From Candidatus Woesearchaeota archaeon (GTDB lineage: Archaea; Nanobdellota; Nanobdellia; Woesearchaeales; 21-14-0-10-32-9): 64,000 nucleotides of DNA. The stretch lies in NCBI GenBank assembly GCA_046543095.1, contig JBKHAC010000002.1, positions 2,525 through 66,524 of the forward strand, in the 5' to 3' direction. Positions within the stretch are counted from its first letter, which is position 1; each line of letters opens with the position of its first letter. This document shows, one piece after another, positions 1 to 64,000 of this stretch. Under the pieces are notes generated by a model. That model was not told where the DNA came from. It saw only the letters and a list, made by a program, of their open reading frames with translations, and ran no database searches. The translations under genes and the position numbers were made by a program.

Positions 1-1
1 T

Positions 2-364
2 ACAGACTACTTGACAATAACAGAATTAGAAAATTCCTTCGATATACCAACAGATGCAGCAGACAGCATACAAAACACATTCAACCAATTCACACATCCA
101 ACAATTTATCCCGCATCATCAACAATACCTGAGAACACTTGTCACTCAACACAACTATACCAAAACGAAATACCTGGAACTGATTTTCCTGAATTGTTAC
201 TTTATGCAGATGATTCCAATTCAGTAATATTCACATCAATAATTCCCGGAAGTACAACAGGTTTCGACGGATCACTTATGGACTTCCAATTACTAGTCCC
301 TGCAAACGGAAGATTAGGACAAACAACACCAACAACATATTATTTATATGTTGAATTAGAATAA
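2..364 (+). CDS. C-terminal part of a secreted paralog-family protein. The reading frame is open to the window start, so the gene is truncated at the 5' edge.
   Basis: Ends TTYYLYVELE. Shares the FTSIIPGSTTGFDGSLMDFQLL motif with the CDS at 4523, 5377 and 8037. Confidence 0.5.
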   Translation, partial: TDYLTITELENSFDIPTDAADSIQNTFNQFTHPTIYPASSTIPENTCHSTQLYQNEIPGTDFPELLLYADDSNSVIFTSIIPGSTTGFDGSLMDFQLLVPANGRLGQTTPTTYYLYVELE

Positions 365-393
365 CTGACGAATTAGAAATGAATACTTTCTTC

Positions 394-538
394 GGCTCTG
401 TCCCAAATAACAATGAAGTGTATACTGCGCAAACCGAACAATGTTCACTAGATTTTAAATCCGAGTCCATAAAAACCAATGTTTATTTTGAGTGGTTTGC
501 TCGGCAGTATACAAAAAACAACTATTTTGGACAAAGCC
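394..538 (+). repeat. Family-1 hairpin repeat (MITE-like)
   Basis: Near-identical to 31529..31673. Terminal inverted arms GGCTCTGTCCCAAATA / TATTTTGGACAAAGCC plus TGTATACTGCGCAAACC / GGTTTGCTCGGCAGTATACA. Confidence 0.85.
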
Positions 539-593
539 CTTTCTTCAAAAACTTTAAAAACATACAAGATATTATTTTTTTAAAGGAGAGGGT

Positions 594-2399
594 TTGATGA
601 ATTTAAAAAACCAAATAATTATGCTAATTTTATTTGTAATAATAATTACAACAATAGCTATAGCCCTGAACATAAATTTAACAAATCCTACAAATCTATC
701 AACAATTAATGAAACACAAATAATATTTACATATTCAATAGATACAATAGCAGATAATTGCACATTATATACAAATGAGACAACATGGAGTGCCAAAGAT
801 ACCAAAACAAATACGCAAATAGGCGAGAACAATTTCACACAAACAATTAATACAGAAGGTAAATATTTGTGGAACGTTCAATGCACAAATTCAACAAATA
901 CATTCTGGGCAATAAATAATAATACATTCACATTAGATTTAAATGCCCCCACAATTACACTAATAAATCCCGAAAATAATTTTAAAACAACAGAAAATGA
1001 AATAGAATTTGAATATTACGTATCAGATATAGGAGGCGTAAATTCTTGTGCACTCATCATAGATTCACAAATAAACCAAACATCAAACACCATAACAAAT
1101 AATGCAAATAATTATTTTACAGCAAATCTTAAAACAGGACAATATGCATGGGCAATACGATGCACAGACACATTTTTACAAGAGCAAACAACAAATACAA
1201 GAAATGTAGAAATAGACTCAAAACTCGAATGGAACACAACAAATCTAAATTTAGGAGACGCGCCCTCAAATAATGAGGAGATAACAAAACTTACAGAACT
1301 TCGCGCAATAAATGAAAATAACCAAATAACGCTAACTTGCACAGGCAACTGCGCCGAAATAACACACGGATTTATAACTCAAAGTGCAGAAAATACCGAT
1401 ATATTTATAGAATTTGCCTGCTCATCAAATACCCCAAATAATTATACAGCGACATTTAATGCAACATCAAATGAACATGTTGAAGGAACTTTATTAACTG
1501 TTGAATGTGAAATATTTCAAGCAAGACCTGATTTGATGTTAAATAATAGTCTTATTTATTACGAGGGAGAGTTAGTCGAAGGACAAGAAATAATATTAAA
1601 AGCAGATGTTATGAATACAGGTGACGTCAATGCGAATAATGTCAACACATCATTTTTCTTAAAAAACGAATTAATAGGATATGAAATAAAAAATGTAGAT
1701 GCAGACACAAATATAACATTTCAAACCACATACGAAGTAGGTGTTGGTGATGTGTCAATAGATGTAAAAACTGATAATCAAAATAAAATATCAGAATATT
1801 TAGAAGATAATAATAATGCTACATTAAATATTAGTGTCGGTTCATGGCAAAAACTTACAGGAAACATATCAGGAAGATTTGTATTACAAGACGCGAGCAA
1901 CAACACCGTTTTTTTATGGGAAAAAGAATTACTTGACGAAAGCAATTTATTCGTAGTAGACGCAGACAGCTCAATAAACTGGAATGAATTAATTGCACTC
2001 ACAAAAGACACAAACAATAATACAAGAATGCAAGACCTAGAAATAGCGGATCAACTACTCAACACAACATCAAATTCGGATTCCATGAATAAAACATTCG
2101 CAGAAAATTTCCAAACAACAACATTTAATGTATTCGGACAAGAAATAAACCATGTACCAATATTTTACACAACGCCAGGCGAATTCAAAACAGGAATACT
2201 ATGGGATACAACTAGAGATACCAACGGATATTACGACTCTGCAGATAGAGAAGATTTAGTTTTTATAACACAAATAAAACAAGAAACACTAACGGATATA
2301 GGCATATTCGATTATGAAATAGAATTCGTCGCATCACTTAGAGAATATGCACAAGAACAAACACAAAACAGAGTATCAATATATGTAGAATTAAAATAA
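594..2399 (+). CDS. Asn/Thr-rich cell-surface protein with an N-terminal TM/signal, two ~100-aa Cys-containing repeats and a CARDB-like domain
   Basis: N-terminal hydrophobic segment. The GKYLWNVQCTNSTNTF and GQYAWAIRCTDTF motifs recur about 100 aa apart. A CARDB-like segment (PDLMLNNSLIYYEGELVEGQEIILKADVMNTGDVNANNV) follows. SD AAAGGAGAGGG lies upstream. Confidence 0.6.
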   Translation: MMNLKNQIIMLILFVIIITTIAIALNINLTNPTNLSTINETQIIFTYSIDTIADNCTLYTNETTWSAKDTKTNTQIGENNFTQTINTEGKYLWNVQCTNSTNTFWAINNNTFTLDLNAPTITLINPENNFKTTENEIEFEYYVSDIGGVNSCALIIDSQINQTSNTITNNANNYFTANLKTGQYAWAIRCTDTFLQEQTTNTRNVEIDSKLEWNTTNLNLGDAPSNNEEITKLTELRAINENNQITLTCTGNCAEITHGFITQSAENTDIFIEFACSSNTPNNYTATFNATSNEHVEGTLLTVECEIFQARPDLMLNNSLIYYEGELVEGQEIILKADVMNTGDVNANNVNTSFFLKNELIGYEIKNVDADTNITFQTTYEVGVGDVSIDVKTDNQNKISEYLEDNNNATLNISVGSWQKLTGNISGRFVLQDASNNTVFLWEKELLDESNLFVVDADSSINWNELIALTKDTNNNTRMQDLEIADQLLNTTSNSDSMNKTFAENFQTTTFNVFGQEINHVPIFYTTPGEFKTGILWDTTRDTNGYYDSADREDLVFITQIKQETLTDIGIFDYEIEFVASLREYAQEQTQNRVSIYVELK

Positions 2400-2480
2400 A
2401 AATTAAACTAATAAAAAATTTAATTTTAACTATTTATCAGATAATTTTTCTTTATCTTTTTCATCTTTTAATTTACCAGT

Positions 2481-3479
2481 CTAATCGTCTTTATTTTTCT
2501 CATCATCAGCTTTCACTTCACCAGATGAAATTTTAGTATCTTTGTTTGAATTATCAGGTTCATCAGATTTCTTTAAATCACTAAGCTGACCCTCAATTTT
2601 CCTAATCTGATCATTCAAATAACCTTGCATATTCAAACCCTTAGCAAACAAAGGATTATCATCCATCAATTTACGAAACGCCTCAGATAACATTTCAGCC
2701 TTATTTAATTTCAAATCAAATTCAAGCTGCAACTCACGCTTTGCATGCTTCAAATTAACATCTAATTTGGAATAACTATCAGATGCCAATTTAATAACTC
2801 TTTTAGCTTTCTCAATATCTTTAGAAAACCCAGTTATACTATCAGATAACTCTTTTTTAGTTACAAGAGCAGGATTTCTCGCTTCAAGCTTAGATAATTT
2901 ACTATTAATTTCTTTAATTTCTAAACCAAAATCATCAAGCTTAATCTCAAACTCATTAAACTCCTTAAACGTTTTCTGCACCTCAATAAACATAGTCTCA
3001 ATTTTATCAGCATGCTGCTCACATACAGCCTCAATTTTCTTCACAGTCATAATTTCGCGCTTTACTTCCTCATTTAATTTAAGAATCTGCTCAGCCCCAC
3101 GAAAAACCTCAATTTGAGCACGGACCTGCTTCAATTGCTCAAATAAAGCCTTCATCATCTCCTCATTACTCTCAATATTCGACCTTAACGCCTCAATTTT
3201 ACCATCAGACTTTTGCAAATCAATAGTTATCTTATCAGGCTTCACACTCTCAACAATATCAACAGCCTTAATAGCTTTAACTTCAATCCCAGAAACATTA
3301 CGATTCATATCATTTAACATACCACGAAGCTCACCTAATTGCTCAGTTAAATTACTGGAACGCTCACTTTCAGCCTTATTCATCTCAGTTAAAGACTCAA
3401 TTTTAGATTTTAAAATAGCAATATCCGCAGTTAACGCAGCATACTCTTTAGTCTCATTTACCTTAGGCTCTTCTTTCAC
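2481..3479 (-). CDS. Coiled-coil (E/K/L-rich) protein with an acidic C-terminal tail; function unknown
   Basis: Long ORF with heptad-like E/K/L periodicity throughout. Confidence 0.5.
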   Translation of the reverse strand: MKEEPKVNETKEYAALTADIAILKSKIESLTEMNKAESERSSNLTEQLGELRGMLNDMNRNVSGIEVKAIKAVDIVESVKPDKITIDLQKSDGKIEALRSNIESNEEMMKALFEQLKQVRAQIEVFRGAEQILKLNEEVKREIMTVKKIEAVCEQHADKIETMFIEVQKTFKEFNEFEIKLDDFGLEIKEINSKLSKLEARNPALVTKKELSDSITGFSKDIEKAKRVIKLASDSYSKLDVNLKHAKRELQLEFDLKLNKAEMLSEAFRKLMDDNPLFAKGLNMQGYLNDQIRKIEGQLSDLKKSDEPDNSNKDTKISSGEVKADDEKNKDD

Positions 3480-3595
3480 ATCAGCCTCATTCTCTTTCTT
3501 TTTCTTCGAAGAACTAAATAAACCTATACTAACTCACCTTCTTTTTTAATAAGTCTTATCATATTCTTTATATAAAGCTTTTGTTATTTATTTTA

Positions 3596-3738
3596 GGTTT
3601 TGTCCAGAATAATACAAATAGGTGTACTGCGCAAACCAATCGAAACTGACTTGTATGTTGAACTGAGTCTATCAAATCCCTTGTTTAATTTGAGTACTTT
3701 GCTAGGCAGTATACAAAATATAGATTCTGGACAAGACC
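3596..3738 (+). repeat. Family-1 hairpin repeat (MITE-like), divergent copy
   Basis: Shares GTGTACTGCGCAAACC ... TTTGCTAGGCAGTATACAAAA with copies at 394, 21802, 31529 and 63459. Terminal arms GTCCAGAATA/TATTCTGGAC are complementary. Confidence 0.75.
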
Positions 3739-3900
3739 TTATTTTATTAATATTAGAGCCTGAGTAAGTCCTTACGCTTACCTGAGCAAGTTTTACTCTT
3801 ATAACCATAAACAAATATATTTAAGAATTTAAATTTAGTTAGGCACTCAGAATTTATTTATTGAACATTAATATGCACATATTAAAAACTAATGTGTTTA

Positions 3901-4044
3901 TTACAAATCGGGTTTAATACCTCGCTGCTTCGCAGTGACTTCAGACTCGATTTGTAATGACAGAAAATCCGCCAGCGAAAATTCGCGTAATACTTCGCAG
4001 CTCTGCTGCGCGAGATAGCGAATTTTAGGATTTTCGTTTTATTT
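3901..4044 (+). ncRNA. Family-2 structured repeat; candidate small structured RNA gene (3 copies, all on the + strand)
   Basis: Nested stems TTACAAATCGGGT/ACTCGATTTGTAA, CTGCttcGCAG, GAAAATTCGC...GCGAATTTTC and CGCAGCtctGCTGCG. Ends in a T-rich tract. Copy-to-copy differences are tolerated only as G-T(U) pairs on the + strand. Confidence 0.45.
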
Positions 4045-4522
4045 GATATTTCGCATAAGCTCTATGTTATTTTATTAAGGGGTTTATAATTAAGGGCATA
4101 TAATTTTTATTAGGGGATTTTATAGAATACTTTAGGTTTCTGATTAGTTTTTGATAGGCAAGTTTTGTTTGATTTATGTTTATCAAAGTTTGTGAGGCTT
4201 TTACTATATTGTTATACAACTAAATTTTAATTGTTAAATATAAATTAATTTAGCTTATTGACTTTTTTTGAGTTTTAACCACGACTAAAAAAATAGAAAC
4301 TTTTATAAAGAAAAAGGTCTGGAACATATTGTTGTTTTTTATTAGAGGGTGTATCGACTAATGCTCGAAAACGAAACATTTATATATTATAGGATTTAAA
4401 TATATGAAAAGGTATATTGAAATACAATAACTTACATTAGTTTTGTTTGTTGGTGCATTACAAAAATACCGACGACAAATATAAAAATAATAAAAAAATA
4501 AAATCAAAAACCACTACGCGAG

Positions 4523-5359
4523 GTGAATCATTTGAAGAAAAAAATAACAATGCTTTTGATGACATTCATATTATTGTTTGGAGCATATTCAGTACTAGCA
4601 CAAACAACAGTTCCAGAAGCACCATCAACATTTACTGAGGAAGGCTCATCAAGACGAGACTCTGGTTTGTTGCCTGACCGCTCAATAGAAGCTATAGCAG
4701 GAAATATAACCGCACTAAATATGCACGGTAACACAGTTACAAGAACCTGGTTCGGTGTATATGGTAACGTAACAGGAACACTCGTTTTGAGCAATGGAGA
4801 AAACGATGTGATGTATGATTGGTCAGTTGCAAATCCTCGCGGACAAGTATATGCTACAAGAGCGCCTGAATTATCAGAAACAATTCTATGGAATCAAGTT
4901 GATTGCTATAACTACACAATAACTGACTTGGCAAATTATTATACAATCTCAGAATTAAACGCTGATCTTGGAATTAACCCAACACTAGATCAAGATGCAG
5001 TAAACAGAACATTTAGATACGCGGTTCCAGATCCCGTGGAACCATTGATACAACCGCCTGTGGCTCATTACCATAATGGCTTTTTTGTTGGAACAAAGGA
5101 AATTTTAGAAAATACTTGTCCTGCAACATCACTTTATAGCTCAGGTGCAAATCAAAATTGGGATAGATATCAGCAAGTATTATTATATAATGCAGGAGTT
5201 ACAGGAAATTCTAGCCTAATATATACATCAATAATTGAAGATGGTGAAGTCACAGGCTTTGATGGAACAGATATGGACTTTCAAATGTTACTCGGAGAAA
5301 ATGGTCATGATGGTGACACAGATACAACAACATATTATTTTTATGTAGAACTTGAATAG
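4523..5359 (+). CDS. Secreted paralog-family protein (Sec signal peptide, C-terminal TTYYFYVELE). The more likely start is the TTG at 4532 (MKKKITMLLM...).
   Basis: Signal peptide ...FGAYSVLA/QTT. SD CGAGGTG upstream. Conserved blocks shared with 5377, 8037 and 2..364. Confidence 0.6.
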   Translation: MNHLKKKITMLLMTFILLFGAYSVLAQTTVPEAPSTFTEEGSSRRDSGLLPDRSIEAIAGNITALNMHGNTVTRTWFGVYGNVTGTLVLSNGENDVMYDWSVANPRGQVYATRAPELSETILWNQVDCYNYTITDLANYYTISELNADLGINPTLDQDAVNRTFRYAVPDPVEPLIQPPVAHYHNGFFVGTKEILENTCPATSLYSSGANQNWDRYQQVLLYNAGVTGNSSLIYTSIIEDGEVTGFDGTDMDFQMLLGENGHDGDTDTTTYYFYVELE

Positions 5360-5376
5360 ACGAGGTGTTAAGAAAA

Positions 5377-6219
5377 ATGAAATCATTAAAATTAAGCTTA
5401 TTTTTAATAAGTATGCTATTTTTAGCAACAGCTACAAGCGCGTTTGTGGCAGTATCCGGATTTGACCCAACATACGAGGGTAATTTCTCAGATAGTGCTA
5501 ACCAACCAACAGTTATGACGCACGAGAGAGGATTTATACATGTAGTAAACATAGATAAATCACAACAAACTCCAAGATGGAAAGCATATGTCGGAAACAT
5601 CACAGGCGAACTAGCGCTAGGAGATGGAACATACTCTATTTTCAATTGGAATTTAACTACAATAACAGGTGAAATATACGCAACAAGATATAACGGAACA
5701 TTCGCATCATCCCCTCCAAATTTATCCGAGGAGTGGCCACAAGGTGATTCTAGTAACACATTACCAATATGGTCAACGATGGAATGCGCAACACAAGACG
5801 AAATAAATAATGAAACAACATTATTAAATCATAATTATGATTTAGATGTAGATGCACTTAACAGAACCTTCACAACAGGATTTACATTTCAAAACTTCGC
5901 AGTCGCAAGTAGAACTATAGATACATCAACTTGCAGAGGCACTTTTTTAAATTACAACGCAACAAATGATAACTCCGAGCAAGGCGTAGCAGGCTGGCAA
6001 CAAGTAGTACTAACAGATAGAGGAGATGGAATATCATCAGGAGCTGATTATGCACCTGACCTTATGTATGCAGCATTACTAAAAGACAGCGGACTAGGAT
6101 TTAACGGTGAAGTGTATGATTATCAAATCCTTTTACCAGAAAACGGGGATTTATCTGAGCAAAACCCTGACCCAATTCCCTACTACTTTTACATGGAATT
6201 ACTAGGTAGCGTGAACTGA
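5377..6219 (+). CDS. Secreted paralog-family protein, tandem to the CDS at 4523. The ORF track begins at the GTG at 5365; the ATG at 5377 has better SD spacing.
   Basis: Signal peptide MKSLKLSLFLISMLFLATATSA. Motifs HVVNIDKSQ, W.AYVGNITGEL.LGDG, IYATRYNG and C-terminal PYYFYMEL. Confidence 0.6.
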   Translation: MKSLKLSLFLISMLFLATATSAFVAVSGFDPTYEGNFSDSANQPTVMTHERGFIHVVNIDKSQQTPRWKAYVGNITGELALGDGTYSIFNWNLTTITGEIYATRYNGTFASSPPNLSEEWPQGDSSNTLPIWSTMECATQDEINNETTLLNHNYDLDVDALNRTFTTGFTFQNFAVASRTIDTSTCRGTFLNYNATNDNSEQGVAGWQQVVLTDRGDGISSGADYAPDLMYAALLKDSGLGFNGEVYDYQILLPENGDLSEQNPDPIPYYFYMELLGSVN

Positions 6220-6297
6220 AAACTTTTTTTCTTTTATTTTTTCTTTTATTTTTATCAATAAAGATTTTCTATAAGTATAAATGACTTAATTAGTTTA

Positions 6298-6396
6298 AAT
6301 TACGAGCGGAAGAATCCTCGCTTTTTAGCGTTAGCTAAAAAGTTAACTGAAGGTTAACCCTTTAGGGAGGGGAAGCGCCCTCTAACTTTTTCAATT
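6298..6396 (+). repeat. Family-3 hairpin-rich repeat (short form)
   Basis: GAGCGGAAGAATCCTCGC, TTTTTAGCgttaGCTAAAAA, GTTAACCgaagGTTAACC and AGGGagggGAAGCGCCCT stems. Longer copies at 39181 and 42906. Confidence 0.8.
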
Positions 6397-6722
6397 TAAA
6401 TTTATAATAAAATAATAAATCACACTATTAAACTAAACATGAATTAAGATAATAACTTAATTTATCTATATTATTTCTTAATGCTTTCAATTAATCAACT
6501 AATACTTTAAAATAACGACTTTTTCAAATTAAACACACCTTGAAAAAATTCAATAAAAACTAATGCACATATAAAAAATTTTAAAATAACAAATGCAATC
6601 AAATTTAAACATACTAAAAAAGTTCAGAAAAAGCATTAATTTAATTAATCTAATTTTGAATCTGAAATTAAACATCTCCAACAAAGGTTTATAATTTGAA
6701 ATATAAGATAAAAAAAACTAAT

Positions 6723-7718
6723 TTAAGAATTTAAAATTCTAAGCAAATCATCTTTAGATCTAGCTTCTCTGAGCTTATTTGCTAACTCATTATTGTGAAA
6801 AACATGATCAACCCAATTCGCAAAATCATTACGATGATCATTTACATGATGATAAAAAACCGCATCACTCATACTCTTAAGCTTTTCTTTAAGTTCACGA
6901 ATACTTGAAATAGTTTCACCATTTGATAGATTAAAATGCTTATTTTCATCAAGTTTATCTTCAACAAAATCAGACATCAATTTTTTTAATTCAGAAAGCT
7001 CACTTTTCAATTTACTCTCGCTTGTATCAACTTCTTTTTGAAGCAATTTAAGCTCACTTTTTTTAGTATGCCACATGTTTTCAAGAACTTTTAAAGATTC
7101 AATTTTACTATGTATTATTTGATTTAATTCATCATGATGAATGATGAAAGGGGTGCCACTATCTTCATTATCGTGAAAATCATTCAATGTATCGAATAAA
7201 TCTTTCTCAATTAAAGATTTCAATTTATTCTTTTTCTTTAAATCATCATCATTATCTTTATCAAGCAAAACTTGAAGTCTGGAGAAAAAACTATGATTAT
7301 CAACAGAGGGGGTGCTAGGTGTTAGACTTGGCTTATCATGAGTTGTTACTGCACTTGATTGAGATTGAGGTGTTTGCGCTGGCACGTTAGTTTGTTGACT
7401 TGCGGGTTCTGTTTTAGGCGCTTGCTGCAAGGGTTGTTTTACTGCTTCTTGTTCTTGCGGTTTTTGAACCGGTTCTTGAGCTTGAGGCGTTTGAGTAGAT
7501 ACATTGGTTTGTTGGCTTGCAGGCTCTGGATTAGGTGCTTGCTGCACTGGTTGCTCTACAGGTGATTCTTTTGCAGATTCAGGCTTGTTTAAACTAGGCA
7601 GACTATCAGGCACAGCAGTGACGCTAGGTGCGGGCTCTTCTTGATGTGGAAGTGCAGGTAAATGCTCGGGCACAGATTTACTTTCTGATTTTTTAGAACC
7701 TAATTTAAGTAATACCAA
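6723..7718 (-). CDS. Pro/Gln-rich low-complexity protein with a conserved C-terminal DFANWVDHV domain, paralogous to the C-terminus of the CDS at 10551
   Basis: C-terminal VFYHHVNDHRNDFANWVDHVFHNNELANKLR parallels FTKHVTEEKDDFANWIDHVLGLADIAQKLR in the 10551 protein. Contains an internal ~126-bp tandem DNA repeat encoding QQAP..EPASQQTNV.(T/A)QTPQ.Q. Confidence 0.55.
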   Translation of the reverse strand: MVLLKLGSKKSESKSVPEHLPALPHQEEPAPSVTAVPDSLPSLNKPESAKESPVEQPVQQAPNPEPASQQTNVSTQTPQAQEPVQKPQEQEAVKQPLQQAPKTEPASQQTNVPAQTPQSQSSAVTTHDKPSLTPSTPSVDNHSFFSRLQVLLDKDNDDDLKKKNKLKSLIEKDLFDTLNDFHDNEDSGTPFIIHHDELNQIIHSKIESLKVLENMWHTKKSELKLLQKEVDTSESKLKSELSELKKLMSDFVEDKLDENKHFNLSNGETISSIRELKEKLKSMSDAVFYHHVNDHRNDFANWVDHVFHNNELANKLREARSKDDLLRILNS

Positions 7719-7894
7719 TTAACAACCCACCTCTAAATATTTTTGGTCACTATTTATTTATAAATATGTCGATTTTTTCAACTTTATTTTCATTTTTTTT
7801 TCAAACTATTTAAACTATTTATTAAATTATTTTTACTTTCATGATTTATTTTCTGAATTTTATTTATTTCTTTGAATTGTTTATGTTATATGAA

Positions 7895-8028
7895 GTATAT
7901 TCGCAGTAGCGCTTTATATGACGCATAAAGATTAAAAAACTATTTGAAAATTATTTGAAATTTACTTTTAAAGCTCGAAAATTTATAATTCTCACATGTA
8001 ATTAAACTTGTTTGATTTTTCTCGTTTA
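7895..8028. repeat. Family-7 element ending in the palindrome AATTAAACTTGTTTGATT plus a T-run, located 3' of the gene at 8037
   Basis: Shares TATATTCGC(A/G)GTAGCGCTTTATATG ... CTATTTGAAAAT ... AATCAAACTTGTTTGATTTTTCTCGTTTA with 62052, 41393 and 53234. Confidence 0.7.
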
Positions 8029-8036
8029 TTTCAAAT

Positions 8037-8762
8037 TTAAATTAATTCAATATAAAAATAATATTCTTCACTCACACTCAAATTCTGATTTTCAGGCAAT
8101 ATTAACTGAAAATCATAAGTGTTATTATTAAAACCAATAGCACCATTTTGCAAGACACTCGAAAAAATTAAATTTGAATTATTATCTGATAAAATAACTT
8201 CTTCAAAATCCCTTGATGATGTGTTGTTATAAACATTTAACGCCGCAGATTTGCAAGAATCGGTTTCAATATAATTAAAAAAAGTGTAAAATGATTCGTG
8301 TTCGCTATCGCTAAATGTTCTATTAACTGAGTACTCAATTGAGGGCTCAAAACCAAGATAACTATCTTCTAAAATAATTTCAGAATTATTCGCGCATCTA
8401 ATATTATTCCAATCTAATGTGTTGCTTCGAGACGCATAAATTTTACCGCGTGTATTGTCCATTATCCAATCAAATAAACTAGTAGAACCATCTCCTAATT
8501 TAAGCCTGCCCGAAATATTACCAACATAACCTCTCCAAAACGGATTAGGCTGAGATGCCTCAATGTTTACTACATGAATATGTCCTCCGCTACTAATAAG
8601 CTCAACTCCCGGCTCGAGAGGAATAGAATAATTATCAACATACGTTATGTTTCCACCAGATGGATAAAAAGGAGAAGAGAACACATTATTAGATAAAACT
8701 AATATTGATGAAAAAAATAAAAGTGCAAAAATTAATTTCACTAAACTATTTGATTTTATCAT
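8037..8762 (-). CDS. Secreted paralog-family protein (fourth member)
   Basis: Signal peptide. Motifs HIHVVNIEASQ, W.GYVGNISGRL.LGDG, IYASRSN and C-terminal EYYFYIELI. Confidence 0.6.
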   Translation of the reverse strand: MIKSNSLVKLIFALLFFSSILVLSNNVFSSPFYPSGGNITYVDNYSIPLEPGVELISSGGHIHVVNIEASQPNPFWRGYVGNISGRLKLGDGSTSLFDWIMDNTRGKIYASRSNTLDWNNIRCANNSEIILEDSYLGFEPSIEYSVNRTFSDSEHESFYTFFNYIETDSCKSAALNVYNNTSSRDFEEVILSDNNSNLIFSSVLQNGAIGFNNNTYDFQLILPENQNLSVSEEYYFYIELI

Positions 8763-9133
8763 TTAAAATCCCTCCGCTTAGTAAAAGTAATCCAAATCGT
8801 CTGATAAGACCTTGAGAGAATCTTAGAAATATCATTAATGCTTAGAAGTTTATCTTGATATAAGTACAAAATAATATTTCCAAGAATATTGCCTTCTTTG
8901 TGTATTGCACTTAAAGGAATTTTAATTTTATGATTTTTTTTAAACTGCTTAGGATGCTTTTTTTTCGCTTTACTATACGTAATAGAGATAGTAGATTTAT
9001 CCCTTCTTGTTAAGGACGCAATTTTAGTTATGGTAAAAGACTTATTTTCTTTTAAATATTTAACCACGCTCTCAAAACAACCAAGCTCTTTTTTAAAAAT
9101 AGATACAGGGATTAAAGTTTCTTGTTCGAGCAT
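8759..9133 (-). CDS. Small HTH DNA-binding protein, translationally coupled (4-nt overlap) to the secreted-family gene at 8037
   Basis: Predicted HTH segments FTITKIASLTRRDKSTISI and LSINDISKILSRSYQTIWI. Its stop overlaps the 8762 start (ATGA). Confidence 0.45.
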   Translation of the reverse strand: MLEQETLIPVSIFKKELGCFESVVKYLKENKSFTITKIASLTRRDKSTISITYSKAKKKHPKQFKKNHKIKIPLSAIHKEGNILGNIILYLYQDKLLSINDISKILSRSYQTIWITFTKRRDFK

Positions 9134-9488
9134 TGAATCTAGTTTAGATACATTATACCCTTCTTTTTTTAAAAATTCAAAAAATAATTTGGTAAGTTCT
9201 TTATTTTCTATTTTAATTTCCCCTTCAATTAAATTTAACCAATCAAAAATGTTTTCGTGTTTTAAATCAAAATTTATTTGTTTTAAATATAAACTACTAA
9301 AAAAGTTTTATTAAATTATAAATAATATAATATTTTGTTTTATTAAATTATAATATTGTTATGTGTTTTAATATATAAAATTATCTTTTTTAACGCCGCA
9401 CTTTAGAGAAAAAACCTGATTAAAAAAGTAACATTTATATATACTTTAGACATAAATTATTTTATCATACTTTCAAAGAGGTGTTTTC

Positions 9489-9788
9489 ATGATAAAAAAA
9501 CGAGTTAATGTTCAAGCATTAGAAATGTTTATTATGTCTTTAATGGTTTTATTTGGCCTAGGAGCTATAGCAATATTATATTATGCACTACAATACCCAT
9601 ATTTAATAGATTTATCATTAATAGTTATCGAGATGCTAATAATATTAATTATAGCAGTGCTCGGACTTGCATATTTAATAATAAGAATATGGGAGCGACA
9701 CATTGTGCCCTATTCAATGGTTTCTGCAGATGAAAAGAAGAAAATAGATTCAGACGATAAAAAAAGAGCAGAAAAAATTAAAAATTAA
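9489..9788 (+). CDS. Small membrane protein (2 TM) with a K/D-rich tail
   Basis: Hydrophobic helices. SD AAAGAGGTG upstream. Confidence 0.4.
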   Translation: MIKKRVNVQALEMFIMSLMVLFGLGAIAILYYALQYPYLIDLSLIVIEMLIILIIAVLGLAYLIIRIWERHIVPYSMVSADEKKKIDSDDKKRAEKIKN

Positions 9789-9849
9789 AAATTAAAAATT
9801 AAAAAAATTGAAAAGTTTTAAAAATTAAAAAATAAGGTTTTATAACAAA

Positions 9850-10440
9850 ATGTTCAAACAAAAAAAAGCAGTTATGGGCGTAGGAATGCTACTAATATTT
9901 GTAGCGAGTATAGTCTCAGCAGCAATAGCTGCAGCACTACTTATAACATCAACAAATTTACTACAAGATAGAGCAGCTAAAGTACAACAAGACGCAACAG
10001 AAGGACTTATTAGTGGACTTGATGTAGTTTCAATATATGCAACAGGAAATATGACAACAGAGATAATATACGAATTTGAATTCATCACAAGGCTTAGAGC
10101 AGGATCAAGACCTGCACAACTAGACTCCTTAGGCCTTACATTTATACAAGGTGAAAACACAGCAACAGGATACATGAACACATCACTTATAGGCGATAAC
10201 TGCACATTTGAAAATCTTCAAGCTGAAACAGAATTTTGCGTGAATAAAATATTCGGCGATGAAAACACAGTACTTGAAAGTGGCGATATGGCAATTATAA
10301 AATACAAATTATCCAACGAATCCGCACTACCAACAGACACTCCCTTCGATATAATATTCCAACTTAGAGTCGGCTCACCTTTAATTATGGCCTTGCAAAC
10401 GCCTGATATGGTACTTAGCAGTAAGATAAGACTTAGATAA
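9850..10440 (+). CDS. flaB: Archaellin (FlaB-family) with a class III signal peptide
   Basis: N-terminus KKAVMG/VGMLLIFVASIVSAAIAAALLI followed by the archaellin-type conserved block LQDRAAKVQQDATEGLISGLDVVSIYATG. Confidence 0.75.
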   Translation: MFKQKKAVMGVGMLLIFVASIVSAAIAAALLITSTNLLQDRAAKVQQDATEGLISGLDVVSIYATGNMTTEIIYEFEFITRLRAGSRPAQLDSLGLTFIQGENTATGYMNTSLIGDNCTFENLQAETEFCVNKIFGDENTVLESGDMAIIKYKLSNESALPTDTPFDIIFQLRVGSPLIMALQTPDMVLSSKIRLR

Positions 10441-10550
10441 ATATAAACTTAATTTACTAAATAGTTTAATGAACGATTTAAAGAATAACAAACTAATATT
10501 TTAATTATTTTTAATAAAATAAAAAAAACAAAAAAAAGAGGCAAATAGTA

Positions 10551-11786
10551 TTGGGACTACTATCATTTTTAAAGAAAAAACCTAAAGAAGAAAAAAAAGA
10601 AGGGGATAACACGAATCAACTGATTGAAGATAGTTCTAAAACTCAAAATACAACACTCAAACCAGAAGAGACTAATTCTATAAGTGCAAACACGGAAAAT
10701 AATACTCAAAGTACCCAAAGTGTTCAAAATAAAGATGAACAAAATAATCAAAATACTCAAGAAGATGACTCCAACGAAGATTTCGACAAACTCGTCACAC
10801 AAATAATAACAAAACTTGAAGATATGAAAACAGGCGCAGACACAAAACTAGAAGAACTCGAGACAAAAATACAAGAACTAAACAACACAAACAAAAAAGA
10901 AGAACTAGATGCAATAAAAGAAAAAGTTGAGAAACTAGAAAACAGCCTAAAAGAATTCTCATCAATATATGAGGCAATAAGCTCACAATACAACCCACTC
11001 TTAGACGGATTCGACGAGAGAGATAAAAAACAAAACCTAAACAAAGAAGAAAAACAACAAGAAACTGCGCGAAGCATAGATGCGTCAGAAATTCAACAAT
11101 CGCCTGAAATTGAACAGAAAAACGTTACTGAACAAATAAAAGAACAAAATACGGAAATGACACAGAGCCTAAACAAACAAAATGAAGAACAACAAGTTCA
11201 AGAAGCTCAGCAAACCCAACAAGCTCAACAGTCCCAAGAAATAATCACACAAACACAAGAACACACAAAAGAACAAATACAAGAAAAGGTACAAGAAAAG
11301 GCACAAGAACAAATAGAAGAAAAGGTACAAGATAGCACCTCACAAACACAAGAAACAAATTCAGATTATAATTTAAAATACACAATATCAACACAATCAG
11401 ATCTCGACGATGACAATAACACAGAACAAATACTAGTATCAAGACACGAGAATAAAAACCAAAGCGCAGATAGAGAATCAATACTAAAGAAAAAAATAAT
11501 AGAATACATGCTTAAAGAAAAAAGAATACACTTAGAGAGATTATCAAGAACAGTAGACGGCGATAAAAAATTCTTTTTAGATAATAATAAAGCAATAGCA
11601 AATTTAATTGATTTAGTAAATATAATAAAAGACGACGAACAATCATTCACAAAACACGTAACAGAAGAAAAAGATGATTTTGCAAACTGGATAGACCACG
11701 TACTCGGACTTGCAGATATCGCACAAAAACTTCGAGGAATAAAAAACAGAGAAGAATACACGCTAACACTTCTATCTGAAATATGA
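10551..11786 (+). CDS. Gln/Glu-rich coiled-coil protein with a conserved C-terminal DFANWIDHV domain; immediately downstream of an archaellin gene
   Basis: Low-complexity N-terminus with a Q/E coiled coil. The C-terminus shares a ~40-aa domain with the CDS at 6723. Confidence 0.55.
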   Translation: MGLLSFLKKKPKEEKKEGDNTNQLIEDSSKTQNTTLKPEETNSISANTENNTQSTQSVQNKDEQNNQNTQEDDSNEDFDKLVTQIITKLEDMKTGADTKLEELETKIQELNNTNKKEELDAIKEKVEKLENSLKEFSSIYEAISSQYNPLLDGFDERDKKQNLNKEEKQQETARSIDASEIQQSPEIEQKNVTEQIKEQNTEMTQSLNKQNEEQQVQEAQQTQQAQQSQEIITQTQEHTKEQIQEKVQEKAQEQIEEKVQDSTSQTQETNSDYNLKYTISTQSDLDDDNNTEQILVSRHENKNQSADRESILKKKIIEYMLKEKRIHLERLSRTVDGDKKFFLDNNKAIANLIDLVNIIKDDEQSFTKHVTEEKDDFANWIDHVLGLADIAQKLRGIKNREEYTLTLLSEI

Positions 11787-12000
11787 ATTAAGTTAATAAC
11801 TAAACAAACAATTAAATTAATGATAAAACTAATAATTATGAAAATAAATTTTCTAAACTTCTTTAAATAATTAATAAGTGCGGACACAATTTAATAATCT
11901 ATTTTTATATTAATTGAAAAAATAACAAAATTAAATTAAAAGTATGATGGGGCGCCATATTGATGATTAAAGTCTAATAAGAAATATTGAATGCACGAAA

Positions 12001-12813
12001 TCAAGATTTATAATTATTTTTTAAATATGCGGCGACGCTTGGAAATAAATGTGTACTTCTATTATTCAATTGAATGGTAAGATTAGGATTGTCATTAAAA
12101 TTAGTTTTTAAACTGCCAGAATACTGTGAATTCGCCTGTAATTCTTTAAGCATTATACCTTCAAGAAGTAGATTCTTTAAAAAAATATGAGAAATTAAAG
12201 GCTTTAAACCTGATTCTTGTCGCTCCATAAAATCAGGCAAATTATTTGCTTCTTCTTTTTCAATATGTGATTGTCTATTTAAACCAGTATTTTCAAAATC
12301 AATTATTGTGTCTTTTGTGTATAATTTAAATCCTTCATTTTTAAGAGAAGCCGTATTTCTTACATACTCTTTATATATTTTTAAATCTATATCTAAATTT
12401 TTTAAATCTTCAATATTGCTTTTATTAGGTATGGTTGCTATATATATGTGGTCTAATTCACACTTGAGTTTATTTTCATCATGATTATAATGTGAAAAAA
12501 TCATAATGTCTTTTTTATCACCATCAAAAAAGGATAATTTACTCGAATAAAACGGCAGGACGCGTTCTTCTTTACTTCTTATAGCTTCAATAGTTAATGT
12601 TGCTTTTGCAGTTTTATCTTTTAAGAAGTCATTGTATGCATTTAAAGAAATATTTTGTTTAAAATAATTATTAATGGAGTTGGTGTTCAAATCGTTTTCA
12701 ATTATGTCAATAGGTGACTTAATCATACTTAGACATAATCCTCCAGCTAGTAGGGTTGTTTTTAGTAGAAAATCTCTTCTCGACATTTCTTTACTTGAGC
12801 TCGTCATAAGCAC
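12001..12813 (-). CDS. Tat-secreted protein of unknown function
   Basis: Twin-arginine motif SRRDFLLKTTLLAGGLCLS at the N-terminus. Confidence 0.5.
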   Translation of the reverse strand: MLMTSSSKEMSRRDFLLKTTLLAGGLCLSMIKSPIDIIENDLNTNSINNYFKQNISLNAYNDFLKDKTAKATLTIEAIRSKEERVLPFYSSKLSFFDGDKKDIMIFSHYNHDENKLKCELDHIYIATIPNKSNIEDLKNLDIDLKIYKEYVRNTASLKNEGFKLYTKDTIIDFENTGLNRQSHIEKEEANNLPDFMERQESGLKPLISHIFLKNLLLEGIMLKELQANSQYSGSLKTNFNDNPNLTIQLNNRSTHLFPSVAAYLKNNYKS

Positions 12814-12891
12814 TAGAAAAACAACAAAACTATATAAATGTTTCTATTTAGTAGTGACGAAATAATTCTTTTTGATTTTTTTGAAGTAACT

Positions 12892-14568
12892 CTACCAAAT
12901 CGTACTCATATCAGGAAGAACCATATCAACAACAGAAGGAATAGTCCAATAAAGCAAAGCAATAATCCAAATCATAATAATTAAATTAATGATGGATGAA
13001 TAATTAGACCCACCATCAATAATCTTCAAAATCCACGAAGACGTAAAAGCATGAATTATAAGCATAACCATAATAAGAACAAGAGCCACACCAAAATTAA
13101 TCTCCTGATTCATAGGCATAATAGTCTGCGCAAAATCAACAGTCATCTCATCATCAATATTCGTCGTAGAAAAAAGCTGAGACATCTTCTCAGAAATCCT
13201 AAACGTAATAAAAATAGTTAAAGACACACCAATAGTAATACCATAAAAAACACCAGTGAGACCCTGCGCGAGCTGAGCCCTAAGCTTCCTTAAAGAAAGC
13301 AAATGCTGAACATTATTACTAACAATCTCACCAATCTTTTCAGCATTACCACCAAGATAAATAGACTCAGAGAAAATCTTACTAAAATTATTAACCAAGT
13401 TACTACCAGAATCAACCGCGTAATGATACCAAGACTTAAACTTATCAGTACCAAGCCTCAAACGCCTATAAAGATTAACACTCATATCATTAATAACACC
13501 AAAATCATGCATCTGAGTAGATTTTAAAGACGAAATAACGCCCCCATTACGAACCTCAATAGCAGACCCCAAAATCCTCGCATAAACAGGAAACTGAACA
13601 TCACGCTTACGCACAATCTCTTCCTCACGAACAGCAAGAAACCCAGGATATAAAAGCGGAAGCGAACCTAAAGCCATAACAGTAATAAACGATAAAGAAG
13701 TCAAAAATAATAAACCAACAAAAAAAACACCACTAATAATCACAGCAAATTTAAACGCCTGCTCAATTTTTAACTGACCTAAACTTTTATGCGCCAAATC
13801 ATGAAAAATTTGATCACGAGGAATAAAACCTTTCACTGCAAAAATAATCACAACATCCATAACAACTAAACCAACCAAAGCATAAATGAGCAAAACATTA
13901 ACAGGCAAAGCAATTAACAAAGGCGCAAGCAAAATAGTACTCACAAGAAACGCAAAAGAAACCGAGAGCGCCATAAACAATTCTTGAATCATCTTAATAA
14001 TCTCAAGAGATTTTTTATATTCAACAGAATAATCATCAAGCACAGCACCCTGCTCATCATACAAAAAAGTATCAAGCTCCTCACCAAAATCCATGACAAC
14101 AGCGAACCTATCAAGAAAATCACCAAGAATACGAGAAGGAGTCCTCGAACCCATCAAACGACAAGAATTAACAAAACCCATATTCCAATCTTTAGACAAA
14201 TAAATAACCTTCTCAAACGTCTTACTAATCTCACCAAAAACCTTTTTCTCAGCAATCTTCTTAAATAACGCATGACGAGAAATCTTCATAGTCGCAATAG
14301 TACCTGCATAAGTAATAAAAAAATGCAAATTCTCATTAATATTTTGTTTAACAGCAGAATACTTAATTAAAGGATAACCTATAAGTCCACCCATAGTTAA
14401 TAAAATTAAAAAAATACTAAACACAAAACCAACAGGAACAATAAAAGGAATAATTAAAGAAATTAAAACAACACTACTCAAAATAGGCAAAACTAACTTC
14501 AACAAATAATCATTCAAATTCGAATAACCCACAAGTAAAATTACTTTATCAATTTTTTTAGTATTCAT
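12892..14568 (-). CDS. flaJ: Archaellum assembly membrane protein FlaJ (TadC/GspF-like)
   Basis: Polytopic membrane protein of 558 aa immediately downstream of flaI. Typical FlaJ N-terminal TM pair and cytoplasmic domains. Confidence 0.8.
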   Translation of the reverse strand: MNTKKIDKVILLVGYSNLNDYLLKLVLPILSSVVLISLIIPFIVPVGFVFSIFLILLTMGGLIGYPLIKYSAVKQNINENLHFFITYAGTIATMKISRHALFKKIAEKKVFGEISKTFEKVIYLSKDWNMGFVNSCRLMGSRTPSRILGDFLDRFAVVMDFGEELDTFLYDEQGAVLDDYSVEYKKSLEIIKMIQELFMALSVSFAFLVSTILLAPLLIALPVNVLLIYALVGLVVMDVVIIFAVKGFIPRDQIFHDLAHKSLGQLKIEQAFKFAVIISGVFFVGLLFLTSLSFITVMALGSLPLLYPGFLAVREEEIVRKRDVQFPVYARILGSAIEVRNGGVISSLKSTQMHDFGVINDMSVNLYRRLRLGTDKFKSWYHYAVDSGSNLVNNFSKIFSESIYLGGNAEKIGEIVSNNVQHLLSLRKLRAQLAQGLTGVFYGITIGVSLTIFITFRISEKMSQLFSTTNIDDEMTVDFAQTIMPMNQEINFGVALVLIMVMLIIHAFTSSWILKIIDGGSNYSSIINLIIMIWIIALLYWTIPSVVDMVLPDMSTIW

Positions 14569-14608
14569 AAAAAACCTAACTCTCTAATTTAAAAAACCCA
14601 CCTAAAAT

Positions 14609-16255
14609 TTATAATTTAAACGGCAATGTTGCCTCACCACCATGATAATAATTACGAAGAATAGACCAAACATCATAATAATTAAAAATCTTCTCCTCAA
14701 CCATACGCTTTAAAATCTTAGTACGCTTATCCAATTCAGCATAAATCTCACGAGGATCTTTAAGCCCAAGAGTCTTCGCAATTTTCTGCTCAAGAATATA
14801 ACTATTAAAAAGACCCCTAAAAATTAATTTATCATTAACACTATTCCACGTAAAAACCTCACGCGTAATAACTTTATTTGCAGGAGCATAATAACGCTCA
14901 AGCTCACTTAAAGATAAAACACGACGAACAAATTTATTACCACGATAAACAGCTTGCTGAATCAAACACAAATTCAAGTTATCAATAAAAGCAATAGGAA
15001 CATTAATAGGATCACCCGTCAAACGCTGAATCATAGTATTAACATCACCAGCGTGAAAAGTAGATATAACAGGATGCCCAGTCTGCATCGCCTGAAACGC
15101 AATAGCACCCTCCTCACCACGAATCTCACCCACAATAATATAATTAGGACGACTACGAAGAGCAGCAATAAGCAAATCCAAATAACCAACATCAGACTCC
15201 TTACCAGCCTCACGAGTAACCAAATGCTGCCAAATATCATGAGGCATAGTAACCTCGGGAGTATTCTCAACAGTAAACACCTTCGCAGTAGGCTTAATAA
15301 AAGCAGCACACGCATTAAGCGTAGTCGTTTTACCAGACGCAGTTTCTCCACAAACAAACAAATTCATACCATTTTCAAGCGAGAGCCAAATGTACGCTGC
15401 AAGATCAGCACTAAGAGTATTCCAATTAATAATCTGAGTAATAGAGACAGGAACATCAGAAAACTTACGAATAGTAAAACTAGAACCCTCAAGACTAATC
15501 TCACGACCAAAAATAAAATTCGCACGAGAACCATCAGGCATAATCGCATCAACAACAGGATGACGATCACTAGTTGGACGCTCAACACGCTCAGTAGTAT
15601 CAATAACATACTTATCAAGCTCCTTATCTGACTTAAACTCAATAGTTGTATAAATCATACCAAACACTTTATGAATAGACGTTACAACACCAACACCAGT
15701 ACAATGAATATCCTCCAAATTAGGATCACGCAAAAGAGGCTCAAGCTTACCATAACCAACACGATTCCTAACCAAGAAATATTTAATTTTCTCATATTGC
15801 AAAGACGTAAGCCTAGTTTTAGATGAAATACTAAACAAACCCTTACTCGAACTAGCACCACCAGACTCAGAAACTTCAACAACGTCATCAAGAAGCTTCA
15901 ACAAAACAGGACCAATTTCAGTAACTTTATCAGGCACAGGCTCTTTATACGCAATATCAATTAAACGCTCAACACACTCATCATAAAGCTTCTGCTCATC
16001 ATCAGTTAAAAACGGCTCAATTACGGTATAAATGGTGTCTTCAGCCGGCTTCTTTCTCAAATGAATAAAAATAGGATCACCAACAGGATAAATAAGATTA
16101 GGAAAATCCATCTTACCCATATCACGAGTAAGCGCAGGCACAAAAGTAGGCATATCCTCTTTAGAAAAACCCTCAACATACAACCTAAGATGCTCAAACT
16201 TCTTTTTAGCCTCTTCAAAATCCTTAGTAATTTCAACTTCCTTTTTCATTTTCAA
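14609..16255 (-). CDS. flaI: Archaellum ATPase FlaI (type II/IV secretion ATPase family)
   Basis: Walker A VCGETASGKTTTLNA, Walker B/Asp box and His box. 548 aa. Confidence 0.9.
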   Translation of the reverse strand: MKMKKEVEITKDFEEAKKKFEHLRLYVEGFSKEDMPTFVPALTRDMGKMDFPNLIYPVGDPIFIHLRKKPAEDTIYTVIEPFLTDDEQKLYDECVERLIDIAYKEPVPDKVTEIGPVLLKLLDDVVEVSESGGASSSKGLFSISSKTRLTSLQYEKIKYFLVRNRVGYGKLEPLLRDPNLEDIHCTGVGVVTSIHKVFGMIYTTIEFKSDKELDKYVIDTTERVERPTSDRHPVVDAIMPDGSRANFIFGREISLEGSSFTIRKFSDVPVSITQIINWNTLSADLAAYIWLSLENGMNLFVCGETASGKTTTLNACAAFIKPTAKVFTVENTPEVTMPHDIWQHLVTREAGKESDVGYLDLLIAALRSRPNYIIVGEIRGEEGAIAFQAMQTGHPVISTFHAGDVNTMIQRLTGDPINVPIAFIDNLNLCLIQQAVYRGNKFVRRVLSLSELERYYAPANKVITREVFTWNSVNDKLIFRGLFNSYILEQKIAKTLGLKDPREIYAELDKRTKILKRMVEEKIFNYYDVWSILRNYYHGGEATLPFKL

Positions 16256-16944
16256 CCAGATAAATCCACAACAATACCAATACCCGCGCGAACCTTAAAC
16301 GGCAACTCACGCTCAACATCATTAATCGCACCAAGAAACCGCTTCACCTGCAAAATATTCAAAATATTACCATACTGCTCACGCTCAAACATAACAAGAT
16401 GAACCTCAACAGTATTTTGCAAATATTTCAAAATCTCTCTATTAATAATTTCAGGCTCTACACAAAAAATAACAGTCTTACCCGAACTTGTAAGCTTTTT
16501 AAAAGCACTAATGAACTCAAAAGTCTCACTTAAATTAGACTCATTTTTCAAAACAAAATCATTAAGCGCATCAATAACAATAACCTCAGATTCCAATAAT
16601 TTTTTAGATAAAAAAATCTTCTTAATCATATCAGGCTCAAAATTAACACGACCAAGCAAAGGAAAAGTCGTAATAAATTTTAACTGACCTGCAAGAAACT
16701 CTTTACGAATATCATACTTTAAAGAATCCATTTGAGAGAGAAAACTTTGAACAGAGAGCTCAGAGCTAACATAAGAAATACTAACATTATTTTTAATCGC
16801 GCCATAAACAAAACGCTGAGCCAAAATAGACTTACCAAGACCAGCCGGACCCTCAATTAAAACAAGACTATTCTTAGGAATGCCCCCGCCAAGTTTTAAA
16901 TGAAGCTCATCACCCTCAAGCTCAATACTATAAATTTTATCCAA
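16252..16944 (-). CDS. flaH: Archaellum protein FlaH (RecA/KaiC-like ATPase)
   Basis: Walker A EGPAGLGKSILAQRF. 230 aa. 4-nt overlap with the flaI start. Confidence 0.8.
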   Translation of the reverse strand: MDKIYSIELEGDELHLKLGGGIPKNSLVLIEGPAGLGKSILAQRFVYGAIKNNVSISYVSSELSVQSFLSQMDSLKYDIRKEFLAGQLKFITTFPLLGRVNFEPDMIKKIFLSKKLLESEVIVIDALNDFVLKNESNLSETFEFISAFKKLTSSGKTVIFCVEPEIINREILKYLQNTVEVHLVMFEREQYGNILNILQVKRFLGAINDVERELPFKVRAGIGIVVDLSG

Positions 16945-17018
16945 TCTCTCCCCTCTTTTTTAAAAAATGTTTATTATAATAAAATAAATATTAATTAATT
17001 ATGATTTTTATATTAATT

Positions 17019-17477
17019 TTAAGTCGTGACAATTACACTATCGCCAACACCATTAGGTGCAACTATTCTCGCTTGATTTTTTGTGGAACTTACAAAAAAA
17101 TCAGGGACAACAACTAAAATAACTTCGCTAGGATCCCACGAAGTAGGATTACCAACACTAGTGTCAGATTCAACCGAAATCGAAAAATCATCACGCGAAA
17201 TACGCTGATTAGATAAAAAAACCTCAACTCTATCAAGCATTAAAAGCGTCTTACCAGTATTCGCTGCAGTAATCGTCGTCGTGTTCGTTTCGTTATCAAA
17301 AAAAGCAGAGGTAATAGATATGTCCGTTCTAAGCTCATCACTCAAACGATCTTTTTGAACAGCCATCGCAGCAGTAGTCTCACTAGCAAAATTACTCATA
17401 TAAAAAATAACACTAGCAGATATAGTCACAATCGCGATAAAAAACAACATGTTTGCTGCAACAGTTCCAAAACCCAT
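17019..17477 (-). CDS. flaG: Archaellum FlaG/FlaF-like protein (N-terminal TM plus beta domain)
   Basis: Position upstream of flaH. N-terminal hydrophobic helix MLFFIAIVTISASVIFY. About 150 aa. Confidence 0.55.
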   Translation of the reverse strand: MGFGTVAANMLFFIAIVTISASVIFYMSNFASETTAAMAVQKDRLSDELRTDISITSAFFDNETNTTTITAANTGKTLLMLDRVEVFLSNQRISRDDFSISVESDTSVGNPTSWDPSEVILVVVPDFFVSSTKNQARIVAPNGVGDSVIVTT

Positions 17478-17852
17478 ACTTTATAACCCCTCTTTTTTAA
17501 TAAAAAATAATCATCACTCAACAAATATAAATGTTTCTATCTTTATAAGTATTTGCCTTTAAAAAAAGACAGAGATAAAACTATTTAGAAAAATAGATGC
17601 GTAAATTAATGCGCAAAAAATAAAAGATAATTTAACAGATTTAAAACTAAACAAACAAAATAAAAAAGCCAAAGAAACAAATAAAAAAACATAAACTGAA
17701 ACTAACTTTGAAAATTAAAATAAAATTTATTGATGTACTTCTTATCGTCTAAAATTACCTCTAAACGGATTTGATGGAAAAGTTTATATATTAAATTAAT
17801 TATTTTTTGTTTAAACCCACGGGGGGTTTGCTTAAAAAAAGAGGTAGTAATA

Positions 17853-18437
17853 ATGAAAAATTATAATAAAAAAGCAGAAGTAGCTATGGGCACGCTAATC
17901 ATATTTATCGCAATGATACTGATTGCAGCAGTCGCAGCAGCTGTTTTAATTTCATCAATAGGAAGTATTCAATCTAAAGCACTAGAGACTGGGTCTGCAA
18001 CAAGACAAGAAATAGGAACAAATGTAAATGTGGTCGAAATATACGGACCGAAAGATACAAATGAATCAACAATAACAAACATAAGCATGGTTGTACGCCT
18101 CGCAGCAGGATCAGACCCAATTAGACTTAGTGATTTACTTCTAACTATTGGCGCTGAGAATTTCACAAACGAATTCACATATAATTCAACAGACCATAAT
18201 AAAGGAGGAACTGCTGGCGCATCATTTAACGTATCATACCTTCTTGAAGGAAATAACAACCAACCTGATTATCTAGTTAAAGGAGACGTTGCAAGATTCG
18301 ATTTAGAACTTGAATATGCAGTAGGAGAAGATGCGAGTTTAAGATTTACACTTATACCAAAAATAGGAACTCCCGCAATAGTGTTTGCAACAACACCTAA
18401 TGCAATAGCAAATTCAAGAGAAACTATTTTCCCATAA
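17853..18437 (+). CDS. flaB: Archaellin (FlaB-family), tandem copy 1
   Basis: KKAEVAMG/TLIIFIAMILIAAVAAAVLISS class III signal/archaellin N-terminus. Divergent from flaGHIJ. Confidence 0.85.
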   Translation: MKNYNKKAEVAMGTLIIFIAMILIAAVAAAVLISSIGSIQSKALETGSATRQEIGTNVNVVEIYGPKDTNESTITNISMVVRLAAGSDPIRLSDLLLTIGAENFTNEFTYNSTDHNKGGTAGASFNVSYLLEGNNNQPDYLVKGDVARFDLELEYAVGEDASLRFTLIPKIGTPAIVFATTPNAIANSRETIFP

Positions 18438-18653
18438 GTTTTCGATATGAACAGAGGCGCATCTTTTTTTCTTTTTTTATCTATATTTTAATCATCCAAA
18501 AAATAACAAAAAAAGCGTTATTAGTATAGATTTTAGGCTACTTAGCGCTATTTTTTAATCAAAAAATGGAAAGATTTATATACTACTACAATAAAGTATT
18601 CTGTATGCCCCTATCTCAGGGCTTAGATTTAATTAAAAAAGAGGTAGATAAAT

Positions 18654-19226
18654 ATGAGAAAAAATAATAAAAAAGGAGAAGTTGCTATGGGCACATTAAT
18701 TATATTCATAGCAATGATACTGATTGCAGCAGTCGCAGCAGCAGTTTTAATATCTTCCATAGGAAGTATTCAATCTAAAGCACTAGAGACTGGGTCTGCA
18801 ACAAGACAAGAAATAGGAACAAACATCAACACAGTAGAAATCTACGGATTTAAAGATGGTGATGATGCTACAATGACTAACTTTAGCATGGTTACAAGAC
18901 TTGCAGCAGGATCAGACCCTGTAAGACTTGGAGATTTATTATTAACAGTTGGAACAGAATCATTTACTGATGAGTATACATACAACTCAACAAATTTGAG
19001 TGCGGGCACCACATTTAATGCATCTTACTTGCTTAAAGGTGCAAACAATCAAAATGGTTATATAGTTAAAGGTGACGTTGTGAGACTTGATTTTATTTTA
19101 AGTGATACAATCGGCGAAGATGCAACAATGAGATTTACAATGATTCCAAAAATTGGAACTCCAGCAGTTGTATTTGCATCAACACCAACAACTATTGCGA
19201 ACTCTAGAGAAACAGTTTTCCCATAA
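18654..19226 (+). CDS. flaB: Archaellin (FlaB-family), tandem copy 2
   Basis: Same N-terminus as 17853. About 110 nt of 5' coding sequence is nearly identical between the two copies. Confidence 0.85.
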   Translation: MRKNNKKGEVAMGTLIIFIAMILIAAVAAAVLISSIGSIQSKALETGSATRQEIGTNINTVEIYGFKDGDDATMTNFSMVTRLAAGSDPVRLGDLLLTVGTESFTDEYTYNSTNLSAGTTFNASYLLKGANNQNGYIVKGDVVRLDFILSDTIGEDATMRFTMIPKIGTPAVVFASTPTTIANSRETVFP

Positions 19227-19455
19227 GGAAAAACAAAAAAATATTTTTTTCTTTTTTTCTTTTTTAATTTCATTAATTATTTTATTGACCAATTATTAAA
19301 CACACATTCTTCGAACTAAAAAATTTGTTATTAAAAATTATTAAATAAAATACGACAATAAGATAAACATAATAAAATAAATTAATCAAGATAAGACATA
19401 ATGTACTGATTATTTTGTTTAGTTAGTTCAATTGAGAGTTACTAAGGTCAATATT

Positions 19456-20568
19456 TTAGAATTTAAAGGTCAAAGACTTATCTTTTTTATTAATAGATAC
19501 AAACTTCTTATTAGATTTCATAACTCGCTCAAGAGCATCTAAACCCTCTTCTTTTCTAATTTTATTCGCATCATTAATCAATTTTTGAAAATCTTGATAA
19601 TTACTATAAACAAACTCGCCCTTCGCCTGATTCTCCTCGATTTTACGCTCAAACGATTTAATCATCTTTTCCTGAATATCAACTAATGAAGCCGTTTTAT
19701 CCTTCTTTTTCTGAGCAGGCTTTATAGCATCTTCTTTAATTAAAGGCGAAAGCAAATCAATACCCGCACTAATGCTCTCAACACTATCGCCGCTTTTAGT
19801 TAACATACGCGTAGGAAAAATATTATTATTTGAAATAAAAGGCTCAATTTCACTTGAAAAGAACGATTTAATCGCACCCATTAATTTCATAGTATCAGTT
19901 TTTGAAATAGTCTCAGCATCTTTATCTAGATTCGCAATAGTGATAAGCTCCTCAGCATAAACACCACCCAAACCAAACTTTGCTGCAAGCGTCTTCACAA
20001 GAGATCTATCCGAATCATTAACTATTTTTATAAGTTCATCTTCAGTTGTTAATAGAGGATTGATTAATTCAGGAGGAAATTCATAAGGCTTCCTCGCCTG
20101 AATGACCCTATCTTTAAAACGCTGACGCTCAAAAGAATTCAAAACAATCAAAGAATTATCTTCACTTTTTTTACATAAAACAACATTACCGGGCTTGAAT
20201 AATTCAACAATCAATAAATAAGAACCCTCTTTTTTTGAGAATTTAACTGTGAGAATACGCTCAAAACCCCTCTGCTCAAGCGACTCAATACGAGCATTAG
20301 TTAAATATTTACGCAAAAACATACAAAAACCAGGAGGAAGCATAGGGGCATTAAATTCTTGAGATGTTAAAGAAACAAAACTCGGCGCACAAATCCTAAA
20401 ATTATACTTCGCACCCTCTTTATAAATCCGAAAAATAATAGTGTCTTTACCAAGCTGATAAATCTTCTCGACTTTACCACCAACAAGAGTATTCAATTCA
20501 CGAACTTGAAAATGCAAAAGCGCAGATGATGTTTCATTAACCATAAATAAAAGAAAAACAACACACAT
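19456..20568 (-). CDS. NFACT-N (FbpA/RqcH/NEMF-like) domain protein, short form
   Basis: N-terminal LHFQVRELNTLVGGKVEKIYQ...FRI...NFRICAPSFVSLT...PPGFCMFLRKYLTNARIESLEQRGFERIL matches the NFACT-N consensus. 370 aa, i.e. lacks the long C-terminal half of canonical NEMF. Confidence 0.55.
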   Translation of the reverse strand: MCVVFLLFMVNETSSALLHFQVRELNTLVGGKVEKIYQLGKDTIIFRIYKEGAKYNFRICAPSFVSLTSQEFNAPMLPPGFCMFLRKYLTNARIESLEQRGFERILTVKFSKKEGSYLLIVELFKPGNVVLCKKSEDNSLIVLNSFERQRFKDRVIQARKPYEFPPELINPLLTTEDELIKIVNDSDRSLVKTLAAKFGLGGVYAEELITIANLDKDAETISKTDTMKLMGAIKSFFSSEIEPFISNNNIFPTRMLTKSGDSVESISAGIDLLSPLIKEDAIKPAQKKKDKTASLVDIQEKMIKSFERKIEENQAKGEFVYSNYQDFQKLINDANKIRKEEGLDALERVMKSNKKFVSINKKDKSLTFKF

Positions 20569-20717
20569 TATTAAATATTTACATTAATAACAATAAAAAT
20601 CAATTTGTCCCAAATAATACAAAAAAATATACGCCGCGCAAAACTACGCAAATCAAATGAAATTCAATGACAGTAATCTAATAAAAATAATTCAATAAAA
20701 ATAATTTGATAAACAGA

Positions 20718-20880
20718 CCTCATAGAAATCCTTTTCGAACCAATAAAATCTTAATGATGCCTCGCTTCGTTTTCATGTTATTTAGATATTTGAATCGAGT
20801 CTCACATACAACGGATGTTTGATCTAGAACTTAAGCAAGATAGCATTATTATTAAAATTTTAATAGAATTTCTATGAGGC
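20718..20880 (+). repeat. Family-4 ~165-bp TIR element
   Basis: Termini CCTCATAGAAATCC ... GAATTTCTATGAGG. Copies at 29905 (-), 37908 and 48043. Confidence 0.8.
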
Positions 20881-20927
20881 TAATAAAAAGTACGTGCATA
20901 GCGCAACGAGCATCTCTTCTTTAGATG

Positions 20928-21000
20928 TATTTAAAACCGAGTCTAGTGTATCACATTTATAAACACGGAGCTCGTTTAGGCGCTAGCTATGCATGCACAA
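20928..21000 (+). repeat. Family-6 element (core related to family 5)
   Basis: AAAACCGAGTCTAGT...AAACACGGAGCTCGTTTAGGCGCTAGCTA, also at 55196..55260. Confidence 0.6.
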
Positions 21001-21124
21001 TAAAAATAAAGATTTATAAATGAAAAACCATTCCTCAAAGTAAAACCGACCTTAAAACAAACTTCGTTTTAAGATAGCCGCGTGAGGTAAAAAAAATTCG
21101 CGGAGCTTCTAATTAAGCTTTGGT

Positions 21125-21724
21125 TTGGAGGAAAAACAAATGAGTGATGAAACTTTATTAATAGCAAATGACGAGTATTTAAAATCAGGAATACACATAG
21201 GAACAAAATTTAGAACAAAATACATGGATAACTTCATATACAAAACAAGACCAGACGGACTTAGCGTTCTAAACGTACAAAAAATAGACGAGAGAATAAA
21301 ACACGCAGCAAATATGCTATCAAATTACGCACCACACGAAATACTAATAGTGTGCAGACGTGAAACAGGATGGAAAGCAGTCAAATTATTCTCAGAGATA
21401 ACAGGTTCGAAACACTTCGCAGGAAGATACCCGCCAGGAGTACTTACAAACCCCTCACTTAAAAACTTCATAGAAGCAAAAATAGTACTCGTCGCAGACT
21501 CATGGCCAGATAAAAACGCAGTAGAAGACGCATTAAAAATAGGCCTACCAGTAATAGCACTATGCGATACAAACAACCAAACAAACAACATAGACCTCGT
21601 TGTGCCATGCAATAACAAAGGTAAAAAAAGCCTAGGTCTTGTATTCTATTTACTTGCAAAATTATACACAGAGAAAAAAGGAATAGAATTTAAATACACA
21701 ATTAATGATTTTACAGAAGAATAA
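21125..21724 (+). CDS. rps2: Ribosomal protein uS2 (S2/Sa)
   Basis: LLIANDEYLKSGIHIGTKFRTKYMDNFIYKTRPDGLSVLNVQKIDERIKHA matches the uS2 consensus. About 200 aa, the archaeal size. Confidence 0.85.
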   Translation: MEEKQMSDETLLIANDEYLKSGIHIGTKFRTKYMDNFIYKTRPDGLSVLNVQKIDERIKHAANMLSNYAPHEILIVCRRETGWKAVKLFSEITGSKHFAGRYPPGVLTNPSLKNFIEAKIVLVADSWPDKNAVEDALKIGLPVIALCDTNNQTNNIDLVVPCNNKGKKSLGLVFYLLAKLYTEKKGIEFKYTINDFTEE

Positions 21725-21801
21725 ATACTAAACATTTTTTTTCTTTTTTTCCACTTCTATTTTTTAATATTTCAAGATATGTTAATATCGCCTAAGAAAG
21801 A

Positions 21802-21946
21802 GACTTTGTCCCGAATAGTTGTTTTTTGTATACTGCCGAGCAAACCACTCAAAATAAACATTGATTTTTATAGACTCGAATTTAAACCCTAGTGAACATT
21901 GTTCGGTTTGCGCAGTATACAATTCATTGTTATTCGGGACAAAGCC
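21802..21946 (-). repeat. Family-1 hairpin repeat, inverted orientation
   Basis: Reverse complement aligns to the 31529 copy. Stem GTCCCGAATA/TATTCGGGAC carries compensatory changes. Confidence 0.85.
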
Positions 21947-21970
21947 AAGAAAAAAATTAATTTAAAAAAA

Positions 21971-22696
21971 CTAATCAGAACTAGTATTAGTGTCGATATC
22001 AGTGTCATGAATGCCTGTATCTCTAATTACAAAAGACACTTCTTTACCCTCAGGCAAACTCCTATGCTTTCTAATGATTGCTTTTTTTTCAGTATCATGA
22101 CGCTGAAGTTCAATTAAACATTTACTTGCATAACGCAAAATATCCCCACCAACCATATTAATTTTATTTTTATCCTCAAAATCAGCATAAACTTGATTCG
22201 TCACAATTACAGGAATTTTAAATTTACGCGCAATCTGAATTAAATTCACAAGCTGAACACCCAAATCCCTATTAACTTTAAAAACCTCCTTAGTAATGCC
22301 AATCTCAAGCCTATAGAGCATCGCGATACTATCAACAATAATTAAACCAATCTTATCAGTCACAAGATTCTTAAGCTTCTCAAAAACTTTTTTCTGCTCA
22401 GAAAAATTAGTCGGAGTTAAAACAATAACTTTCCTTAAAATCTCATCATAATTATCAGCAAGCTGCTTAATTCTCGAAATAGAAAAAGAACCCTCAGTAT
22501 CAACATAAATGACTTTTTTATCATAATTATTAACCATAGCAAGCAAACACATATTAGACTTACCAGAACCAGGAGGACCATAAATAGTTGTGATTACTTC
22601 ATTTTCATAACCGCCTTCAAGCAACCAATCCAAAATATCAGAACCAGTACTTACCTTAGTATCTTCGTTTTTCATTTTATCAAAACAAGAAAACAC
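21971..22696 (-). CDS. radB: RecA-superfamily ATPase, RadB-like
   Basis: DILDWLLEGGYENEVITTIYGPPGSGKSNMCL Walker A. About 240 aa. Walker B IIVDSIA. Confidence 0.55.
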   Translation of the reverse strand: MFSCFDKMKNEDTKVSTGSDILDWLLEGGYENEVITTIYGPPGSGKSNMCLLAMVNNYDKKVIYVDTEGSFSISRIKQLADNYDEILRKVIVLTPTNFSEQKKVFEKLKNLVTDKIGLIIVDSIAMLYRLEIGITKEVFKVNRDLGVQLVNLIQIARKFKIPVIVTNQVYADFEDKNKINMVGGDILRYASKCLIELQRHDTEKKAIIRKHRSLPEGKEVSFVIRDTGIHDTDIDTNTSSD

Positions 22697-22730
22697 GCTC
22701 TTGTTTTTTTAAGTTTCGCTAAATTTTCCC

Positions 22731-23132
22731 CTAAACTTCCGGAACAGACTCAAATAAAGATAATAACCCAGACTTAATTGAGCCTTTATCAGTAATATTA
22801 TCATGAATCTTAGGATTAATAGTCCAATGCATAGCTCTTTGAGGATTTGCAAAAAGAAAAATAATATTAACATTTTTCAAAACAGACCAATTATTAATCA
22901 ACCAATCAAAATTAACCTTGGTATTAAGACAAGAAACCCTAACATTATCTAAATTTGACGCATCCAATTCAATTAAATTATCAACACACAAATACTTATG
23001 AGTTGAACCATCCTTCATAACACAAACAATTTCTCCTTTATCCTTTAAAACATCTATTTTACTGATGCTTCGTTTAATCGAATCTTTATACCGCAAATAC
23101 GCCTCAGTCCAACCAATAATATCTAAAGTCAT
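22731..23132 (-). CDS. Hypothetical protein
   Basis: ORF only. 7-bp gap to the next gene. Confidence 0.3.
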   Translation of the reverse strand: MTLDIIGWTEAYLRYKDSIKRSISKIDVLKDKGEIVCVMKDGSTHKYLCVDNLIELDASNLDNVRVSCLNTKVNFDWLINNWSVLKNVNIIFLFANPQRAMHWTINPKIHDNITDKGSIKSGLLSLFESVPEV

Positions 23133-23138
23133 AAAATC

Positions 23139-23555
23139 TTACCTTGAATTTTTATAATAATGGTATGCAAAAGGTATTAAAAAACTTATGGTGAAAGTAA
23201 ACGCACCAAGAAACGCCAAAATAGACGTTTTATCACTAAAAACCATGAAAGATGCACTCAGAGCAATAAAATTAATTAAAGCAGTAATTAAAATAATAGA
23301 AAATAAACCCGCATGATGCGTGTGTGTAAGCTCATCCAAGTCATGAAAAAAACCTTTTAAGAAAGCACCAAGAGAGACACCCAAAATAAACAAAACAAGA
23401 TGAACATGAATTAATTTACCAAACAATAATAGCGGACTTAGTAAGAAAAGCACACAAGATATAAAAATAATAGTTAAACTTAACAAAATATAATATAATA
23501 ATTCATGAGATTTTCTCCTCTTAGACTTCACCATTAAAAACATATTATTAATCAA
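23139..23555 (-). CDS. Hypothetical membrane protein (4 predicted TM)
   Basis: Hydrophobicity pattern. Confidence 0.35.
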   Translation of the reverse strand: MINNMFLMVKSKRRKSHELLYYILLSLTIIFISCVLFLLSPLLLFGKLIHVHLVLFILGVSLGAFLKGFFHDLDELTHTHHAGLFSIILITALINFIALSASFMVFSDKTSILAFLGAFTFTISFLIPFAYHYYKNSR

Positions 23556-23652
23556 ATTATTTAAATATTTACTTTCTAAAACAACGAGTTGAATAATATA
23601 ATGATTAATTTAATTTAATTATATGATAAATAAAACAGAAATATGAAAAAAA

Positions 23653-23768
23653 GGTGGACAGCTTTCCGGATCTCCCGCCCTTGAAGGCAGTACGCACCGG
23701 AACGTGCATGTGCTTGACTTCCGTGTTCGAAATGAGAACGGGTATATCCACACGGCTTTGACCGTCCA
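23653..23768 (-). rRNA. rrf: 5S ribosomal RNA
   Basis: Reverse complement reads GGACGGTCAAAGCC...CCGTTCTCATTTCGAACACGGAAGTCAAGC...GTACTGCCTTCAAGGGCGGGAGA...GCTGTCCACC. Helix I termini pair. Matches the universal 5S loop C and helix IV/V consensus. GC-rich island in an AT-rich context. Confidence 0.85.
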
Positions 23769-23982
23769 ATACATAGGAATGCACATCCCTTTATAAAGCT
23801 TTTTCTTAAAAATAATTATCTTCAATAATGAAAATAAATTATTTTTCAGGATTTTTAAAAATTATGAAATAAATGTCTTAAATGTCTTGTTCATAATACT
23901 GCAAATATTCCACATAATTATTATCTCATCATGAACTAAAAAAATAAAAGATTTTTAAAGAAAAGACAAGTAATAAAATAAA

Positions 23983-24654
23983 ATGAACGCCGAATTAAAC
24001 GATGTTTTTATTATACTCCCAGGCTACAACGAGGAAAAACACGCACAAAATACAATTTTAGAGCTTGAGATGGAAGGATATAAAAACATAATCTTTATCG
24101 ATGATGGAAGCATGGATAAAACTGCTAATGCTGTTTTAAAAACAAACGCGACCCTATTAAAACACAAAGTAAATCTTGGCAAAGGCGCAGCAACAAAAAC
24201 AGGATGCGATTATGCAATATCTAAAGGCGCAAAGATAATAATTTTAATGGACAGCGACGGACAACACGAAGCAAAATATGTAAAAAAATTCATAAAAGCA
24301 CTAAAAAACAAAGACATAGTGTTTAGTTATAGAAAATTTGACGAGAACATGCCAAAAATGATGAAACTTGGAAACATATTCTTATCAACAGCATCAAATA
24401 TGTTATTCAATTATAAAATAAAAGACACACAAGCAGGATTTAGAGCATTTACAACAGATGCATACAAAAAAATAAGATGGCACTCAAATAATTACGCAAT
24501 GGAGAGCGAAATGATAGCAAGAGCAGCCAAACACAAACTAAAATACGACGAAATAGAAATAAAAACAATATACCACGACAAACACAAAGGAACAACACCA
24601 CTAGACGGCCCAAAAGTATTATTTAATATGATGAGATTCAAATTCTTCGATTAA
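23983..24654 (+). CDS. Family 2 glycosyltransferase (dolichyl-phosphate sugar synthase-like)
   Basis: IILPGYNEE...IIFIDDGSMDKT...DSDGQH motifs of GT-A/GT2. Confidence 0.7.
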   Translation: MNAELNDVFIILPGYNEEKHAQNTILELEMEGYKNIIFIDDGSMDKTANAVLKTNATLLKHKVNLGKGAATKTGCDYAISKGAKIIILMDSDGQHEAKYVKKFIKALKNKDIVFSYRKFDENMPKMMKLGNIFLSTASNMLFNYKIKDTQAGFRAFTTDAYKKIRWHSNNYAMESEMIARAAKHKLKYDEIEIKTIYHDKHKGTTPLDGPKVLFNMMRFKFFD

Positions 24655-24661
24655 AAAAATA

Positions 24662-27556
24662 TTAAAATAAAGGCAAAGTGCCTTTAGATTTATAAGGATC
24701 AATCCCAGTTAATGCACGAATATATTTTTGATTAGCTTTCCAAAACGCCGGAGGCCTACTATAAATTTCATCAAGAAATTTATTCTGCATATCTTTATGA
24801 TCCCCCAAATTATCTAAAAAATAATTAAACATACGAAAAATCAAGTCATCATTTTTAGATTTTGGCTCTTTACGATTTAAATAAACATTAAAATTATCAA
24901 TCCTACCAATAAGCCCTCTATCTTTAAAATTAACAGCATCAACCACGCCAAGACCAAAATTCAAACCAGTAAATTCACGAACATAAAGACCTTCAGTTTT
25001 AGCAACTAAACCAACACCCAAATACCTAATATGATCAGCAATAATATTATTAATATCGAGCATAGTATAATCAAAAGGAATCAACCCTCGACGAACAATT
25101 TTTCTGCCGCATTTATATTCTGCGCTAAAAATATAATTAGTCCTAGATAATTCAAAATCAGAAGACCCACCCAGATTATCAGAAAAATAAACATCCTCAA
25201 AAACATCACCCTCAACATTAAAACTTTTAAAAACATCCTCTACCCTGTAACGCTTACCAAATTCTAAGCCTGCCAAATCCATAAAATTTTTAATTTTATC
25301 AATCGCAACATGCAAAAAAGAATGATGCTTTGCAAGCAAATCATACTTCTCAACAAAATTAGAACTTTCAAGCATCCTCTCATGAATTAACTTCATGGAA
25401 TGATTATTTTTAATAATATCAATACCAGCATTAATAATTACGCCCGGAAAAACAAGCTCACCTGAAATAATTCCTTCAGTTTGTTTTTCACGTTTAAACA
25501 AAGAATAAATAATCTCATCAGGACTAAGCCTATCTTCAAGCTTTTCAAGATTATGCCGCAGGCTAAATTCATGCCTGAGCTTATATGTACCAAGACGCAT
25601 AAAATAATCACGAGAACCCATATCATAAAAATTTTTAACAGGATTATTATTAAAAACAGAAGGCAAAGGCTTATTTGATGCAATAGACTCAAGCACAGCA
25701 TTTTTTAAAAATAAATCCTTTACAACTCTACTTTTCACACCATCTTCAATAGTATAATCAATAATTTTCCAAATTAAATCAGGATTGCCTGAATTAACAT
25801 ATTCTTCCATTAAATTATAATCTAAAGATTTAGAAGAATTTGCAAAAGTTGCAAGCTTAAAATCTTTCAAAATAGGAATTCTATTTTCAACATACTTTTT
25901 AGTGTCAAGAATTTTTTTTGAACTTAAAGTCCAAAGATTCTTAGAATTATTTTTCTGTTTATATTGTTTAATTTTATTTTCAACACTATCAGAAATAATT
26001 CCTTGCCTATTTAAAGCAGAATCATTATTAAATTTAATTAAATGCTTTTGATCAAATTCCTCAAAATTATGACCAATTATATATTCATACTTCATAGAAT
26101 CAAAATTAAGCAAACCAATAAGATCAACCTCATCATCTGCAAAAACAAGCTCAACATTAGAATTAGTTAAAGAATTACGTTTTGAAAGATTATCTAAATA
26201 AATTGATTTTACATCATCATTTAACCAAGCATCCTTCGTCATATAAATCTTATTTTCAACCTCACTTTCAAGAACAGCCATAAAAACCCTACCAGATATG
26301 TCTCTTGAAGATTTATCGTAACCTGTAACTTCAATATCAATAACCGCAGAATTTTTTAAATAAAAATTAAAAGCACAATTAACAGCGCCTTCAAGAGACG
26401 ACACAGGCTTTTCACTTACAAAATGAGACAAAGCAGGAACTTTATTATTAATTTGACTTAAAAGAGTTTTCTTAGGATTAAACAACATATGTAACGGAAA
26501 AAAATCCCTGAGCTGACTAGTCGGACTATTCAAATTTAAAGGATCAAAAAGCTCCTCACGCGCACGCCTCAACTTAACATTTTTATCATCGTTTGATTTG
26601 ATTAAATCACCTAATGGTTTTAAACCACGATACTTCGTTTCACCAATTAAAATATCCTCACTTAGACTTTTCATAAAACTAATATTATTATTTGCAGTCA
26701 ATCTAACACAATACTTCACATCAAATTTACTTCTCCGTTTATGAACAACACCAAATTGATCAACATGATTTTTAAAATTACTCACTTCTTTTATTTTATT
26801 AAGATACTCGGATGCAGTTTTCTCAGAATCAAATTCAGGACCCTCATATATATTAATTCTAAACAAAGAAGAATCAAGCTCTTTTAATAAAGACTCCACA
26901 CATTTAACCTCGACAAATTTTCTTTTATAATTAACAGAAATATCGTCTTCAAAAACACCTCTTTCTTTAAGAGACTCAAAAAGATAATCTTTTTTAGAAG
27001 CTAATTCATCAAAATCAGGAATAATTTCAGTTCTCGCTAAAAACCTTTTTTTCGAATTACGAATAAAAATTTGTTTTTTTTTATCTTCATCCAAAAAAAA
27101 TTCTAAATTATGCCTATCTTCTCGATTACCACGATGCCAAATAAGAACAGTTTCACTGCCTTCACGATAAAAAGTACTATCATCATATTCATTTGAGAAC
27201 ACATTTTTACTACCGTACTTTTTTAATTCAAAAGAACCGTCAACGGACTCTCGAATCTTAGATAAAAGCTCACTTGGAGATTTAAAACCATATTTTTTCC
27301 AATCAATCTCAATGCTAGGCGTTATGTGATCCCACACATCCTCTTTTTCAAATAACGAAAAAGTTTCAGAATCATAATATCTAATTATAACTTCATTACC
27401 TTTATTAGCCTTAGGTAAAACTTCCAAAATTCTATATTTGTCCAATTTATCCTCAAGACCAGACTTATTAACTTTAGATAAACTATTTTTGAGTTCTTGA
27501 GCAGTATTATTAATTGAATTTTGCTTTGACATAAAAAAAAGGTAATTAAAAAACAT
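24662..27556 (-). CDS. Large (964 aa) protein with family-B-polymerase-like DEDDy 3'-5' exonuclease motifs. Polymerase motifs are not recognisable.
   Basis: Exo I AVIDIEVTGYD, Exo II YIIGHNFEEFDQKHL (cf. archaeal PolB ITYNGDNFDFAYL), Exo III IIDYTIEDGV (cf. YSMEDAKV), with PolB-like spacing. GKRYRV resembles the KxY motif. No SLYPS or DTD motifs. Confidence 0.4.
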   Translation of the reverse strand: MFFNYLFFMSKQNSINNTAQELKNSLSKVNKSGLEDKLDKYRILEVLPKANKGNEVIIRYYDSETFSLFEKEDVWDHITPSIEIDWKKYGFKSPSELLSKIRESVDGSFELKKYGSKNVFSNEYDDSTFYREGSETVLIWHRGNREDRHNLEFFLDEDKKKQIFIRNSKKRFLARTEIIPDFDELASKKDYLFESLKERGVFEDDISVNYKRKFVEVKCVESLLKELDSSLFRINIYEGPEFDSEKTASEYLNKIKEVSNFKNHVDQFGVVHKRRSKFDVKYCVRLTANNNISFMKSLSEDILIGETKYRGLKPLGDLIKSNDDKNVKLRRAREELFDPLNLNSPTSQLRDFFPLHMLFNPKKTLLSQINNKVPALSHFVSEKPVSSLEGAVNCAFNFYLKNSAVIDIEVTGYDKSSRDISGRVFMAVLESEVENKIYMTKDAWLNDDVKSIYLDNLSKRNSLTNSNVELVFADDEVDLIGLLNFDSMKYEYIIGHNFEEFDQKHLIKFNNDSALNRQGIISDSVENKIKQYKQKNNSKNLWTLSSKKILDTKKYVENRIPILKDFKLATFANSSKSLDYNLMEEYVNSGNPDLIWKIIDYTIEDGVKSRVVKDLFLKNAVLESIASNKPLPSVFNNNPVKNFYDMGSRDYFMRLGTYKLRHEFSLRHNLEKLEDRLSPDEIIYSLFKREKQTEGIISGELVFPGVIINAGIDIIKNNHSMKLIHERMLESSNFVEKYDLLAKHHSFLHVAIDKIKNFMDLAGLEFGKRYRVEDVFKSFNVEGDVFEDVYFSDNLGGSSDFELSRTNYIFSAEYKCGRKIVRRGLIPFDYTMLDINNIIADHIRYLGVGLVAKTEGLYVREFTGLNFGLGVVDAVNFKDRGLIGRIDNFNVYLNRKEPKSKNDDLIFRMFNYFLDNLGDHKDMQNKFLDEIYSRPPAFWKANQKYIRALTGIDPYKSKGTLPLF

Positions 27557-27883
27557 TTAAAACATTTTAGAAAAAATCTACTATGAAGTGGTTAAACGAA
27601 AAAGAGGTTCTGCACAGATTCTTTATCGTGCCTAAAATGATGAATAAACAGTTTCTCTATTTATTAAAATATTGATTAAAATCTCCTTAGAAGCTATGTC
27701 GTGAGAATGCCCCAAAACAAAAACTTTAAAAATACAAAGATATTCTTGTCAAATCAGTAGAACCATTTTGCAAGAACAATAATTATTTCTTAGTACCCCT
27801 TTGGAATATCATTGAGTATTGTTATTAGTGATTCTAAAACTAAAAACATCTAACACAAAGATGTTAGATGAAGGTGCAAAAAA

Positions 27884-28099
27884 ATGAGAAGACATGGCAA
27901 CCCTAGAGGGGGCAGAGAATTTAACGACAGACAAGATACAGCTGATAGAGGAAACTTTTCAGGAGGATTTAATAGAGGTCCAAGACAATCATTTAAAGCA
28001 ACATGCGCAAAGTGCAATGCTGAGTGTGATGTCCCATTTAAACCAACAGAAGGAAGACCTGTATATTGTAGAGATTGTTTTCAAAAAAACAAGCACTAA
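27884..28099 (+). CDS. Small RGG-rich zinc-ribbon protein (CxxC-x17-CxxC, VPF.P...RPVYC type), probably RNA-binding
   Basis: CAKCNAECDVPFKPTEGRPVYCRDCF. N-terminal R/G-rich region. SD GAAGGTG. Confidence 0.5.
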   Translation: MRRHGNPRGGREFNDRQDTADRGNFSGGFNRGPRQSFKATCAKCNAECDVPFKPTEGRPVYCRDCFQKNKH

Positions 28100-28130
28100 A
28101 AAAAATAAAAACAAATGAGGAAAAAATAAA

Positions 28131-28325
28131 ATGAAAGGAAACGTAAAATTTTTTAACGAAACAAAAGGCTTCGGATTTATAACCGGAGAAGATGGAAAAG
28201 ACTACTTCGTGCATCAATCAGGAATCGCAGAAGGAGCATACATAAATAATGATGATGAAGTCTCATTCGATGTTGAAACAGGCGATAGAGGACTTAAAGC
28301 AGTAAACGTACAAAAAGCTGAATAA
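28131..28325 (+). CDS. csp: Cold-shock protein (CspA family, S1-like OB fold)
   Basis: MKGNVKFFNETKGFGFI...DYFVHQSGI with RNP1/RNP2 motifs. 64 aa. Confidence 0.85.
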   Translation: MKGNVKFFNETKGFGFITGEDGKDYFVHQSGIAEGAYINNDDEVSFDVETGDRGLKAVNVQKAE

Positions 28326-28409
28326 ACAAAAAAAAACTTTTTATTTTTTATAATTTTTTTTATAAATTCTAAAAGTACAAAACTAAAAGTAATTTAGAGG
28401 TTAAATTAG

Positions 28410-29840
28410 ATGAACACAGAAAACAACAAGATGAAATTTGAAGATTTCAATTTCAGCCCGCAATTAATGCGCGCAATAAATAAACTAGGCTACAGCGAGC
28501 CAACAGAAATACAAGCAAAAACAATACCTGCAGTACTCGAAGGATCAGATGTACTCGGCGAGTCAGCAACAGGATCTGGAAAAACTCTCGCATTCGGCGT
28601 AGGTGCAATAGAGACATCAAAACCAAAACAAGGACTTCAAACATTAATATTAGTTCCAACAAGAGAACTCGCAGAACAAGTGATGACATCAATAAAAGAC
28701 TTAAATTCTGGAAAATCACTAAAACTTGTATCAATATACGGAGGCGTATCAATAAATCCACAAATGGACGCACTTAGATACTCCGAGATAGCAATTGCAA
28801 CACCTGGAAGATTAAAAGATCATATACAAAGAGGAACAATTAATTTATCAAATATAAAACTCTTAATACTAGACGAAGCAGACAGAATGCTTGATATGGG
28901 CTTTGCAGACGACATTGAAGATATAGTAAAACAATGCCCAAAACAAAGACAAACATTATTCTTTTCAGCAACATTCCCACCACAAGTAAAAACACTAACA
29001 AAAAAATACTTAAAAGTACCAGTACAGGTAAAAGTACAAAACCAAGTAGACCCAAAACTATTAAAACAAATATATTACGATGTTAGGCGAGGAGATAAAT
29101 TATCATTATTAATACACTTAATTAGAAAAGAGAGCGCAGATAAAATAATGATTTTTTGCAATACAAGAATAAATTCGGATTTAGTACAACAAAATCTTAA
29201 ATTTAATAAAATAAGCGCGGAAGCTCTACACGGCGGATTTACACAAGCAAGCAGAACAAAAGTAATAGATAAATTTAAAGAAGGAAAAAGTAAAGTACTA
29301 GTCTGCACAGATGTCGCTGCACGAGGAATACATGTTGATGACGTCACACACATATATAATTATGATATACCTAAAGACCATAATGATTATGTGCACAGAA
29401 TAGGAAGAACTGCAAGAGCTGGAAGTGAGGGACTAGTCATAAATTTACTATGTGATTTTGACCACCAAAACTTTTCAAGAGTTATGAGCAACTTTGATTT
29501 TAACATACCAAAAGTAGAGATGCCAAAAGATATGGAAAAAATAAAATTCAACGCGCAAAAAATAAGCGGCGGAGAAGACAGAGTGCAATCAGGCGGCAGG
29601 GGCGGACCTAGACGTGAAGGCGGAAGAGGCCCTAGCAGAGGCAGAAGCGATAATCGAAGCAGAGGACGTAGCCAAGGCGGAAGATATAATAGGGACTCAA
29701 GATCAGATAGCTCAAATGAAGGAAGAAGCGAACCTAGACGCGAAGGCAGCAGAAGCCCAAACAGAAGTTCCAGCAGAGGCCCAAGCAGAGGAAGTAGTAG
29801 AAGCCCAAATAGGCGCTCAGATAACCGTCCTCGAAACTAA
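28410..29840 (+). CDS. DEAD-box ATP-dependent RNA helicase with an Arg/Ser/Gly-rich C-terminal tail
   Basis: Q-motif, GSGKT, DEAD, SAT and HRIGRTARAG motifs. The C-terminal ~100 aa is RGG/RS low-complexity. Confidence 0.9.
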   Translation: MNTENNKMKFEDFNFSPQLMRAINKLGYSEPTEIQAKTIPAVLEGSDVLGESATGSGKTLAFGVGAIETSKPKQGLQTLILVPTRELAEQVMTSIKDLNSGKSLKLVSIYGGVSINPQMDALRYSEIAIATPGRLKDHIQRGTINLSNIKLLILDEADRMLDMGFADDIEDIVKQCPKQRQTLFFSATFPPQVKTLTKKYLKVPVQVKVQNQVDPKLLKQIYYDVRRGDKLSLLIHLIRKESADKIMIFCNTRINSDLVQQNLKFNKISAEALHGGFTQASRTKVIDKFKEGKSKVLVCTDVAARGIHVDDVTHIYNYDIPKDHNDYVHRIGRTARAGSEGLVINLLCDFDHQNFSRVMSNFDFNIPKVEMPKDMEKIKFNAQKISGGEDRVQSGGRGGPRREGGRGPSRGRSDNRSRGRSQGGRYNRDSRSDSSNEGRSEPRREGSRSPNRSSSRGPSRGSSRSPNRRSDNRPRN

Positions 29841-29904
29841 AAAACATCATTCTTTATTTTTTTAATTCATTTTTTATTAAATCAACAAAAAACGCTAATT
29901 CTTA

Positions 29905-30068
29905 GGCCTTATAGGAATCCTATTAAAATTTTAATAATGATGCTATCTTGCCTAAGTCATAGATCAAACATCTGTGGTGTGTGAGACTCGGTTCAAATGT
30001 CTAAATAATATGGAAACGGAGCATAGCATCATTAAGATTTTATTGGTTCGAAAAGGATTTCTATGGCG
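29905..30068 (-). repeat. Family-4 TIR element (inverted copy)
   Basis: Reverse complement matches 37908..38086. Confidence 0.8.
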
Positions 30069-30115
30069 CCAATTCTTAGAAAAGTATAAAAAGAGAACTT
30101 GTTTAAATAAAACTT

Positions 30116-30313
30116 ATGAAACAAAAAATAATACTCACATTAACATTTTTATGCCTTGCTATTGCAGGAATATTCGCAATAGGAATGGGATCAGGACTCA
30201 CAGGATTTGTCATAGCAGATGCAAGCCAAGAAATTACAGTGAACCAAATATTTTCTGCAAGCTTTCTATTTTTAGGACTTGCAATATTCGTCGTGGGACT
30301 TTTACATGATTGA
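30116..30313 (+). CDS. Small membrane protein (2 TM), tentative
   Basis: Two hydrophobic helices. Could also be noise. Confidence 0.25.
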   Translation: MKQKIILTLTFLCLAIAGIFAIGMGSGLTGFVIADASQEITVNQIFSASFLFLGLAIFVVGLLHD

Positions 30314-30406
30314 CGAAATAAAAATAAAGTCAATAAAAAAAAATATTATGTTAATATATAAAAGAGAAGACTAATAAAAAAAACATAAGAAAAAACAATT
30401 GAAAAA

Positions 30407-31480
30407 TTAATTCTTATTAGTATCAAACGGCTCAAGGAAAGTACTAAGCTGACGATTAACCATAAGAAAAGTAGTCCGTTTACTAAATTCTCTCAAATTC
30501 CTTGCACCAATATAAGTACCAGTACTTCTAAGCGACCCAAGAATTTCATGAACAAAATTAGCAACATCCCCTTTATACGGAACCTCAACAGTCCTGCCCT
30601 CACTTGCACGATGCTCATCAACTTTACCATAATACTTATTCATCGCAGTAGCTGAACTCATACCAAAATGCTCCTTAAACTTCAAACCACTACGCTCAAT
30701 TAAAGCGCCACCGCTCTGATCAAAACCTGCAAACATAGACCCAATCATAACAAAATCAGCACCACCACAAAACGCCTTCGCAATACAAGACGGACTTATA
30801 ATGCCACCATCACTCATAATCCTACCTGAACCATTATTCTTACTAATGCCATGCGCAGCATCCGCGCACTCAATTACAGCACTAAGCTGAGGATAACCAA
30901 CACCAGTCTGCCTCCTCGTTGTACACGCAGAACCACTACCAATACCAATTTTAACAATGTCAGCACCTTCAAGAAGTATTTGTTCAGTTATTTCATTAGT
31001 TACAACGTTACCTGCAATAATTATGTGCTCAGGACAAATACTTCTAAGTTCCTTAACTTTACCAGTGAACCGCTCAAGATACGCATTAGGCACATCAAGA
31101 CAAATAAAACTAAATTTATCAAGAAGACCACGCTCTTTCATAATTTTTAATTTATCAAAATCTTCATCACGAATACCAAGACTATATGCAATATAATCGG
31201 GACTATTATAAGACTTAAAAAAAACCTCGAGTTCATCAGCAGAATAAAATTTATGCAAAGCAGTAATAATTTTATGCTTAGACAATGTTTTCGCCATCTC
31301 AAGCGTACCAGATGTTGCCATATTCGCAGTAATTATAGGAATGCCAGACCATTTTTTTGGTGAGTGCAAGAATGTGAATGTTCGCTCAAGCACAACATCA
31401 CGCCTTGATGTAAGCGTACTACGCTTAGGCCTTATTAATACGTCAGAAAAGTCTAGTTTTACTTCATTATCAATTCTCAT
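30407..31480 (-). CDS. guaC: GMP reductase (IMPDH/GuaC family, TIM barrel)
   Basis: Near-colinear with bacterial GuaC: MRI..E.KL.F.DVLIRPKRSTL.SR.DV.LER.FTF...GIGPGSVCTTR..TGVGYPQLSAVIECADAAHG. No CBS insert, which argues against IMPDH. Confidence 0.8.
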   Translation of the reverse strand: MRIDNEVKLDFSDVLIRPKRSTLTSRRDVVLERTFTFLHSPKKWSGIPIITANMATSGTLEMAKTLSKHKIITALHKFYSADELEVFFKSYNSPDYIAYSLGIRDEDFDKLKIMKERGLLDKFSFICLDVPNAYLERFTGKVKELRSICPEHIIIAGNVVTNEITEQILLEGADIVKIGIGSGSACTTRRQTGVGYPQLSAVIECADAAHGISKNNGSGRIMSDGGIISPSCIAKAFCGGADFVMIGSMFAGFDQSGGALIERSGLKFKEHFGMSSATAMNKYYGKVDEHRASEGRTVEVPYKGDVANFVHEILGSLRSTGTYIGARNLREFSKRTTFLMVNRQLSTFLEPFDTNKN

Positions 31481-31528
31481 ATTGTTTAATTAATTTGTTT
31501 TATTATATTAAACTTTCTCCTAAAATAT

Positions 31529-31673
31529 GGCTCTGTCCCAAATAACAATGAAGTGTATACTGCGCAAACCGAACAATGTTCACTAGATTTTAAATCCGAG
31601 TCCATAAAAACCAATGTTTATTTTGAGTGGTTTGCTCGGCAGTATACAAAAAACAACTATTTGGGACAAAGCC
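31529..31673 (+). repeat. Family-1 hairpin repeat (reference copy)
   Basis: 145 bp with imperfect long inverted arms and an internal palindrome GAACAATGTTC. Confidence 0.85.
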
Positions 31674-31782
31674 TAAAATATACAAAACGTAACTATCGCA
31701 TAATAGAAACTTTTAAATAAACGTTCAAATTAACAAGTTTAATTAAAGCAATTAAACAAAAATGAAGCTTTAAAGATTAAAA

Positions 31783-32241
31783 ATGAACTATCCTAATCTA
31801 AATTACATCGTTGAAGCATTATCTAACACATATTCTGTGTCACAAATAGGACAAATTTTTTCAGAATCACTTACAAGACGCAAATTAGACTCGATTGCTT
31901 ATTTTAACAGAGAAAATGTACAAAATAATGTAAAAGTAAAAAAAGTACAAGGAAAAGTAATATCAAATCTAAAAGCAGAACTAATAGTCGCAACATTTAA
32001 GCCATACACTTTTTCGAACACAGATTTCAGAGTACTAAAATTCCCAAATGAAAACTCCTTACTTGGATGCGTGAAAACAGCAATAGATCTAAAAGGAGAA
32101 GATGCATTTGAGGATATAGGTCAAGCAGTACTTAAAGGATCTGAGATATACTTAATGAAAGAACCACTTGCAAAATATATGAATTCATTCCAATTCAAAG
32201 AATACACGTCAATACAAGCAGAGCTACAAAAAATACATTGA
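31783..32241 (+). CDS. Hypothetical protein
   Basis: ORF, with coding-strand A-richness consistent with genuine genes here. Confidence 0.35.
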   Translation: MNYPNLNYIVEALSNTYSVSQIGQIFSESLTRRKLDSIAYFNRENVQNNVKVKKVQGKVISNLKAELIVATFKPYTFSNTDFRVLKFPNENSLLGCVKTAIDLKGEDAFEDIGQAVLKGSEIYLMKEPLAKYMNSFQFKEYTSIQAELQKIH

Positions 32242-32251
32242 GGAAATAAAG

Positions 32252-33769
32252 ATGAGGTATCAATATAAAATAGCAGATACTAATATTTTTTTAATAGATC
32301 CTATAGTCGCACTATATGGTTTTGGCCCAAAAGATCAAGACACAGTTAATCACTTAATAATACCATCAAAAGTATTAAACGAGATGGACAAATTTAAAAC
32401 AGAACAGTACACTGAGCGAGGTTACAATTCAAGAGTATTTTCAAGAGAATTAAAAAAAATAACACGCGAAAAAGGAGCCTTAAGCGAACCGGTAAAACTA
32501 AGAGACAATTATTTTCTACAAGTATCTTTTGAATCAACACCCGTACCATTTACAAAGGACGAACTAATAAATGATGATTACATAATAGGCACAGCAAAAT
32601 ATTATGCAGAAAATCACTCAAATGAGAATGTTGAATTAATTACGAATGACGATTTGGTATACATTAAAGCAAGCTCTCTTGGAATTAATGTTTCTGATTG
32701 GATAGGTGCTCGAGCAGTATCAAGTATTGAAGAAAGTTATAAAGGATGGAGAACAGTTCGTGCGCCAAAGCACATATATAACAACTTAAAAGATGGCGCG
32801 TTAGATATAACAAACACGAAAATTGAAGGATTAGAAGACATTATGCCAAACGAATATATTTTATTTGTAGATGAAAATTTGCCTGAAAGTTACGAAGTAC
32901 CTATATTTAACAGCAAAAATGAAAACTCGACAGATTTCGCATTAGCAAGATACGTATCAAACATTAAAAGTTTTGAGAATGGATGTATTGTTCACGTGAA
33001 TCCAAGAAGCGCAAATAATTCATCGGTTTTATCTATAAAATCAAGAAACTACGAACAAGCATTCGCACTTGACGCACTACTAAACCCGAATATAAAACTA
33101 GTCAATCTCATAGGAATGGCAGGAACAGGAAAGACGCTACTTTCACTTGCTGCAGGAATAAACATGCTAAATATGGAAGATGAATCTAAATCAAAACAAT
33201 ATGATAGAGTGATTGCAACAAGAATGATGATATCTTCAGGAGGCCAAGAACTCGGAGCACTACCAGGGGATATAGGTGACAAAATGGATCCTTACATGGA
33301 ACCAATATATGATAATTTAAAACCAGAAATGTTTAAAAAATTCATTGATAAGAATGGAAACGCAGAACCTAGAAAAACTAAAGTTTTGCTCGAACAAAAA
33401 AAAGAAGAAATAAATGAGATATATAAGATGAATGCATTTAAAACCCATTTATTAAATAATGACAAATTAGTAATACAACCACTACAAGCAATGAGAGGCA
33501 GAAGCATAGACGGGGCTTTTTTTATAGTGACAGAAGGACAAAACCTATCGCCTTCAGAAATAAAAACAATTATTACACGAGCAGGAGAAAACACAAAAAT
33601 TGTTGTTGAAGGAGACCCAGACCAAATAGATAAAAAAGGACTAACAGATGTAATAAACGGGCTAATGCATGCATCAGAAAAATTTAAAGAACAAGAAATC
33701 TCAGCTACAGTGAAATTATTTCAAGGAGAACGAAGCGAACTTGCAACACTTGGCGGAAAACTATTATGA
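32252..33769 (+). CDS. PhoH2-type protein: N-terminal PIN domain fused to a PhoH-like ATPase
   Basis: PIN-like N-terminus (acidic residues in IADTNIFLIDP). Walker A LIGMAGTGKTLLSLAAG. Walker B FFIVTEGQNL. Confidence 0.7.
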   Translation: MRYQYKIADTNIFLIDPIVALYGFGPKDQDTVNHLIIPSKVLNEMDKFKTEQYTERGYNSRVFSRELKKITREKGALSEPVKLRDNYFLQVSFESTPVPFTKDELINDDYIIGTAKYYAENHSNENVELITNDDLVYIKASSLGINVSDWIGARAVSSIEESYKGWRTVRAPKHIYNNLKDGALDITNTKIEGLEDIMPNEYILFVDENLPESYEVPIFNSKNENSTDFALARYVSNIKSFENGCIVHVNPRSANNSSVLSIKSRNYEQAFALDALLNPNIKLVNLIGMAGTGKTLLSLAAGINMLNMEDESKSKQYDRVIATRMMISSGGQELGALPGDIGDKMDPYMEPIYDNLKPEMFKKFIDKNGNAEPRKTKVLLEQKKEEINEIYKMNAFKTHLLNNDKLVIQPLQAMRGRSIDGAFFIVTEGQNLSPSEIKTIITRAGENTKIVVEGDPDQIDKKGLTDVINGLMHASEKFKEQEISATVKLFQGERSELATLGGKLL

Positions 33770-34090
33770 ACATATTTTAAAGAATTAGACTAAATTGATA
33801 CTTTGTTTTTTTCTCACCAAATAATTTTTCAGTATTTTTATAATATGTTTTTATAGTAGAAAAATAAAACTGAGGATTATTTGCAATATGCACAAATAAA
33901 AAAATATTTACGCGCACTAGATAAAGATGAAAATAATCGACTCAAAAACCCTGAATTTTTATCAAACAAAGTATCAACAATACAATTTGTAAACAAAATA
34001 AGATCAAAAACATACGAGGCAATGTCTGAGAGATATTTTTAATAAGAAAATTAAAAAACAAAATCAGATAAAATAAAAATACACAAAAAA

Positions 34091-34450
34091 ATGAGCATAG
34101 AAAAGATAATAAAAAAAACAATGACTACGCTGAGCGCAGTCGCATTAATTAGTGCAACCTTTTACGCACCAAGACTCAACACCCAAACATACACAGGAAA
34201 AATAAATATGGTAGGTGCATCAATAGAGACTGTCGAGCAAAATCCATCGCTAAAAAAATACCAAGTATTCACAACACAAAAAAATGGCGAAGTTAAAGTT
34301 ATGGATAATAAAGACACATATATGGGACTAAAATTTAATTCAAAAGAAATAAACAATGAGCTTGAACGAGAAAAAACCTACGAGTTCACAACATACCAAA
34401 TACCCTTCACACGAAATAGAAACATACTACGCGCCAAAGAAATAAAATAA
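34091..34450 (+). CDS. Small secreted/membrane-anchored hypothetical protein
   Basis: N-terminal signal-like helix. Confidence 0.35.
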   Translation: MSIEKIIKKTMTTLSAVALISATFYAPRLNTQTYTGKINMVGASIETVEQNPSLKKYQVFTTQKNGEVKVMDNKDTYMGLKFNSKEINNELEREKTYEFTTYQIPFTRNRNILRAKEIK

Positions 34451-34455
34451 CTTCT

Positions 34456-34782
34456 TTAAGATTTAAATTTTTTATCATATAAATTTTTTGCAGAAAAGTA
34501 AGATTCTTTAATTAACGGAAAAAAAGTTTTTGCATCAGATGAATTAGGCAAAAATAATAATTTTGATGAATCCATTAAATAAATTCTATGAACAGAAGTT
34601 AAATTAAGCTGATTGTAACCTTGTTCGTATTTGTTTTTTGATTTATACAAATCCTCAATTTCAAATTTAAGAATGCCTTTAGTTAAACACTCATCAAGAC
34701 AATACAAAAAGTTTTCTAATTCGCCTTCAGCGCCAGTAATTTCAATTCTATAATTCTCAGTATCAATAAGTTCATTTAACAT
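34456..34782 (-). CDS. Hypothetical protein, 2 nt downstream of hef (probably co-transcribed)
   Basis: Its start lies 2 nt after the Hef stop. Confidence 0.35.
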   Translation of the reverse strand: MLNELIDTENYRIEITGAEGELENFLYCLDECLTKGILKFEIEDLYKSKNKYEQGYNQLNLTSVHRIYLMDSSKLLFLPNSSDAKTFFPLIKESYFSAKNLYDKKFKS

Positions 34783-34784
34783 TT

Positions 34785-36974
34785 TTATTTATCAACCTCA
34801 TACTCCGCGTCAACAATTTCTTTAATTCTTTGCGCCTTTTTTTGACCAATAAGATCAACAATTTGCAAATCAGATGCACTAGCATTAATAACATTTTTTA
34901 CAGATTTAAAATGCTCAAGCAAACTAGGTGCGAGCTTCGAGCCAACACCAGGCAAACTTGATATAATATATTCTTGAAGCTCCCTATTAGAAAAAGGCTT
35001 TGACTGATGCATCTGAAAATCCTGCACATCAGGACTCTGCTCCTTGTTTGCAACAAAAATCAAATACGCAGCAGTATCTTTAGGATTCTTCGTAAAAATA
35101 ATAGGAATCTTCATAATACTTGTTAAAGTATAAATCATGCCACGAATAGCATTAGGATGAATTTTACGCTGAGCATAAACATCCTCATCGCCCTCAACAA
35201 TAAAAAAAGGCTTATGATATTGCTTAAGCTCCCTTGCCTGACTCAAAAGCCTACCATCAATGATACTATCAACAAAATCCTTAACAGTTTTATATTCAAC
35301 CACGACGTTTTCAGTTAAATGAAAATCACCAATACTCAAACTCTTAAGCTCAAGACTCGCACCCATATTCATCAAAGACTTCATAACACTCGAGCCCTTC
35401 TCACGAAAATCAACAAGAATAGAAACAGGCTTTTGATCAAATTCAACAATAGTTTTCTGTTCGCGCCTATCCATCGCAGAAACTTTATCTTTAATATTTT
35501 TAAGCACGCGATACATACGTTTCTCTTTATGATGTGCAACCCAACGATTACTCTCATCACGAGTATTGCTCGTAACTAAAACAACAACTCGCCCAGCCTT
35601 ATGACGACCAGTCCTACCACGACGCTGAACAGTACGAATCGCACTCGGAACAGGCTCATAAAATAAAACAAGATTAACCTCAGGAATATCAAGACCTTCC
35701 TCACCAACACTAGTTGCAATAAGACAAGAAAATTTATCTTCTTTAAATTGTTCAATCATAAGCTTCTGATTTTTCTGCGAGAGACCACCCACGTTCTTTT
35801 TTTTAGCCTGACCAGTAAATACCTCGCATTTAATAAAATTAGCATCAAGTACACTTTTAAGCTTAATACCAGTATCACGAAACTGAGAAAAAATAATTAT
35901 TTTAGATGCAGGATCACGCTCAAGCTCATCTAAAATGAGAGATTTCACAGCATCAATTTTAGGATGCTGAAAATTAGACTCTCTAAGCGCTCTTGCAGCA
36001 ATTAAAGCAGACCTAAAATTAACATCGCGAACAAGATTTTTAACAGCTTTCGTATTAGATGTTAAAGCCTGCTTTTCAAGACCCTCAAGATACTCAATTA
36101 AAGGAGCCACATCTTGAGTTTCAATTAAATCCTGCGCATGCTGAACCTTCAGAGATTCACTTAAAAGACTAATAGTTTTCAAAACCTCAAAATCACGCTC
36201 ACCAGCAGAAACTCTACTGTGAAGCTCAGATATTAATTTCAAAAGACTTGTTTTTGAATAAGTTAAATTATCTTTTGATACAAACCCTAGTTTTGATGCT
36301 TCCTCAAGTTTTGATACAAAACACTTATCAAGAAACATTTTCACACGTAGTAAGTCCTCAGGTAATTCAACTTTTATATAATCAATATTAATATCTTGAA
36401 CATACGGCGCAACATCAGCATCATCCACGCTACGATACTCAAGATCCTCAATTGAGAGATTCAAACAAACATTCAAAATAGTCTCCTCATCAGAACCAGG
36501 ACTTGCAGTAAGACCTAAAATCCTAGGATGATTTGCATCTTCCATATATTTTTTTGCAAGATACACATAAGAATAATCCCCAACAGCTCTGTGAGCCTCA
36601 TCAAAAACAATAACTGACACATCTTTTAGAGAAATTCTACTACTAATAACATCATTTTCAAAACCTTGAGGCGTACTTACAAATACGCTGTTATTTTCCC
36701 AAAGTTCTTTTCGTTTAGATGGAGGGGTACTGCCTGAAAAACTAGTGCATGTGCCTAAAAATTCAATTAAAGTTTTTTCATGTTGCTCAACTAAAGGCCT
36801 TGTTGGCGCGAGAAAAACAACTTTAGATTTAGGATATAAAGCAAGCCTGTGCTTTATTAACATGGCGGCGATAGCTGTTTTACCAAGTCCTGTAGGGATT
36901 ACAGCAAGAGTATTTTTAGAGGATGCAGTACCTAGAATAGATTCTTGATAAAGCCTCAATTTAATGCTTGACAT
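34785..36974 (-). CDS. hef: Hef: SF2 helicase fused to an ERCC4/XPF-family nuclease and HhH2 (archaeal FANCM/XPF homolog)
   Basis: N-terminal IPTGLGKTAIAAM, DEAH and QRRGRTGR helicase motifs. C-terminal ERCC4 block GDFHL...ELK. Terminal HhH2 LPGVGSKLAPSLL. Confidence 0.85.
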   Translation of the reverse strand: MSSIKLRLYQESILGTASSKNTLAVIPTGLGKTAIAAMLIKHRLALYPKSKVVFLAPTRPLVEQHEKTLIEFLGTCTSFSGSTPPSKRKELWENNSVFVSTPQGFENDVISSRISLKDVSVIVFDEAHRAVGDYSYVYLAKKYMEDANHPRILGLTASPGSDEETILNVCLNLSIEDLEYRSVDDADVAPYVQDINIDYIKVELPEDLLRVKMFLDKCFVSKLEEASKLGFVSKDNLTYSKTSLLKLISELHSRVSAGERDFEVLKTISLLSESLKVQHAQDLIETQDVAPLIEYLEGLEKQALTSNTKAVKNLVRDVNFRSALIAARALRESNFQHPKIDAVKSLILDELERDPASKIIIFSQFRDTGIKLKSVLDANFIKCEVFTGQAKKKNVGGLSQKNQKLMIEQFKEDKFSCLIATSVGEEGLDIPEVNLVLFYEPVPSAIRTVQRRGRTGRHKAGRVVVLVTSNTRDESNRWVAHHKEKRMYRVLKNIKDKVSAMDRREQKTIVEFDQKPVSILVDFREKGSSVMKSLMNMGASLELKSLSIGDFHLTENVVVEYKTVKDFVDSIIDGRLLSQARELKQYHKPFFIVEGDEDVYAQRKIHPNAIRGMIYTLTSIMKIPIIFTKNPKDTAAYLIFVANKEQSPDVQDFQMHQSKPFSNRELQEYIISSLPGVGSKLAPSLLEHFKSVKNVINASASDLQIVDLIGQKKAQRIKEIVDAEYEVDK

Positions 36975-37080
36975 TTAGTTGATAAATGCACTGGAATTTA
37001 AAAACATAATGGGTGCTTGTCTAGTGTAAATAAAGAGTTACTTCTTTTTAGTGGTTAAAAAAAGAAAGATTTAAATAAAT

Positions 37081-37878
37081 ATGTTTATTAAATACTTTAA
37101 TATGACAAATTTTTTTCAAAAAAGCAAAAAAGATCTAATATCAATAATAGCAGGAGCTAGCTTATTTTTAAATGTTGCGTGCATGCAAAATAAAAACATT
37201 TCTCAAATATATGAACTGCCAATTCAACAAGAAATAGATATAGAAGAAAATAAAATATTGTATGATGTAATAAACCAAACTCTAGGAGAATTCAAAGAAT
37301 ATGATTTAATCAAAGAAATAGATTTTTATAACGACAGAATATTGTGGGGCTATGTTGATGGAGATAGCACTCTACAAAATTTCACATTAGGTCTAAACAA
37401 GTACAGCGCACTTAAAAAAGATAAAACGCCAACTAACAACTTTATTTATACACTAATTCACGAGCAAGGACATTTAATTTCCTTAAATTCAAATCAAGTA
37501 ACTCCATATTATGATGCCGATATATGCCCAACACTTGAGTTGCCTGAAGGCTGCCTCAAACAAAATTCATATTTATACGATTTTTATAAAGAATTCTGGC
37601 AAGACGAACACGCCCAAAAAAATTATCTTGAAAATAATACAAATTCCTTAAAATTTAATATATTTCATTTTAAAAACAGAAAAAATTTCTTGAATGCTAA
37701 CGCATCAACAAATATCACAGAGGATTTCGCAGAAAGCTTCACACACTACGTACTTGATATAAGTGTCAATGAAAAACACAAATCATATCAAAAAATAACC
37801 TTCTTCGACAAATATGATGATTTAAAAGATATGAAAGAGAGAATACAACAAAATTTATCTAAATTTATAGAAAAATAA
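37081..37878 (+). CDS. Secreted/lipoprotein-like putative zinc metallopeptidase (HExxH)
   Basis: N-terminal signal with Cys (LFLNVAC). HEQGH motif (LIHEQGHLISL). Confidence 0.4.
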   Translation: MFIKYFNMTNFFQKSKKDLISIIAGASLFLNVACMQNKNISQIYELPIQQEIDIEENKILYDVINQTLGEFKEYDLIKEIDFYNDRILWGYVDGDSTLQNFTLGLNKYSALKKDKTPTNNFIYTLIHEQGHLISLNSNQVTPYYDADICPTLELPEGCLKQNSYLYDFYKEFWQDEHAQKNYLENNTNSLKFNIFHFKNRKNFLNANASTNITEDFAESFTHYVLDISVNEKHKSYQKITFFDKYDDLKDMKERIQQNLSKFIEK

Positions 37879-37907
37879 AATAAGCCAAAAATAATATTAT
37901 CAAAAAG

Positions 37908-38086
37908 GTCTCATAGAAATAAGGCCTCATAGAAATCCTTCTCGAACCAATAAAATCTTAATGATGCTATGCTCCGTTTCCATATTATTTAGACATTTGA
38001 ACCGAGCCCTACACACCACAGATGTTTGATCTGAGACTTAGGCAAGATAGCATCATTATTAAAATTTTAATAGGATTTCTATAAGA
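37908..38086 (+). repeat. Family-4 TIR element, with a duplicated left terminus
   Basis: GGTCTCATAGAAATAAGGCCTCATAGAAATCC ... GGATTTCTATAAG. Confidence 0.8.
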
Positions 38087-38132
38087 TCATCAAAAACCAA
38101 AATTTAAATACTAAAAAAACTTTTTAAAAAAA

Positions 38133-38522
38133 ATGTTACTCGGAATACAACTACTCGGAATTGTGTTTATAGTAATAATGCTATACTTTACATATTTAAA
38201 TTACAAAAGACACAACTACGGATCAAGAAGCTTCATATCATGGCTTATAATATGGATTATGGGATTTATAGTGGTATTGTTCCCACAAACATTATATAAC
38301 ATCATGGATGCAGTAAGCATAGATAGAACACAAGACTTCTTCTTCATAGGTGCATTTGTCATATTATTTATGGTGGTGTTTAATATGTATGTTACAATAA
38401 AAAAAACACACGCCAAAGTCGAAAAACTCGTACGAGAGATAGCAATAAAAAACCCAGAGCGAAACACACAAACAAAAAATACAAATAAAAACAAGAAAAA
38501 AACTAAATTTGAGAAAAAATAA
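38133..38522 (+). CDS. Small membrane protein (3 TM) with a basic tail
   Basis: Hydrophobicity pattern. Confidence 0.4.
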   Translation: MLLGIQLLGIVFIVIMLYFTYLNYKRHNYGSRSFISWLIIWIMGFIVVLFPQTLYNIMDAVSIDRTQDFFFIGAFVILFMVVFNMYVTIKKTHAKVEKLVREIAIKNPERNTQTKNTNKNKKKTKFEKK

Positions 38523-38548
38523 AATAAATAACTAATCAATTCTTAAAA

Positions 38549-39034
38549 TTAATCACCTAATTGACGAATATCTGCAACAACAGGACAAGACAATTTCTTA
38601 ATATCACCAACTTTAAGCTTAAATAAAGAATAAATAGTGCCACCCCCAACCAAAACAACCTCGTCATCAGATAAATCACAATCAATAACAAACCTCGCAG
38701 AGTAACCAAAAGGAGGAACGCCACCTGCAGGATAACCAACAAAACTCAAAACATCATCAAAACTAATCAAATCAAGTTTGCCAGAGCCAAAAACATCCTT
38801 GACTTTACTTTTCCGCACACGCTCAGTACTACGAATAATTGCAGAATAAACAACATTCTCTTTGTCTTTAAACAAAATAGTCTTAACAATCTTACTCAAA
38901 TCAAGCTTTGATGCTGAGGCTGAACTCTTCGAATCTTTAACAGATTCCTCAAAGACTATTAATTCAGCATTTATGTCTTTGTCTTTTAAAATCTTAAGTA
39001 ATTTATCTTGAGACATAAAAATAAACAAAAACAT
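38549..39034 (-). CDS. YbaK/ProX-type aminoacyl-tRNA deacylase domain protein
   Basis: GYPAGGVPPFGY...VIDCDL...VLVGGG matches the YbaK/ProRS-associated editing domain. Confidence 0.65.
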   Translation of the reverse strand: MFLFIFMSQDKLLKILKDKDINAELIVFEESVKDSKSSASASKLDLSKIVKTILFKDKENVVYSAIIRSTERVRKSKVKDVFGSGKLDLISFDDVLSFVGYPAGGVPPFGYSARFVIDCDLSDDEVVLVGGGTIYSLFKLKVGDIKKLSCPVVADIRQLGD

Positions 39035-39180
39035 AAAATATTAAAAATTTTATGAAACTAAAACATATTTAAATTAACACAAAATAGCGCACCTCACAAA
39101 ACAAGATACTTCAAAAATACATTGAGCACTGAGACTAATGGCTCTAAAGTTCAAAGGAACAAATATATTTGTATAACTTA

Positions 39181-39370
39181 AATTACGAGCGGAAGAAATC
39201 CTCAATTTTTTTGCGCGGGGCAAAAAAATGTTACCTTTAGGCTTCAGATTTTTTCTCTCTCTAATTTGCCAAAGTTAAAGCGGAAGAAATCCTTGATTTT
39301 TAGCGTTAGCTAAAAAGTTAACCGAAGGTTAACCCTTTAGGGCGGGGAAGTGCCCTCCAACTTTTTCAAT
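39181..39370 (+). repeat. Family-3 repeat, long form (duplicated head module plus a TTTTTTTGCgcgggGCAAAAAAA hairpin)
   Basis: Aligns with 42906..43097 and with 6298..6396 over its 3' 100 nt. Confidence 0.8.
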
Positions 39371-39488
39371 TAAGCAGTATTAATTTTACACAGCACTAAA
39401 ATATTATAACACAAATTAAAAAAAATTTTATTTCTAGAGCCTCTAATATTAGCAAAATATAAATATGCGGCCATCTTCCTAAACAATT

Positions 39489-40043
39489 ATGATTGACGAA
39501 TCAATAAAACTTACTGAAAACGAGAAAAAAGTATTAAAAGAACTAACTGACAAAGGAAGAATAACAGATACTAAACTCGCAGACTCAATGGCAATAACTC
39601 AACAAGCAGTATACCAAATAAGAAACAGACTCGAAAGTCTAGGGATAATAGAAGGATATGAACCCATATTAAATTTAAAAAAAATAGGAATAAAAATAAT
39701 ATGGGTTATAGGAATAGAAATACTACCTGAGATGTGGGAAAACTTAAAGGAACACGAAATAACAAAAAGATTACAAGAAATACCTCACACACTAAAAATA
39801 ATAAGATTGCCATCATCAGATATATCATATATTATAATACTAGGACTAAAATCCATAATTGAACGAGAAACACTATCAGCCCAAATAGAAACAAAACTAG
39901 CCAAAAAAATAAATATAGTCTGGTCATACACAACATCATGTGATAACTACATAGAAAAAAATAAAACAAACTGCATAGACTACGCAACGAGCAAAAAAGA
40001 ATTTAACTATACTAAACTAATCGAAAAATTAAACAAAAAGTAA
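39489..40043 (+). CDS. HTH transcription regulator (Lrp/AsnC-like N-terminal wHTH)
   Basis: LKELTDKGRITDTKLADSMAITQQAVYQIRNRLESLGII. Confidence 0.5.
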   Translation: MIDESIKLTENEKKVLKELTDKGRITDTKLADSMAITQQAVYQIRNRLESLGIIEGYEPILNLKKIGIKIIWVIGIEILPEMWENLKEHEITKRLQEIPHTLKIIRLPSSDISYIIILGLKSIIERETLSAQIETKLAKKINIVWSYTTSCDNYIEKNKTNCIDYATSKKEFNYTKLIEKLNKK

Positions 40044-40064
40044 CATACAAAAAAATACAAATAA

Positions 40065-40097
40065 CTATTTGTAATATACAAGAAACAATTTTTAAAC
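40065..40097 (+). promoter_or_regulatory. Duplicated 33-bp promoter-proximal module (family 8), 35 bp upstream of pcm
   Basis: Identical CTATTTGTAATATACAAGAAACAATTTTTAAAC at 41664..41697, 51 bp upstream of the 41748 gene. Contains a TATA-like TAATATAC. Confidence 0.5.
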
Positions 40098-40131
40098 TTC
40101 TACCACCTAAATAATACTTGGAGGCAAATTA

Positions 40132-40730
40132 ATGCGAGAAGAATTCGTAAAAAAACTACAAGAAAAAGGAGTAGCAAAAAATCCAAGAGTTGCAGCAGCA
40201 CTAAAAGACACAAACCGCGCAGACTTTATGATAACAGGCGACCCAGAACAAGATGAACCACAAAGAATTTACGCAGGACAAACAATAAGCCAACCATACA
40301 CAGTAGCGTTCATGCTAGACTTATTAAGACTCAAACCCGGACAAAAAATATTAGATGTCGGAAGTGAAAGCGGATGGACAACCACTCTTCTCGCACACAT
40401 AACAGGAGAAGAAGAAAATGTAATAGGTGTAAAAATAGAACCAGAACTCGTATCATTTGGACAAAACAATTTAAAAAAAATACCTTTTTGAAAATACAAA
40501 AATAATCAAAGCAACTACAAACACATACGGCGCGCCAGAATACACATTATACAACAGACTACAACTATCTGCCGCGGCAACAGAAGAAGCAATACAAATA
40601 CTATTAAAACAATTAAAATCAGATGGAATAGTAGTAGAACCCTTAGGCCAAGAAATACTAAAAATAACAAAAGAAAAAAGAGAAAGATGGCGAAGTTTTA
40701 GTTTTGTACCACTCAAAAAAATAAATTCAT
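40132..40730 (+). pseudogene. pcm: Protein-L-isoaspartate O-methyltransferase with a +1 frame break at an A8 run (40481..40488). Intact if the run were A7.
   Basis: N-terminal part ends ...NNLKKIPF* at 40491. The next frame continues YLFENTKIIKATTNTYGAPEY...GIVVEPLG...FSFVPLKKINS, matching the PCMT C-terminal half. Confidence 0.6.
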
Positions 40731-40751
40731 AAAACAACGAGGTAAATAAAC

Positions 40752-41078
40752 ATGACCAATAAAAAAAATACAGGAATATTAACCATAATTAAAGAAACCC
40801 TAAAACAAATAATAAACTTGATGTTAGATGACATTTTAGACAAAATAAATAACAAAACAGAAATCATGATAAAAAAAACAGAACACAAAATCCTGAAACT
40901 ACAAAAAAAACTACTAAAAAACATGACAGCATACACCCTAACAATAATAGGGGCTTTTTTTTTAATACTCGCATTTCTATTTTTCTTAATAGAATATGTG
41001 ATGCTAAGCAAAACAATATCATTCTTAATTACAGGAATGATAATAATAATCACAGGGTTTTTAATAAAAAAACTCTGA
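40752..41078 (+). CDS. Small membrane protein
   Basis: Two C-terminal TM helices. SD-like AACGAGGTAAAT upstream. Confidence 0.4.
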   Translation: MTNKKNTGILTIIKETLKQIINLMLDDILDKINNKTEIMIKKTEHKILKLQKKLLKNMTAYTLTIIGAFFLILAFLFFLIEYVMLSKTISFLITGMIIIITGFLIKKL

Positions 41079-41095
41079 TGAGGAGGTAGAAAAAA

Positions 41096-41371
41096 ATGGC
41101 AAATAAGAAAAAAGAAGAATTAAGAAAACAATTATATGACAGAGTAGACGCGCTAATAGATGAAACCGAAGATATAACAGAACGTGGAAAAAACATCGCG
41201 GAAAATATACATGAAAAAATACACGAAACAAAAAAAAACATATACGACGCACGAGAGAGAACAGACAAATACATACAAGAAAAACCCGAACAATCAGTAC
41301 TAATCGCAGCAGGCGTAGGCGCAGCAATAGGCGCAATAATCACAGCAACTATTATGAGACGACGAAACTAA
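41096..41371 (+). CDS. DUF883/ElaB-YqjD-like tail-anchored protein
   Basis: Coiled-coil N-terminus and a C-terminal TM helix ending RRRN. SD GAGGAGGTAGAAAAAAATG. Confidence 0.45.
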   Translation: MANKKKEELRKQLYDRVDALIDETEDITERGKNIAENIHEKIHETKKNIYDARERTDKYIQEKPEQSVLIAAGVGAAIGAIITATIMRRRN

Positions 41372-41392
41372 CTATTTTTTAGGTTATATAAA

Positions 41393-41480
41393 GTATATTC
41401 ACGGTAACGCGTTCATATAATACAGAAAAATCAAACTACTATTTGAAAATTTAATCAAACTTGTTTGATTTCTCTGGTTA
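41393..41480 (+). repeat. Family-7 element with the AATCAAACTTGTTTGATT palindrome, 3' of the gene ending at 41371
   Basis: GTATATTCACGGTAACGCGTTCATATAA...CTATTTGAAAATTTAATCAAACTTGTTTGATTTCTCTGG. Confidence 0.7.
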
Positions 41481-41747
41481 ACTTTTCAAAATCTTTATTA
41501 AATTACAACAGAAAGGAGTCTTGTTTTTTGTTGTTAGATGAGAATATAATTTATATGAATTGAGAACTTGTTTAAGTGATAATCATTTAAAGAGGAAAGA
41601 TAGTATTCTCTGTTTTTACAAGTTTCTCGCGCCGTATACTTGATTACAATTAAATTTAATTATATATTTGTAATATACAAGAAACAATTTTTAAACATTT
41701 GTTTACATATTATATTTATGATTTAGTTAACTGGAGGAGGTTATTTT

Positions 41748-42035
41748 ATGAAATACTTGTTAATTTTTGGAGCGCTTTCTTTACTTTTTTTGGCGGGTTG
41801 CACTCAGAGTATCAATGATATTAAAAACGAAGACAAAATAGGAGATCGCGTAGTTGTTAGGGGTGTTGTTGACTCATCTATTAAAATAGGTGATTTGTCA
41901 GGTTTTGTCTTAGTTGATGATAGAGACGAGTCTATTGCAGTGGCAAGTGATGATTTGCCTGCTGAAGGTGAGAACGTTATTATTCGTGGTGTTTTAATGA
42001 GAGACGCTATTTTTGGATATTATATCCAAAATTAA
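41748..42035 (+). CDS. Small lipoprotein (LAGC lipobox) with an OB-fold-like domain
   Basis: MKYLLIFGALSLLFLAGC. G/T3-rich codon usage, atypical for this window. Confidence 0.5.
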   Translation: MKYLLIFGALSLLFLAGCTQSINDIKNEDKIGDRVVVRGVVDSSIKIGDLSGFVLVDDRDESIAVASDDLPAEGENVIIRGVLMRDAIFGYYIQN

Positions 42036-42083
42036 TTATTAAATATTTTTTTAAATTAATTCAAGTAGAAGAAGGTGTTTTAT

Positions 42084-42218
42084 ATGGAGATTGGTTTATT
42101 TATAAGTCCTGTTATTACAATTATCACAGGGATTTTGATCTTAATATTTCCTAATTCGTTAAGATTCTTAGTCGGTGGTTATTTGATTTTAATAGGTATT
42201 GTTAATTTGTTATTTTAA
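42084..42218 (+). CDS. 44-aa two-helix membrane peptide (DUF3096-like)
   Basis: MEIGLFISPVITIITGILILIFPNSLRFLVGGYLILIGIVNLLF. SD GAAGGTG upstream. Not in the ORF track (below its length cutoff). Confidence 0.4.
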   Translation: MEIGLFISPVITIITGILILIFPNSLRFLVGGYLILIGIVNLLF

Positions 42219-42228
42219 GCTTTAGGAG

Positions 42229-42462
42229 GTGGTTTATTTGCCTTACAAAAAGGTTTCGAGTTTGCCTGAGCAAGTAAAAGATAATTTGCCCAAACACGCG
42301 ATGAAGATTTACAAAGAGGCTTACAATAATGCATTCGAACAATATAAAGATCCATCAAAAAGGAAAGGCGACGCATCTAGAGAAGAAGCGGCGCACAAAG
42401 TTGCTTGGGCTGCTGTTAAGCAGAAATATGAAAAAGAAGGTGATAGATGGGTAGAGAAATAA
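42229..42462 (+). CDS. ChaB-family protein
   Basis: LP..VKDNLPKHAMKIYKEAYNNA...EEAAHKVAWAAVKQKYEKEGDRW matches the ChaB consensus. SD TTAGGAGGTGG. Confidence 0.6.
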   Translation: MVYLPYKKVSSLPEQVKDNLPKHAMKIYKEAYNNAFEQYKDPSKRKGDASREEAAHKVAWAAVKQKYEKEGDRWVEK

Positions 42463-42488
42463 TTTTTTTAATTTTTTTATTGGTTTTA

Positions 42489-42632
42489 TTACAAATTGAG
42501 TTTAATACCTCGCTGCTTCGCAGTGACTTCAGACTCGATTTGTAATGACAGAAAATCCGCCAGCTAAAATTCGCGTCAGTACTACGCAGCTCTGCTGCGC
42601 GAGATAGCGAATTTTAGGATTTTCGTTTTATT
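42489..42632 (+). ncRNA. Family-2 structured element, copy B, ending directly at the SD of the gene at 42642
   Basis: Same stems as 3901..4044. Outer stem TTACAAATTGAGT/ACTCGATTTGTAA has a T-G wobble. Confidence 0.45.
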
Positions 42633-42641
42633 GGAGGTGAT

Positions 42642-42887
42642 ATGATGGAACCATATACAAATATACAACATGTCGTTCCCGCAGATGGTAAGTGGGGCGT
42701 TAGGGCTGAGAATAGTGAGCAACCATCTAAACTATTTGATTTGAAGATGAGTGCGATATCTCATGCGTTTGATATTACAAAAAAGCATGAGGGGGGACGA
42801 GTGGTTGTTCATCGCGAGGATGGCTCTTTTGAAAATGTTAATATAACTGAAGATACATCCAAGTTAATGACTATTTTGAGGTCTTAA
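42642..42887 (+). CDS. DUF2188-like small protein
   Basis: VVPADGKWGVRAENSEQPSKLFDLKMSAISHAFDITKK...VVVHREDGSF pattern. SD GGAGGTGA. Confidence 0.5.
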   Translation: MMEPYTNIQHVVPADGKWGVRAENSEQPSKLFDLKMSAISHAFDITKKHEGGRVVVHREDGSFENVNITEDTSKLMTILRS

Positions 42888-42905
42888 TTTTTTCTTTTTT
42901 TCTTT

Positions 42906-43097
42906 AAATTACGAGCGGAAGAAATCCTCAATTTTTTTGCGTCAAGGAAAAAAATGTTGCCTTTAGGCTTCAGATGTTTTCCCTCACTAATTTGCTAAAG
43001 TTAGAGCGGAAGAATCCTCGCTTTTTAGCGTTAGCTAAAAAGTTAACCGAAGGTTAACCCTTTAGGGGGGGGAAGTGCCCTCTAACTCTTTCAATTT
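42906..43097 (+). repeat. Family-3 repeat, long form; a partial extra copy at 43141..43215
   Basis: Aligns to 39181..39370. Confidence 0.8.
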
Positions 43098-43405
43098 TTG
43101 TCAAGATTCTTTTTTATTATCTTATGTCGTCTATTTATGTATAGAATAATTCTTAATTTTTAGCGCTAGCTAAAACAAAGTTAACGTTTTAAGGAAAAGC
43201 GCATCTAACTTTTTAAAAGTTCTTCATAGTTTAGTTTAATTTAAAAGCATTATACTAAAAAGACTTCGGTTTTTCTCGCATCCTTAAAATTCGCCGTTTA
43301 AGAAAGTGTTCAGTCATACCTCGCGCTTTAGCTTGGGATTGAACACTTTCGACAAATTGTCATAAGTTTAGAAAAAATATGCTCGCAATTTAATAAAAAA
43401 ATCAT

Positions 43406-43765
43406 TCAAATAACTAAATTCATACGAAGCGTAGCATACCTTAAAAGCTCACGCAAAACAACTTGCTCACCTGCACTCAAACTCTTCGATAACTCTTTTA
43501 CTTTAATGAAAAAAAACTTATCACGATTAACCCAAATCTGAGTTTTATCACCATTAAAATCATGAAAAAAAGCAACACTACTCTTTTTCTCCTCAAGAAC
43601 AAGAAGAATCTCACCAAGCTCAACATCACTCATCTTAACTTTCTTCCAAGACCAAGAACTACCAATGTTTTTACCGAACTCAAAATAAAATTCACACCGC
43701 TCATTAAGATAAGCCTTTAAACAATTATCTTTACCAAAAAAATCACGACCAAAAATTTTCTTCAT
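43406..43765 (-). CDS. Hypothetical protein
   Basis: ORF only. Confidence 0.3.
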   Translation of the reverse strand: MKKIFGRDFFGKDNCLKAYLNERCEFYFEFGKNIGSSWSWKKVKMSDVELGEILLVLEEKKSSVAFFHDFNGDKTQIWVNRDKFFFIKVKELSKSLSAGEQVVLRELLRYATLRMNLVI

Positions 43766-43857
43766 AAAACAAAATAAATAATAAATAGTTTAAAAAACAT
43801 TTTAGCACAAATGTCTAGTGCTCAAAGATTTTGAGGCATAAAATTTAGAGCACCAAT

Positions 43858-45651
43858 ATGTATATAAAGTTAGACCAAATCCTAAAATATATGGAAAATG
43901 AAAAAGAGATATGGAATTTAAACGATTTACTCAAAGAGCAAAGCGAAGAAGAAATAATTACACACGTACAAGAATTAAAAAAAGAAATAATATTAAAAAA
44001 AAACAAACTCGATGACGCAACACCTACACTCATCCTTGAAATTATAAAATTAAATGAAGAACTTGAAATAGAATTATCAAATATATTTTCATACTATTCA
44101 CTTAGAACTTATGCAAACATACATGATGAGGAAGCAAACGCGAAACTAGATTATTACACACAAATCGCGACCGAGATAGATAATGAAACAATGTTCTTCG
44201 AACTATGGCTGATAAAACTCGACGATGATAAAGCACAAGAATATTTGAACGCACCTGAACTTCGCGAATATAAAAAACACATTAAAGATTTGATAAAATT
44301 AAAACCTCACACAAAAACAGAGGAAATAGAAAAAATACTCAACATAAAAAACATAACAGGAAGAGACGCATTCTCAAATATATACGATTTAATTACAGCA
44401 TCATTTAAATTCGAATTATTTGATGAAAAAAAATTAACACAAGAAGAAATAACAGCGAAGTATTCAGATAAAGACCCAACTGTACGAGAAGCAGCATATA
44501 ACTCAGTTCTTAGCGTATACAAAGAAAACAGCACCACACTACACGAAATATACAAAAACATAGCACTAGGATGGTCTGGTGAAAAAATAAAAATAAGAAA
44601 CTACAAAAACGCTATACACCCAAGAAATCACGCAAACGACTTAACTGAGGAAGTAGTACAAAATATGCTCGAGGTTATACGAGAAAATAAACATATATTC
44701 CAAGAATACTTCAAATTAAAACAAAAATTTCTCGAAAAAAAAGGACAACCACACAAATACTCAAGATATCACATTTACGCACCATACAACGTGGAGAGAG
44801 AATACACATATGCTGATAGCAAAAAACTAGTGCTCGAAACATACAGAGAATTCGACGAAGAATTCTACCAATACGCAAAAAAAATATTTGATGAAAAACA
44901 CATACACTCACACCCTGAGAAAGGAAAGAGAAGCGGAGCATTCTGCCACGCACCAAACAACAAGATGACGCCATATATATTACTCAATCACACAAACAAA
45001 TTAAGAGATATATTTACAATGATGCACGAACTCGGACACGCAATACACGACATATACACATATAAAAACCCAAACACCTTACACCACCCAGTACTGCCAC
45101 TCGCAGAGACAGCATCAATATTCGGCGAGACAATACTTACAAAAAAATTAATAGAAACAACACAAAACGAAGATGAAAAAGCAGCACTATTAATGCATGC
45201 ACTAGACCATTACTACGCATCAATACTTCGCCAAGCATACTTCGTAATCTTCGAAGAGATAGCACACAAAAAAATAACAGAAGGAGTTACAAAAAAAGAA
45301 CTAGACGATATATATTACGAATTACTCAAAGAACAATTCGGAGACATGGACGTCCCAGAACTATTCAAATGCGAATGGAACTACATACCACACATACACC
45401 ACACGCCCTTTTACTGCTACGCATACAGCTGGGGGAACCTATTAGTACTCGCACTATACGCCGAATACGAAAAAAATCCAGAATTTAAAGAAAAAATAAA
45501 AAACATACTCAAAGCAGGAGGTACAAAGGATACGCTCGACATACTAAAAGAGGCAGGAGTAAATGCCGAACAAAAAAAATTCTGGGAAGCAGGATTTAAA
45601 ATAATACAAGAAGAATTAGATGAGTATAAAAAAATAATAGAAAAATTATAA
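43858..45651 (+). CDS. pepF: Oligoendopeptidase F (M3B family zinc metallopeptidase)
   Basis: HELGHAIH zinc motif at the M3 position. About 600 aa. Overall colinearity with PepF. Confidence 0.8.
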   Translation: MYIKLDQILKYMENEKEIWNLNDLLKEQSEEEIITHVQELKKEIILKKNKLDDATPTLILEIIKLNEELEIELSNIFSYYSLRTYANIHDEEANAKLDYYTQIATEIDNETMFFELWLIKLDDDKAQEYLNAPELREYKKHIKDLIKLKPHTKTEEIEKILNIKNITGRDAFSNIYDLITASFKFELFDEKKLTQEEITAKYSDKDPTVREAAYNSVLSVYKENSTTLHEIYKNIALGWSGEKIKIRNYKNAIHPRNHANDLTEEVVQNMLEVIRENKHIFQEYFKLKQKFLEKKGQPHKYSRYHIYAPYNVEREYTYADSKKLVLETYREFDEEFYQYAKKIFDEKHIHSHPEKGKRSGAFCHAPNNKMTPYILLNHTNKLRDIFTMMHELGHAIHDIYTYKNPNTLHHPVLPLAETASIFGETILTKKLIETTQNEDEKAALLMHALDHYYASILRQAYFVIFEEIAHKKITEGVTKKELDDIYYELLKEQFGDMDVPELFKCEWNYIPHIHHTPFYCYAYSWGNLLVLALYAEYEKNPEFKEKIKNILKAGGTKDTLDILKEAGVNAEQKKFWEAGFKIIQEELDEYKKIIEKL

Positions 45652-45655
45652 AAAA

Positions 45656-46408
45656 TTAATTTAAAGAAACACCAACTTTTTCAAGATTAATAATATTTAC
45701 AGATTCAATTTGCTCCTCGAGCTCACTAAACGTCAAAAACATCAAACTAATAGAATTCAAAAGCAAAGAATACGAAAAAAAAGCCATGAATTCATCATAA
45801 TCTTCAAATTTAACCTGCCAAGAATTTGCAATCTCAAAAAAATTATCAGAACCAAAACCCGCACGAAGAGCCAAACGAACATTGCCTGCAAGATCTTTAA
45901 AATAAGAATCAATTTCTCTAACATCCTTGCACGCAGCTAATAGAGCTCTAGCCTCCTCAACATTATATGCCCAACTAGTCATAAATTTATAAAAATCAGA
46001 CTCTAATTCAGTTTTCAAAAATAATTCCTGCGCATTAAAACGCTTAAAAGACTTATCCATTAAAGAATTAAACAAGTTATGAAATTCGAATAGCCTACCA
46101 ATGTTATTGAATAATGCAGAATTACCGGATCTCACTTTAATCCAACCACTCAATTCATCCAAATAAGAAATAGTCTTATCAAGACCCTTACGCACAAGAT
46201 CTAAATAAGGCCCCTCATTTTTATGAGCACGCCTCAAAAGACGCAAACCCTCTTCACTCGATACATCTTCAGATAATAACTTAGCACCCTCAATCAAATC
46301 ACTCGAAACAGATGTTCTAACATCAAGAGACCTAAATAAATGCTGCCTAAATTCATTAATCATAACAATTTTCGATTCAATAGTAATTTTAAGATTTTCA
46401 TCGTCCAT
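45656..46408 (-). CDS. Hypothetical protein
   Basis: ORF only. Confidence 0.3.
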   Translation of the reverse strand: MDDENLKITIESKIVMINEFRQHLFRSLDVRTSVSSDLIEGAKLLSEDVSSEEGLRLLRRAHKNEGPYLDLVRKGLDKTISYLDELSGWIKVRSGNSALFNNIGRLFEFHNLFNSLMDKSFKRFNAQELFLKTELESDFYKFMTSWAYNVEEARALLAACKDVREIDSYFKDLAGNVRLALRAGFGSDNFFEIANSWQVKFEDYDEFMAFFSYSLLLNSISLMFLTFSELEEQIESVNIINLEKVGVSLN

Positions 46409-46528
46409 AAATAAAAAAACACTCAGACTTATTTTATAAATTTATCGAAGAAAAAAATAATTTTTTTCACACCACTAATTATTCTAAGAAAAATAATTTA
46501 AAGAAACAACAATTCTTAAAAAAAATAT

Positions 46529-47542
46529 ATGAAAGCAATACGCACAGAATTAAAAAATGCAGAGAGAGTAAAAAAACAATTAATAGATAAAAAACTCCTC
46601 AACACAAAATATAGAATAAAAAAAGAACAAAATCACCTAATATTCCCCGTGACAGATTCTTTTAATTTAGACGGATACGAAACAATAGATGCAGAATTTG
46701 ACGAAACAAATAATACTGAGCGAGACCTAAAAAAATTACTTGAGAAAAAATTAACGCCTGAAGAACTAGAAAAACTAAAAACAGCATTCGACACAGTAGG
46801 TGATATCGCAATACTTGAAATCGACGATGATCTTCGCATAAAAGAACAATTAATAGCAAAAACACTCCTCGAGAGCCACCAAAACATAAAAACAGTACTC
46901 AGGAAAGATGACAAACACGACGGCGAATTTAGAACACAAAAAATGATGTGGCTTGCAGGAGAGAACAAAAAAGAAACCACGCATAAAGAGAATGGCGCAA
47001 TAATAAAAGTAAACGTCGAGGAAGTATATTTCTCACCGAGACTTTCAAATGAGCGAAGAAGAATAGCAAACCAAGTCAAAGAAGATGAGGAAATACTTGT
47101 AATGTTTTCAGGTTGCGCACCATACCCTTGCGTCCTTTCAAAAAACACAAAAGCAAAACACATAACAGGAATAGAACTAAATCCAAAAGGACACGAATAC
47201 GGACTTGAAAACATAAAATTAAACAAACTAAAAAATGTCATATTAATCAATGGAGACGTCAAAGAAGTATGCCAAAACCTTAATAAAAAATACGATAGAA
47301 TACTCATGCCACTCCCAAAAAACGCAGAAGACTTCCTCGACGCAGCACTAAAAGTCTCAAAACAAGGAACAATCATTCATTTCTACAATTTCTTGCATGA
47401 AGATGAATTTAATGAAGCTGAGAGAAAAGTACAAAATGCATGTACAAAATGGGGATTTGAATACAAAAAAATAGAACTCATAAAAGCAGGACAACAATCA
47501 CCCCACACATATAGAATATGCCTCGATTTCAAAGTAGAATAA
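46529..47542 (+). CDS. trm5: tRNA (m1G37) methyltransferase Trm5/Taw-like (Met-10+ domain)
   Basis: ILVMFSGCAPYPCVLSKN...ITGIELNP...NGD Rossmann/Met-10+ motifs. 337 aa. Confidence 0.7.
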   Translation: MKAIRTELKNAERVKKQLIDKKLLNTKYRIKKEQNHLIFPVTDSFNLDGYETIDAEFDETNNTERDLKKLLEKKLTPEELEKLKTAFDTVGDIAILEIDDDLRIKEQLIAKTLLESHQNIKTVLRKDDKHDGEFRTQKMMWLAGENKKETTHKENGAIIKVNVEEVYFSPRLSNERRRIANQVKEDEEILVMFSGCAPYPCVLSKNTKAKHITGIELNPKGHEYGLENIKLNKLKNVILINGDVKEVCQNLNKKYDRILMPLPKNAEDFLDAALKVSKQGTIIHFYNFLHEDEFNEAERKVQNACTKWGFEYKKIELIKAGQQSPHTYRICLDFKVE

Positions 47543-47650
47543 AACCCATTAAAACATAAATAAAACATAATGATGGAACACTAAACTAGAAAAAGATAAC
47601 AAAAAGAAAAAAAGAAAAAAAATAAATTCTCAAAAAAATTCAAACTAAAT

Positions 47651-47950
47651 TCAAGCCAAGTTATTCAATTCAGACTGAACAATCCCTGGAGTTATTATAC
47701 TAATAAACAAAAATAAAACAAACCACAAAACAGTGTTATCATCTTTTTTAACAAACTTAGAGAACGCCTCACTATATTTATAGAGCCAATAAATATTCAC
47801 AAAAGGAATAATCAAAAGCCAAGCAGTAGGAATATTCGCACCAAGACCATTCATCTCAGTTTTGGTTGAAACATACCAATAAATACCATATATGCCAAAA
47901 GTTATAAAAGTGTACAAATATACCAACAAAATATTTCTTTTCTTTACCAT
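47651..47950 (-). CDS. Small membrane protein (3 TM)
   Basis: Hydrophobicity pattern. Confidence 0.35.
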
Positions 47951-48042
47951 TCTCTAAAGCCTCCTTATATGCGCATACGCACACAAATTATTTATCCAAC
48001 TTTATTTATAACCTCTCGACTTTAAAAATATTTCTTTTAATC

Positions 48043-48208
48043 GGACTCATAGAAATCCTTTTCGAACCAATAAAATCTTAATGATGCTATGCTCCGTTTC
48101 CATATTATTTAGACATTTGAACCGAGCCCTACACACCACAGATGTTTGATATATGACTTAGGCAAGATAGCATCATTATTAAAATTTCAATAGAATTTCT
48201 ATAAGGCC
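48043..48208 (+). repeat. Family-4 TIR element
   Basis: GGACTCATAGAAATCC ... GAATTTCTATAAGGCC. Confidence 0.8.
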
Positions 48209-48303
48209 ATTTAATTAGCTGCAGGCAAAAATCTTGCAGGACGCAACAATCATAACTCGCAATTTAATAATATTTAAATAAACAGGGTCCAACCCCAATA
48301 ATA

Positions 48304-49017
48304 ATGGCAGAGATAAAAGTAACATACGAAACCCTCTTCGACCTCCTGCGCAGAGAGAAAGGACGAGGAGATTTACAACAATTAGATGCCGAATTCTATG
48401 AAGATGTTAAAGAATATATCGCTGAGAAAAAAAAATCACTCCAAATAACTACATCTAGAGGCGAGAGAGAAAAAACAAACATACAACTCAAAAACGTCAA
48501 AAAAATACTCCGAGAACTATACGAACTTCGAGAAAAAAAAATAATAAGCATAGCATCAAGTAAAGTAAAAACACAATCAAACCTAATAGATACAAGCAAA
48601 CTACTCACCTCAGAAAAAAAATTATTTGAAGATGCCTGCGAATTATTTCAAAAATACAAAGAAGAAATACTAGAAAATATAACAAACGATGAACAAACAC
48701 GAAACTACTACTCAGACGAAAAACAAGAATACACTCCAGAAACAAAAACTACAACTGAGAATAAGCACACCCACGAAAAACAAGAAGATAAACGAAGCGT
48801 GAACGAGACTCAAAAAAATATAGAAAAACAAGATATGACAAAAGAACAAATAATTAACGAAAACGAAATCACAAACATAAAAATATTAAACGACCTACCA
48901 AGATTCTTAGGAGTCGATAAAAAAATATACGGACCCTATAAAAAAGGAGACGAAACACAAATGCCCTACGGAACAGCAAAATTATTACTCGATAAAAAAA
49001 GAGCACAAAAGATATAA
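48304..49017 (+). CDS. GINS-family protein (Gins51-like A domain plus C-terminal B domain) with a low-complexity linker
   Basis: N-terminal YETLFDLLRREK...LQQLDAEFYEDVKEYI. C-terminal LPRFLGVDKKIYGPYKKGDETQMPYGTAKLLLDKK resembles the Gins51 B domain. Confidence 0.4.
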   Translation: MAEIKVTYETLFDLLRREKGRGDLQQLDAEFYEDVKEYIAEKKKSLQITTSRGEREKTNIQLKNVKKILRELYELREKKIISIASSKVKTQSNLIDTSKLLTSEKKLFEDACELFQKYKEEILENITNDEQTRNYYSDEKQEYTPETKTTTENKHTHEKQEDKRSVNETQKNIEKQDMTKEQIINENEITNIKILNDLPRFLGVDKKIYGPYKKGDETQMPYGTAKLLLDKKRAQKI

Positions 49018-49223
49018 TTATTCTTCATCATCTTCATCAAAAAAAGAAGCCAAATTCTTACTACCAATCTTCGCCTTATAACTAATATCAGCCATACTCA
49101 ATCTAAAACAAAACACTATATAAACACTATGGTTCTTGAAAGGCACCAAACAAAGAATTACAATAGACAAATATTTAAAAAAAAAGAAAAAATTAAACTC
49201 CGAAAAACAAGTAAAAAACTAAT

Positions 49224-49307
49224 TTACTTCTTTTTCTTTGCTGCTTTCTTAGCTGGAGCTTTTGCTGCAGGTTTAGCTGCTTTCTTAGCTGTTTTTTTTG
49301 CTGCCAT
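49224..49307 (-). CDS. Candidate 27-aa Lys/Ala-rich basic peptide (MAAKKTAKKAAKPAAKAPAKKAAKKKK)
   Basis: GAGGTG SD lies 8 nt upstream of the ATG. A local GC-rich patch that codes Ala. A + strand ORF (49129..49314) overlaps it. Confidence 0.3.
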   Translation of the reverse strand: MAAKKTAKKAAKPAAKAPAKKAAKKKK

Positions 49308-49584
49308 AATATAAACACCTCAAGAAACGCTTGTAATTTAATTATTTAAATAATTTTTGTTTTTTAACCAATAAAAACGTATCAAAACTGATTAAACGAA
49401 ATAAAACTAAATAAAAACCATTTAAAATTGTTTAAATTTTTTTAAAACAAGTTTAAACATTAAAAAGACGTATTAAGCGTTTAAATAAACAAAAAAAGAC
49501 CAAAAAAATCTTAAAAATCAAAAAAAAAAACAATTTTAAACTTTTTAAAAAAAACAAGTCTCAAAATATGATGCATTTATAAAT

Positions 49585-49980
49585 TCAATCAACAAAACCC
49601 TGTTTATACTCTTTAATTAAACTATTCAAACCATTAAAGAATTCATATTTTTGCTTTTTACGAGAAAAAAAACCAAGATCTTTCGAAACAAAAACAGAAC
49701 TCGCAACATAACAAAGATCCACAAGCTTTTTAGAGTCATCTTGATTTATTGCCCTAGAAAACGCAGAAGAATAATTGTTTACAAGATACTCTTTTATTTT
49801 ATAATGCCCTGATTTTTGATACGCAGGATGCATCAAAACTAACCGTTCAAATTCAAAGAAAACATCATCTAAACTACTAACAGGACCTGAAACACCCTCA
49901 TAATTAAAACTTTCCTGTGAAAACATACTTATTTTTCTTAAATGATCATAATCTACATTAAAAACAGAGTTTTTAGCCAT
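49585..49980 (-). CDS. Hypothetical protein
   Basis: ORF only. Confidence 0.3.
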   Translation of the reverse strand: MAKNSVFNVDYDHLRKISMFSQESFNYEGVSGPVSSLDDVFFEFERLVLMHPAYQKSGHYKIKEYLVNNYSSAFSRAINQDDSKKLVDLCYVASSVFVSKDLGFFSRKKQKYEFFNGLNSLIKEYKQGFVD

Positions 49981-50194
49981 AAGAATAAATAAACAAAAAA
50001 AAACAAATTTAAAACTTACTCAAAAAAAACCGAAAAAACCACGAACAAAATTAAAAATATGACTTTTAAAAATTATAATTGTTTTATAATATCTTCACAT
50101 CATAAAATCTTTTTATGATACAACCGAGTCTTAAATATGATACTTAGGTGCCAGCTACACATGCACAAAAATCAGGTCTTGCCTAGAATGGTGC

Positions 50195-50320
50195 AAATAT
50201 GTATGCTGCACAAATTAATAAAGCCAGAATTGTTTATTAAAACGAGGTTATTGAAACCAATATTTGAGTTCAGTGGTTTGCCAAACAGTATACAAAATAC
50301 AGACATTCTAAATAAGCACA
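50195..50320 (+). repeat. Degenerate family-1 repeat copy in the leader region upstream of rpl1
   Basis: GAAACCAATATTTGAGTTCAGTGGTTTGCCAAACAGTATACAAAATACAGAC aligns to AAACCAATGTTTATTTTGAGTGGTTTGCTCGGCAGTATACAAAAAACAAC. Confidence 0.55.
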
Positions 50321-50403
50321 AAAATCAATAAGATTTATAAATCAAAACCTATTCCTAGTGAACTAGACCCGCAAGTAACTACTTGATGTAGGAGGGAAAA
50401 AGC

Positions 50404-51054
50404 ATGAAAAAAGAATCATTAATAAAAGCAATTGAAGATTTGCGAAAAGCAGAAAATAAAAAGAAATTCGCACAATCATTTGATTTAATAGTAAATCTAA
50501 AAGACTTAAACTTAAAGAATCCTGAAGAACAAGTTGATTTCTTCACAAACTTGAAATATTCTTCATCTAAAGTTAAAGTTGCAGCACTTGTCGGACAAGA
50601 ATTAAACGATGCAGCACAAGTATGTGATAAAGTAATAAAACAAACAGAATTTGACGCATATAAAAAAGATAAAAAACTTGCAAAGAAACTCGCATCAGAA
50701 TATGACTTCTTCATAGCGCAAGCAGACATAATGCCAAAAGTAGCTCAAACATTTGGACGAGTACTTGGAACAAGAGGAAAAATGCCAAATCCAAAACTTG
50801 GAACAATCCTCCCAGGAAAAGCACCAGTTGAACCAGTATACAAAAAATTACAATCAACAGTAAGACTCTCCGCAAAAAAAACACCTGTTCTACAAATAAA
50901 AATAGGAACAGAGAAAATGAAAGATGAAGAAATAATAGATAATGCACTCATTATATATGATCAAATAATTCATCATTTACCAAAAGAGAGATCTAATGTA
51001 AAAAATGCTATGCTCAAACTTACAATGAGCAAGCCAATAAAACTCGAAATATAG
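50404..51054 (+). CDS. rpl1: Ribosomal protein uL1
   Basis: Colinear with uL1 (..FAQSFDLIVNLKDL.., ..GTRGKMPNPKLGTI..). Confidence 0.9.
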   Translation: MKKESLIKAIEDLRKAENKKKFAQSFDLIVNLKDLNLKNPEEQVDFFTNLKYSSSKVKVAALVGQELNDAAQVCDKVIKQTEFDAYKKDKKLAKKLASEYDFFIAQADIMPKVAQTFGRVLGTRGKMPNPKLGTILPGKAPVEPVYKKLQSTVRLSAKKTPVLQIKIGTEKMKDEEIIDNALIIYDQIIHHLPKERSNVKNAMLKLTMSKPIKLEI

Positions 51055-51055
51055 G

Positions 51056-51922
51056 TTGATTATCATGACTGAAAAAATTCAAGCACACGTATCAGACGCA
51101 AAAACAAAAGTAGTAGCGGAATTCGTAAAATTAATACAAGAACACCCAGTAGTTGCAATTGTAAATGTAGAAAACTTACCTGCAAGACAACTCATGCATA
51201 TGAGGCACTCTCTTAGAGGAAAAGCACACTTGCAAATGACGAAACACAGACTCTTAAAATTAGCATTAGAGCAATCTGGAAAAAAAGATATAACAAAACT
51301 TGTAGAACATTTTAGAGGAATGCCTGCGATGCTATTCTCAAAAGAAAACCCGTTCACATTATTTAAAATATTAAAGAAAAGCAAATCCTCAGCTCCAATA
51401 AAAGCAGGACAAACAACGCCAAAAGACATATTAGTTAAAGCAGGCGGAACAGGATTTGCACCAGGACCAATCATAGGAGAACTCGGATCCTTCGGCATAA
51501 AAGCAGGAATTGACGGCGGAAAAGTCTCAATAAAAGAAGACAAAATAGTCGCAAAAGAAGGAGATGTAATAAATGCAAAACTAGCAGGAATTCTGCAGAG
51601 ACTAGAAATACACCCAATGGAAATAGGACTAAACCTAACTGCAGCATATGAAAACGGAGACATACTCACAAAGAATGTACTCGACATAGACGAAGACGCA
51701 TTCCTAGACTCAATAAAACAAGCACACTTAGATGCATTTAAATTAACACTATCACTTGCAATACCTACAAAAGAAAACATAGTTATGCTATTGCAAAACG
51801 CACATAAAGATGCAAATGCACTAGCAATAGAGCAAATGATAATGACTGACAGCAATAAAGAGCAAATACTTGCAAAAGCAGAAGCTCAAGCAAAAAGTCT
51901 GAAAAACAAAACAGGACAATAA
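51056..51922 (+). CDS. rpl10: Ribosomal protein uL10 (P0)
   Basis: Directly follows rpl1. 288 aa with the archaeal P0 N-terminal domain and an Ala-rich tail. Confidence 0.85.
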
Positions 51923-51951
51923 AGACCCAAATTAATGGAGGAATTAAAAAA

Positions 51952-52251
51952 ATGGAATACATATATGGTGCAATGTTACTACACAAAGCAGGACAAAAAG
52001 TAGATGAAGCTTCACTAAAAAAAGTACTCGAAGCTGCAAACGTCAAAGCAGACGACGGAAGAATAAAATCCTTAGTCGCAGCACTCGACGGCGTAGATAT
52101 AGACGAAGCAATCAAATCAGCAATAGTTGCAAGCGCAGCAGCAGCTCCAGCAGCAGCAGCTCCAGCAGCAGCTCCAGAGAAAAAAGAAGAGAAAAAAGAA
52201 GAGCCTAAAGAAGAAGAAGCAGCAGCAGGCCTTGGCGCACTCTTCGGATAA
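51952..52251 (+). CDS. rpl12: Ribosomal stalk protein P1 (aL12)
   Basis: [11 protein letters not shown]... with an A/P/E hinge and C-terminal [12 protein letters not shown]. Confidence 0.9.
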
Positions 52252-52303
52252 AAAAACCTTTTTTTAATCTTTTTTTAAATAATTAAAAAAATAGTGAACA
52301 ATC

Positions 52304-53191
52304 ATGACTGAAAATATTGAAACAAAAGAAATAGCTCAGAAAATAAAGCAAACAGAAACAGAAGTAAGCGCACTAAAAGAGAAATTATCCTCTTTAAACA
52401 CAGAAAAAGAAGCTTGGTTTGCAAAAAAAGGAACATTCTCAGACGCTATAAAAAAAAATATAGCAGAAATAAAAGAGCTAAAAATAAAAAGAAACGAGCT
52501 CACAACAAAAGTAAAAACACTAAAACGAGAGCGAGACGAATTAAACAAAGAAATATCAGACAATGTTAAAGTCATAGTAAAAGAAAAAAAAGACGCAGGA
52601 CCCATACCTGAGATAAAAGGAAAAAAAATAAGTCCAGGTAAAATAAAAAAAGAAATAGAACAAATAGAATTCAAATTACAAACAGAACCAATGGGCTTTG
52701 AAAAAGAACAAAAACTCAGAAAACAAATAAAAGCACAAGAAAAAATACTACACGAATTCGAAGGACAATTCAAAGCAACAAAAGAACTACGCGAAGTCTC
52801 AAACAAAACATCCTCACTTAAAAAAACAGCGAACGGAATACACAAAGAAATACAAGATGTTGCACAAGAGAGTCAAGACATACACGAAAAACTAATAACA
52901 AAATCAAAAGAAGTAGATGACCTCAAAGAAAAAGAAGAGGAAGCATACAAAAAATTCTTAGAACTCAAAGAAGAATTCAACAAACTAAACACAGAATTAC
53001 AAGATAAACACAAAGTATTCTTCGAGAGCAAACAAAAAAACAAAGAAACAAAAGTACAAGCCGCAAAGAAAAAAGCAAAAGAAGATGAGAAAACACTAAA
53101 AGAAAAAGCAAAAGAAGTCGAAGAAAAAATAACAAAAAGAAAAAAACTCACAACAGAAGACTTACTCATCATGCAACGCGGAACAAAATAA
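52304..53191 (+). CDS. K/E-rich coiled-coil protein downstream of the stalk operon
   Basis: Continuous heptad-like charge pattern. Strong coding-strand A bias. Confidence 0.45.
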   Translation: MTENIETKEIAQKIKQTETEVSALKEKLSSLNTEKEAWFAKKGTFSDAIKKNIAEIKELKIKRNELTTKVKTLKRERDELNKEISDNVKVIVKEKKDAGPIPEIKGKKISPGKIKKEIEQIEFKLQTEPMGFEKEQKLRKQIKAQEKILHEFEGQFKATKELREVSNKTSSLKKTANGIHKEIQDVAQESQDIHEKLITKSKEVDDLKEKEEEAYKKFLELKEEFNKLNTELQDKHKVFFESKQKNKETKVQAAKKKAKEDEKTLKEKAKEVEEKITKRKKLTTEDLLIMQRGTK

Positions 53192-53273
53192 CTTTATTTT
53201 TTATTTTTAATAAATTTTTTAACTTCTATTATTAATCAAACTTGTTTGATTTTCTTGAAAATAAAAAAAAATA

Positions 53274-54140
53274 TTAAGATTTAAGATTATTTAATAAATC
53301 AACAACAAAAGACATAGACCCATCATTTACAATAACAATATCAAATTTAGACAAATACAAACCAAGCTTCTCCCCAACATTATCATTTAAAAAACCAATC
53401 TTCAAAACAACATCCAAATTAGAATCATCAACCATACTAATATCATCTAAAGAATCACCAAGCAAAATAACACAAGACCTATCACGAATTAAATCTAAAT
53501 ACATCTCATCCTGAATTAAACACTCAGACTTATTCATAAGATGAATAACATCTTCCTTGTAGCCAGTAGCAAAACCCTCGCTATTAAAGTCAAAAGTATT
53601 AGATAAAACATGAACATTACCAAAAAACAAACCATCTTTTTTCAAATAACCCTCAATTAAATTACCAATACCCGCCGAGAAAATAAGCAAAGGAATATCA
53701 TTATCAGACAAAAAACGTAAAACATCATCTGCGCCCTCACGAAAAACGTTAGGATATTTAACCAAAATATCATCAATAATACTCTTATGCATGCCACACT
53801 CAACAAATAATTTTTCATGAGTCTCCCACCACGCCTGCATCATCTTAAACCTAAAATCATAATCAAGAGATAAATCAAGCTCAATAGGATTATACTTATT
53901 GTACAAAGCAAACGCGCGAGAAGGATAATCCTCAGATAAATAACCACCCTCACGAATCAAACCAATAGCTGACGGAATCTTCTTACCAGAAATAAAACAT
54001 TTAGTTAAAGTCCTATCAAAATCAGATACAACGTGCAACTTAGAAAAACCACGAGACTTAATCTTATCCAGTTTATCTTTAAGCAAAACCTCGTCCTTGA
54101 AATAAATATTAGTCACAAAAACAATAAACAAACACCTCAC
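53274..54140 (-). CDS. HAD-superfamily hydrolase, pyrimidine 5'-nucleotidase (UMPH-1)-like
   Basis: Motif I HVVSDFDRTLT. Later IFSAGIGNLIE and GDSLDD HAD motifs. Confidence 0.45.
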   Translation of the reverse strand: MRCLFIVFVTNIYFKDEVLLKDKLDKIKSRGFSKLHVVSDFDRTLTKCFISGKKIPSAIGLIREGGYLSEDYPSRAFALYNKYNPIELDLSLDYDFRFKMMQAWWETHEKLFVECGMHKSIIDDILVKYPNVFREGADDVLRFLSDNDIPLLIFSAGIGNLIEGYLKKDGLFFGNVHVLSNTFDFNSEGFATGYKEDVIHLMNKSECLIQDEMYLDLIRDRSCVILLGDSLDDISMVDDSNLDVVLKIGFLNDNVGEKLGLYLSKFDIVIVNDGSMSFVVDLLNNLKS

Positions 54141-54167
54141 TTAAATAATTTATTAAAATAAAGTTGT

Positions 54168-54294
54168 GGACAAAATTTTTTGGTAATACCACGAACTTCG
54201 AGCATTATTTGGTTCGTGGTGCCGAGTCTATTTAATTCGTGTTTAAATCCATATTGCTCGTTTAGGTATTACCAACTTTTTATATCCTTTACTA
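54168..54294 (+). repeat. Family-5 TIR element
   Basis: GGTAATACCACGAACTTCGAG ... CTCGTTTAGGTATTACC. Copies at 55265, 57523 (head) and 58228 (tail). Confidence 0.75.
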
Positions 54295-54504
54295 ATAACG
54301 TGAAAATACCAAAAATCACTTTTGCGTAACAAAACCCAAGAAGAACTAACGCAAATTTCTACAATCTTATTTTTCTCGTGAAGTACCAATTAAAATCATA
54401 ATCGCCACTGACACAGTAAAGCAAAAAACCCAAGTTATAATAAAAACTCAAAGTATAAATAAAACAACAAATTACCTAAAAAAATAATAAGGAGGATGAT
54501 ACAA

Positions 54505-54969
54505 ATGTTAAAGGAAGGAGATATCGCACCAAGTTTTTCACTCAAAGACCAAAACGGAAAAGTACATACACTAAAAGATTACACAGGACAAAAAATAGTA
54601 CTATATTTTTATCCAAAAGATAACACACCAGGATGCACAAAAGAAGCATGCGCATTTCGCGATATATACGAAGAATACAAAAAAAATAATATACTTGTTC
54701 TAGGCATTAGCAAAGACACAGAAAAAAGCCACAAAAATTTTGCTGAAAAACACAATTTACCATTTAATTTACTTATAGACGAAAACCGAGACATACTAGA
54801 AAAATACGGTGCGTGGACAAAAAAAAGTCTATATGGTAAAATGTTCATGGGGATACAAAGAATAACCTATGTTATAGATGAGAAAGGCCACATACTCAAA
54901 GTATACCCAAAAGTAAAACCTGAAGATCACGCAAAACAAATACTTAAAGACATAGGAATAAATACATAA
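54505..54969 (+). CDS. bcp: Peroxiredoxin Bcp/PrxQ
   Basis: YFYPKDNTPGCTKEACAFRD peroxidatic Cys motif. SD AGGAGG 9 nt upstream of the ATG at 54505 (the track starts at 54496). Confidence 0.85.
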   Translation: MLKEGDIAPSFSLKDQNGKVHTLKDYTGQKIVLYFYPKDNTPGCTKEACAFRDIYEEYKKNNILVLGISKDTEKSHKNFAEKHNLPFNLLIDENRDILEKYGAWTKKSLYGKMFMGIQRITYVIDEKGHILKVYPKVKPEDHAKQILKDIGINT

Positions 54970-55036
54970 AACTACAAGGATAAAAAAACAATTTTTCTAA
55001 CAATACCTGCATAGCGTAGACGAGCAAAGAGTTTTA

Positions 55037-55180
55037 TTACAAATTGGGTTTAATACCCCGCTGCTTCGCAGTGACTTCAGACTCGATTTGTAATGACAGA
55101 AAATCCGCCAGCGAAAATTCGCGTCAGTACTCCGCAGCTCTGCTGCGCGAGATAGCGAATTTTAGGATTTTCGTTTTATT
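55037..55180 (+). ncRNA. Family-2 structured element, copy C
   Basis: Outer stem TTACAAATTGGGT/ACTCGATTTGTAA (two G-T wobbles). Inner stems conserved. Confidence 0.45.
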
Positions 55181-55195
55181 TCGTTTTTAAAACCG

Positions 55196-55260
55196 AGTCT
55201 AGTTAAAACGTGTTTGTAAACACAGGGCTCTTTTAAGCGCTAGCTACTCTCTACTTTTTA
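55196..55260 (+). repeat. Family-6 element
   Basis: Matches 20928..21000. Confidence 0.6.
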
Positions 55261-55264
55261 GCAA

Positions 55265-55395
55265 TGGACAAAAGTTTTTGATAATGCCACGAGCTTCGCA
55301 TATTATTTAGTATATGGCACCGAGTCTATCGAATTCGTATTTGAATTCGTATTGCTCTTTTAGGCATTACCAACTTTTTATGTCCTCAACTATTT
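55265..55395 (+). repeat. Family-5 TIR element (intact reference copy)
   Basis: GACAAAAGTTTTTGATAATGCCACGAGCTTCGC ... GTATTGCTCTTTTAGGCATTACCAACTTTTTATGTCCTCAACTA. Confidence 0.75.
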
Positions 55396-55451
55396 AGGGG
55401 CAAAACTTAAATAATACTTAGAGATTATATTGAATAAATAAGGTGATACAA

Positions 55452-56129
55452 ATGAAAAAAATAATTATGATAATAAGCCTTGTAGCATTACTTTTAGTCG
55501 CAGCATGCACACAAGACAATGCACAAGAAAACAACGAATTATCAGAGGATGTACTTTCTCAAGATGATAACTTAATAGAAATAGGAAATGAAAACCAAGA
55601 AGAAGAATTACCAGAAATAGCGGCAACAGCTAACGGCGATATAATACTCACAGAAGAAGTTCTCAGCTTCCAATCACAAATGATGATGCAAGGAGTACAA
55701 CTAAACTTAGATGACGCATTAACAGAATTAATTAACAGACGACTTATTATACAAGAAGCAAAAAATAGAGGATATGAAGTTACAATACAAGATGTAAAAG
55801 ATTTATTCTTAAAACAAGGATTTGAAGAAGAACAACTAAAAGAAACAATAGACTCGCAAGGAATGAACTACGAAGAATTCCTAGAAAGCCAAATGGATGA
55901 TACACTATTCATATTATTACTTGAAGAAGAAAAAGAAAAAGTAGAAGTTACAGATGAAAATGCACAAGCATTCTACGAAGAAAACAAACATTTACTTGAA
56001 GAAAATGTAACCTACGAAGAAGTAGAACAAGAAATATACGATATATTAAAAGAACAAGAATCAATGGAAGCATTAACAGAAATACTAAATGAAGCACTAC
56101 TCACAGCAGAAATAGAAAAATTCATTTAA
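55452..56129 (+). CDS. Lipoprotein with a SurA-N-like chaperone domain
   Basis: Lipobox LLVAAC. Acidic helical body resembling SurA N-terminal/PpiD-type domains. SD AAGGTGATACAAATG. Confidence 0.4.
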   Translation: MKKIIMIISLVALLLVAACTQDNAQENNELSEDVLSQDDNLIEIGNENQEEELPEIAATANGDIILTEEVLSFQSQMMMQGVQLNLDDALTELINRRLIIQEAKNRGYEVTIQDVKDLFLKQGFEEEQLKETIDSQGMNYEEFLESQMDDTLFILLLEEEKEKVEVTDENAQAFYEENKHLLEENVTYEEVEQEIYDILKEQESMEALTEILNEALLTAEIEKFI

Positions 56130-56712
56130 ATATTTTTTTTTCAATTTTTTTTTCAACAAATAAAAACATCAAATCCTGATATACACTAAAAATTCTTTTA
56201 CCCTCAAGCTTAGACTTAAGAACACGCTCAATCTCAGAGTAATACCACTTAATATTATCATAAGAACCATTAAGAGAAGACCAAACATCAATACCACTAT
56301 CCAAGTCCTCTTTAATAGATAAAAGAGTAGAAACCTTATCAGCACAAAAAACTAAAAGTTCATCAGAACTTGCACCCTCAAGCTTCGCAATTGCTCCTCG
56401 TTTACGTTCAAACCACGACATTTTCAAATCAGATTTAGAGAAATTAACATTATTTTTTGACTCAGTACAAAATTTAACCAACTTAAAAACACGATCCCCA
56501 AAATCAGCCCTAAGCTCACTTTCAGAATAATTAGTATCCTCCAAAGTATCATGCAAGATGCCTGCACAGATAACCTCAACATCATCAGTCTCATACATTA
56601 AATACTTAGCAGCATCAAGCAAATGAACAAAATAAGGCGCACCAGACGCCTTACGACGCTGACCATTATGAAGCTCATAAGCCTTACTAAACGCTTTTAA
56701 AATCAAATCCAT
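56122..56712 (-). CDS. HD-domain (p)ppGpp hydrolase-like protein (SpoT/Mesh1 small alarmone hydrolase type)
   Basis: HGQRRKASGAPYFVHLLDAAKYL...ICAGILHDTLEDT matches the RelA/SpoT HD hydrolase signature. 196 aa, single domain. Confidence 0.6.
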   Translation of the reverse strand: MDLILKAFSKAYELHNGQRRKASGAPYFVHLLDAAKYLMYETDDVEVICAGILHDTLEDTNYSESELRADFGDRVFKLVKFCTESKNNVNFSKSDLKMSWFERKRGAIAKLEGASSDELLVFCADKVSTLLSIKEDLDSGIDVWSSLNGSYDNIKWYYSEIERVLKSKLEGKRIFSVYQDLMFLFVEKKIEKKIFK

Positions 56713-56774
56713 AATATGAAACTGAATAAAACTTGCAATTTAAATTATTTACTAAATTATATTCATAAAAAATA

Positions 56775-57470
56775 TTAATCCCACAAAAATTCTTCAAGAT
56801 TAAAATCATTCTCAAATTGCATCTTCGCAATATTAGAAATAAAACTCGGCTCAAAATCAGAATTAAATACAGACTGATTAACACCACCTTCAAGCAAGAT
56901 ATCATATGAAATCTCAACACAATTGTTAAATAACATATTATATTCCCTATTTTTCTCAAGTAAAGATAAATCAAAATTAGAAAATTCCTCAAAAGACATA
57001 TTTTGATTATCTAAATAATCTAAAAAAAAAGACTCAGCCTTAACAAAACTAGAACTAAAATTACCACGAACAAGCAAAGCAGAATCAAAAGGCGCATGAT
57101 AGTTCTGAAAAGAACCACTTTCTGCAAGCCACAAATTAAACGCATCCAAACCAGACATAGCAAAAGACGGAACCTCAACAAAAACAACTTTTTTTAACTG
57201 CCAAGAAAAATAATACCAAGAATTATTATGCTCAAGTAAAAGAGTAGTATGACCAAAACCAAGCGCACCACTAGACGCAGTTAAAATAACAGCACGATTA
57301 TTCTTAGATGATTCAAATTCATTTATAAATCTAATTTTATCATCTGACATATTCAAATCATCAAAAAATAAAGGCCTAAACGCCAAAGCACCAACACTTA
57401 AGGAAATAATAACAAATACCAATAATAAAATAAAAAACCTAAACCTTCCACTTTGCCTATATTTAAGCAT
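56775..57470 (-). CDS. Hypothetical membrane-anchored protein
   Basis: N-terminal TM helix. ORF only. Confidence 0.3.
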   Translation of the reverse strand: MLKYRQSGRFRFFILLLVFVIISLSVGALAFRPLFFDDLNMSDDKIRFINEFESSKNNRAVILTASSGALGFGHTTLLLEHNNSWYYFSWQLKKVVFVEVPSFAMSGLDAFNLWLAESGSFQNYHAPFDSALLVRGNFSSSFVKAESFFLDYLDNQNMSFEEFSNFDLSLLEKNREYNMLFNNCVEISYDILLEGGVNQSVFNSDFEPSFISNIAKMQFENDFNLEEFLWD

Positions 57471-57522
57471 AAACCTAAGAATAAACAGCTTAAAATATAA
57501 ATTTTTTCATAAATTAGTCACA

Positions 57523-57640
57523 GACAAAAGTTTTTGATAATGCCACGAGCTTCGCATATTGGTTGGTTTGTGGCGCCGAGCATGTTGAATTCGTGTTTAA
57601 ATTTGTATTGCCCGCCAGAGGCTCTCTTAATTTTAAAAAC
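57523..57640 (+). repeat. Family-5 element head, interrupted at 57612..57622
   Basis: Matches 55265..55375, then diverges at CCGCCAGAGGC. Confidence 0.7.
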
Positions 57641-57667
57641 AATGATGCTTTTCAAACAAAGAATTAT

Positions 57668-57997
57668 TCACATTCGAAAACCAAACTTCTTTAAGTCTTC
57701 TTTTAATTTGTCAATTACATGTTGTTGATTATTTTTTTTGCTTAATGCCACGAACTTTATTATCAAGTTTTTTAATTCTTCTTTTGTAATTATGTGTTTC
57801 TTTGAGTCTTGCACTATAAAGTAAAATCTAAACGATTTTAATCTTTCTTCCCTTATAACAATGTTCGTGATTAAAGTCACAAAATCCCCATCAGCTGGAC
57901 TTGTTAATGCTAATTCGTTTACTAATATTTTAGCTTCTGTTTTAGAAGAATGTTTTTTTAATTCTTTAATAAATTGTTTTGAGAATTCAACTACCAT
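57668..57997 (-). CDS. RelE/ParE-superfamily toxin
   Basis: FSKQFIKELKK...KILVNELALTSP...FRFYFIVQD pattern typical of RelE/ParE. Overlaps the upstream antitoxin ORF by 7 nt. Confidence 0.55.
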   Translation of the reverse strand: MVVEFSKQFIKELKKHSSKTEAKILVNELALTSPADGDFVTLITNIVIREERLKSFRFYFIVQDSKKHIITKEELKNLIIKFVALSKKNNQQHVIDKLKEDLKKFGFRM

Positions 57998-58185
57998 TTT
58001 TCTATTTCTTTTAGTGCTTCGTCTAATGATAAAGTATCTGAACTAAAGAATACTTGAGCATTTAATCTAGTAATTTCGTGATTATATAATCTATTCAGAA
58101 CCGCGTCCCAACTCTCTGATTTGTTAGCAATTTGTCTAAGTTTATCTCTTGTTTCTTGTTGTACAGGGATTGTTGTTAATGACAT
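57991..58185 (-). CDS. Antitoxin-like small protein (64 aa)
   Basis: Immediately upstream of and overlapping the toxin gene. Size and acidic C-terminus typical of type II antitoxins. Confidence 0.5.
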   Translation of the reverse strand: MSLTTIPVQQETRDKLRQIANKSESWDAVLNRLYNHEITRLNAQVFFSSDTLSLDEALKEIEKW

Positions 58186-58227
58186 CTTATAACCTTATAA
58201 TTTGCTTATATTTATATATTTTTCGCT

Positions 58228-58273
58228 TCTAGTCTCCGCCAGAGGCATTACTAATTTTTTATGTCCTCAACTA
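58228..58273 (+). repeat. Family-5 element tail (resumes after CCGCCAGAGGC at 58236..58246)
   Basis: CCGCCAGAGGCATTACTAATTTTTTATGTCCTCAACTA matches the 3' end of 55265..55395. Confidence 0.7.
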
Positions 58274-58333
58274 AAGTATAAATGTCACAAAATCCACGAA
58301 ACCTTTTTTAATAAACAAAAAATCCCCAATTAT

Positions 58334-59131
58334 ATGTTATATATGATTGGAATAGGACTTGGATGCGCACAAGATATAACACTAAAAGGACTTCGCGCAA
58401 TAAAAGAATCAGATCATGTTTTCTTTGAAACATACACATCAATAACACGCGCCAAAGAAGAATTAGAACAAATGACAAATAAAAAATTCATCGACGCAAA
58501 CAGAGACCTCGTAGAAAGTTGTGCGGAGGAAATAATAAATAAAGCAAAAAATGAAACAGTATCATTTCTCGTCATAGGCGATGTTTTCGGCGCAACCACA
58601 CATACAGATTTATACTTACGAGCAAAAAAAGAAAAAATAGAGATAAAAATAATAAACAACGCATCAATACTTAACGCTGCAGGAAATACAGGTCTCGAAT
58701 TATACCGATTTGGACAAACAACAAGCATAGTATTTGACGATGCAGGTTGGATGCCCAACGCGCCTTATAATGTAATAAAACAAAACAAAGAACGCGGCCT
58801 ACACACATTATGCCTACTTGACATAAAAACAGCAGAACCCTCAATAGATGACTTAAAGCGAGGAATAAACAAACCCCAACCACCAAGATTTATGACAATA
58901 AAAAAAGCAATAGAAATACTCGAAAAACTCGAAGAAAAAAACCAAGAAAACATACTTGATGCAAATACACTCGCAATAGGTATAGCCCGCATAGGACTTG
59001 AAGATGAAACAATAATTACAGCACCACTTAGCAAACTTAAAGAAAAAGACTTCGGCGCACCACTACACAGCCTAATAATCCCAGGAAAACTACACGAAAT
59101 AGAAGAAGAGATGATAAACCAATTCAAATAA
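58334..59131 (+). CDS. dph5: Diphthine synthase (Dph5)
   Basis: MLYMIGIGLGCAQDITLKGLRAIKESDHVFFETYTS matches the Dph5 N-terminus. About 265 aa. The track ORF start at 58202 is an upstream in-frame extension through the repeat. Confidence 0.85.
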   Translation: MLYMIGIGLGCAQDITLKGLRAIKESDHVFFETYTSITRAKEELEQMTNKKFIDANRDLVESCAEEIINKAKNETVSFLVIGDVFGATTHTDLYLRAKKEKIEIKIINNASILNAAGNTGLELYRFGQTTSIVFDDAGWMPNAPYNVIKQNKERGLHTLCLLDIKTAEPSIDDLKRGINKPQPPRFMTIKKAIEILEKLEEKNQENILDANTLAIGIARIGLEDETIITAPLSKLKEKDFGAPLHSLIIPGKLHEIEEEMINQFK

Positions 59132-59201
59132 AAAAAACACATTTTTCAACCAAAACGTTTATTAATAAAACAGCTATTCTGCTAAAAGAAGGGTAATTTC
59201 A

Positions 59202-60158
59202 ATGAGAAGAACTCAAAGACAAAAACAAAAAACAAAAAAAACACAGATAAAAACAAAAAATGTTAAAGAAAAAAACACAGACAGAATTTCTTTTTACGAC
59301 AAAAATTATAAACAACTAATAATCATACCAATGCTCTTATTACTCGTTGCAATAATTCTAATAACAGTGAAAGTAGTAAATGAAGGAGAATTCTTAAATA
59401 AAGGCATAACTCTTAGCGGAGGCGTCGCAGTCACAGTAATACATGAGGATATAGATAAAAATTTACTTAGAGACCAACTCGAATTAGAATTTCCAAGCCA
59501 CCAAATAAATGTTCGGTCACTTGAAGATGCCGGGCGACGAATAGGCGTACTTGTTGAAACAAATATGCCGCCTGAAAATACGGAAGAAGTTTCAAGATTT
59601 GATTCAATAATAAGAACACAAACAAACGCAGAAAGCGCAGACGTTAGCACGGAGACAATAGGCTCATCACTTGGACAAGCATTCTTCAGACAAACAATAT
59701 TAGCAGTACTAATCGCATTCATATTCATGGGCATAGTAATATTTGCTTACTTCAAATCATTAGTGCCAAGCTCACTTACAATACTATCGGCATTCTCAGA
59801 TATAATAATCACACTTGCAATAGTAAATGTACTAGGAATAAATATTGGAACAGCAGGAATCGCAGCATTCCTCATGCTTATAGGATATAGCGTTGATGCT
59901 AACATAGTTCTAAATATGAGAACACTTAAAGGAACAAATGGAACAATACCTGAGAGAATACGAAGCGCAATGGGCACCGGACTTACAATGAGCATCACAA
60001 CACTAGTTGCAATAACAGTAGCATTTATAATCGCAGAGTCAGCAGTACTCAAAGAAATCATGCTTATAATGATGATAGGACTTATAATAGATGTATTAAA
60101 CACATGGATACAAAACGCAGGACTACTAAGATGGTACCTTGAGCGAAAGAAAAACTAA
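59202..60158 (+). CDS. secF: Protein-export membrane protein SecF
   Basis: LIGYSVDANIVL motif. 6 TM. Archaeal secF-secD order. Confidence 0.8.
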   Translation: MRRTQRQKQKTKKTQIKTKNVKEKNTDRISFYDKNYKQLIIIPMLLLLVAIILITVKVVNEGEFLNKGITLSGGVAVTVIHEDIDKNLLRDQLELEFPSHQINVRSLEDAGRRIGVLVETNMPPENTEEVSRFDSIIRTQTNAESADVSTETIGSSLGQAFFRQTILAVLIAFIFMGIVIFAYFKSLVPSSLTILSAFSDIIITLAIVNVLGINIGTAGIAAFLMLIGYSVDANIVLNMRTLKGTNGTIPERIRSAMGTGLTMSITTLVAITVAFIIAESAVLKEIMLIMMIGLIIDVLNTWIQNAGLLRWYLERKKN

Positions 60159-60174
60159 CAATCAGGATTAAAAA

Positions 60175-61806
60175 ATGACAAAAATCAAACAAATATTCAA
60201 AAACAAAAGAGTAATAATACTAATAATAGCATTAATTCTTGCAGTAATATTTATAAGACCCGTATTTGATGACGGCGTCGCAATAAGATCAGTTAGAGAA
60301 GATAGCGCAGCAGCAGAAGCAAGCCCACAGAGAATACCAAACCCCGGACCAAATATAAGACCAGTAAATAGAGAAGTAATAGTTGCAATAGATAATCAAA
60401 AAATAAACGATGAACAAGACTATTATGCAGCAATAGACCAAATAGTTCCAGGACAAACATTTGCAATACAAACAAATAAACAAACATACTACTTAACACA
60501 AAAACTAATTAACCAAACAACAATAAATGAAAACGGCGAAGAAACACAAGAAGAAGTATACCAAGAAATAGGATTAAACATATATCCAAGACCAAAAAAC
60601 AATATACAAAAAGGACTTGACCTTGAAGGAGGTACAAGAGTACTACTAGAACCCCAAGGACAAATCACAACAGAAGAACTTGACATGACAGTTCGAGGAA
60701 TGGAACAAAGATTAAACGCATTCGGACTTAGCGATATAAGTGTTAGAAGTACAACAGACCTTTTTGGAGGCATATTCATATCAGCAGAAATACCAGGCGT
60801 AAATGAAGACGAAGTCACAGAATTATTATCCTCCCAAGGAAAATTCGAAGGAATGGTCGGAGATACACCTGTATTCATAGGAGGCTCAAGAGATATAATA
60901 TTTGTATACACAACAGGAGAAAACTCACGCATTACAAGATGCGAAGGAGAAGCAGGGTCTTATTTTTGCGCATTTGAATTCACAATAACACTAAGCCAAG
61001 ACGCAGCGAAAAGAATGGCAGATGCCACACAAAACTTAACAGTAGTCGGAGTCGGACAACAAGCATACTTATCAGAGAATATAACACTAATGCTCGATGG
61101 CGAAGTAATGGACGAACTTAGAATATCAGCAAACCTCCAAGGACAAGTACTCACAAGAATAAGCATAACAGGAGGCAGAGAAGGCACAACAGAAAAAGAA
61201 GCAAGAACAAACGCCATGCAAGATATGCGAAACCTACAAGCAATACTCTCAACAGGAAGCCTACCAGTCAAACTCGAAGTTGTAAAAACAGACTCAATAA
61301 GCCCCGCACTCGGAGCAGGATTCATACAAAATTCATTACTCGCAGGACTATTCGCAATAATCGCAGTTAGCGCAATAATTGCAATAAGATACAGAGAATG
61401 GAAAGTTACAATACCAATAGTAATAGCAATACTATCCGAAGTAATACTAATACTAGGATTCGCAGCACTAATAGGCTGGAGAATGGACATTGCAGCAATC
61501 GCAGCAATAATAATCGCAGTAGGCTCCGGAGTCGACGATCAAATAGTAATAAGCGACGAAACACTCAAAAAACAAAAGAAAACAAAAAAAGACGAAATAG
61601 ACTCATGGAAAAAAAGAGTAGCAAGAGCATTCTTCATAATATTCGCAGCATACGCAACACTCGTCGTCGCAATGATACCCTTATGGTTTGCAGGCGCAGG
61701 ACTGCTCAAAGGATTCGCACTCACAACCGTCGTAGGAGTCACAATGGGCGTCCTAATAACAAGACCAGCATTCGCAGCAATACTCGAAATAATCGTTGAT
61801 GAATAA
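60175..61806 (+). CDS. secD: Protein-export membrane protein SecD
   Basis: Large extracytoplasmic domain, then a TM bundle with ALGAGFI and GSGVDDQIVI motifs. Confidence 0.8.
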   Translation: MTKIKQIFKNKRVIILIIALILAVIFIRPVFDDGVAIRSVREDSAAAEASPQRIPNPGPNIRPVNREVIVAIDNQKINDEQDYYAAIDQIVPGQTFAIQTNKQTYYLTQKLINQTTINENGEETQEEVYQEIGLNIYPRPKNNIQKGLDLEGGTRVLLEPQGQITTEELDMTVRGMEQRLNAFGLSDISVRSTTDLFGGIFISAEIPGVNEDEVTELLSSQGKFEGMVGDTPVFIGGSRDIIFVYTTGENSRITRCEGEAGSYFCAFEFTITLSQDAAKRMADATQNLTVVGVGQQAYLSENITLMLDGEVMDELRISANLQGQVLTRISITGGREGTTEKEARTNAMQDMRNLQAILSTGSLPVKLEVVKTDSISPALGAGFIQNSLLAGLFAIIAVSAIIAIRYREWKVTIPIVIAILSEVILILGFAALIGWRMDIAAIAAIIIAVGSGVDDQIVISDETLKKQKKTKKDEIDSWKKRVARAFFIIFAAYATLVVAMIPLWFAGAGLLKGFALTTVVGVTMGVLITRPAFAAILEIIVDE

Positions 61807-61811
61807 AAAAA

Positions 61812-62021
61812 ATGACAATAAAAATAGATCAAGAAAAATGTTGCTATAAAGACGGCAAATGCACAAAATGCACATGCAAAGGACAATGCAAAGGATGCGT
61901 TGAAGCATGCCCTGCAGGCGCACTCACAAGAAAAAATACAATAGAAATAAACCAAGACGCATGCATAAACTGTGGAGCCTGCGTCGATGCATGCAAATAC
62001 GGCGCAATCAAACTCGAATAA
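61812..62021 (+). CDS. 2x[4Fe-4S] ferredoxin
   Basis: Cys clusters including CxxCxxC ... ACP and CINCGACVDAC. Confidence 0.8.
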   Translation: MTIKIDQEKCCYKDGKCTKCTCKGQCKGCVEACPAGALTRKNTIEINQDACINCGACVDACKYGAIKLE

Positions 62022-62051
62022 AAAACCAGTTCTTTTTTATGTCATATAAAT

Positions 62052-62139
62052 TATATTCGCGTTAGCGCTTTATATGCCACACAAAAATCAAACAACTATT
62101 TAAAAAATTTAATCAAACTTATTTGATTTTTCTCGTTTA
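62052..62139 (+). repeat. Family-7 element with the AATCAAACTTATTTGATT palindrome, between the ferredoxin and the U32 gene
   Basis: TATATTCGCGTTAGCGCTTTATATGCCACACAAAA ... AATCAAACTTATTTGATTTTTCTCGTTTA. Confidence 0.7.
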
Positions 62140-62198
62140 ATAAAACGTCAATAAAAACAACAAAACATATTAAACAAAAAGTATTACCAAATATTAAT

Positions 62199-63449
62199 AT
62201 GCCTAAAAATTCTAATAAAAAAATAGAACTCCTAGCGCCAGCAGGCTCATGGGAATCATTACGTGCAGCAATACAAGCAGGAGCCAATTCAGTTTATTTC
62301 GGCGTAGACAAACTCAATATGAGAGCACGCGCAGCAAACAATTTCAAAATAAGCGATCTAAAAAAAATAATGACACTTTTACACACAAATAACCTGAAAG
62401 GATATTTAACGCTAAATATTGTCGTTTACGATGATGAAATAAAAGATGTAAAAAAAACACTAACAGCTGCAAAACGCGCAGGAGTTGATGCAATAATCGC
62501 ATCGGATTTTGCAGTAATAACAGAAGCAAAAACACAAGGACTTAACGTACATCTTAGCACACAAGCAAATATATCAAATACCTGTGCAGTAAAATTTTAT
62601 TCAAATTACGCTGACGCAGTCGTACTTGCCCGCGAACTCACACTTGATAAAATAAAAAAAATAAATACAGAAATAAAAAAATTAAATATTACAGGTCCCT
62701 CAGGAAAACTAGTTGAAACAGAAGTATTTATACACGGAGCTCTATGTGTTGCAATATCAGGAAAATGCTACATGAGCCTCGCAACATACGGACACTCAGC
62801 AAACAGAGGCGACTGCCTTCAAACCTGCCGACGAAAATACAAAGTACATGACGAGGAAACAGGAAATGAACTTATAATTGATAATGAATATGTGATGTCA
62901 CCTAGTGATTTATCAACAATAACAATTCTTGACAAAATTATAAGTGCAGGCGCACATATTTTAAAAATAGAAGGCAGAGGCCGAAGCCCGGAATACGTGT
63001 ATGAAGTCACAAAAACATACAGCGACGCACTCAAACTCATAAAAGAAAAAAAATACACAGAAAAAAAAATAAACGAGCTACAAGAGAGACTCAAAAAAGT
63101 ATTCAACCGCGGATTCTGGGAAGGAGGATACTACCTAGGCGCAAAAATAAACGAATGGTCCAAAGTATACGGCTCAAAAGCCACACAAACAAAAAGACTC
63201 GTCGGCAGAGTTATGAATTATTACACAAAACAAGAAGCAGCAGCAATCGTAATCGAATCAACACCAATAAAAAAAGAAGACATACTCATAATAATGGGAC
63301 CTACAACAGGAATAATTCAATTTACAATAGATAAAATACTACTTGAAGGCAAAACAGCAAACGATGCTAAAAAAAACCAAATAATATCAATAAAAACACC
63401 AACAAAAGTTCGACGAAATGATAAAGTTTACGTAATTAAGCAAAATTAA
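62199..63449 (+). CDS. Peptidase U32 family protein (PrtC/YhbU/RlhA-like Fe-S enzyme family)
   Basis: ELLAPAGSWESLRAAIQAGANSVYFG... U32 N-terminal signature. 416 aa. Confidence 0.8.
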   Translation: MPKNSNKKIELLAPAGSWESLRAAIQAGANSVYFGVDKLNMRARAANNFKISDLKKIMTLLHTNNLKGYLTLNIVVYDDEIKDVKKTLTAAKRAGVDAIIASDFAVITEAKTQGLNVHLSTQANISNTCAVKFYSNYADAVVLARELTLDKIKKINTEIKKLNITGPSGKLVETEVFIHGALCVAISGKCYMSLATYGHSANRGDCLQTCRRKYKVHDEETGNELIIDNEYVMSPSDLSTITILDKIISAGAHILKIEGRGRSPEYVYEVTKTYSDALKLIKEKKYTEKKINELQERLKKVFNRGFWEGGYYLGAKINEWSKVYGSKATQTKRLVGRVMNYYTKQEAAAIVIESTPIKKEDILIIMGPTTGIIQFTIDKILLEGKTANDAKKNQIISIKTPTKVRRNDKVYVIKQN

Positions 63450-63458
63450 TGATAAATC

Positions 63459-63603
63459 TGCTCCGCCCCAAATAACAATGAAGTGTATACTGCGCAAACC
63501 GAACAATGTTCACTAGATTTTAAATCCGAGTCCATAAAAACCAATGTTTATTTTGAGTGATTTGCTCGGCAGTATACAAAAAACAACTATTTGGGACAAA
63601 ACC
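63459..63603 (+). repeat. Family-1 hairpin repeat
   Basis: Near-identical to 31529..31673 (a few substitutions). Confidence 0.85.
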
Positions 63604-63693
63604 GATAAATTCAAATCTTTAAAAATAATTTTTTACTTAAAAATAGTTAAGGTCTTAGAAAGATTTATATAATATTTATCAATCAAAAAAAAT

Positions 63694-64000
63694 ATGAGTG
63701 GAAACTACGTCGTTTTATCTAATCTTCAATTCTTAGAACCAAAAATTACGGCGGCAATATCGGCTCAACTAAAAAATGCAGATTTTGACGGCATAATACT
63801 AAACGGAGACTTCTCAGGAGACTTATATGTTGAACAATCACATAAATCAATAAAAATGAGAATAAAACAAGAAAAAAAATACAAAGGCTGGATAAAAAAA
63901 CAAACACAAAAAGAAGATTATAAATTAGAACTATCCATGCATGATTTCGAATTACCTTTATTATACCAAGAAAGACGAATGATGACAAGTAAAGAAAAAA
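63694..64000 (+). CDS. Partial N-terminus of a putative calcineurin-like metallophosphoesterase. Open to the window end.
   Basis: MSGNYVVLSNLQF...DGIILNGDFSGD resembles the metallophosphatase motifs I/II. No stop before 64000. Confidence 0.35.
   Translation, partial: MSGNYVVLSNLQFLEPKITAAISAQLKNADFDGIILNGDFSGDLYVEQSHKSIKMRIKQEKKYKGWIKKQTQKEDYKLELSMHDFELPLLYQERRMMTSKEK

Follow-up and report, generated by a model that had tools for sequence, protein, structure and literature searches.

The Family-2 repeat of this Woesearchaeota genome is probably a gene-less, non-autonomous mobile DNA insertion element that consists of two long hairpins and inserts in one orientation at the T-rich motif GTTTTATT, leaving this motif on both sides (rough probability 0.7). 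Three copies are present in the window, that is, in the whole 64-kb (64,000-nt) stretch of DNA that was analyzed. All three are encoded on the + strand, and their cores of 133-134 nt are 95.5-97% identical to one another (Table 1). These are the three same-strand repeats reported in a preliminary description of this DNA. The GC content given there was about 50%; the measured value is 41-44%, compared to about 31% for the window. The element is short (~142 nt), multi-copy and always intergenic, and seven columns inside it are variable across the three copies. No fourth or partial copy was found in the window using either blastn with a word size of 7 or a covariance model built from the three copies. 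The ORFs inside the element differ from copy to copy and are disrupted by a 1-nt indel, leaving it with no coding capacity and ruling out a small protein gene. A template/variable repeat pair of a diversity-generating retroelement is also ruled out, as all copies are intergenic and the changes among them are not adenine-specific.

Each copy has TTTTCGTTTTATT at its 3' end, in agreement with the common end described previously. The repeat unit is also bounded on its left side by an 8-mer that was overlooked in that description, such that it is flanked by a direct repeat. GTTTTATT stands at both ends of copies B and C; in copy A it is found at the right end, and the left end carries GTTTATT instead. 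All three copies are oriented like their downstream gene. Copy B had been described as abutting the SD of the DUF2188 gene, and it does lie directly next to the GGAGGTGATATG of this gene, with 9 nt between the end of the copy and the ATG. The short-read Logan contigs of sample SRR11308339 contain the same genes as the window and break inside the element: L001 ends at ~55088 and L106 starts at ~4015, each ending ~31 nt beyond the last copy-specific base within the element. Such breaks are the expected signature of a multi-copy repeat.

Table 1. Features of the 64-kb window (positions are those of the window).
Feature	Position	Strand	Remarks
Family-2 copies, approximate extents	~3899-4046; ~42487-42634; ~55035-55182	+	copies A, B and C
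Copy A, left flanking direct repeat	3896..3902	+	GTTTATT; one T short of the repeat of the other copies
Copy A, core	3903..4035	+	133 nt
Copy A, HP1 stem	3899-3959	+	begins within the left repeat; followed by linker ACA
Copy A, HP2	3963-4035	+	follows the linker
Copy A, right flanking direct repeat	4036..4043	+	GTTTTATT
Copy B, left direct repeat	42483..42490	+	GTTTTATT; same as the single copy at the L083 empty site
Copy B, core	42491..42624	+	134 nt; between the ChaB gene (42229-42462) and the DUF2188 gene (42642-42887)
Copy B, HP1 stem	42487-42547	+	
Copy B, HP2	42551-42624	+	
Copy B, right direct repeat	42625..42632	+	GTTTTATT; GGAGGTGATATG of the DUF2188 gene directly 3'
Copy C, left direct repeat	55031..55038	+	GTTTTATT
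Copy C, core	55039..55172	+	134 nt; 62 nt past the stop codon of the Bcp peroxiredoxin gene (54496-54969)
Copy C, HP1 stem	55035-55095	+	
Copy C, HP2	55099-55172	+	
Copy C, right direct repeat	55173..55180	+	GTTTTATT
D1 repeat family	394-538; 31529-31673; 63459-63603; 21802-21946 (inverted)		~145 nt
D1, diverged copies	near 3596-3718 and 50234-50301		
D2 repeat family	20696-20887; 37903-38094; 48023-48214; 29894-30093 (inverted)		~170-200 nt
D6 repeat family	54167-54321; 55265-55419; 57521-57675; 58243-58273		~155 nt
D8/D12 repeat family	6296-6397; 39178-39372; 42904-43097		100-190 nt
AT-rich blocks	7877-7950; 41375-41448; 62033-62106		~75 nt; ...TATATTCGCRGTARCGC...; TAATCAAACTTGTTTGATTT
AT-rich blocks, further coordinates	7978-8019; 41431-41472; 53212-53253; 62089-62130		
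5S rRNA gene	23653-23769	-	stand-alone; no linked 16S or 23S in the window
Tandem archaellin genes	17853-18437 and 18654-19226; also 9850-10440		81% identical over a 300-nt repeat
Archaellum operon, further coordinates	12892-16944		comprises the tandem archaellin genes beside FlaI-like/FlaJ-like secretion ATPase and membrane genes and a KaiC-like ATPase gene

Empty sites in related genomes

The insertion can be recognized by comparison with a related Woesearchaeote (contig L083, Logan SRR21542053), whose DUF2188 protein is 84% identical to that of the window. In L083, the ChaB gene is followed by the DUF2188 gene, and the two are separated by a 45-nt spacer without the Family-2 element. L083 reads ...GGTTTTATTGGAGGTGATATG here (further extents: ...TAATGGTTTTATTGGAGGTGATATGATGGAACC and ...TTTTTTTAATGGTTTTATTGGAGGTGATATGATGGAACC). 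At copy B, the window reads ...ATTGGTTTTATT(ACAAAT...GGATTTTCGTTTTATT)GGAGGTGATATGATGGAACC or, with a longer left extent, ...TTTTTTTATTGGTTTTATT(ACAAATTGAG...GGATTTTCGTTTTATT)GGAGGTGATATGATGGAACC. The window thus differs from L083 by a clean 142-nt insertion consisting of the 134-nt core and a second GTTTTATT, while L083 keeps one GTTTTATT. Because this empty site is exact and retains a single GTTTTATT, the Family-2 unit is a DNA insertion. The earlier view that the copies represent a structured transcript and not a repeat at the level of DNA is not supported. The DUF2188 protein beside copy B is 100% identical to a protein of a Candidatus Woesearchaeota MAG (GCA_964462285.1).

A second relative, L093, encodes a Bcp protein that is 86% identical to that of the window. 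The gap between the Bcp gene and the orthologous lipoprotein gene is ~86 nt in L093 and 473 nt in the window. The covariance model has no Family-2 match at this Bcp-lipoprotein site or in any of the relatives' contigs. The gene downstream of copy A has a nearest homologue with 60% identity, which is too distant for an empty-site comparison at the nucleotide level, and contigs L088 and L104 are not syntenic with the window. In principle, the L083 empty site could have arisen by precise deletion between the 8-nt repeats, but insertion is far more likely than three parallel deletion histories.

The coding sequences flanking copy B are 76% (ChaB) and 83% (DUF2188) identical between the window and L083. 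As the Family-2 copies are far more alike than these genes are to their orthologues, the copies spread after the split from the L083 lineage. Judged from these identities, the spread of Family-2 is recent and the copies are much younger than the split. The comparison also bears on the proposal that copy B could be a cis-regulatory leader. The DUF2188 gene of L083 has an identical GGAGGTGATATG start and ribosome-binding region without the element, which indicates that the element is not a required leader of this gene.

Target motif and orientation

The GTTTTATT motif is matched 36 times when both strands of the window are counted, or ~3e-4 per position. Because the motif is this infrequent, its presence at every boundary is not due to chance, and Family-2 either targets GTTTTATT or carries it. 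Of 17 intergenic GTTTTATT sites, six lie on the + strand and 11 on the - strand; three of the six and none of the 11 are occupied (p ~0.03), although with three known copies the orientation and target statistics are thin. GC skew, a possible guide to replication direction for an element of a type predicted to insert on the lagging-strand template, is uniformly negative on the + strand of the window and is inseparable from coding-strand composition in this archaeon. Sequences like GTTTTATT are characteristic of the terminators and intergenic regions of this AT-rich archaeon, and one is found after the 5S rRNA gene, where it follows a T7 terminator. An element with such a target motif would land in safe intergenic positions.

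The 8-nt direct repeat has the same sequence at every Family-2 site, unlike the site-variable duplications of the D1 repeat family described below. The arrangement of GTTT(T)ATT on the left, GTTTTATT on the right and a single motif at the empty site fits identical adjacent and encoded motifs, and it fits an 8-bp duplication at a specific target equally well. No terminal inverted repeats were found by direct reading of the left end (ACAAATTGAGTTT...) against the reverse complement of the right end (GAAAATCCTAAAA...). When ACAAATTGAG... is compared to the reverse complement of the right end, GAAAATCCTA..., only ~4 of the first 6 positions match. As its termini are not inverted repeats of each other, Family-2 is not a classical MITE.

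Predicted fold and strand polarity

The RNA fold predicted for the + strand has a free energy of -53.8 kcal/mol (z = -5.2), and none of 200 shuffled sequences is equally stable. The preliminary description proposed four nested helices. The predicted fold instead consists of two separate hairpins: HP1 (columns 1-61, with two helices) and HP2 (columns 65-138, with three helices), separated by ACA. The outer-helix variants quoted previously are present at column 11 (C/T/T opposite G) and column 13 (G/A/G opposite T). Both are one-sided changes in which pairing is kept via G.U. The earlier term 'G-U tolerant covariation' goes beyond what the copies show: among the three copies, 3 of the 50 pairs have one-sided changes that keep the pair and none has changed on both sides, in a test that has almost no power on three near-identical sequences. 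On the + strand, pairing is lost in two variants, as C.A at 24-40 in copy C and as A.G at 98-115 in copy B. The column 98 pair is U.G, C-G or a broken A.G, depending on the copy.

The strand polarity described previously is borne out by pair counts and folding energies. On the + strand, the 50 pairs comprise 44-45 Watson-Crick pairs, 4-5 G.U pairs and 0-1 broken pairs; read on the - strand, 5 of the same pairs are broken. The RNA fold of the + strand is 9-12 kcal/mol better than that of the - strand. This polarity rests on ~5-6 positions that are read from a structure predicted on the + strand. When folded as single-stranded DNA, the + strand (-31.6 kcal/mol, z = -6.1) is again more stable than the - strand (-27.1 kcal/mol, z = -4.1). 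The D2 repeat family has a strand asymmetry of the same size, which tracks its own orientation even though D2 is present in both orientations. The polarity of Family-2 fits single-stranded DNA hairpins with G.T pairs equally well as RNA. Because the single-stranded DNA folds and D2 show equal asymmetry, polarity is no proof that RNA is the functional form.

The two apical hairpins of copy A and their 5' flanks are alike (TAATACCTCGCTGCT and TAATACTTCGCAGCT), with matches at 13 of 15 positions, a value reached by 10 of 1000 shuffles. This likeness is weaker in copies B and C. In copy A, AATAC is found on the 5' side of both apical hairpins. The distance from the left boundary to the foot of the left apical hairpin is 19-20 nt, and the right-end spacing is ~25-30 nt.

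Evaluation of Family-2 as a small-RNA gene

It is quite improbable that the Family-2 copies are small genes for structured RNAs, each transcribed on its own into an RNA of ~140 nt with two hairpins that ends at an oligo-T. Several properties are those expected of such genes: the + strand is the better-folding strand, the non-Watson-Crick positions common to all copies are G.U on the + strand and mismatches on the - strand, GC content is raised relative to the window, HP2 is followed by two T4 runs, and all copies are co-directional with the downstream gene. The wobble asymmetry is limited to the few positions noted above, and the pairs show no compensatory change and two breaks. Half of the oligo-T terminator claimed for TTTTCGTTTTATT is GTTTTATT, a pre-existing target sequence that is present at the empty site and to the left of the copies. 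The 5S rRNA terminator of the same genome is a T7 run, which is stronger than T4CGT4.

Sequence searches also argue against this interpretation. A search of the whole window against Rfam at gathering thresholds gives the 5S rRNA as the only model that passes, with no relevant family at Family-2, be it H/ACA, a ribozyme or HEARO. When copy A is searched at E-values up to 10, the best match is to an unrelated trypanosomatid snoRNA model (19 bits compared to a threshold of 40; E-value: 0.07). No tRNA or tmRNA genes were found in the window. The copies share no BRE/TATA promoter: conservation ends at the flanking 8-mer, and the flanks upstream of it are unrelated among the three copies. By comparison, the 5S rRNA gene has a clear TTTATAAA box ~24 nt upstream. 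The element is absent from the orthologous sites of two relatives (ChaB-DUF2188 in L083 and Bcp-lipoprotein in L093) and from every collection searched. Exact patterns for the HP1-HP2 junction, the HP1 tip, the HP2 tip and a transition-tolerant HP2 had no match in genome, metagenome or viral collections, and blastn of the element against phages and plasmids had no match. The small-RNA-gene reading, as stated in the preliminary description, is not supported.

Family-2 has some resemblance to archaeal H/ACA-box guide RNAs, as HP1 has an internal loop and is directly followed by an ACA triplet. In contrast to these RNAs, the upper stem has no K-turn or K-loop, an internal loop of 6 and 4 nt is too small and a lower stem of 17 bp too long, no ANA box comes after the second hairpin, and the repeat is multi-copy and mobile with no Rfam match. 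An archaeal H/ACA guide RNA is ruled out based on the missing K-turn, the small pocket, the long lower stem and the box-less second hairpin.

Other repeats and genes in the window

D1 is a textbook MITE with 17-bp terminal inverted repeats (GGCTCTGTCCCAAATAA) and copies in both orientations. Its 8-bp target duplications vary by site (CTTTCTTC, TAAAATAT, GATAAATY and AAGAAARA). D2 is probably a second MITE family. Its copies are 79-94% identical and have inverted-repeat-like ends (CCTCATAGAAATCC ... GGATTTCTATRAGG), and it folds 8-10 kcal/mol better on one strand, following its own orientation. D6 is located just upstream of several genes, including both genes flanking copy C, and is absent from the orthologous Bcp-lipoprotein spacer of L093. 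It may be a mobile promoter-bearing element or another MITE. The copies of D8/D12 are 83-93% identical and contain several short GC-rich hairpins; one of them lies 270 nt downstream of copy B. The AT-rich blocks, with conserved ...TATATTCGCRGTARCGC... and TAATCAAACTTGTTTGATTT, recur in intergenic regions, where they may serve several genes as a common promoter or operator.

Among the genes of the window are those for an archaeal Hef helicase-nuclease and for ribosomal proteins, along with an archaellum operon and a lone 5S rRNA gene. The Bcp/peroxiredoxin Q protein is most similar among species representatives to bacterial proteins (Melioribacter, Clostridia and others), with at most 61% identity. 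Relatives with 77-86% identity are found solely in unbinned metagenome contigs. This distribution suggests either that the gene came to this archaeal lineage by an old transfer from bacteria or that the lineage is poorly sampled.

Candidate transposition mechanisms

Transposons of the IS200/IS605 family use single-stranded circles for insertion, which takes place downstream of a short adjacent motif and leaves the target site unduplicated. They carry a similar encoded motif at the right end, depend on single-stranded DNA stem-loops at both ends, and have gene-less derivatives known as PATEs (PMC10055086). Family-2 shares a number of features with PATEs: it is small and non-coding, lacks terminal inverted repeats, has a hairpin at each end and is strand-specific in both orientation and folding. 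It also sits beside a short motif that is constant among the sites, and the copy of this motif at its right end may be the related motif that PATEs carry there. By analogy, it may be a PATE-like derivative that moves by an IS200/IS605-type peel-and-paste mechanism, an assignment that is tentative and at clearly less than even odds. In IS608, the spacing from the left boundary to the hairpin is 19-20 nt, as in Family-2.

A number of features do not match this family. The Family-2 hairpins are 61 and 74 nt long, about three times the known end-hairpin length of about 20-25 nt. An identical sequence of 8 nt flanks both sides, compared to a typical adjacent motif of 4-5 nt. The right-end spacing of ~25-30 nt is longer than that of IS608 (~10 nt), and the right end has no features of an omega-RNA scaffold. 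Neither TnpA or TnpB nor a parent element was found in any collection searched or in ~87 kb of this genome, and the same ~87 kb (the window and ~22 kb beyond it, comprising 2.5 kb of L105 that precede the window and the locus L086 of 20 kb) contain no transposase, integrase or reverse transcriptase gene. Among the patterns used in the collection searches, the one spanning the HP1-HP2 junction is ill suited to finding a parent element.

The proposed model for IS200/IS605-type movement of Family-2 is as follows. A Y1 transposase (TnpA) whose gene lies elsewhere would mobilize the element in trans. On the + ('top') strand, the two hairpin tips would serve this enzyme as binding hairpins, one for each end of the element. 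The left GTTTTATT would be the transposon-adjacent target motif and the right GTTTTATT the transposon-encoded cleavage motif, such that the insertion merely mimics a target-site duplication of GTTTTATT. If the guide sequences of the two ends are the same (AATAC in copy A), the cleavage motifs would also be the same, which would explain the apparent duplication. Excision would give the empty-site junction GGTTTTATTGGAGGTG and a circle junction in which GGATTTTCGTTTTATT is joined to ACAAATTG.

Between genes, the element would probably be passively co-transcribed, and any effect at the RNA level, such as transcript stabilization or partial termination, would be secondary. Copy B is probably part of a ChaB-DUF2188 transcript, given the close spacing and common orientation of these two genes, and as a side effect of insertion its hairpins and T-runs could attenuate or stabilize this transcript. 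The bacterial ERIC, Correia/NEMIS, RUP and BOX repeats are structured intergenic repeats that are co-transcribed with neighbouring genes. Like Family-2, they are highly structured intergenic insertions of 100-150 nt, and they can join an mRNA between co-oriented genes as copy B would. They differ in having inverted-repeat ends or modular boxes and TA or other short duplications, in being bacterial and in sharing no sequence or Rfam similarity with Family-2.

A further form of the IS200/IS605 reading, that Family-2 represents an undescribed, IS200/IS605-like non-autonomous transposon of DPANN archaea with long hairpins, identical 8-nt motifs and perhaps a functional top-strand RNA, is unlikely. 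For example, such an RNA might be an omega-RNA-like guide scaffold, or the element might be a mobile terminator or stabilizer module between genes.

Two other types of mobile element are lesser alternatives to an IS200/IS605-type mechanism. Family-2 resembles classical prokaryotic MITEs such as D1 in that it is ~140 nt, non-coding, intergenic, multi-copy and near-identical, is bounded by an 8-nt direct repeat and breaks short-read assemblies. It might therefore be a MITE of a DDE transposase with degenerate or very short terminal inverted repeats, for which GTTTTATT would be a true 8-bp duplication at a preferred target, and it might be mobilized by the same kind of enzyme as D1. An 8-nt direct repeat that surrounds each copy and is single at the empty site is consistent with this origin, as is the agreement of the 8-nt flanking identity with the length of the D1 target duplications; the D1 duplications also imply that an enzyme making 8-bp duplications has been active in this genome. 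A DDE-type origin is nevertheless improbable, as the Family-2 termini share no inverted repeat and are dissimilar to the inverted repeats of D1, the flanking 8-mer is constant while the D1 duplications (CTTTCTTC, TAAAATAT, GATAAATY) are not, and the copies are in one orientation.

Alternatively, Family-2 could be a cassette integrated by a tyrosine or serine recombinase, with GTTTTATT as the crossover core and the hairpins as folded sites, as in integron attC sites and Xer-dependent elements. The identical core around every copy, found once at the empty site, and the strand-asymmetric imperfect palindromes, similar to folded attC sites, would suit such a cassette. This origin is very improbable: there is no integrase gene or cassette array nearby, the copies are singly scattered over 51 kb and the element has no cargo gene. 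The core of integron sites is GTTRRRY, which GTTTTATT does not match. An integron attC site is ruled out by this misfit and by the lack of an integrase or cassette array.

Significance

Small structured mobile repeats are already known as a class. What is new is an element without inverted repeats, with two hairpins and a fixed 8-nt target, in Woesearchaeota/DPANN, where such elements are little described. An apparently convincing combination of structured RNA, G-U covariation and terminator is in this case an insertion, and the 'terminator' is partly its target site. Woesearchaeota are DPANN archaea with small, streamlined genomes, and this one contains several recently active gene-less mobile elements. 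Such elements bear on how streamlined genomes change and on why their assemblies fragment. Family-2 targets T-rich motifs that resemble terminators, and it can be located between genes that are co-transcribed. If single-strand transposition is the true mechanism, the range of PATE-type elements would include this lineage, with Family-2 as an unusual form that has long hairpins.

Follow-up and report, generated by a model that had tools for sequence, protein, structure and literature searches.

The window analysed here, a 64,000-nucleotide stretch of DNA from a Candidatus Woesearchaeota archaeon, carries five copies of a protein domain, called FAM in this report, which by sequence represents a large, unnamed family limited to tiny uncultured archaea of the Woesearchaeota type. 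The domain ends in a conserved aromatic strand placed almost directly at the free C-terminus. We consider it plausible, with a confidence a little short of even, that FAM is a common module through which the proteins of a multi-subunit cell-surface structure assemble or dock.

Extent of the family and its copies in the window

FAM comprises 1510 clusters at 50% identity, and a check on its taxonomic spread found it confined to Woesearchaeota/Nanoarchaeota-type MAGs. No match to it was obtained in Pfam, NCBIfam, PHROG or PDB sequences, the profile search of the last giving one chance match only (E 1.2), and none of 62 members matched Peptidase_M73/TasA (PF12389) at E <= 1. The preliminary description of this DNA had not recognised the family, and we likewise regard it as a paralogous exported family without a match to any characterised one. 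Two old subfamilies are distinguished, alpha (first-of-pair genes) and beta (second-of-pair genes and single genes linked to the helix-turn-helix gene HTHa). Four related reading frames with shared blocks and a C-terminal aromatic motif had been reported; all four were found again, with those blocks and the motif YY(F/L)Y(V/M/I)EL, and a fifth copy was recognised in the C-terminal ~185 residues of a CARDB protein. The copies are as follows.

2..364, plus strand: FAM copy 1, alpha subfamily; last 120 codons (3') of a 248-aa gene; ends TTYYLYVELE
4523..5359, plus strand: FAM copy 2, alpha subfamily; first of a tandem pair; ends TTYYFYVELE
5377..6219, plus strand: FAM copy 3, divergent subtype; second of the tandem pair; ends YYFYMELLGSVN
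8037..8762, minus strand: FAM copy 4, beta subfamily; HTHa-linked single gene; ends EEYYFYIELI
594..2399, plus strand: CARDB protein, a 601-aa secreted surface protein with signal peptide, Ig-like regions, CARDB at aa 312-410 and C-terminal FAM
1839..2399, plus strand: divergent FAM domain, aa 416-601 of the CARDB protein; ends RVSIYVELK

Copies 1 to 4 show 31-43% identity to one another when aligned at full length, and hmmsearch with the family profile gave E 1.7e-32 (profile positions 125-241), 3.5e-72, 2.1e-75 and 2.9e-76, respectively. The gene of copy 1 runs past the left end of the window, and its full-length 248-aa version, with a signal peptide, is present in another assembly (L082 2142-2888). 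Copy 2, for which the NCBI start is 4532, is 100% identical to P0001 from a Ca. Woesearchaeota MAG and groups with first-of-pair genes. Between it and copy 3 lie 17 nt that include a GAGGTG ribosome-binding site. Copy 3 differs from ~90% of the family in having five residues beyond the C-terminal motif, and this LLG(D/A/S)xN type of ending is shared with the relatives P0003, P0004 and P0006-P0008. Copy 4 groups with HTHa-linked and second-of-pair genes; its reading frame proved real, and the minus strand, previously left unstated, is supplied here.

The fifth copy was aligned to the family by hhalign with a probability of 96% (E 3.3e-9, 160 columns) and by hmmsearch with a domain E of 2e-11; it retains W..GNISG..L.D....W, NKTF and DYEI and has lost the two Cys. 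By these profile comparisons the CARDB protein, which has 22 sequons, is a true relative of the family. CARDB is a separate domain restricted to aa 312-410 (Pfam E 7.7e-10, 39.3 bits against a gathering threshold of 22.7), and no CARDB profile match was given by Pfam in FAM proteins or FAM domains.

Export features, fold and the C-terminal motif

Signal peptides had been proposed for the four small copies, and by rule of thumb each has a basic n-region, an uncharged stretch and small residues at -3 and -1, with putative cleavage (slash) at SVLA/Q, TSA/F, VFS/S and SIA/Q. The same rule, applied to the whole family, indicates a Sec signal peptide with a signal-peptidase-I-like site: the putative -1 residue, two before a conserved Pro, is Ala in 71% and Ala, Ser or Gly in 88%, V, A, T, I or S occupies -3, and the median uncharged stretch is 18 residues long. 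No class III signal peptide was seen, the conserved small residues following the hydrophobic stretch and not preceding it. Membership in archaeal type IV pilins or archaellins was considered and rejected, as PF01917 picks out the window's true archaellins at E 1e-14 to 1e-26 and matches no FAM protein. N-glycosylation sequons number about 4 per 100 aa in FAM, compared with 0.5-1.2 in cytoplasmic proteins of the window, and two of them fall within the most conserved motifs, GN[VI][TS]G and N-x-T-F. Two Cys are invariant, and 197 of the 247 small members have exactly two.

AlphaFold provided two confident models, for 4523..5359 (pLDDT 81.5, pTM 0.79) and 8037..8762 (pLDDT 85.9, pTM 0.77), and Foldseek gave no significant match for either in PDB or BFVD (E at least 0.7; CanA monomer 9dlo E 1.1). 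Sequence and fold searches also gave no significant match to a lectin, CBM, enzyme or known anchoring domain, which counts against assigning FAM to any of these. The invariant or near-invariant residues are W76, Y79, W99, Y109, R112, W118, D144, D193, D217, Q219 and E239, a set of aromatic and polar residues typical of sugar-binding sites, and the top Foldseek matches, though non-significant, are receptor-binding jelly-rolls (polyomavirus VP1, adenovirus fibre knobs, reovirus sigma1). Both would suit a glycan- or ligand-binding domain of lectin or CBM type, the small proteins being lectins and the large ones using FAM as a C-terminal binding head for host or substrate, with no polymer formed. 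The DPANN lineage is thought to be host-dependent, which would agree with such binding, as would the distal place of FAM in fusions having an N-terminal anchor or signal. However, binding modules normally need no fixed spacing to the C-terminus, and the five or more ancient paralogues, with fixed syntenic positions and alpha-beta pairs, resemble parts of one structure; we therefore hold a purely binding role to be rather doubtful. The invariant Asp and Glu (D217, E239) could alternatively point to an extracellular enzyme such as a glycosidase or peptidase, but the divergent copy in giant proteins retains the strand pattern with many polar positions changed, and five differentiated paralogues per genome would be unusual for a single activity, so that catalysis seems highly improbable.

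Of 264 FAM proteins, 253 (96%) have the motif Y-Y-F-Y-V-E-L as their extreme C-terminus, and in 229 of the 253 a single residue follows it. The conservation noticed earlier was confirmed, this being the most conserved segment of the family (3.1 bits per column), and the motif persists as [FI]Y[YV]E[LI]x in a very divergent giant-protein subclass without the Cys pair. In rare proteins with an internal FAM-like domain V-E-L is lost (TYYFFPDP), and the terminal form is thus not required for folding as such. The preliminary description had suggested a possible assembly or anchoring signal, with the reservation that the motif might simply be the last beta strand of a characterised fold. Since AlphaFold confidently places it as the last beta-strand of the ~215-aa domain, that reservation is half true; homology to a characterised fold was not found. 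It forms the final strand of FAM and is neither a detachable sorting tag nor a stand-alone anchoring signal.

A short signal for sorting or processing, recognised by dedicated machinery (cf. PGF-CTERM/archaeosortase, LPXTG/sortase and the outer-membrane beta-signal) would explain the strict terminal position, the fixed one-residue tail and the persistence in the most divergent subclass. Against it, the motif never occurs apart from the 215-aa domain (it ends none of 7084 non-family ORFs in 1.1 Mb), it is modelled as an integral strand, and the PGF-CTERM/LPXTG-type layout of a TM helix and basic tail is missing in FAM proteins, which end in E-L-x. In addition, no sortase- or archaeosortase-like gene was found among the conserved neighbours, and no T9SS Por_Secre_tail-type profile matched FAM in Pfam, where it has no match at all. 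Such a signal is very unlikely.

At the other end of the domain, the N-terminal strand G-G-x-I-T-x-x-L (profile columns 53-66) is conserved at 2.1 bits per column compared with 2.2 in the core and is retained in FAM fusions; in both monomer models it has a pLDDT of 55-68 and no secondary structure.

Conserved locus and proposed function

FAM loci contain 2-7 copies in a conserved order, typically giant protein, FAM-FAM, HTHa-FAM, HTHb-FAM-FAM, and then more secreted and membrane proteins. For the four main positional classes, a copy's best match in another genome fell in the copy's own class 62, 48, 31 and 23 times. The genes conserved around FAM encode HTHa, HTHb, Sec311, U236, TM550, U589, coiled-coil proteins of the DUF5752 type and the giant proteins, and proteins resembling the CARDB protein, ending in FYYELK, stand first in 24 of 79 loci. 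TM550 and U589 are membrane-anchored; U589 has its TM helix at the C-terminus and also gives a weak match of CWB2 type. Other genes considered in the window are listed below.

2481..3479, minus strand: coiled-coil protein, 332 aa, without signal peptide; only weak coiled-coil Pfam matches
6723..7718, minus strand: DUF5752-like protein, 331 aa, cytoplasmic; Pro/Gln-rich region, coiled coil and DUF5752-like C-terminus
8759..9133, minus strand: HTHa, 124 aa, two helix-turn-helix repeats; stop overlaps the FAM start (ATGA)
10551..11786, plus strand: second cytoplasmic coiled-coil protein, DUF5752-like C-terminus; same family as 6723..7718

In Pfam, HTHa reaches E 7e-5 with HTH_23 and E 5e-4 with HTH_38, neither score attaining its cut-off. 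Its reported coupling to copy 4 stands, as the junction has the ATGA overlap with GGAGG 8 nt upstream, and 66 of the 79 loci have an HTHa homologue, the median distance to FAM being 0; HTHb occurs in 39 of 79 at a distance of 4. The protein at 6723..7718 scores 23.9 bits with Pfam DUF5752 (E 3e-5), the cut-off being 23, and 36 of the 79 loci have a homologue of it, with a median gap of 322 nt to a FAM gene; that at 10551..11786 has a weak FlaC_arch match (E 7e-5, under cut-off), and that at 2481..3479 is a minor conserved neighbour (8 of 79 loci). Representatives of the conserved neighbours gave no Pfam match to a chaperone or usher. The motility neighbourhood proposed for the family did not hold beyond the window: archaellin, FlaI and FlaJ are within 10 kb in 0 of 78 other loci, and an archaellum next to FAM is thus a peculiarity of this genome.

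Of 262 locus copies, nearly all have the end of the FAM domain 0-3 residues before the stop. Among the proteins retrieved, the 17 long ones (325-2359 aa) likewise all carry it at the extreme C-terminus, including those of 600-2359 aa with adhesin-like passengers. The passenger parts include beta-helix/NosD, Laminin_G_3, Ig-like and DUF2341 domains, and many fusions have a domain of autoproteolytic type upstream. This constant C-terminal place on varied passengers, and the membrane-anchored U589 and TM550 in the locus, would fit an envelope-anchoring domain binding the cell's own membrane, S-layer or glycans, as SLH and CWB2 do in bacteria. That role is unlikely: of the 150 representatives with the highest scores, 133 are no longer than 300 aa, and the ones examined are nothing but the FAM domain and have no passenger to hold, while a hydrophobic segment is already present at the N-terminus of the large proteins.

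For the assembly module, we take family membership, export features, domain position, subfamilies and synteny as the observed basis, and from them infer oligomerisation, an interface and a regulatory role. A FAM protein would be translocated by Sec and would lose its signal peptide to signal peptidase I right before the conserved x-P-x-G-P. With N-glycosylation and a single stabilising disulfide, the Woesearchaeota-specific domain would then self-associate outside the cell. Small alpha and beta proteins (alpha-beta pairs plus the beta single) may form the body of the structure, and larger proteins with adhesin- or enzyme-like passengers, including the CARDB protein of the window, may join through their own FAM domain. 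The invariant last strand, with its near-fixed distance to the free C-terminus, would be part of the subunit interface, as would the N-terminal strand that AlphaFold leaves unplaced in the monomer, and the two small HTH proteins would be dedicated transcription regulators. Several points weigh against assembly. The last strand sits confidently inside the fold in both monomer models (pLDDT 81-92) and is possibly purely structural; Foldseek found no fold similarity to known filament subunits; R112, D144, D193, D217, Q219, E239 and many aromatics suit a ligand-binding site equally; and co-variation analysis yielded no usable contacts.

A more specific and still doubtful picture is that alpha and beta FAM polymerise, possibly by C-terminal strand exchange, into a Woesearchaeales filament or lattice, into which giant proteins, some self-cut at a Nup98-like H-F/S, are plugged through FAM, and which together with membrane and coiled-coil partners makes a host-attachment apparatus. 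If this were true, the polymer would be an archaeal surface filament or lattice of a kind not seen before, and the apparatus that by which uncultured episymbionts attach to hosts.

Comparison with known surface systems

Compared with archaeal surface proteins of the CARDB type (PF07705), the connection is one of locus, the neighbouring 601-aa protein having a genuine CARDB domain. C-terminal sorting domains (PGF-CTERM/archaeosortase, T9SS CTD, autotransporter beta-domain) resemble FAM in their obligatory extreme C-terminal position behind varied passengers, including beta-helices, and the autoproteolytic-type domain ahead of FAM in many fusions is a further point of likeness. However, FAM is modelled as a soluble, glycosylated, disulfide-bonded globule and not as a membrane barrel or cleaved tag, and most members are the domain alone.

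With chaperone-usher pili (FimA/PapA; FimH/PapG), FAM has in common the combination of small subunits with larger proteins bearing a C-terminal subunit domain behind a functional N-terminal part, as well as a conserved aromatic-rich last strand. In Pap and Fim the C-terminal carboxylate matters for chaperone binding. The likeness is one of logic only, since FAM is archaeal and has no chaperone or usher gene, outer membrane or Ig-fold match.

Also comparable are the TasA-superfamily archaeal filaments (Saci_0406 thread; Pyrodictium CanA/CanX; AbpA/AbpX bundling pili), whose ~20-28 kDa beta-rich subunits are exported by Sec and signal peptidase I and heavily N-glycosylated, and whose paralogues lie side by side in a locus without a secretion ATPase (PMC9715654; bioRxiv 10.1101/2024.12.30.630787). 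FAM differs from them in its restriction to Woesearchaeota-type archaea and in features not described for those filaments, namely helices, a disulfide, a strictly terminal motif, alpha and beta subfamilies and embedded HTH genes. Foldseek gave no significant match to 7PNB, 7UEG, 8AUR or 9DLO. It is like them in its small exported, glycosylated, beta-rich subunits, its adjacent paralogues and a locus with no secretion ATPase, and the conserved N-terminal strand left unplaced in the monomer models would suit a donor strand.

A lineage-specific family of exported domains

FAM, our designation for an unnamed secreted domain of about 215 residues, defines a large family that is specific to one lineage. 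Its members are exported and are probably glycosylated and disulfide-bonded. A word-seeded search retrieved 352 relatives, none of which is named or has Pfam domains. When 1.84 billion cluster representatives were searched exhaustively with a profile, 1510 clusters scored E <= 1e-3, of which 1053 scored E <= 1e-10. In the species-level genome collection, FAM relatives are encoded in 207 stretches. The 77 loci kept from this collection belong to metagenome-assembled genomes (MAGs) labelled Woesearchaeota (45), Nanoarchaeota/Nanoarchaeia (9), unclassified archaeon (8), and "uncultured Methanosarcinales" (15); Pacearchaeota and "DPANN group" are further source names for FAM relatives. The 15 Methanosarcinales loci come from third-party MAGs entitled "uncultured Methanosarcinales archaeon" (L005, L007, L013, L021, L023, L025, and nine others) with a typical Woesearchaeal FAM locus, and because of this same synteny their label is probably an artefact.

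None of the 62 alignment members matched a Pfam family at E <= 1, NCBIfam and PHROGs likewise yielded no match for FAM, and the profile had a single match among all PDB sequences, which is due to chance. We regard it as extremely improbable that FAM is an enzyme. Viral origin was ruled out, since no FAM relatives were present in the IMG/VR viral contigs. Literature searches on the family, on Woesearchaeal surface structures and on DUF5752 found nothing relevant, and the literature searched held no expression or imaging data for these organisms.

Sequence features point to FAM being an extracellular glycoprotein. Two positions ahead of a conserved Pro, 71% of small members have Ala and 88% have one of Ala/Ser/Gly, with V/A/T/I/S at -3, and the uncharged segment before this site has a median length of 18 residues; by rule of thumb, this is a classical signal-peptidase-I pattern, and the cut would leave a mature N-terminus x-P-x-G-P. 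Sequons number about 4 per 100 aa, against 0.5-1.2 in cytoplasmic proteins of the same window, and two of them fall within GN[VI][TS]G and N-x-T-F, the motifs with the strongest conservation. The family has two invariant Cys, and of the 247 small members, 197 contain exactly this number.

The FAM region of the window, whose G+C content is about 31%, contains the following genes.

2..364 (+): FAM copy, partial, alpha subfamily
594..2399 (+): CARDB protein of 601 aa with a divergent FAM domain at residues 416-601
4523..5359 (+): FAM copy, alpha subfamily, in the tandem pair
5377..6219 (+): FAM copy, divergent second-of-pair subtype, terminal residues LLGSVN
8037..8762 (-): FAM copy, beta subfamily
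8759..9133 (-): HTHa, a small HTH protein

The four separate FAM genes named in the preliminary description are all present; over their full length they share 31-43% identity, including the described blocks and C-terminal motif. Against a profile of 62 family members, E-values are 1e-72 to 1e-76 for the three complete copies and 1e-32 for the partial one, whose gene is seen in another assembly of the same genome to encode 248 aa, signal peptide included. The fifth copy, in the CARDB protein, had been overlooked; it was found by hhalign (probability 96%, E 3e-9) and hmmsearch (E 2e-11), and the protein ends in ...IYVELK. A hypothetical protein from a Candidatus Woesearchaeota MAG matches the 4523 copy at 100% identity. 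Since the 17-nt spacer of the tandem pair contains GAGGTG, 5377 is the true start of the second gene. The HTHa gene and the start of the 8037 copy overlap in ATGA, with GGAGG 8 nt upstream. The first FAM copy is followed, ahead of the CARDB gene, by a 72-codon ORF at 379..597 (+), for which the other assembly likewise has a gene call (L082 2903-3121).

The C-terminal motif and the predicted fold

The motif YYF[Y/F/W][V/I/A]E[L/I] terminates 253 of the 264 retrieved proteins, with exactly one residue beyond it in 229 of these 253, and is the most conserved stretch of the family (3.1 bits per column vs 2.2 in the remaining core). The proposal that it might be a stand-alone sorting or anchoring signal did not hold: across 1.1 Mb of related loci, none of 7084 ORFs without the domain ends in the strict motif, and a relaxed motif occurs only at the end of 11 giant proteins (...FYYELK), all with a divergent domain. 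Because the strict motif is never found apart from the domain in these loci, a detachable tag is ruled out, and we consider any role as a sorting signal very unlikely.

AlphaFold2 models were obtained for the beta copy at 8037 (pLDDT 85.9, pTM 0.77) and the alpha copy at 4523 (pLDDT 81.5, pTM 0.79). Both begin with an N-terminal helix, the signal peptide, and about 45 poorly placed residues, followed by a four-strand meander (W..Y.GN..G.L.L.D....YDW....GE.YA.R), two helices, and seven more strands, of which the final one is the C-terminal motif (pLDDT 81-92 in both models). The N-terminal strand is conserved (2.1 bits per column) yet unplaced, with pLDDT 55-68 in both models; its partner was sought by mean-field co-variation on 534 sequences, which gave no usable contacts, as most of the signal came from indel columns and the signal peptide. 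Foldseek with both models against 350,542 PDB chains and BFVD gave no significant match. The best scores, which are non-significant (E 0.7-4), were mostly for jelly-roll proteins, i.e., polyomavirus VP1, bromovirus coats, adenovirus fibre knobs, and the cannula subunit CanA (E 1.1), and this resemblance of the models is a lead, not evidence. A lectin-type binding head, in which FAM itself would be the binding part, is an unlikely but not negligible reading.

Among 262 copies drawn from 82 sources, only 0-3 residues separate the domain from the stop codon, except in three FAM-like cases at the N-terminus. These are weak domains (E ~1e-7) in proteins of 640-1270 aa (L016 11771-13687, L017 1-3813, L069 7462-11274), where the strand is internal, reads TYYFFPDP, and is followed by other domains. 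The fold can thus exist without V-E-L-x-COOH, and for this reason the strict terminal form in the main family looks functional and not merely structural.

The domain is also at the extreme C-terminus in all 17 long members retrieved (325-2359 aa), which have a hydrophobic N-terminal segment except for a few 5'-truncated records. Their passengers include right-handed beta-helix/NosD, Laminin_G_3, 3-keto-disaccharide-hydrolase-like, DUF2341, and Ig-like domains. That FAM fixes such proteins to the cell as an envelope anchor seems to us improbable. A motif F-x-V-x-[H/S/G]-F-S-x-Y-S, in which H is sometimes S or G, lies 94-115 residues ahead of the FAM domain in 12 of the 17 proteins, and around it the Nup98 autopeptidase S59 family (PF04096) was matched in three of seven long proteins scanned (P0159, 31.0 bits; gathering score 28.4). 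The form with H is the end of the S59-like domain, at the position of the Nup98 self-cleavage site, which suggests that long fusions may cleave themselves and free a C-terminal fragment bearing FAM. Fusions with the Nup98-like region (P0159, P0191, P0202, P0214, P0215, P0262, P0264, and others) come from other metagenomes, and the region is absent from the window.

Gene order around FAM

Related loci have 2-7 FAM copies. Their order was obtained from neighbour clustering and profile searches, and the recurring arrangement is a giant surface protein with a divergent domain, a cytoplasmic coiled-coil protein with a DUF5752-like C-terminus, FAM-FAM, HTHa-FAM, HTHb-FAM-FAM, a secreted protein of ~315 aa, another of ~230 aa, and a membrane protein of ~550-590 aa.

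Neighbour families of FAM (counts over 79 non-redundant loci, many of which are short contigs; median distance to the FAM gene)
HTHa: 66/79 loci, 0 nt
Sec311: 47/79 loci, 4 nt
HTHb: 39/79 loci, 4 nt
DUF5752-type coiled-coil protein: 36/79 loci, 322 nt
TM550: 36/79 loci, 2212 nt
U236: 33/79 loci, 2484 nt
U589: 29/79 loci, 1032 nt
Divergent giant protein: 24/79 loci, 1836 nt

HTHb is an ArsR-like HTH_5 protein of ~205 aa with an uncharacterised C-terminal half (L001 11038-11655, L003 750-1346, and 37 further loci); it stands directly before the second alpha-beta pair in 39 of the 79 loci and is absent from the window. Sec311, U236, TM550, and U589 are four unannotated families conserved in the locus with no Pfam match above threshold (examples, L037 14733-15659, 16094-16765, and 16767-18401; L026 5978-7693; L082 351-2087). 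Sec311 (~315 aa) and U236 (~230 aa) are the two secreted proteins of the recurring order. TM550 combines a Cys-rich ectodomain, a Gly-rich linker, and TM helices with a coiled coil in the cytoplasm, whereas U589 is weakly CWB2-like at the N-terminus and has a TM helix at the C-terminus, along with a CxxC...CxxC tail.

The order in the window is rearranged: a U589-like gene just left of it, alpha, CARDB/giant, coiled-coil, alpha-beta pair, DUF5752-type, and beta with HTHa. Two cytoplasmic coiled-coil proteins, at 6723..7718 (-) and 10551..11786 (+), both begin with M-x-L-L-x-(F/L)-x-K-K and are DUF5752-like at the C-terminus (...DFANW(I/V)DHV...). Proteins of this type would be an intracellular partner of the extracellular gene set.

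An archaellum gene cluster in a DPANN-type genome occupies 9850..19226 of the window.

9850..10440 (+): archaellin
12892..14568 (-): FlaJ-like
14609..16255 (-): FlaI-like
16252..16944 (-): FlaH/KaiC-like
17019..17477 (-): archaellin
17853..18437 (+): archaellin
18654..19226 (+): archaellin

The motility neighbourhood of the preliminary description is real as far as these genes are concerned, but none of the 78 other FAM loci has archaellin, FlaI or FlaJ within 10 kb. This rules out the archaellum as a conserved association, and it stands beside FAM in this genome by coincidence. A 270-aa protein with a twin-arginine-like signal at its start (SRRDFLLKTTLLAGGLCLS) is encoded at 12001..12813 (-), after the FAM region and before FlaJ.

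Proposed role and comparison with known systems

Hierarchical clustering of the small proteins gave two groups, alpha (85 members) and beta (146 members). Nearly all first-of-pair genes fall in alpha, and nearly all second-of-pair genes and the HTHa-linked singles fall in beta. For the four main classes, the best match in another genome belonged to the same positional class 62, 48, 31, and 23 times, and exceptions were few. Paralogues that differentiated so long ago and keep fixed positions speak for non-redundant parts of a single structure and against recently expanded variable adhesins.

Our tentative preference, held with less than even confidence, is that FAM domains associate with one another and act as an assembly or docking module within a surface structure. 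Small FAM subunits would form its body, passenger-bearing proteins would attach through their own FAM domain, and the terminal strand would be part of the interface, to which the conserved N-terminal strand may also belong. Natural tandem FAM-FAM fusions, sought as a model of the interface, were not found among the retrieved proteins.

Woesearchaeota are among the most widespread uncultured archaea, and their dependence on other cells is thought likely. A lineage-wide locus of ~10 genes has now been defined around a domain without detectable relatives. This domain occurs in two settings: by itself, as a small protein encoded in fixed alpha/beta sets, and at the C-terminus of giant adhesin-like proteins, where it is obligatory. 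This provides concrete candidates for a surface or attachment structure of Woesearchaeota, as well as a new domain for family databases with a testable rule, the free C-terminal strand. Even if FAM is only a lectin-type head, more than 1500 protein clusters now called "hypothetical" can be annotated.

In its logic, the proposed module is similar to donor-strand filaments (threads, cannulae, and TasA-like pili) and to the FimH-type arrangement of chaperone-usher pili. Since the membership features tested did not place FAM in either group, we have filed it under neither.

Follow-up and report, generated by a model that had tools for sequence, protein, structure and literature searches.

A candidate ArlC/ArlD-position accessory protein with a DUF5752-type repeat in a Woesearchaeota-type archaellum locus

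The stretch of DNA analyzed, referred to here as the window, is 64 kb long, AT-rich (G+C approximately 31%), and carries a genuine archaellum locus. The minus strand holds arlJ (12892..14568; NCBIfam ArlJ/FlaJ 421.9 bits, curated cut-off 550), arlI (14609..16255; NCBIfam FlaI 707.6 bits, cut-off 550), arlH (16252..16944; NCBIfam ArlH 203.3 bits, cut-off 215), and a stator gene of the arlF/G type (17019..17477; NCBIfam ArlF 64 and ArlG 43 bits, cut-offs 110; PF01917 53 bits). Only arlI passed its curated NCBIfam cut-off, and arlJ, arlH, and arlF/G were assigned at sub-threshold scores. Two archaellin genes are present on the plus strand (17853..18437 and 18654..19226; PF01917 92.1 and 84.3 bits, respectively). 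A third, archaellin-like gene (ArlB1-like; 9850..10440, plus strand) was the weakest of the three with 56.9 bits against a PF01917 cut-off of 29.5, which confirmed the archaellin family assignment made for it in an earlier sequence-only reading of this DNA. The gene of interest, X1 (10551..11786, plus strand), starts 110 bp downstream of the archaellin-like gene and lies 1.1 kb from arlJ, which is on the opposite strand. X1 is therefore outside of the arlF-J operon in the window, and X1 and arlB1 face that operon in convergent orientation. No che genes were found among the approximately 35 window ORFs scanned, and no glycogen genes were found in the window.

X1 encodes an ArlC-like archaellum accessory protein of 411 aa, with a TTG start and the Shine-Dalgarno sequence AGAGG. 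The protein consists of a short N-terminal motif, a FlaC_arch coiled coil, a low-complexity linker, and one copy of a DUF5752-type repeat (DOM). The coiled coil was matched by Pfam family PF05377 at residues 99-149 (10845..10997, plus strand), ends in IYEAISSQYNPLL, and contains the YE..S.QYNP motif. The match scored 23.5 bits (E=7e-5), which is below the gathering cut-off of 27.8, and a FlaC HMM built in this analysis gave 112 bits over residues 80-153. The linker (residues ~154-324; 11010..11522, plus strand) was read from the sequence as a low-complexity region of approximately 170 aa rich in Q, E, N, and K (E 14%, K 11%, Q 11%, N 9%); it had no family match in the family-model searches and is presumably disordered or flexible. 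The sequence-only reading had described X1 as a Q/E coiled coil. A coiled coil is indeed present, of the FlaC_arch type and at residues ~80-153, and the Q/E/N-rich low-complexity part proved to be the separate linker.

The DUF5752-type repeat of X1 occupies residues 335-407 (11553..11771, plus strand) and reads FTKHV...DDFANWIDHV...AQKLR. It scored 76 bits with the domain HMM and 17.3 bits (E=0.003) with PF19027, below the gathering score of 23. The assignment of X1 to both PF05377 and PF19027 thus depends on profile searches and related proteins, its own Pfam scores being sub-threshold. An AF2 model of residues 325-411, made from a 3-sequence alignment, had a pLDDT of 82 and a pTM of 0.74, with a beta-hairpin followed by four helices. 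A simple hydrophobicity scan detected no 19-residue hydrophobic stretch in X1 that would indicate a transmembrane helix. The N-terminus is short, hydrophobic, and flanked by lysines, with a hydrophobic moment of only 0.45. This kind of N-terminus (MGLLSFLKKK / MVKK.I.GLL.KK) is common to X1 and to the second gene of the window with the same C-terminal repeat, X2; the moments were 0.39-0.45 for the two proteins and 0.43-0.70 for their relatives, against a background of 0.30±0.16, and these N-termini might bind the membrane as amphipathic targeting helices.

X2 (6723..7718, minus strand) encodes 331 aa from a TTG start with the Shine-Dalgarno sequence GAGGTG. The NCBI gene calls on contig CAYWYM010000012.1 (GCA_964462285.1) contain identical 411-aa X1 and 331-aa X2 products. 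The C-termini of X1 and X2 aligned over 74 residues with 32% identity (BLASTP E=7e-11), and the remainder of the two proteins gave no BLASTP alignment; the earlier claim that they share a C-terminal domain and are otherwise unrelated was correct. The sharing extends over approximately 75 aa (residues 335-407 of X1 and 256-330 of X2), however, rather than the ~40 aa first proposed. A six-frame motif scan of the 64 kb found DFANW at two places only, in X1 and X2, and these were also the sole ORFs of the window matched by the domain HMM, X2 with 104.7 bits. The repeat of X2 (6729..6953, minus strand) scored 30.7 bits with PF19027 on the C-terminus alone (cut-off 23), and the whole protein scored 23.9 bits, also above the gathering score of 23.

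Word-indexed homology searches with the C-termini of X1 and X2 returned no matches, and the same kind of search with an X1-type alignment matched only P0151. An exhaustive search with a profile built from the two C-termini retrieved 4,341 cluster representatives when the limit was E<=1e-3 and 1,539 when it was E<=1e-10. Compositional artefact was considered as the source of the likeness and ruled out, since a profile of 2 sequences retrieves that many cluster representatives. By these profile comparisons, the similarity of the two C-termini is real homology. The consensus of DOM is approximately 75 aa long (..YF.L.NG..I..L.EL...L..MDD.TF.HHVN..KNDFA.WI..V..D..LA.KL...K.K.E.I..LE.). The W position is the best conserved (98%); L, N, F, D, and H come next, within a range of 88-95% (N 92%, D 89%, F 89%, H 88%). 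The repeat is acidic on average, with a mean net charge of -2.2 and 69% of copies negative.

Sixty-one of 66 DOM copies matched PF19027 (DUF5752), and the only solved structure matched by the 66-sequence DOM profile was Thermoproteus tenax OrfY (PDB 4CSO; E=1.3e-8), in which both NDF(A/S)RW repeats were aligned. The copies aligned either to positions ~9-88 or to positions ~125-205 of the 208-position DUF5752 model. Because the copies match either half of the Pfam model, DUF5752/OrfY consists of two such units in tandem, of which X1 and X2 each have one. At the level of sequence comparison, then, the shared domain is one repeat unit of DUF5752, and the suggestion that it might be an unrelated novel domain did not hold. 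A Foldseek search of the PDB with the AF2 model of the X1 repeat, built from 3 sequences, gave no match at E<2.7, and 4CSO was not recovered; support for the link to OrfY thus comes solely from sequence profiles. Neither DUF5752 nor OrfY was described in any paper found by literature searches. DOM often occurs in pairs: two or more tandem copies were found in 66 of 150 representatives, and single-copy DOM genes lie adjacent to each other in L012, L021, L024, L025, L028, L037, L053, and L059.

A region-specific HMM placed 37 of the 150 representatives in the X2-type family. Its members begin with MVKK.I.GLL.KK, followed by one or more (V/I)PDELPxL motifs, a low-complexity region, a GFFS...LE..W..QK coiled coil, and usually two DOM copies. 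Comparison of N-termini located the family N-terminal and (V/I)PDELPxL motifs of X2 in residues 1-24 (7647..7718, minus strand), as MVLLKLGSKK followed by VPEHLPALP. Residues 143-255 (6954..7292, minus strand) form the helical or coiled-coil region 'SFFS...LKVLENMWHTKK', which scored 85.9 bits with the GFFS-region HMM. X2 thus carries VPEHLPALP, HSFFS, and LKVLENMWHTKK, with a single DOM copy like P0121. Elsewhere, X2-type genes adjoin genes for secreted 'S241-like' proteins (L015, L073, L077, L079, L081, L082, L083), and in L077 and L081 an HTH gene like that of the window is also beside the X2-type gene. The same neighbor set is present in the window, namely the HTH gene (8759..9133, minus strand), the secreted 'S241' gene (8037..8762, minus strand), and two S241 paralogues on the plus strand (4523..5359 and 5365..6219). 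The S241-like proteins had no family match and share a C-terminal YYFY.EL; AF2 modelling of the secreted paralogues was of low confidence (pLDDT 33). No arl genes were found beside X2-type genes elsewhere, and the closeness of X2 to the archaellum genes of the window looks incidental. X2 is a member of a separate DPANN family, is not a motility protein, and shares with X1 only the repeat module.

We scanned one genome per GTDB species for the X1-type architecture, which returned 69 loci, and annotated these loci with the DOM HMM (224 copies), the FlaC HMM, and the Arl proteins of the window. The related loci closest to the window carry the labels Woesearchaeota or Nanoarchaeota, and the window is accordingly taken to be from a DPANN archaeon, probably of this kind. 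Among the 150 best DOM matches, three other proteins (P0076, P0091, and P0099) have the X1 layout, in which a coiled coil ending in (L/I)YE.(I/V)(S/T).QYNP(F/L)L is followed by a Q-rich linker and 1-2 DOM copies. These three scored 36-41 bits with PF05377 and seven proteins from the scan (L008, L014, L044, L055, L056, L070, L072) scored 37-51 bits, so that ten X1-related proteins in all (36-51 bits) exceeded the cut-off of 27.8. A gene combining FlaC and DOM had adjacent arl genes in 11 of 11 loci from other genomes or metagenomes, mostly Woesearchaeota (L003, a metagenome contig, and L008, L014, L033, L034, L044, L056, L069, L070, L071, and L072), a linkage figure that is biased because the FlaC motif itself served as one of the two scan patterns, and a count that shows FlaC-motif proteins of these lineages to carry DOM. 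In L055 the architecture is spread over two tandem genes in this slot, one of them FlaC-only and the other carrying DOM together with a weak match to FlaC. No arl genes were found within 10 kb for the approximately 55 loci with DOM in other architectures. The corresponding Fisher test compared 12 with 0, counting in the split L055, and is subject to the same scan-pattern bias.

The usual order at these loci is an archaellin-like gene, the X1-like gene, and arlF/G-arlH-arlI-arlJ. In 8 of the 11 loci, and also in L055, the gene directly upstream of the X1-like one was an archaellin-like gene of the 9850..10440 type, and these counterparts scored 81-92 bits with PF01917. L003 was without the archaellin-like gene, the upstream ORFs of L070 and L071 were unrelated to archaellins, and the upstream region of L056 was unresolved. 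The X1-like gene is followed by arlF(/G)-arlH-arlI-arlJ in L014, L055, L056, L070, and L071. Nothing intervenes in four of these five; L014 has a 198-aa ORF on the opposite strand in between. PF04659, the ArlD/E family, did not match the C-termini of X1 and X2 at E<=10 or eight X1-like proteins at E<=1, and the 25 families listed for 66 DOM copies did not include it. Because the 11 loci of the same architecture are all archaellum loci and there was no PF04659 match, the best reading of X1 is that of the subunit filling the ArlC/D slot in a DPANN archaellum, where a DUF5752 repeat has replaced the ArlD/E domain. The proposal that X1 occupies the flaC/D/E slot as an archaellum accessory protein was borne out by its FlaC_arch segment (sub-threshold at 23.5 bits), by the ten relatives at 36-51 bits, and by the gene neighborhoods. 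The proposal that its C-terminal domain is a divergent FlaD/E domain was not: there was no FlaD/E match, and 55 of the 69 DOM loci were unlinked to motility, although the X1-type subfamily itself is strictly motility-linked. These comparisons show that the ArlC coiled coil is conserved and that the C-terminal output/input domain is exchangeable. No description of a DPANN ArlC-DUF5752 protein was found in the literature.

Outside of archaellum loci, DOM was frequently found near genes for alpha-glucan metabolism. In 25 of the 69 genome loci, stand-alone DOM proteins of 87-230 aa are encoded at a distance of 0-400 bp from a GH57 gene. These glycogen operons consist of a starch/glycogen-synthase-type GT (GT5), GH57, DOM, and then GH15, glycogen synthase, or a debranching enzyme (GDE), and often contain both a soluble and a tail-anchored DOM copy. 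The setting was confirmed with Pfam for L010, L017, and L029, and the loci span DPANN, CPR bacteria, and an Altiarchaeales MAG. DOM was also fused to KaiC-like ATPases, to CheW, to the C-terminal half of transketolase, and to the linker of 2-oxoacid dehydrogenase (PDH) E2, as in P0065, where it is beside E3_binding. Proteins of approximately 1,300 aa that combine a HerA/FtsK-like ATPase with an ectodomain and a transmembrane segment had two DOM copies at the cytoplasmic end. DOM is a promiscuous cytoplasmic module. The DUF5752 repeat thus has three reproducible contexts, in glycogen operons, archaellum loci, and surface-protein/ATPase loci, which makes its function experimentally approachable.

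Taken together, the explanation that we consider probable is that X1 is a cytoplasmic accessory subunit in the ArlC/ArlD position of the Woesearchaeota-type archaellum, that its repeat is used for pairing or docking, and that X2 belongs to a separate non-motility family. The FlaC-type coiled coil would oligomerize and seat X1 in a cytoplasmic ring around ArlH/ArlI, and the flexible linker would present the C-terminal repeat as an input or docking end in place of ArlD/E, whose CheF-binding part has this role in euryarchaea. The repeat most likely acts as a pairing/docking module in which two copies are joined by the coiled-coil dimer, or in which one copy pairs with another repeat-bearing protein. 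Pairing/docking is favored because the known fold unit, DUF5752/OrfY, has two repeats in tandem, more than one copy is present in 66 of 150 representatives, and single-copy genes often occur as adjacent pairs. The biochemical role of the repeat, we infer, is either partner docking or ligand sensing; docking is favored, and ligand or alpha-glucan sensing is almost as plausible, the frequent location of the repeat in glycogen operons and the conservation of H, N, D, and W fitting ligand binding equally well.

One alternative is that the repeat is a sensor of a small ligand or alpha-glucan, through which X1 couples the motor to the carbon-storage or metabolic state independently of chemotaxis and in replacement of the CheF-ArlD/E route. 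The stand-alone repeats in GT5-GH57-DOM-GH15/GlgSyn/GDE operons, the fusions to transketolase, PDH E2, CheW, and KaiC-like ATPases, the near-invariant polar and aromatic residues, and the frequency of tandem pairs, as in CBS or ACT sensor modules, all point in this direction. The same features suit a protein-docking module, however, the window is without glycogen genes, and metabolic sensing is less obvious for the copies on the cytoplasmic tails of large surface proteins. We regard this sensor account as possible but tentative. A broader idea, somewhat more doubtful again, is that the cytoplasmic switch or scaffold of Woesearchaeota-type archaella is an ArlC coiled coil tethered to DOM, and that DOM is a shared docking/sensing currency that wires motility and surface machines to the carbon-storage state in ultra-small, chemotaxis-poor DPANN/CPR cells; if true, it would constitute an input to the archaellum motor of a kind not recognised before.

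The remaining explanations are much less probable. A strongly diverged ArlD/E domain at the shared C-termini is suggested by the operon position of X1 and by its layout, variable at the N-terminus and ending in a small conserved domain, which recall ArlD (Mc. voltae ArlD yields 52- and 15-kDa products). Such an origin is very unlikely, given that PF04659 had no match in any of the searches above, that the significant matches were instead to PF19027 and 4CSO, and that DOM is found mostly outside of motility settings, bacteria included. Equally improbable is a DNA-binding or transcription-factor domain that would make X1 and X2 regulators. The deposited name of 4CSO ('ORFY protein, transcription factor'), which is the only source of the transcription factor role for OrfY, favors this explanation, as do the HTH genes near X2-type genes. 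The acidity of the repeat (mean net charge -2.2) counts against general DNA binding, however, the DOM copies had no match to HTH or any other DNA-binding family, the repeat occurs in fusions with ATPases, enzymes, and the tails of membrane proteins, and X1 bears a structural ArlC coiled coil. A sub-threshold FlaC_arch score and the tendency of coiled coils to draw spurious matches could also mean that the FlaC match is a generic coiled-coil artefact and that X1 lies beside an archaellin gene by chance, with no role in the archaellum. We give this the least credence of all, as ten relatives score above the Pfam cut-off and have the specific YE..S.QYNP motif in common, and the gene order is conserved at 11 loci from different MAGs.

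The preferred reading of X1, as an ArlC/ArlD-position subunit with a docking repeat, can be compared with several known systems. In layout, and by analogy only, the repeat resembles the peripheral-subunit-binding domains (E3_binding of 2-oxoacid dehydrogenase E2), which are likewise small helical modules on long flexible linkers. With DUF5752/OrfY (4CSO) it has in common the ~75-aa repeat centered on NDFA.W and stand-alone members beside alpha-glucan genes; the known proteins differ in being two-repeat proteins of approximately 200 aa, whereas X1 (411 aa) and X2 (331 aa) each have one C-terminal repeat. Among archaellum proteins, ArlCDE of Euryarchaeota and ArlX of Crenarchaeota are described as a cytoplasmic ring that contacts ArlH; ArlCDE take the CheF input, and reviews give the equivalent in other lineages as unknown (PMC8978795, PMC10117864, bioRxiv 10.64898/2026.04.22.720090). 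X1 resembles euryarchaeal ArlC/ArlD/ArlCE (FlaC, FlaD, FlaE) in its FlaC_arch coiled coil with the YE..S.QYNP motif, in the position of X1-like genes between an archaellin gene and arlF/G-H-I-J, and in having no transmembrane helix, and it resembles ArlD in its variable, low-complexity middle and small C-terminal globular domain. It differs in that its C-terminal domain is a DUF5752-type repeat and not PF04659, that the X1 type is found in DPANN, that one gene (two in L055) stands for three, and that no link to CheF or chemotaxis was seen, the absence of ArlD/E and CheF having been assessed on the loci and contigs. X1 and ArlX are alike in that each is one coiled-coil protein, specific to its lineage and encoded in this slot of the operon; ArlX is thought to scaffold a ring around ArlH/ArlI and, unlike X1, has an N-terminal transmembrane helix. 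Archaellum reviews name only ArlX and ArlCDE, and X1 is a concrete candidate for their counterpart in archaella of the Woesearchaeota type.

The DUF5752-type repeat (PF19027) that ends X1, the 411-aa ArlC-like protein of the window, was also found in settings other than the archaellum. In glycogen operons made up of GT5/glycogen synthase, GH57, the repeat and GH15/GDE, stand-alone repeat proteins directly adjoined GH57 at 25 genome loci (L010, L017, L026, L029, L032, L043, L065 and 18 others) from DPANN archaea, CPR bacteria and Altiarchaeales. The repeat protein occurred there in two forms, soluble and tail-anchored, often together. Two repeats also formed the C-terminus of giant proteins of about 1,300 aa, following an N-terminal ectodomain, a transmembrane segment and a HerA/FtsK-like ATPase (loci L007, L015, L016, L030, L049, L054 and L068; proteins P0021, P0033 and P0040 from the repeat profile search). 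After each giant protein gene came a gene for a 200-260-aa repeat protein, and the two constitute a recurrent DPANN gene pair. Further fusion partners were CheW, KaiC-like ATPases, the C-terminal half of transketolase, and 2-oxoacid dehydrogenase E2, in which the repeat occupies the inter-domain linker beside E3_binding (examples of repeat fusions are P0139, P0065, P0006/P0028/P0056/P0060/P0150 and L011 8968..10056).

The ectodomain of the giant proteins showed weak similarity to the S241-like secreted proteins, of which the window encodes three paralogues (4523..5359 and 5365..6219 on the plus strand, 8037..8762 on the minus strand), each with a signal peptide and a conserved C-terminal YYFY.EL. 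No match to these proteins was obtained in Pfam or NCBIfam, and AF2 reached a pLDDT of only 33. Their genes were syntenic with genes of the X2 type, the other repeat-bearing family of the window, both here and at L015, L073, L077, L079, L081, L082 and L083; at L077 and L081 this synteny included an HTH gene resembling window 8759..9133. The 270-aa protein just downstream of arlJ (12001..12813, minus strand), with a twin-arginine-like signal (SRRDFLLKTTLLAGG), matched no family and was conserved on the second contig, L002. A 332-aa coiled-coil protein (2481..3479) and a 964-aa protein (24662..27556), both encoded on the minus strand, had no match in Pfam at E<=1e-4.

The archaellin-like gene paired with X1 (9850..10440, plus strand) is a distinct paralogue. 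Its counterparts in L008, L014, L033, L034, L044, L055, L069 and L072 encode proteins of 313-327 aa that, compared with PF01917, carry a large insertion, whereas the window copy has only 196 aa. The pairing with an X1-like gene was kept even where both stand apart from arlF-J. L033, L034, L072 and many other loci are labelled "uncultured Methanosarcinales" ("binchicken" MAGs); their arl and X1-like genes are as near to Woesearchaeota ones as those of the window are (ArlI 526-788 bits), and this label looks doubtful. At L070 (10155..13655), the arlI homologue is 1,166 aa, approximately twice the usual length, and may hold an intein or another insertion. One Woesearchaeota locus, L055, had a split architecture, in which the first protein (9785..10525) has only FlaC_arch plus a Q-rich tail and is followed by a coiled-coil protein carrying the repeat (10542..11255); this two-gene arrangement recalls ArlC and ArlD encoded separately.

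Follow-up and report, generated by a model that had tools for sequence, protein, structure and literature searches.

Genomic Context of the Repeats

The window, as we call here the whole stretch of 64 kb of DNA that was analysed, has a G+C content of ~32% and carries genes of evident archaeal type next to the repeats described below (a eukaryotic/archaeal-type uS2, an archaeal RqcH, Hef, a GINS subunit, and archaellins, with topoisomerase VI found in relatives). For uS2 and Trm5, the nearest sequences carry the label Candidatus Woesearchaeota or Nanoarchaeia. Compared with the assembly GCA_964462285.1, the window is 100% identical over contig 12 and differs by a single mismatch along 11.8 kb of contig 10, and it is also 100% identical to the Logan contigs of run SRR11308339. 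The organism was encountered in one sample only. Its short-read contigs end inside the elements, as expected for dispersed repeats, and the element family accounts for the break points of the short-read assemblies of this genome.

Several other features of the window deserve mention. A 5S rRNA gene is located at 23653–23769 (-), while neither a 23S nor a 16S rRNA gene was found in the 64 kb and ARAGORN detected no tRNA genes in the window. Tandem paralogous archaellin genes (17853–18437 and 18654–19226, ~80% identical at the DNA level) adjoin FlaI/FlaH-like genes, and more archaellin-family ORFs appear at 9850–10440 and 17019–17477. The protein-L-isoaspartate methyltransferase ORF at 40132–40491 (+) reaches only to about position 120 of its 210-position profile before a TGA stop, and may be a truncated or interrupted gene.

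Four copies of a 166-bp element, all of them intergenic and with unrelated flanks, are found within 27.5 kb (20716–48208), the nearest gene being 28–147 nt away from each. Their boundaries were set by the flanking duplications, which shifts them ~2 nt outward from the coordinates first given to them:

20716–20881, + strand: copy 1, 166 bp, RqcH (-) on one side and uS2 (+) on the other, adjoining an 'x' element at ~20890–21000; flanking 8-mers GATAAACA (left, 20708–20715) and AATAAAAA (right, 20882–20889), 6/8 matching
29905–30070, - strand: copy 2, 166 bp, 64 nt 3' of the stop codon of a DEAD-box helicase and 45 nt ahead of a 65-aa ORF; left and right 8-mers both TAAGAATT, or AATTCTTA on the + strand at 29897–29904 and 30071–30078, 8/8 matching
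37907–38088, + strand: copy 3, 182 bp, a 265-aa ORF on one side and a DUF2304 gene on the other; left and right 8-mers both ATCAAAAA (37899–37906 and 38089–38096), 8/8 matching
48043–48208, + strand: copy 4, 166 bp, DUF4234 (-) on one side and Gins51 (+) on the other; flanking 8-mers TTTTAATC (left, 48035–48042) and ATTTAATT (right, 48209–48216), 6/8 matching

Structure of the 166-bp Element

The length is exactly 166 bp per copy, copy 3 reaching 182 bp by means of an extra 16-nt left terminus. Its left end is a tandem of 37907–37922 (GGTCTCATAGAAATAA) and 37923–37938, and the 8-bp duplication brackets the outer of these two termini, with the doubled terminus lying inside the duplication. Copies 2–4 are 93–95% identical to each other, and copy 1, with 84–87% identity to the others, is the oldest and most diverged one. 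The ends are imperfect terminal inverted repeats of 16 nt that begin with GG (written GGCCTCATAGAAATCC / GGATTTCTATRAGGCC, the first being the consensus), of which 12–13 of the 16 positions are complementary in each copy. When the window was searched for GGCCTCATAGAAATCC allowing up to three mismatches, nine matches were obtained (0.32 expected from shuffled sequences), and all nine are element ends.

The whole element is an imperfect palindrome that would form a long imperfect hairpin on either strand, with an RNA minimum free energy of -39 kcal/mol for the + strand and -49 kcal/mol for the - strand (z ~-4.5 against dinucleotide shuffles). The sole internal ORF, of 22 codons, has no conserved counterpart in the sister families described below (judged by eye); it was rejected as coding, given the many non-synonymous changes in copy 1 and its absence from those families. 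A preliminary description of this DNA had already placed four copies here, singled out the first as the most diverged, noticed a duplicated left terminus in the copy then put at 37908, and seen in the internal long inverted repeat a fold-back element. All this is confirmed by the full-length alignment of the copies, their identities, the coordinates of the tandem termini and the stability of the hairpin. The terminal inverted repeats that it described are also present, although not with the 14 bp proposed, the true ends being the GG-initiated 16-mers.

Target-Site Duplications and Transposition

Short direct repeats at the insertion sites, which the preliminary description had proposed to look for, were found at the four copies. 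They are 8 bp long, they differ from copy to copy, and in all cases the targets are AT-rich intergenic 8-mers. We placed a 166-bp segment at random 200,000 times in this AT-rich window, obtaining probabilities of 3.6e-4 for 8/8 matches, 3.5e-3 for at least seven, and 0.019 for at least 6/8. The four per-copy probabilities multiplied give ~5e-11. The degree of matching tracks the age of the copies only partly, as the duplication of the old copy 1 has decayed to 6/8 and that of the undiverged copy 4 is also 6/8.

[quoted passage not shown] The non-autonomous transposon that had been suggested on first inspection is therefore well supported by the duplications, and the element is very probably a 166-bp non-coding MITE whose 16-nt GG-initiated ends would be recognized by a transposase with its gene in another part of the genome. 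That the repeats are immobile instead, and derive from segmental duplication, gene conversion, or assembly artefacts, might be suspected from their source, a metagenome-assembled genome (MAG), and from the location of copy 1 precisely where the gene order departs from that of relatives. Sharp and identical boundaries with unrelated flanks, a separate and different 8-bp duplication at each copy, and the identical assembly in the NCBI contigs and the Logan contigs of run SRR11308339 all speak against such an origin, which we regard as exceedingly improbable.

Sister Families and a Shared Central Core

Three other families of elements in the window, designated D1, D6, and 'x', are related to the one under study:

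394–538 (+, representative), 3596–3738, 21802–21946 (-), 31529–31673, 50175–50319, and 63459–63603: D1, 145 bp, six copies
~54165–54290, 55262–55390 (+), and 57518–57610: D6, three copies, the last one truncated
~20890–21000 (+), 50060–50174, and 55190–55260: 'x', three copies, two of them truncated

The six D1 copies are also flanked by 8-bp duplications, matching at 8, 8, 7, 7, 8, and 8 of the eight positions (that of D1_f was re-read by eye with the end one base outward, at 50319). We looked for target duplications in D6 as well, where no convincing ones could be defined, and neither D6 nor 'x' has cleanly defined ends. In each of the 'x' copies, one end is the site of, or adjoins, the insertion of a different element. 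Nested or abutting insertions are seen for copy 1 and the 'x' at 20890 and for the D1 at 50175 and the 'x' at 50060, and members of D5 (a different repeat, see below), 'x', and D6 are packed together at 55031–55390.

What the four families have in common is an oriented, non-palindromic central core of ~70 nt with the pattern CCGAGTCT...TGTTT...TTAGG, or in full TTATTTAG..(6–10)..AACCGAGTCTA..(8–12)..RTGTTTRA..GCTC..TTAGG. In all of them a CCGAGTC or CCGAG motif is found 3–7 nt 5' of the exact centre of the element, that is, of the hairpin apex, and the arms outside the core show no comparable similarity between families. Local alignment scores exceeded those of shuffled sequences for the inter-family pairs, always in one relative orientation, with z values of 7.5 for D1 and 'x', 5.4 for the studied family and D6 (core TTCGCATATTATTTAG..CACCGAGTCT, the highest value of the other families against the studied one), 4.9 for D1e and D6, 3.9 for D6 and 'x', and 3.0 for the studied family and 'x'. 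A fold common to the cores was tested for and none was found across the families, the sister cores reaching from -9 to -16 kcal/mol for 73–77 nt. The four families make up a local superfamily with a shared core. The centre is more conserved across them than the ends, which is the reverse of what recognition by a transposase alone would predict.

Repeats of other kinds also occur in the window. D5 is relatively G+C-rich and ~165 nt long (3897–4044, 42474–42632, and 55032–55181, with an inverted copy at 4021–4186 of L043, a second contig of this MAG, 12 kb long); it has two strong hairpins and TTTTATT on both sides, has no obvious terminal inverted repeat, and the copy that was tested gave no Rfam match. 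It is an element of a different kind, or possibly a structured RNA. The G+C-rich D8/D12 repeats (6296–6397, 39178–39372, and 42904–43097) contain internal hairpins (AGCGGAAGAAATCCTCG... and GGGCGGGGAAGTGCCCTC) and form a tandem pair of related units at two loci. Finally, D10 consists of TTATATAAAGTATATTCGCGGTAGCGC... followed by a conserved palindrome, AATCAAACTTGTTTGATTT (7877–7950, 41375–41448, and 62033–62106), and one more copy, oppositely oriented, is found at the terminus of contig L043.

Strand Bias and Alternative Readings of the Core

Most of the core-containing elements (14 of 16) are in the + orientation (binomial P = 0.004, a post hoc statistic from one 64-kb region). Such a shared orientation is not predicted by a symmetric cut-and-paste reaction. 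The eight elements that lie in divergent intergenic regions are all in this same orientation (8/8; P ~0.004–0.008 for both counts, again post hoc), and in such a setting the direction of the genes cannot account for it. The window has in addition a strong and uniform asymmetry in strand composition, with an AT skew of +0.13 to +0.35 in 15 of 16 bins of 4 kb (+0.02 at 4001–8000) and a negative GC skew in 14 of 16. The sign of the skew stays the same over blocks of + and - strand genes, so that it is not a coding-strand effect, and the window contains no switch point. Contig L043 has the same skew, and there the D5 and D10 copies are inverted.

Neither the conserved core nor the strand bias is explained by mobilization in trans. 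One could think that the ~70-nt core at the hairpin apex is a functional module, either a strand-specific site of mobilization or a signal at the protein or RNA level, which we judge unlikely; if it were so, the same-strand bias would reflect replication-directed insertion or selection. Taking core and bias together, a functional or strand-specific reading seems to us decidedly unlikely. In its more concrete form, the element would be mobilized by an enzyme (a hairpin-recognizing Y1/HUH-type or other strand-specific one) that reads the core at the apex of a folded single strand and not the terminal repeats, or else the core would be a cargo with a function of its own, for instance as a promoter or a site of protein binding, on account of which the elements are retained. 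The position of CCGAGTC near the exact centre of four families with dissimilar arms, the single orientation of the similarity between families, the bias of 14/16 overall and 8/8 in divergent regions, and the uniform skew are all in line with this. Against it, the known hairpin-recognizing transposons (IS200/IS605 with its PATE derivatives, and REP/RAYT) have neither target duplications nor terminal inverted repeats, whereas our element has both, and the ends of D1 match the signature of a known DDE family (PMC7986276, PMC6807381). Moreover, the orientation statistic was obtained post hoc from a single 64-kb region, and D5 and D10 are oppositely oriented to the same skew on the second contig. 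All in all, we consider core-directed mobilization or cargo quite improbable.

A structured RNA was also considered, with the elements as a paralogous family of genes or cis-acting sites (a small RNA, a regulatory hairpin, or a processing or termination signal). The long hairpin on both strands, well below shuffled sequences in energy, the oriented core conserved between families with differing arms, and the orientation shared by 14 of 16 elements would all fit this, as would the 11-bp apical stem of the + strand, which uses G–U pairs that are A–C mismatches on the other strand. This apical stem is nevertheless missing from the sister families, the cores of which fold differently and weakly, and in the consensus fold of the four copies no pair has changed in a compensatory way, while five are broken in the diverged one (with n = 4, a comparison of little power), which looks like neutral decay and not like a selected RNA fold. 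Duplications of 8 bp and boundaries at exactly 166 bp are signs of transposition that RNA paralogues would not be expected to show, copy 2 is inverted relative to both of its neighbour genes, and no elements are present in relatives in which the neighbour genes are conserved. There was no Rfam match to them either, as Rfam 15 returned for the window only the 5S rRNA at the gathering threshold and only chance-level matches at E <= 10. An RNA family is thus a very improbable origin for these repeats. The core was also examined by eye for a hammerhead, a C/D-box, or a K-turn, all of which were rejected since the motifs do not fit and Rfam gave no match, and integron attC sites and origin-recognition boxes were rejected because the conserved part is central instead of terminal and the neighbours are housekeeping genes.

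Distribution in Relatives and Sequence Collections

We searched with nhmmer for further members, using profiles of the family alignment and of the shared core, and retrieved 15 elements from the window itself, whereas 139 kb of related archaeal loci, nearly all from Woesearchaeota, yielded none. None of the superfamily elements is present on L043 either. The gene order PepM3, 245/250-aa gene, Trm5, Gins51, L1, L10 has a syntenic counterpart in a JGI relative (L042), and part of it is kept in an ENA contig (L041). In these two relatives, the region upstream of Gins51 contains no element and measures only 47 nt where it follows Trm5 or 97 nt where it follows a gene of 219 aa; in the window the interval is 353 nt long and holds copy 4. 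A promoter-like box, TTTAATAATATTTAWAT, ends the upstream region of Gins51 in these relatives, and the same box is found 3' of copy 4. The site is therefore empty in two relatives at the level of gene order, the relatives themselves (Trm5 65–70% identical) being too distant for a base-exact comparison.

The loci of the uS2 relatives (89–90% identical) have no element, and the interval that holds the D1 copy at 21802–21946 measures 246 nt here and 18 nt in them, a coarse intergenic comparison. The order of genes in 19456–24654 differs from that in 10001–14217 of L003/L004 exactly at copy 1 and its adjacent 'x', being RqcH(-) / elements / uS2 here and TopoVI-A / uS2 ... GT2 / RqcH(+) in the relatives. 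Copy 1 thus coincides in position with a departure from the gene order of relatives, and together with the adjacent 'x' marks a rearrangement junction. When Hef was used to probe the genome collection, the only locus obtained was one from Archaeoglobi, with 43% identity.

Searches of wider collections with words taken from the element gave no genuine relative of the studied family in any of them. An exact 25-mer had no matches in 185,579 species-representative genomes, and a 21-mer made of the inner terminal repeat and adjacent sequence had none in IMG/VR. The single JGI metagenome match of this 21-mer was discarded as a chance match inside a cyanobacterial contig. In IMG/VR there were 24 single matches of the 16-mer terminal repeat and one of the D1 end, none of which proved to be an element by profile search. 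We have here a new, previously uncatalogued MITE family, one of several related ones that arose in a lineage-specific burst in this Woesearchaeota genome.

Transposase and Proposed Mechanism of Mobilization

The statement of the preliminary description that the window holds no cognate transposase proved correct, as none of its 63 major ORFs or gene calls matched a transposase family in a Pfam or NCBIfam scan, which was repeated at E <= 0.05 for ten ORFs without annotation. Beyond the window, no transposase was called in the adjoining 7.5 kb of contig or on the further 12-kb contig of the MAG, and a longer element with matching ends was likewise missing from the window, the 7.5-kb extensions, and the 12-kb contig. 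We infer that mobilization occurs in trans, most likely by a DDE transposase with an 8-bp stagger. Such an enzyme would bind the 16-nt GG-initiated ends and join the element to AT-rich intergenic target DNA cut with this stagger, and repair of the gaps would then leave the 8-bp direct repeat on both sides of the copy. The direct duplications surround single copies, which indicates simple insertions, either by cut-and-paste or, in the case of an IS6-like enzyme, by the formation of a cointegrate and its resolution. The family has expanded in this Woesearchaeota lineage, with three copies that are 93–95% identical and an older one, the duplication of which has decayed.

As to the origin of the enzyme, duplications of 8 bp and GG-initiated ends are known in the ISL3, IS256, and IS1595 families, which are possible sources. 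Our best guess is an archaeal IS6-like enzyme, because the sister family D1 has ends of IS6 type and IS6 elements produce 8-bp duplications. The latter are described as having an end signature of GG tips, cTGTt, and caaa (PMC7986276) and an end consensus, GGTTCTGTTGCAAA, in which G10 is absent from the archaeal members (PMC6807381). The terminal repeat of D1, GGCTCTGTCCCAAATA, displays this signature as GG..CTGT..CAAA (PMC7986276) and agrees with the consensus in 11 of its 14 positions; it has G1, G2, and G7 and, like the archaeal members, no G10 (PMC6807381). The ends of the studied family fit it poorly, GGCCTCATAGAAATCC agreeing at 7/14 positions, with the GG tips and an AAA run in common and an A at position 7 in place of G7, so that the IS6 attribution comes through the sister family D1.

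A new MITE family in an uncultivated archaeon is in itself a routine result. The only features that might lead to something new are the shared asymmetric core and the strand bias.

Comparison with Known Systems

Imperfect palindromes of ~100–170 bp that are intergenic and form hairpins when transcribed are well known in bacteria, such as the Correia elements of Neisseria, the enterobacterial ERIC sequences, and the palindromic elements of Rickettsia. In some bacterial fold-back repeats the centre binds a protein or acts as a promoter, and the target duplication of Correia elements is TA. Our element resembles all of these in being an intergenic imperfect palindrome with a long hairpin, although there is no sequence relationship and its duplication is 8 bp and not the TA of Correia. 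With the IS200/IS605-derived PATEs and with REP/RAYT elements it shares a non-autonomous nature, a richness in hairpins, and a strand-biased orientation, but membership in either group was rejected given its terminal inverted repeats and 8-bp duplications, both of which are missing in them.

Closer parallels are the MITEs derived from IS6, of which two are catalogued in ISfinder (MITEBth2 and MITEHarch3; PMC7986276, PMC6807381), IS6-like elements being widespread in archaea. They are also short and non-coding, with two inverted ends, GG tips, and an 8-bp duplication, and the end signature GG..CTGT..CAAA is present in the sister family D1. They are longer than the studied element (227 and 336 bp compared with 166 bp), the ends of which depart from the IS6 consensus as described above and lack the conserved G7, and no IS6-type transposase is found among the 63 ORFs of the window.

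Within the archaea, the SM1–SM4 elements of Sulfolobus are an example of MITEs. Like archaeal MITEs in general, the family described here is intergenic, multicopy, non-autonomous, and lineage-specific, and is delimited by terminal repeats. In a census of archaeal MITEs one Woesearchaeal genome had among the highest densities, with 105 per Mb (PMC11602168). The local density that we find is much higher, with ~16 core-sharing elements in 64 kb; this very dense load of related non-autonomous elements in a small DPANN genome fits the observation of a MITE-rich Woesearchaeal genome (PMC11602168).
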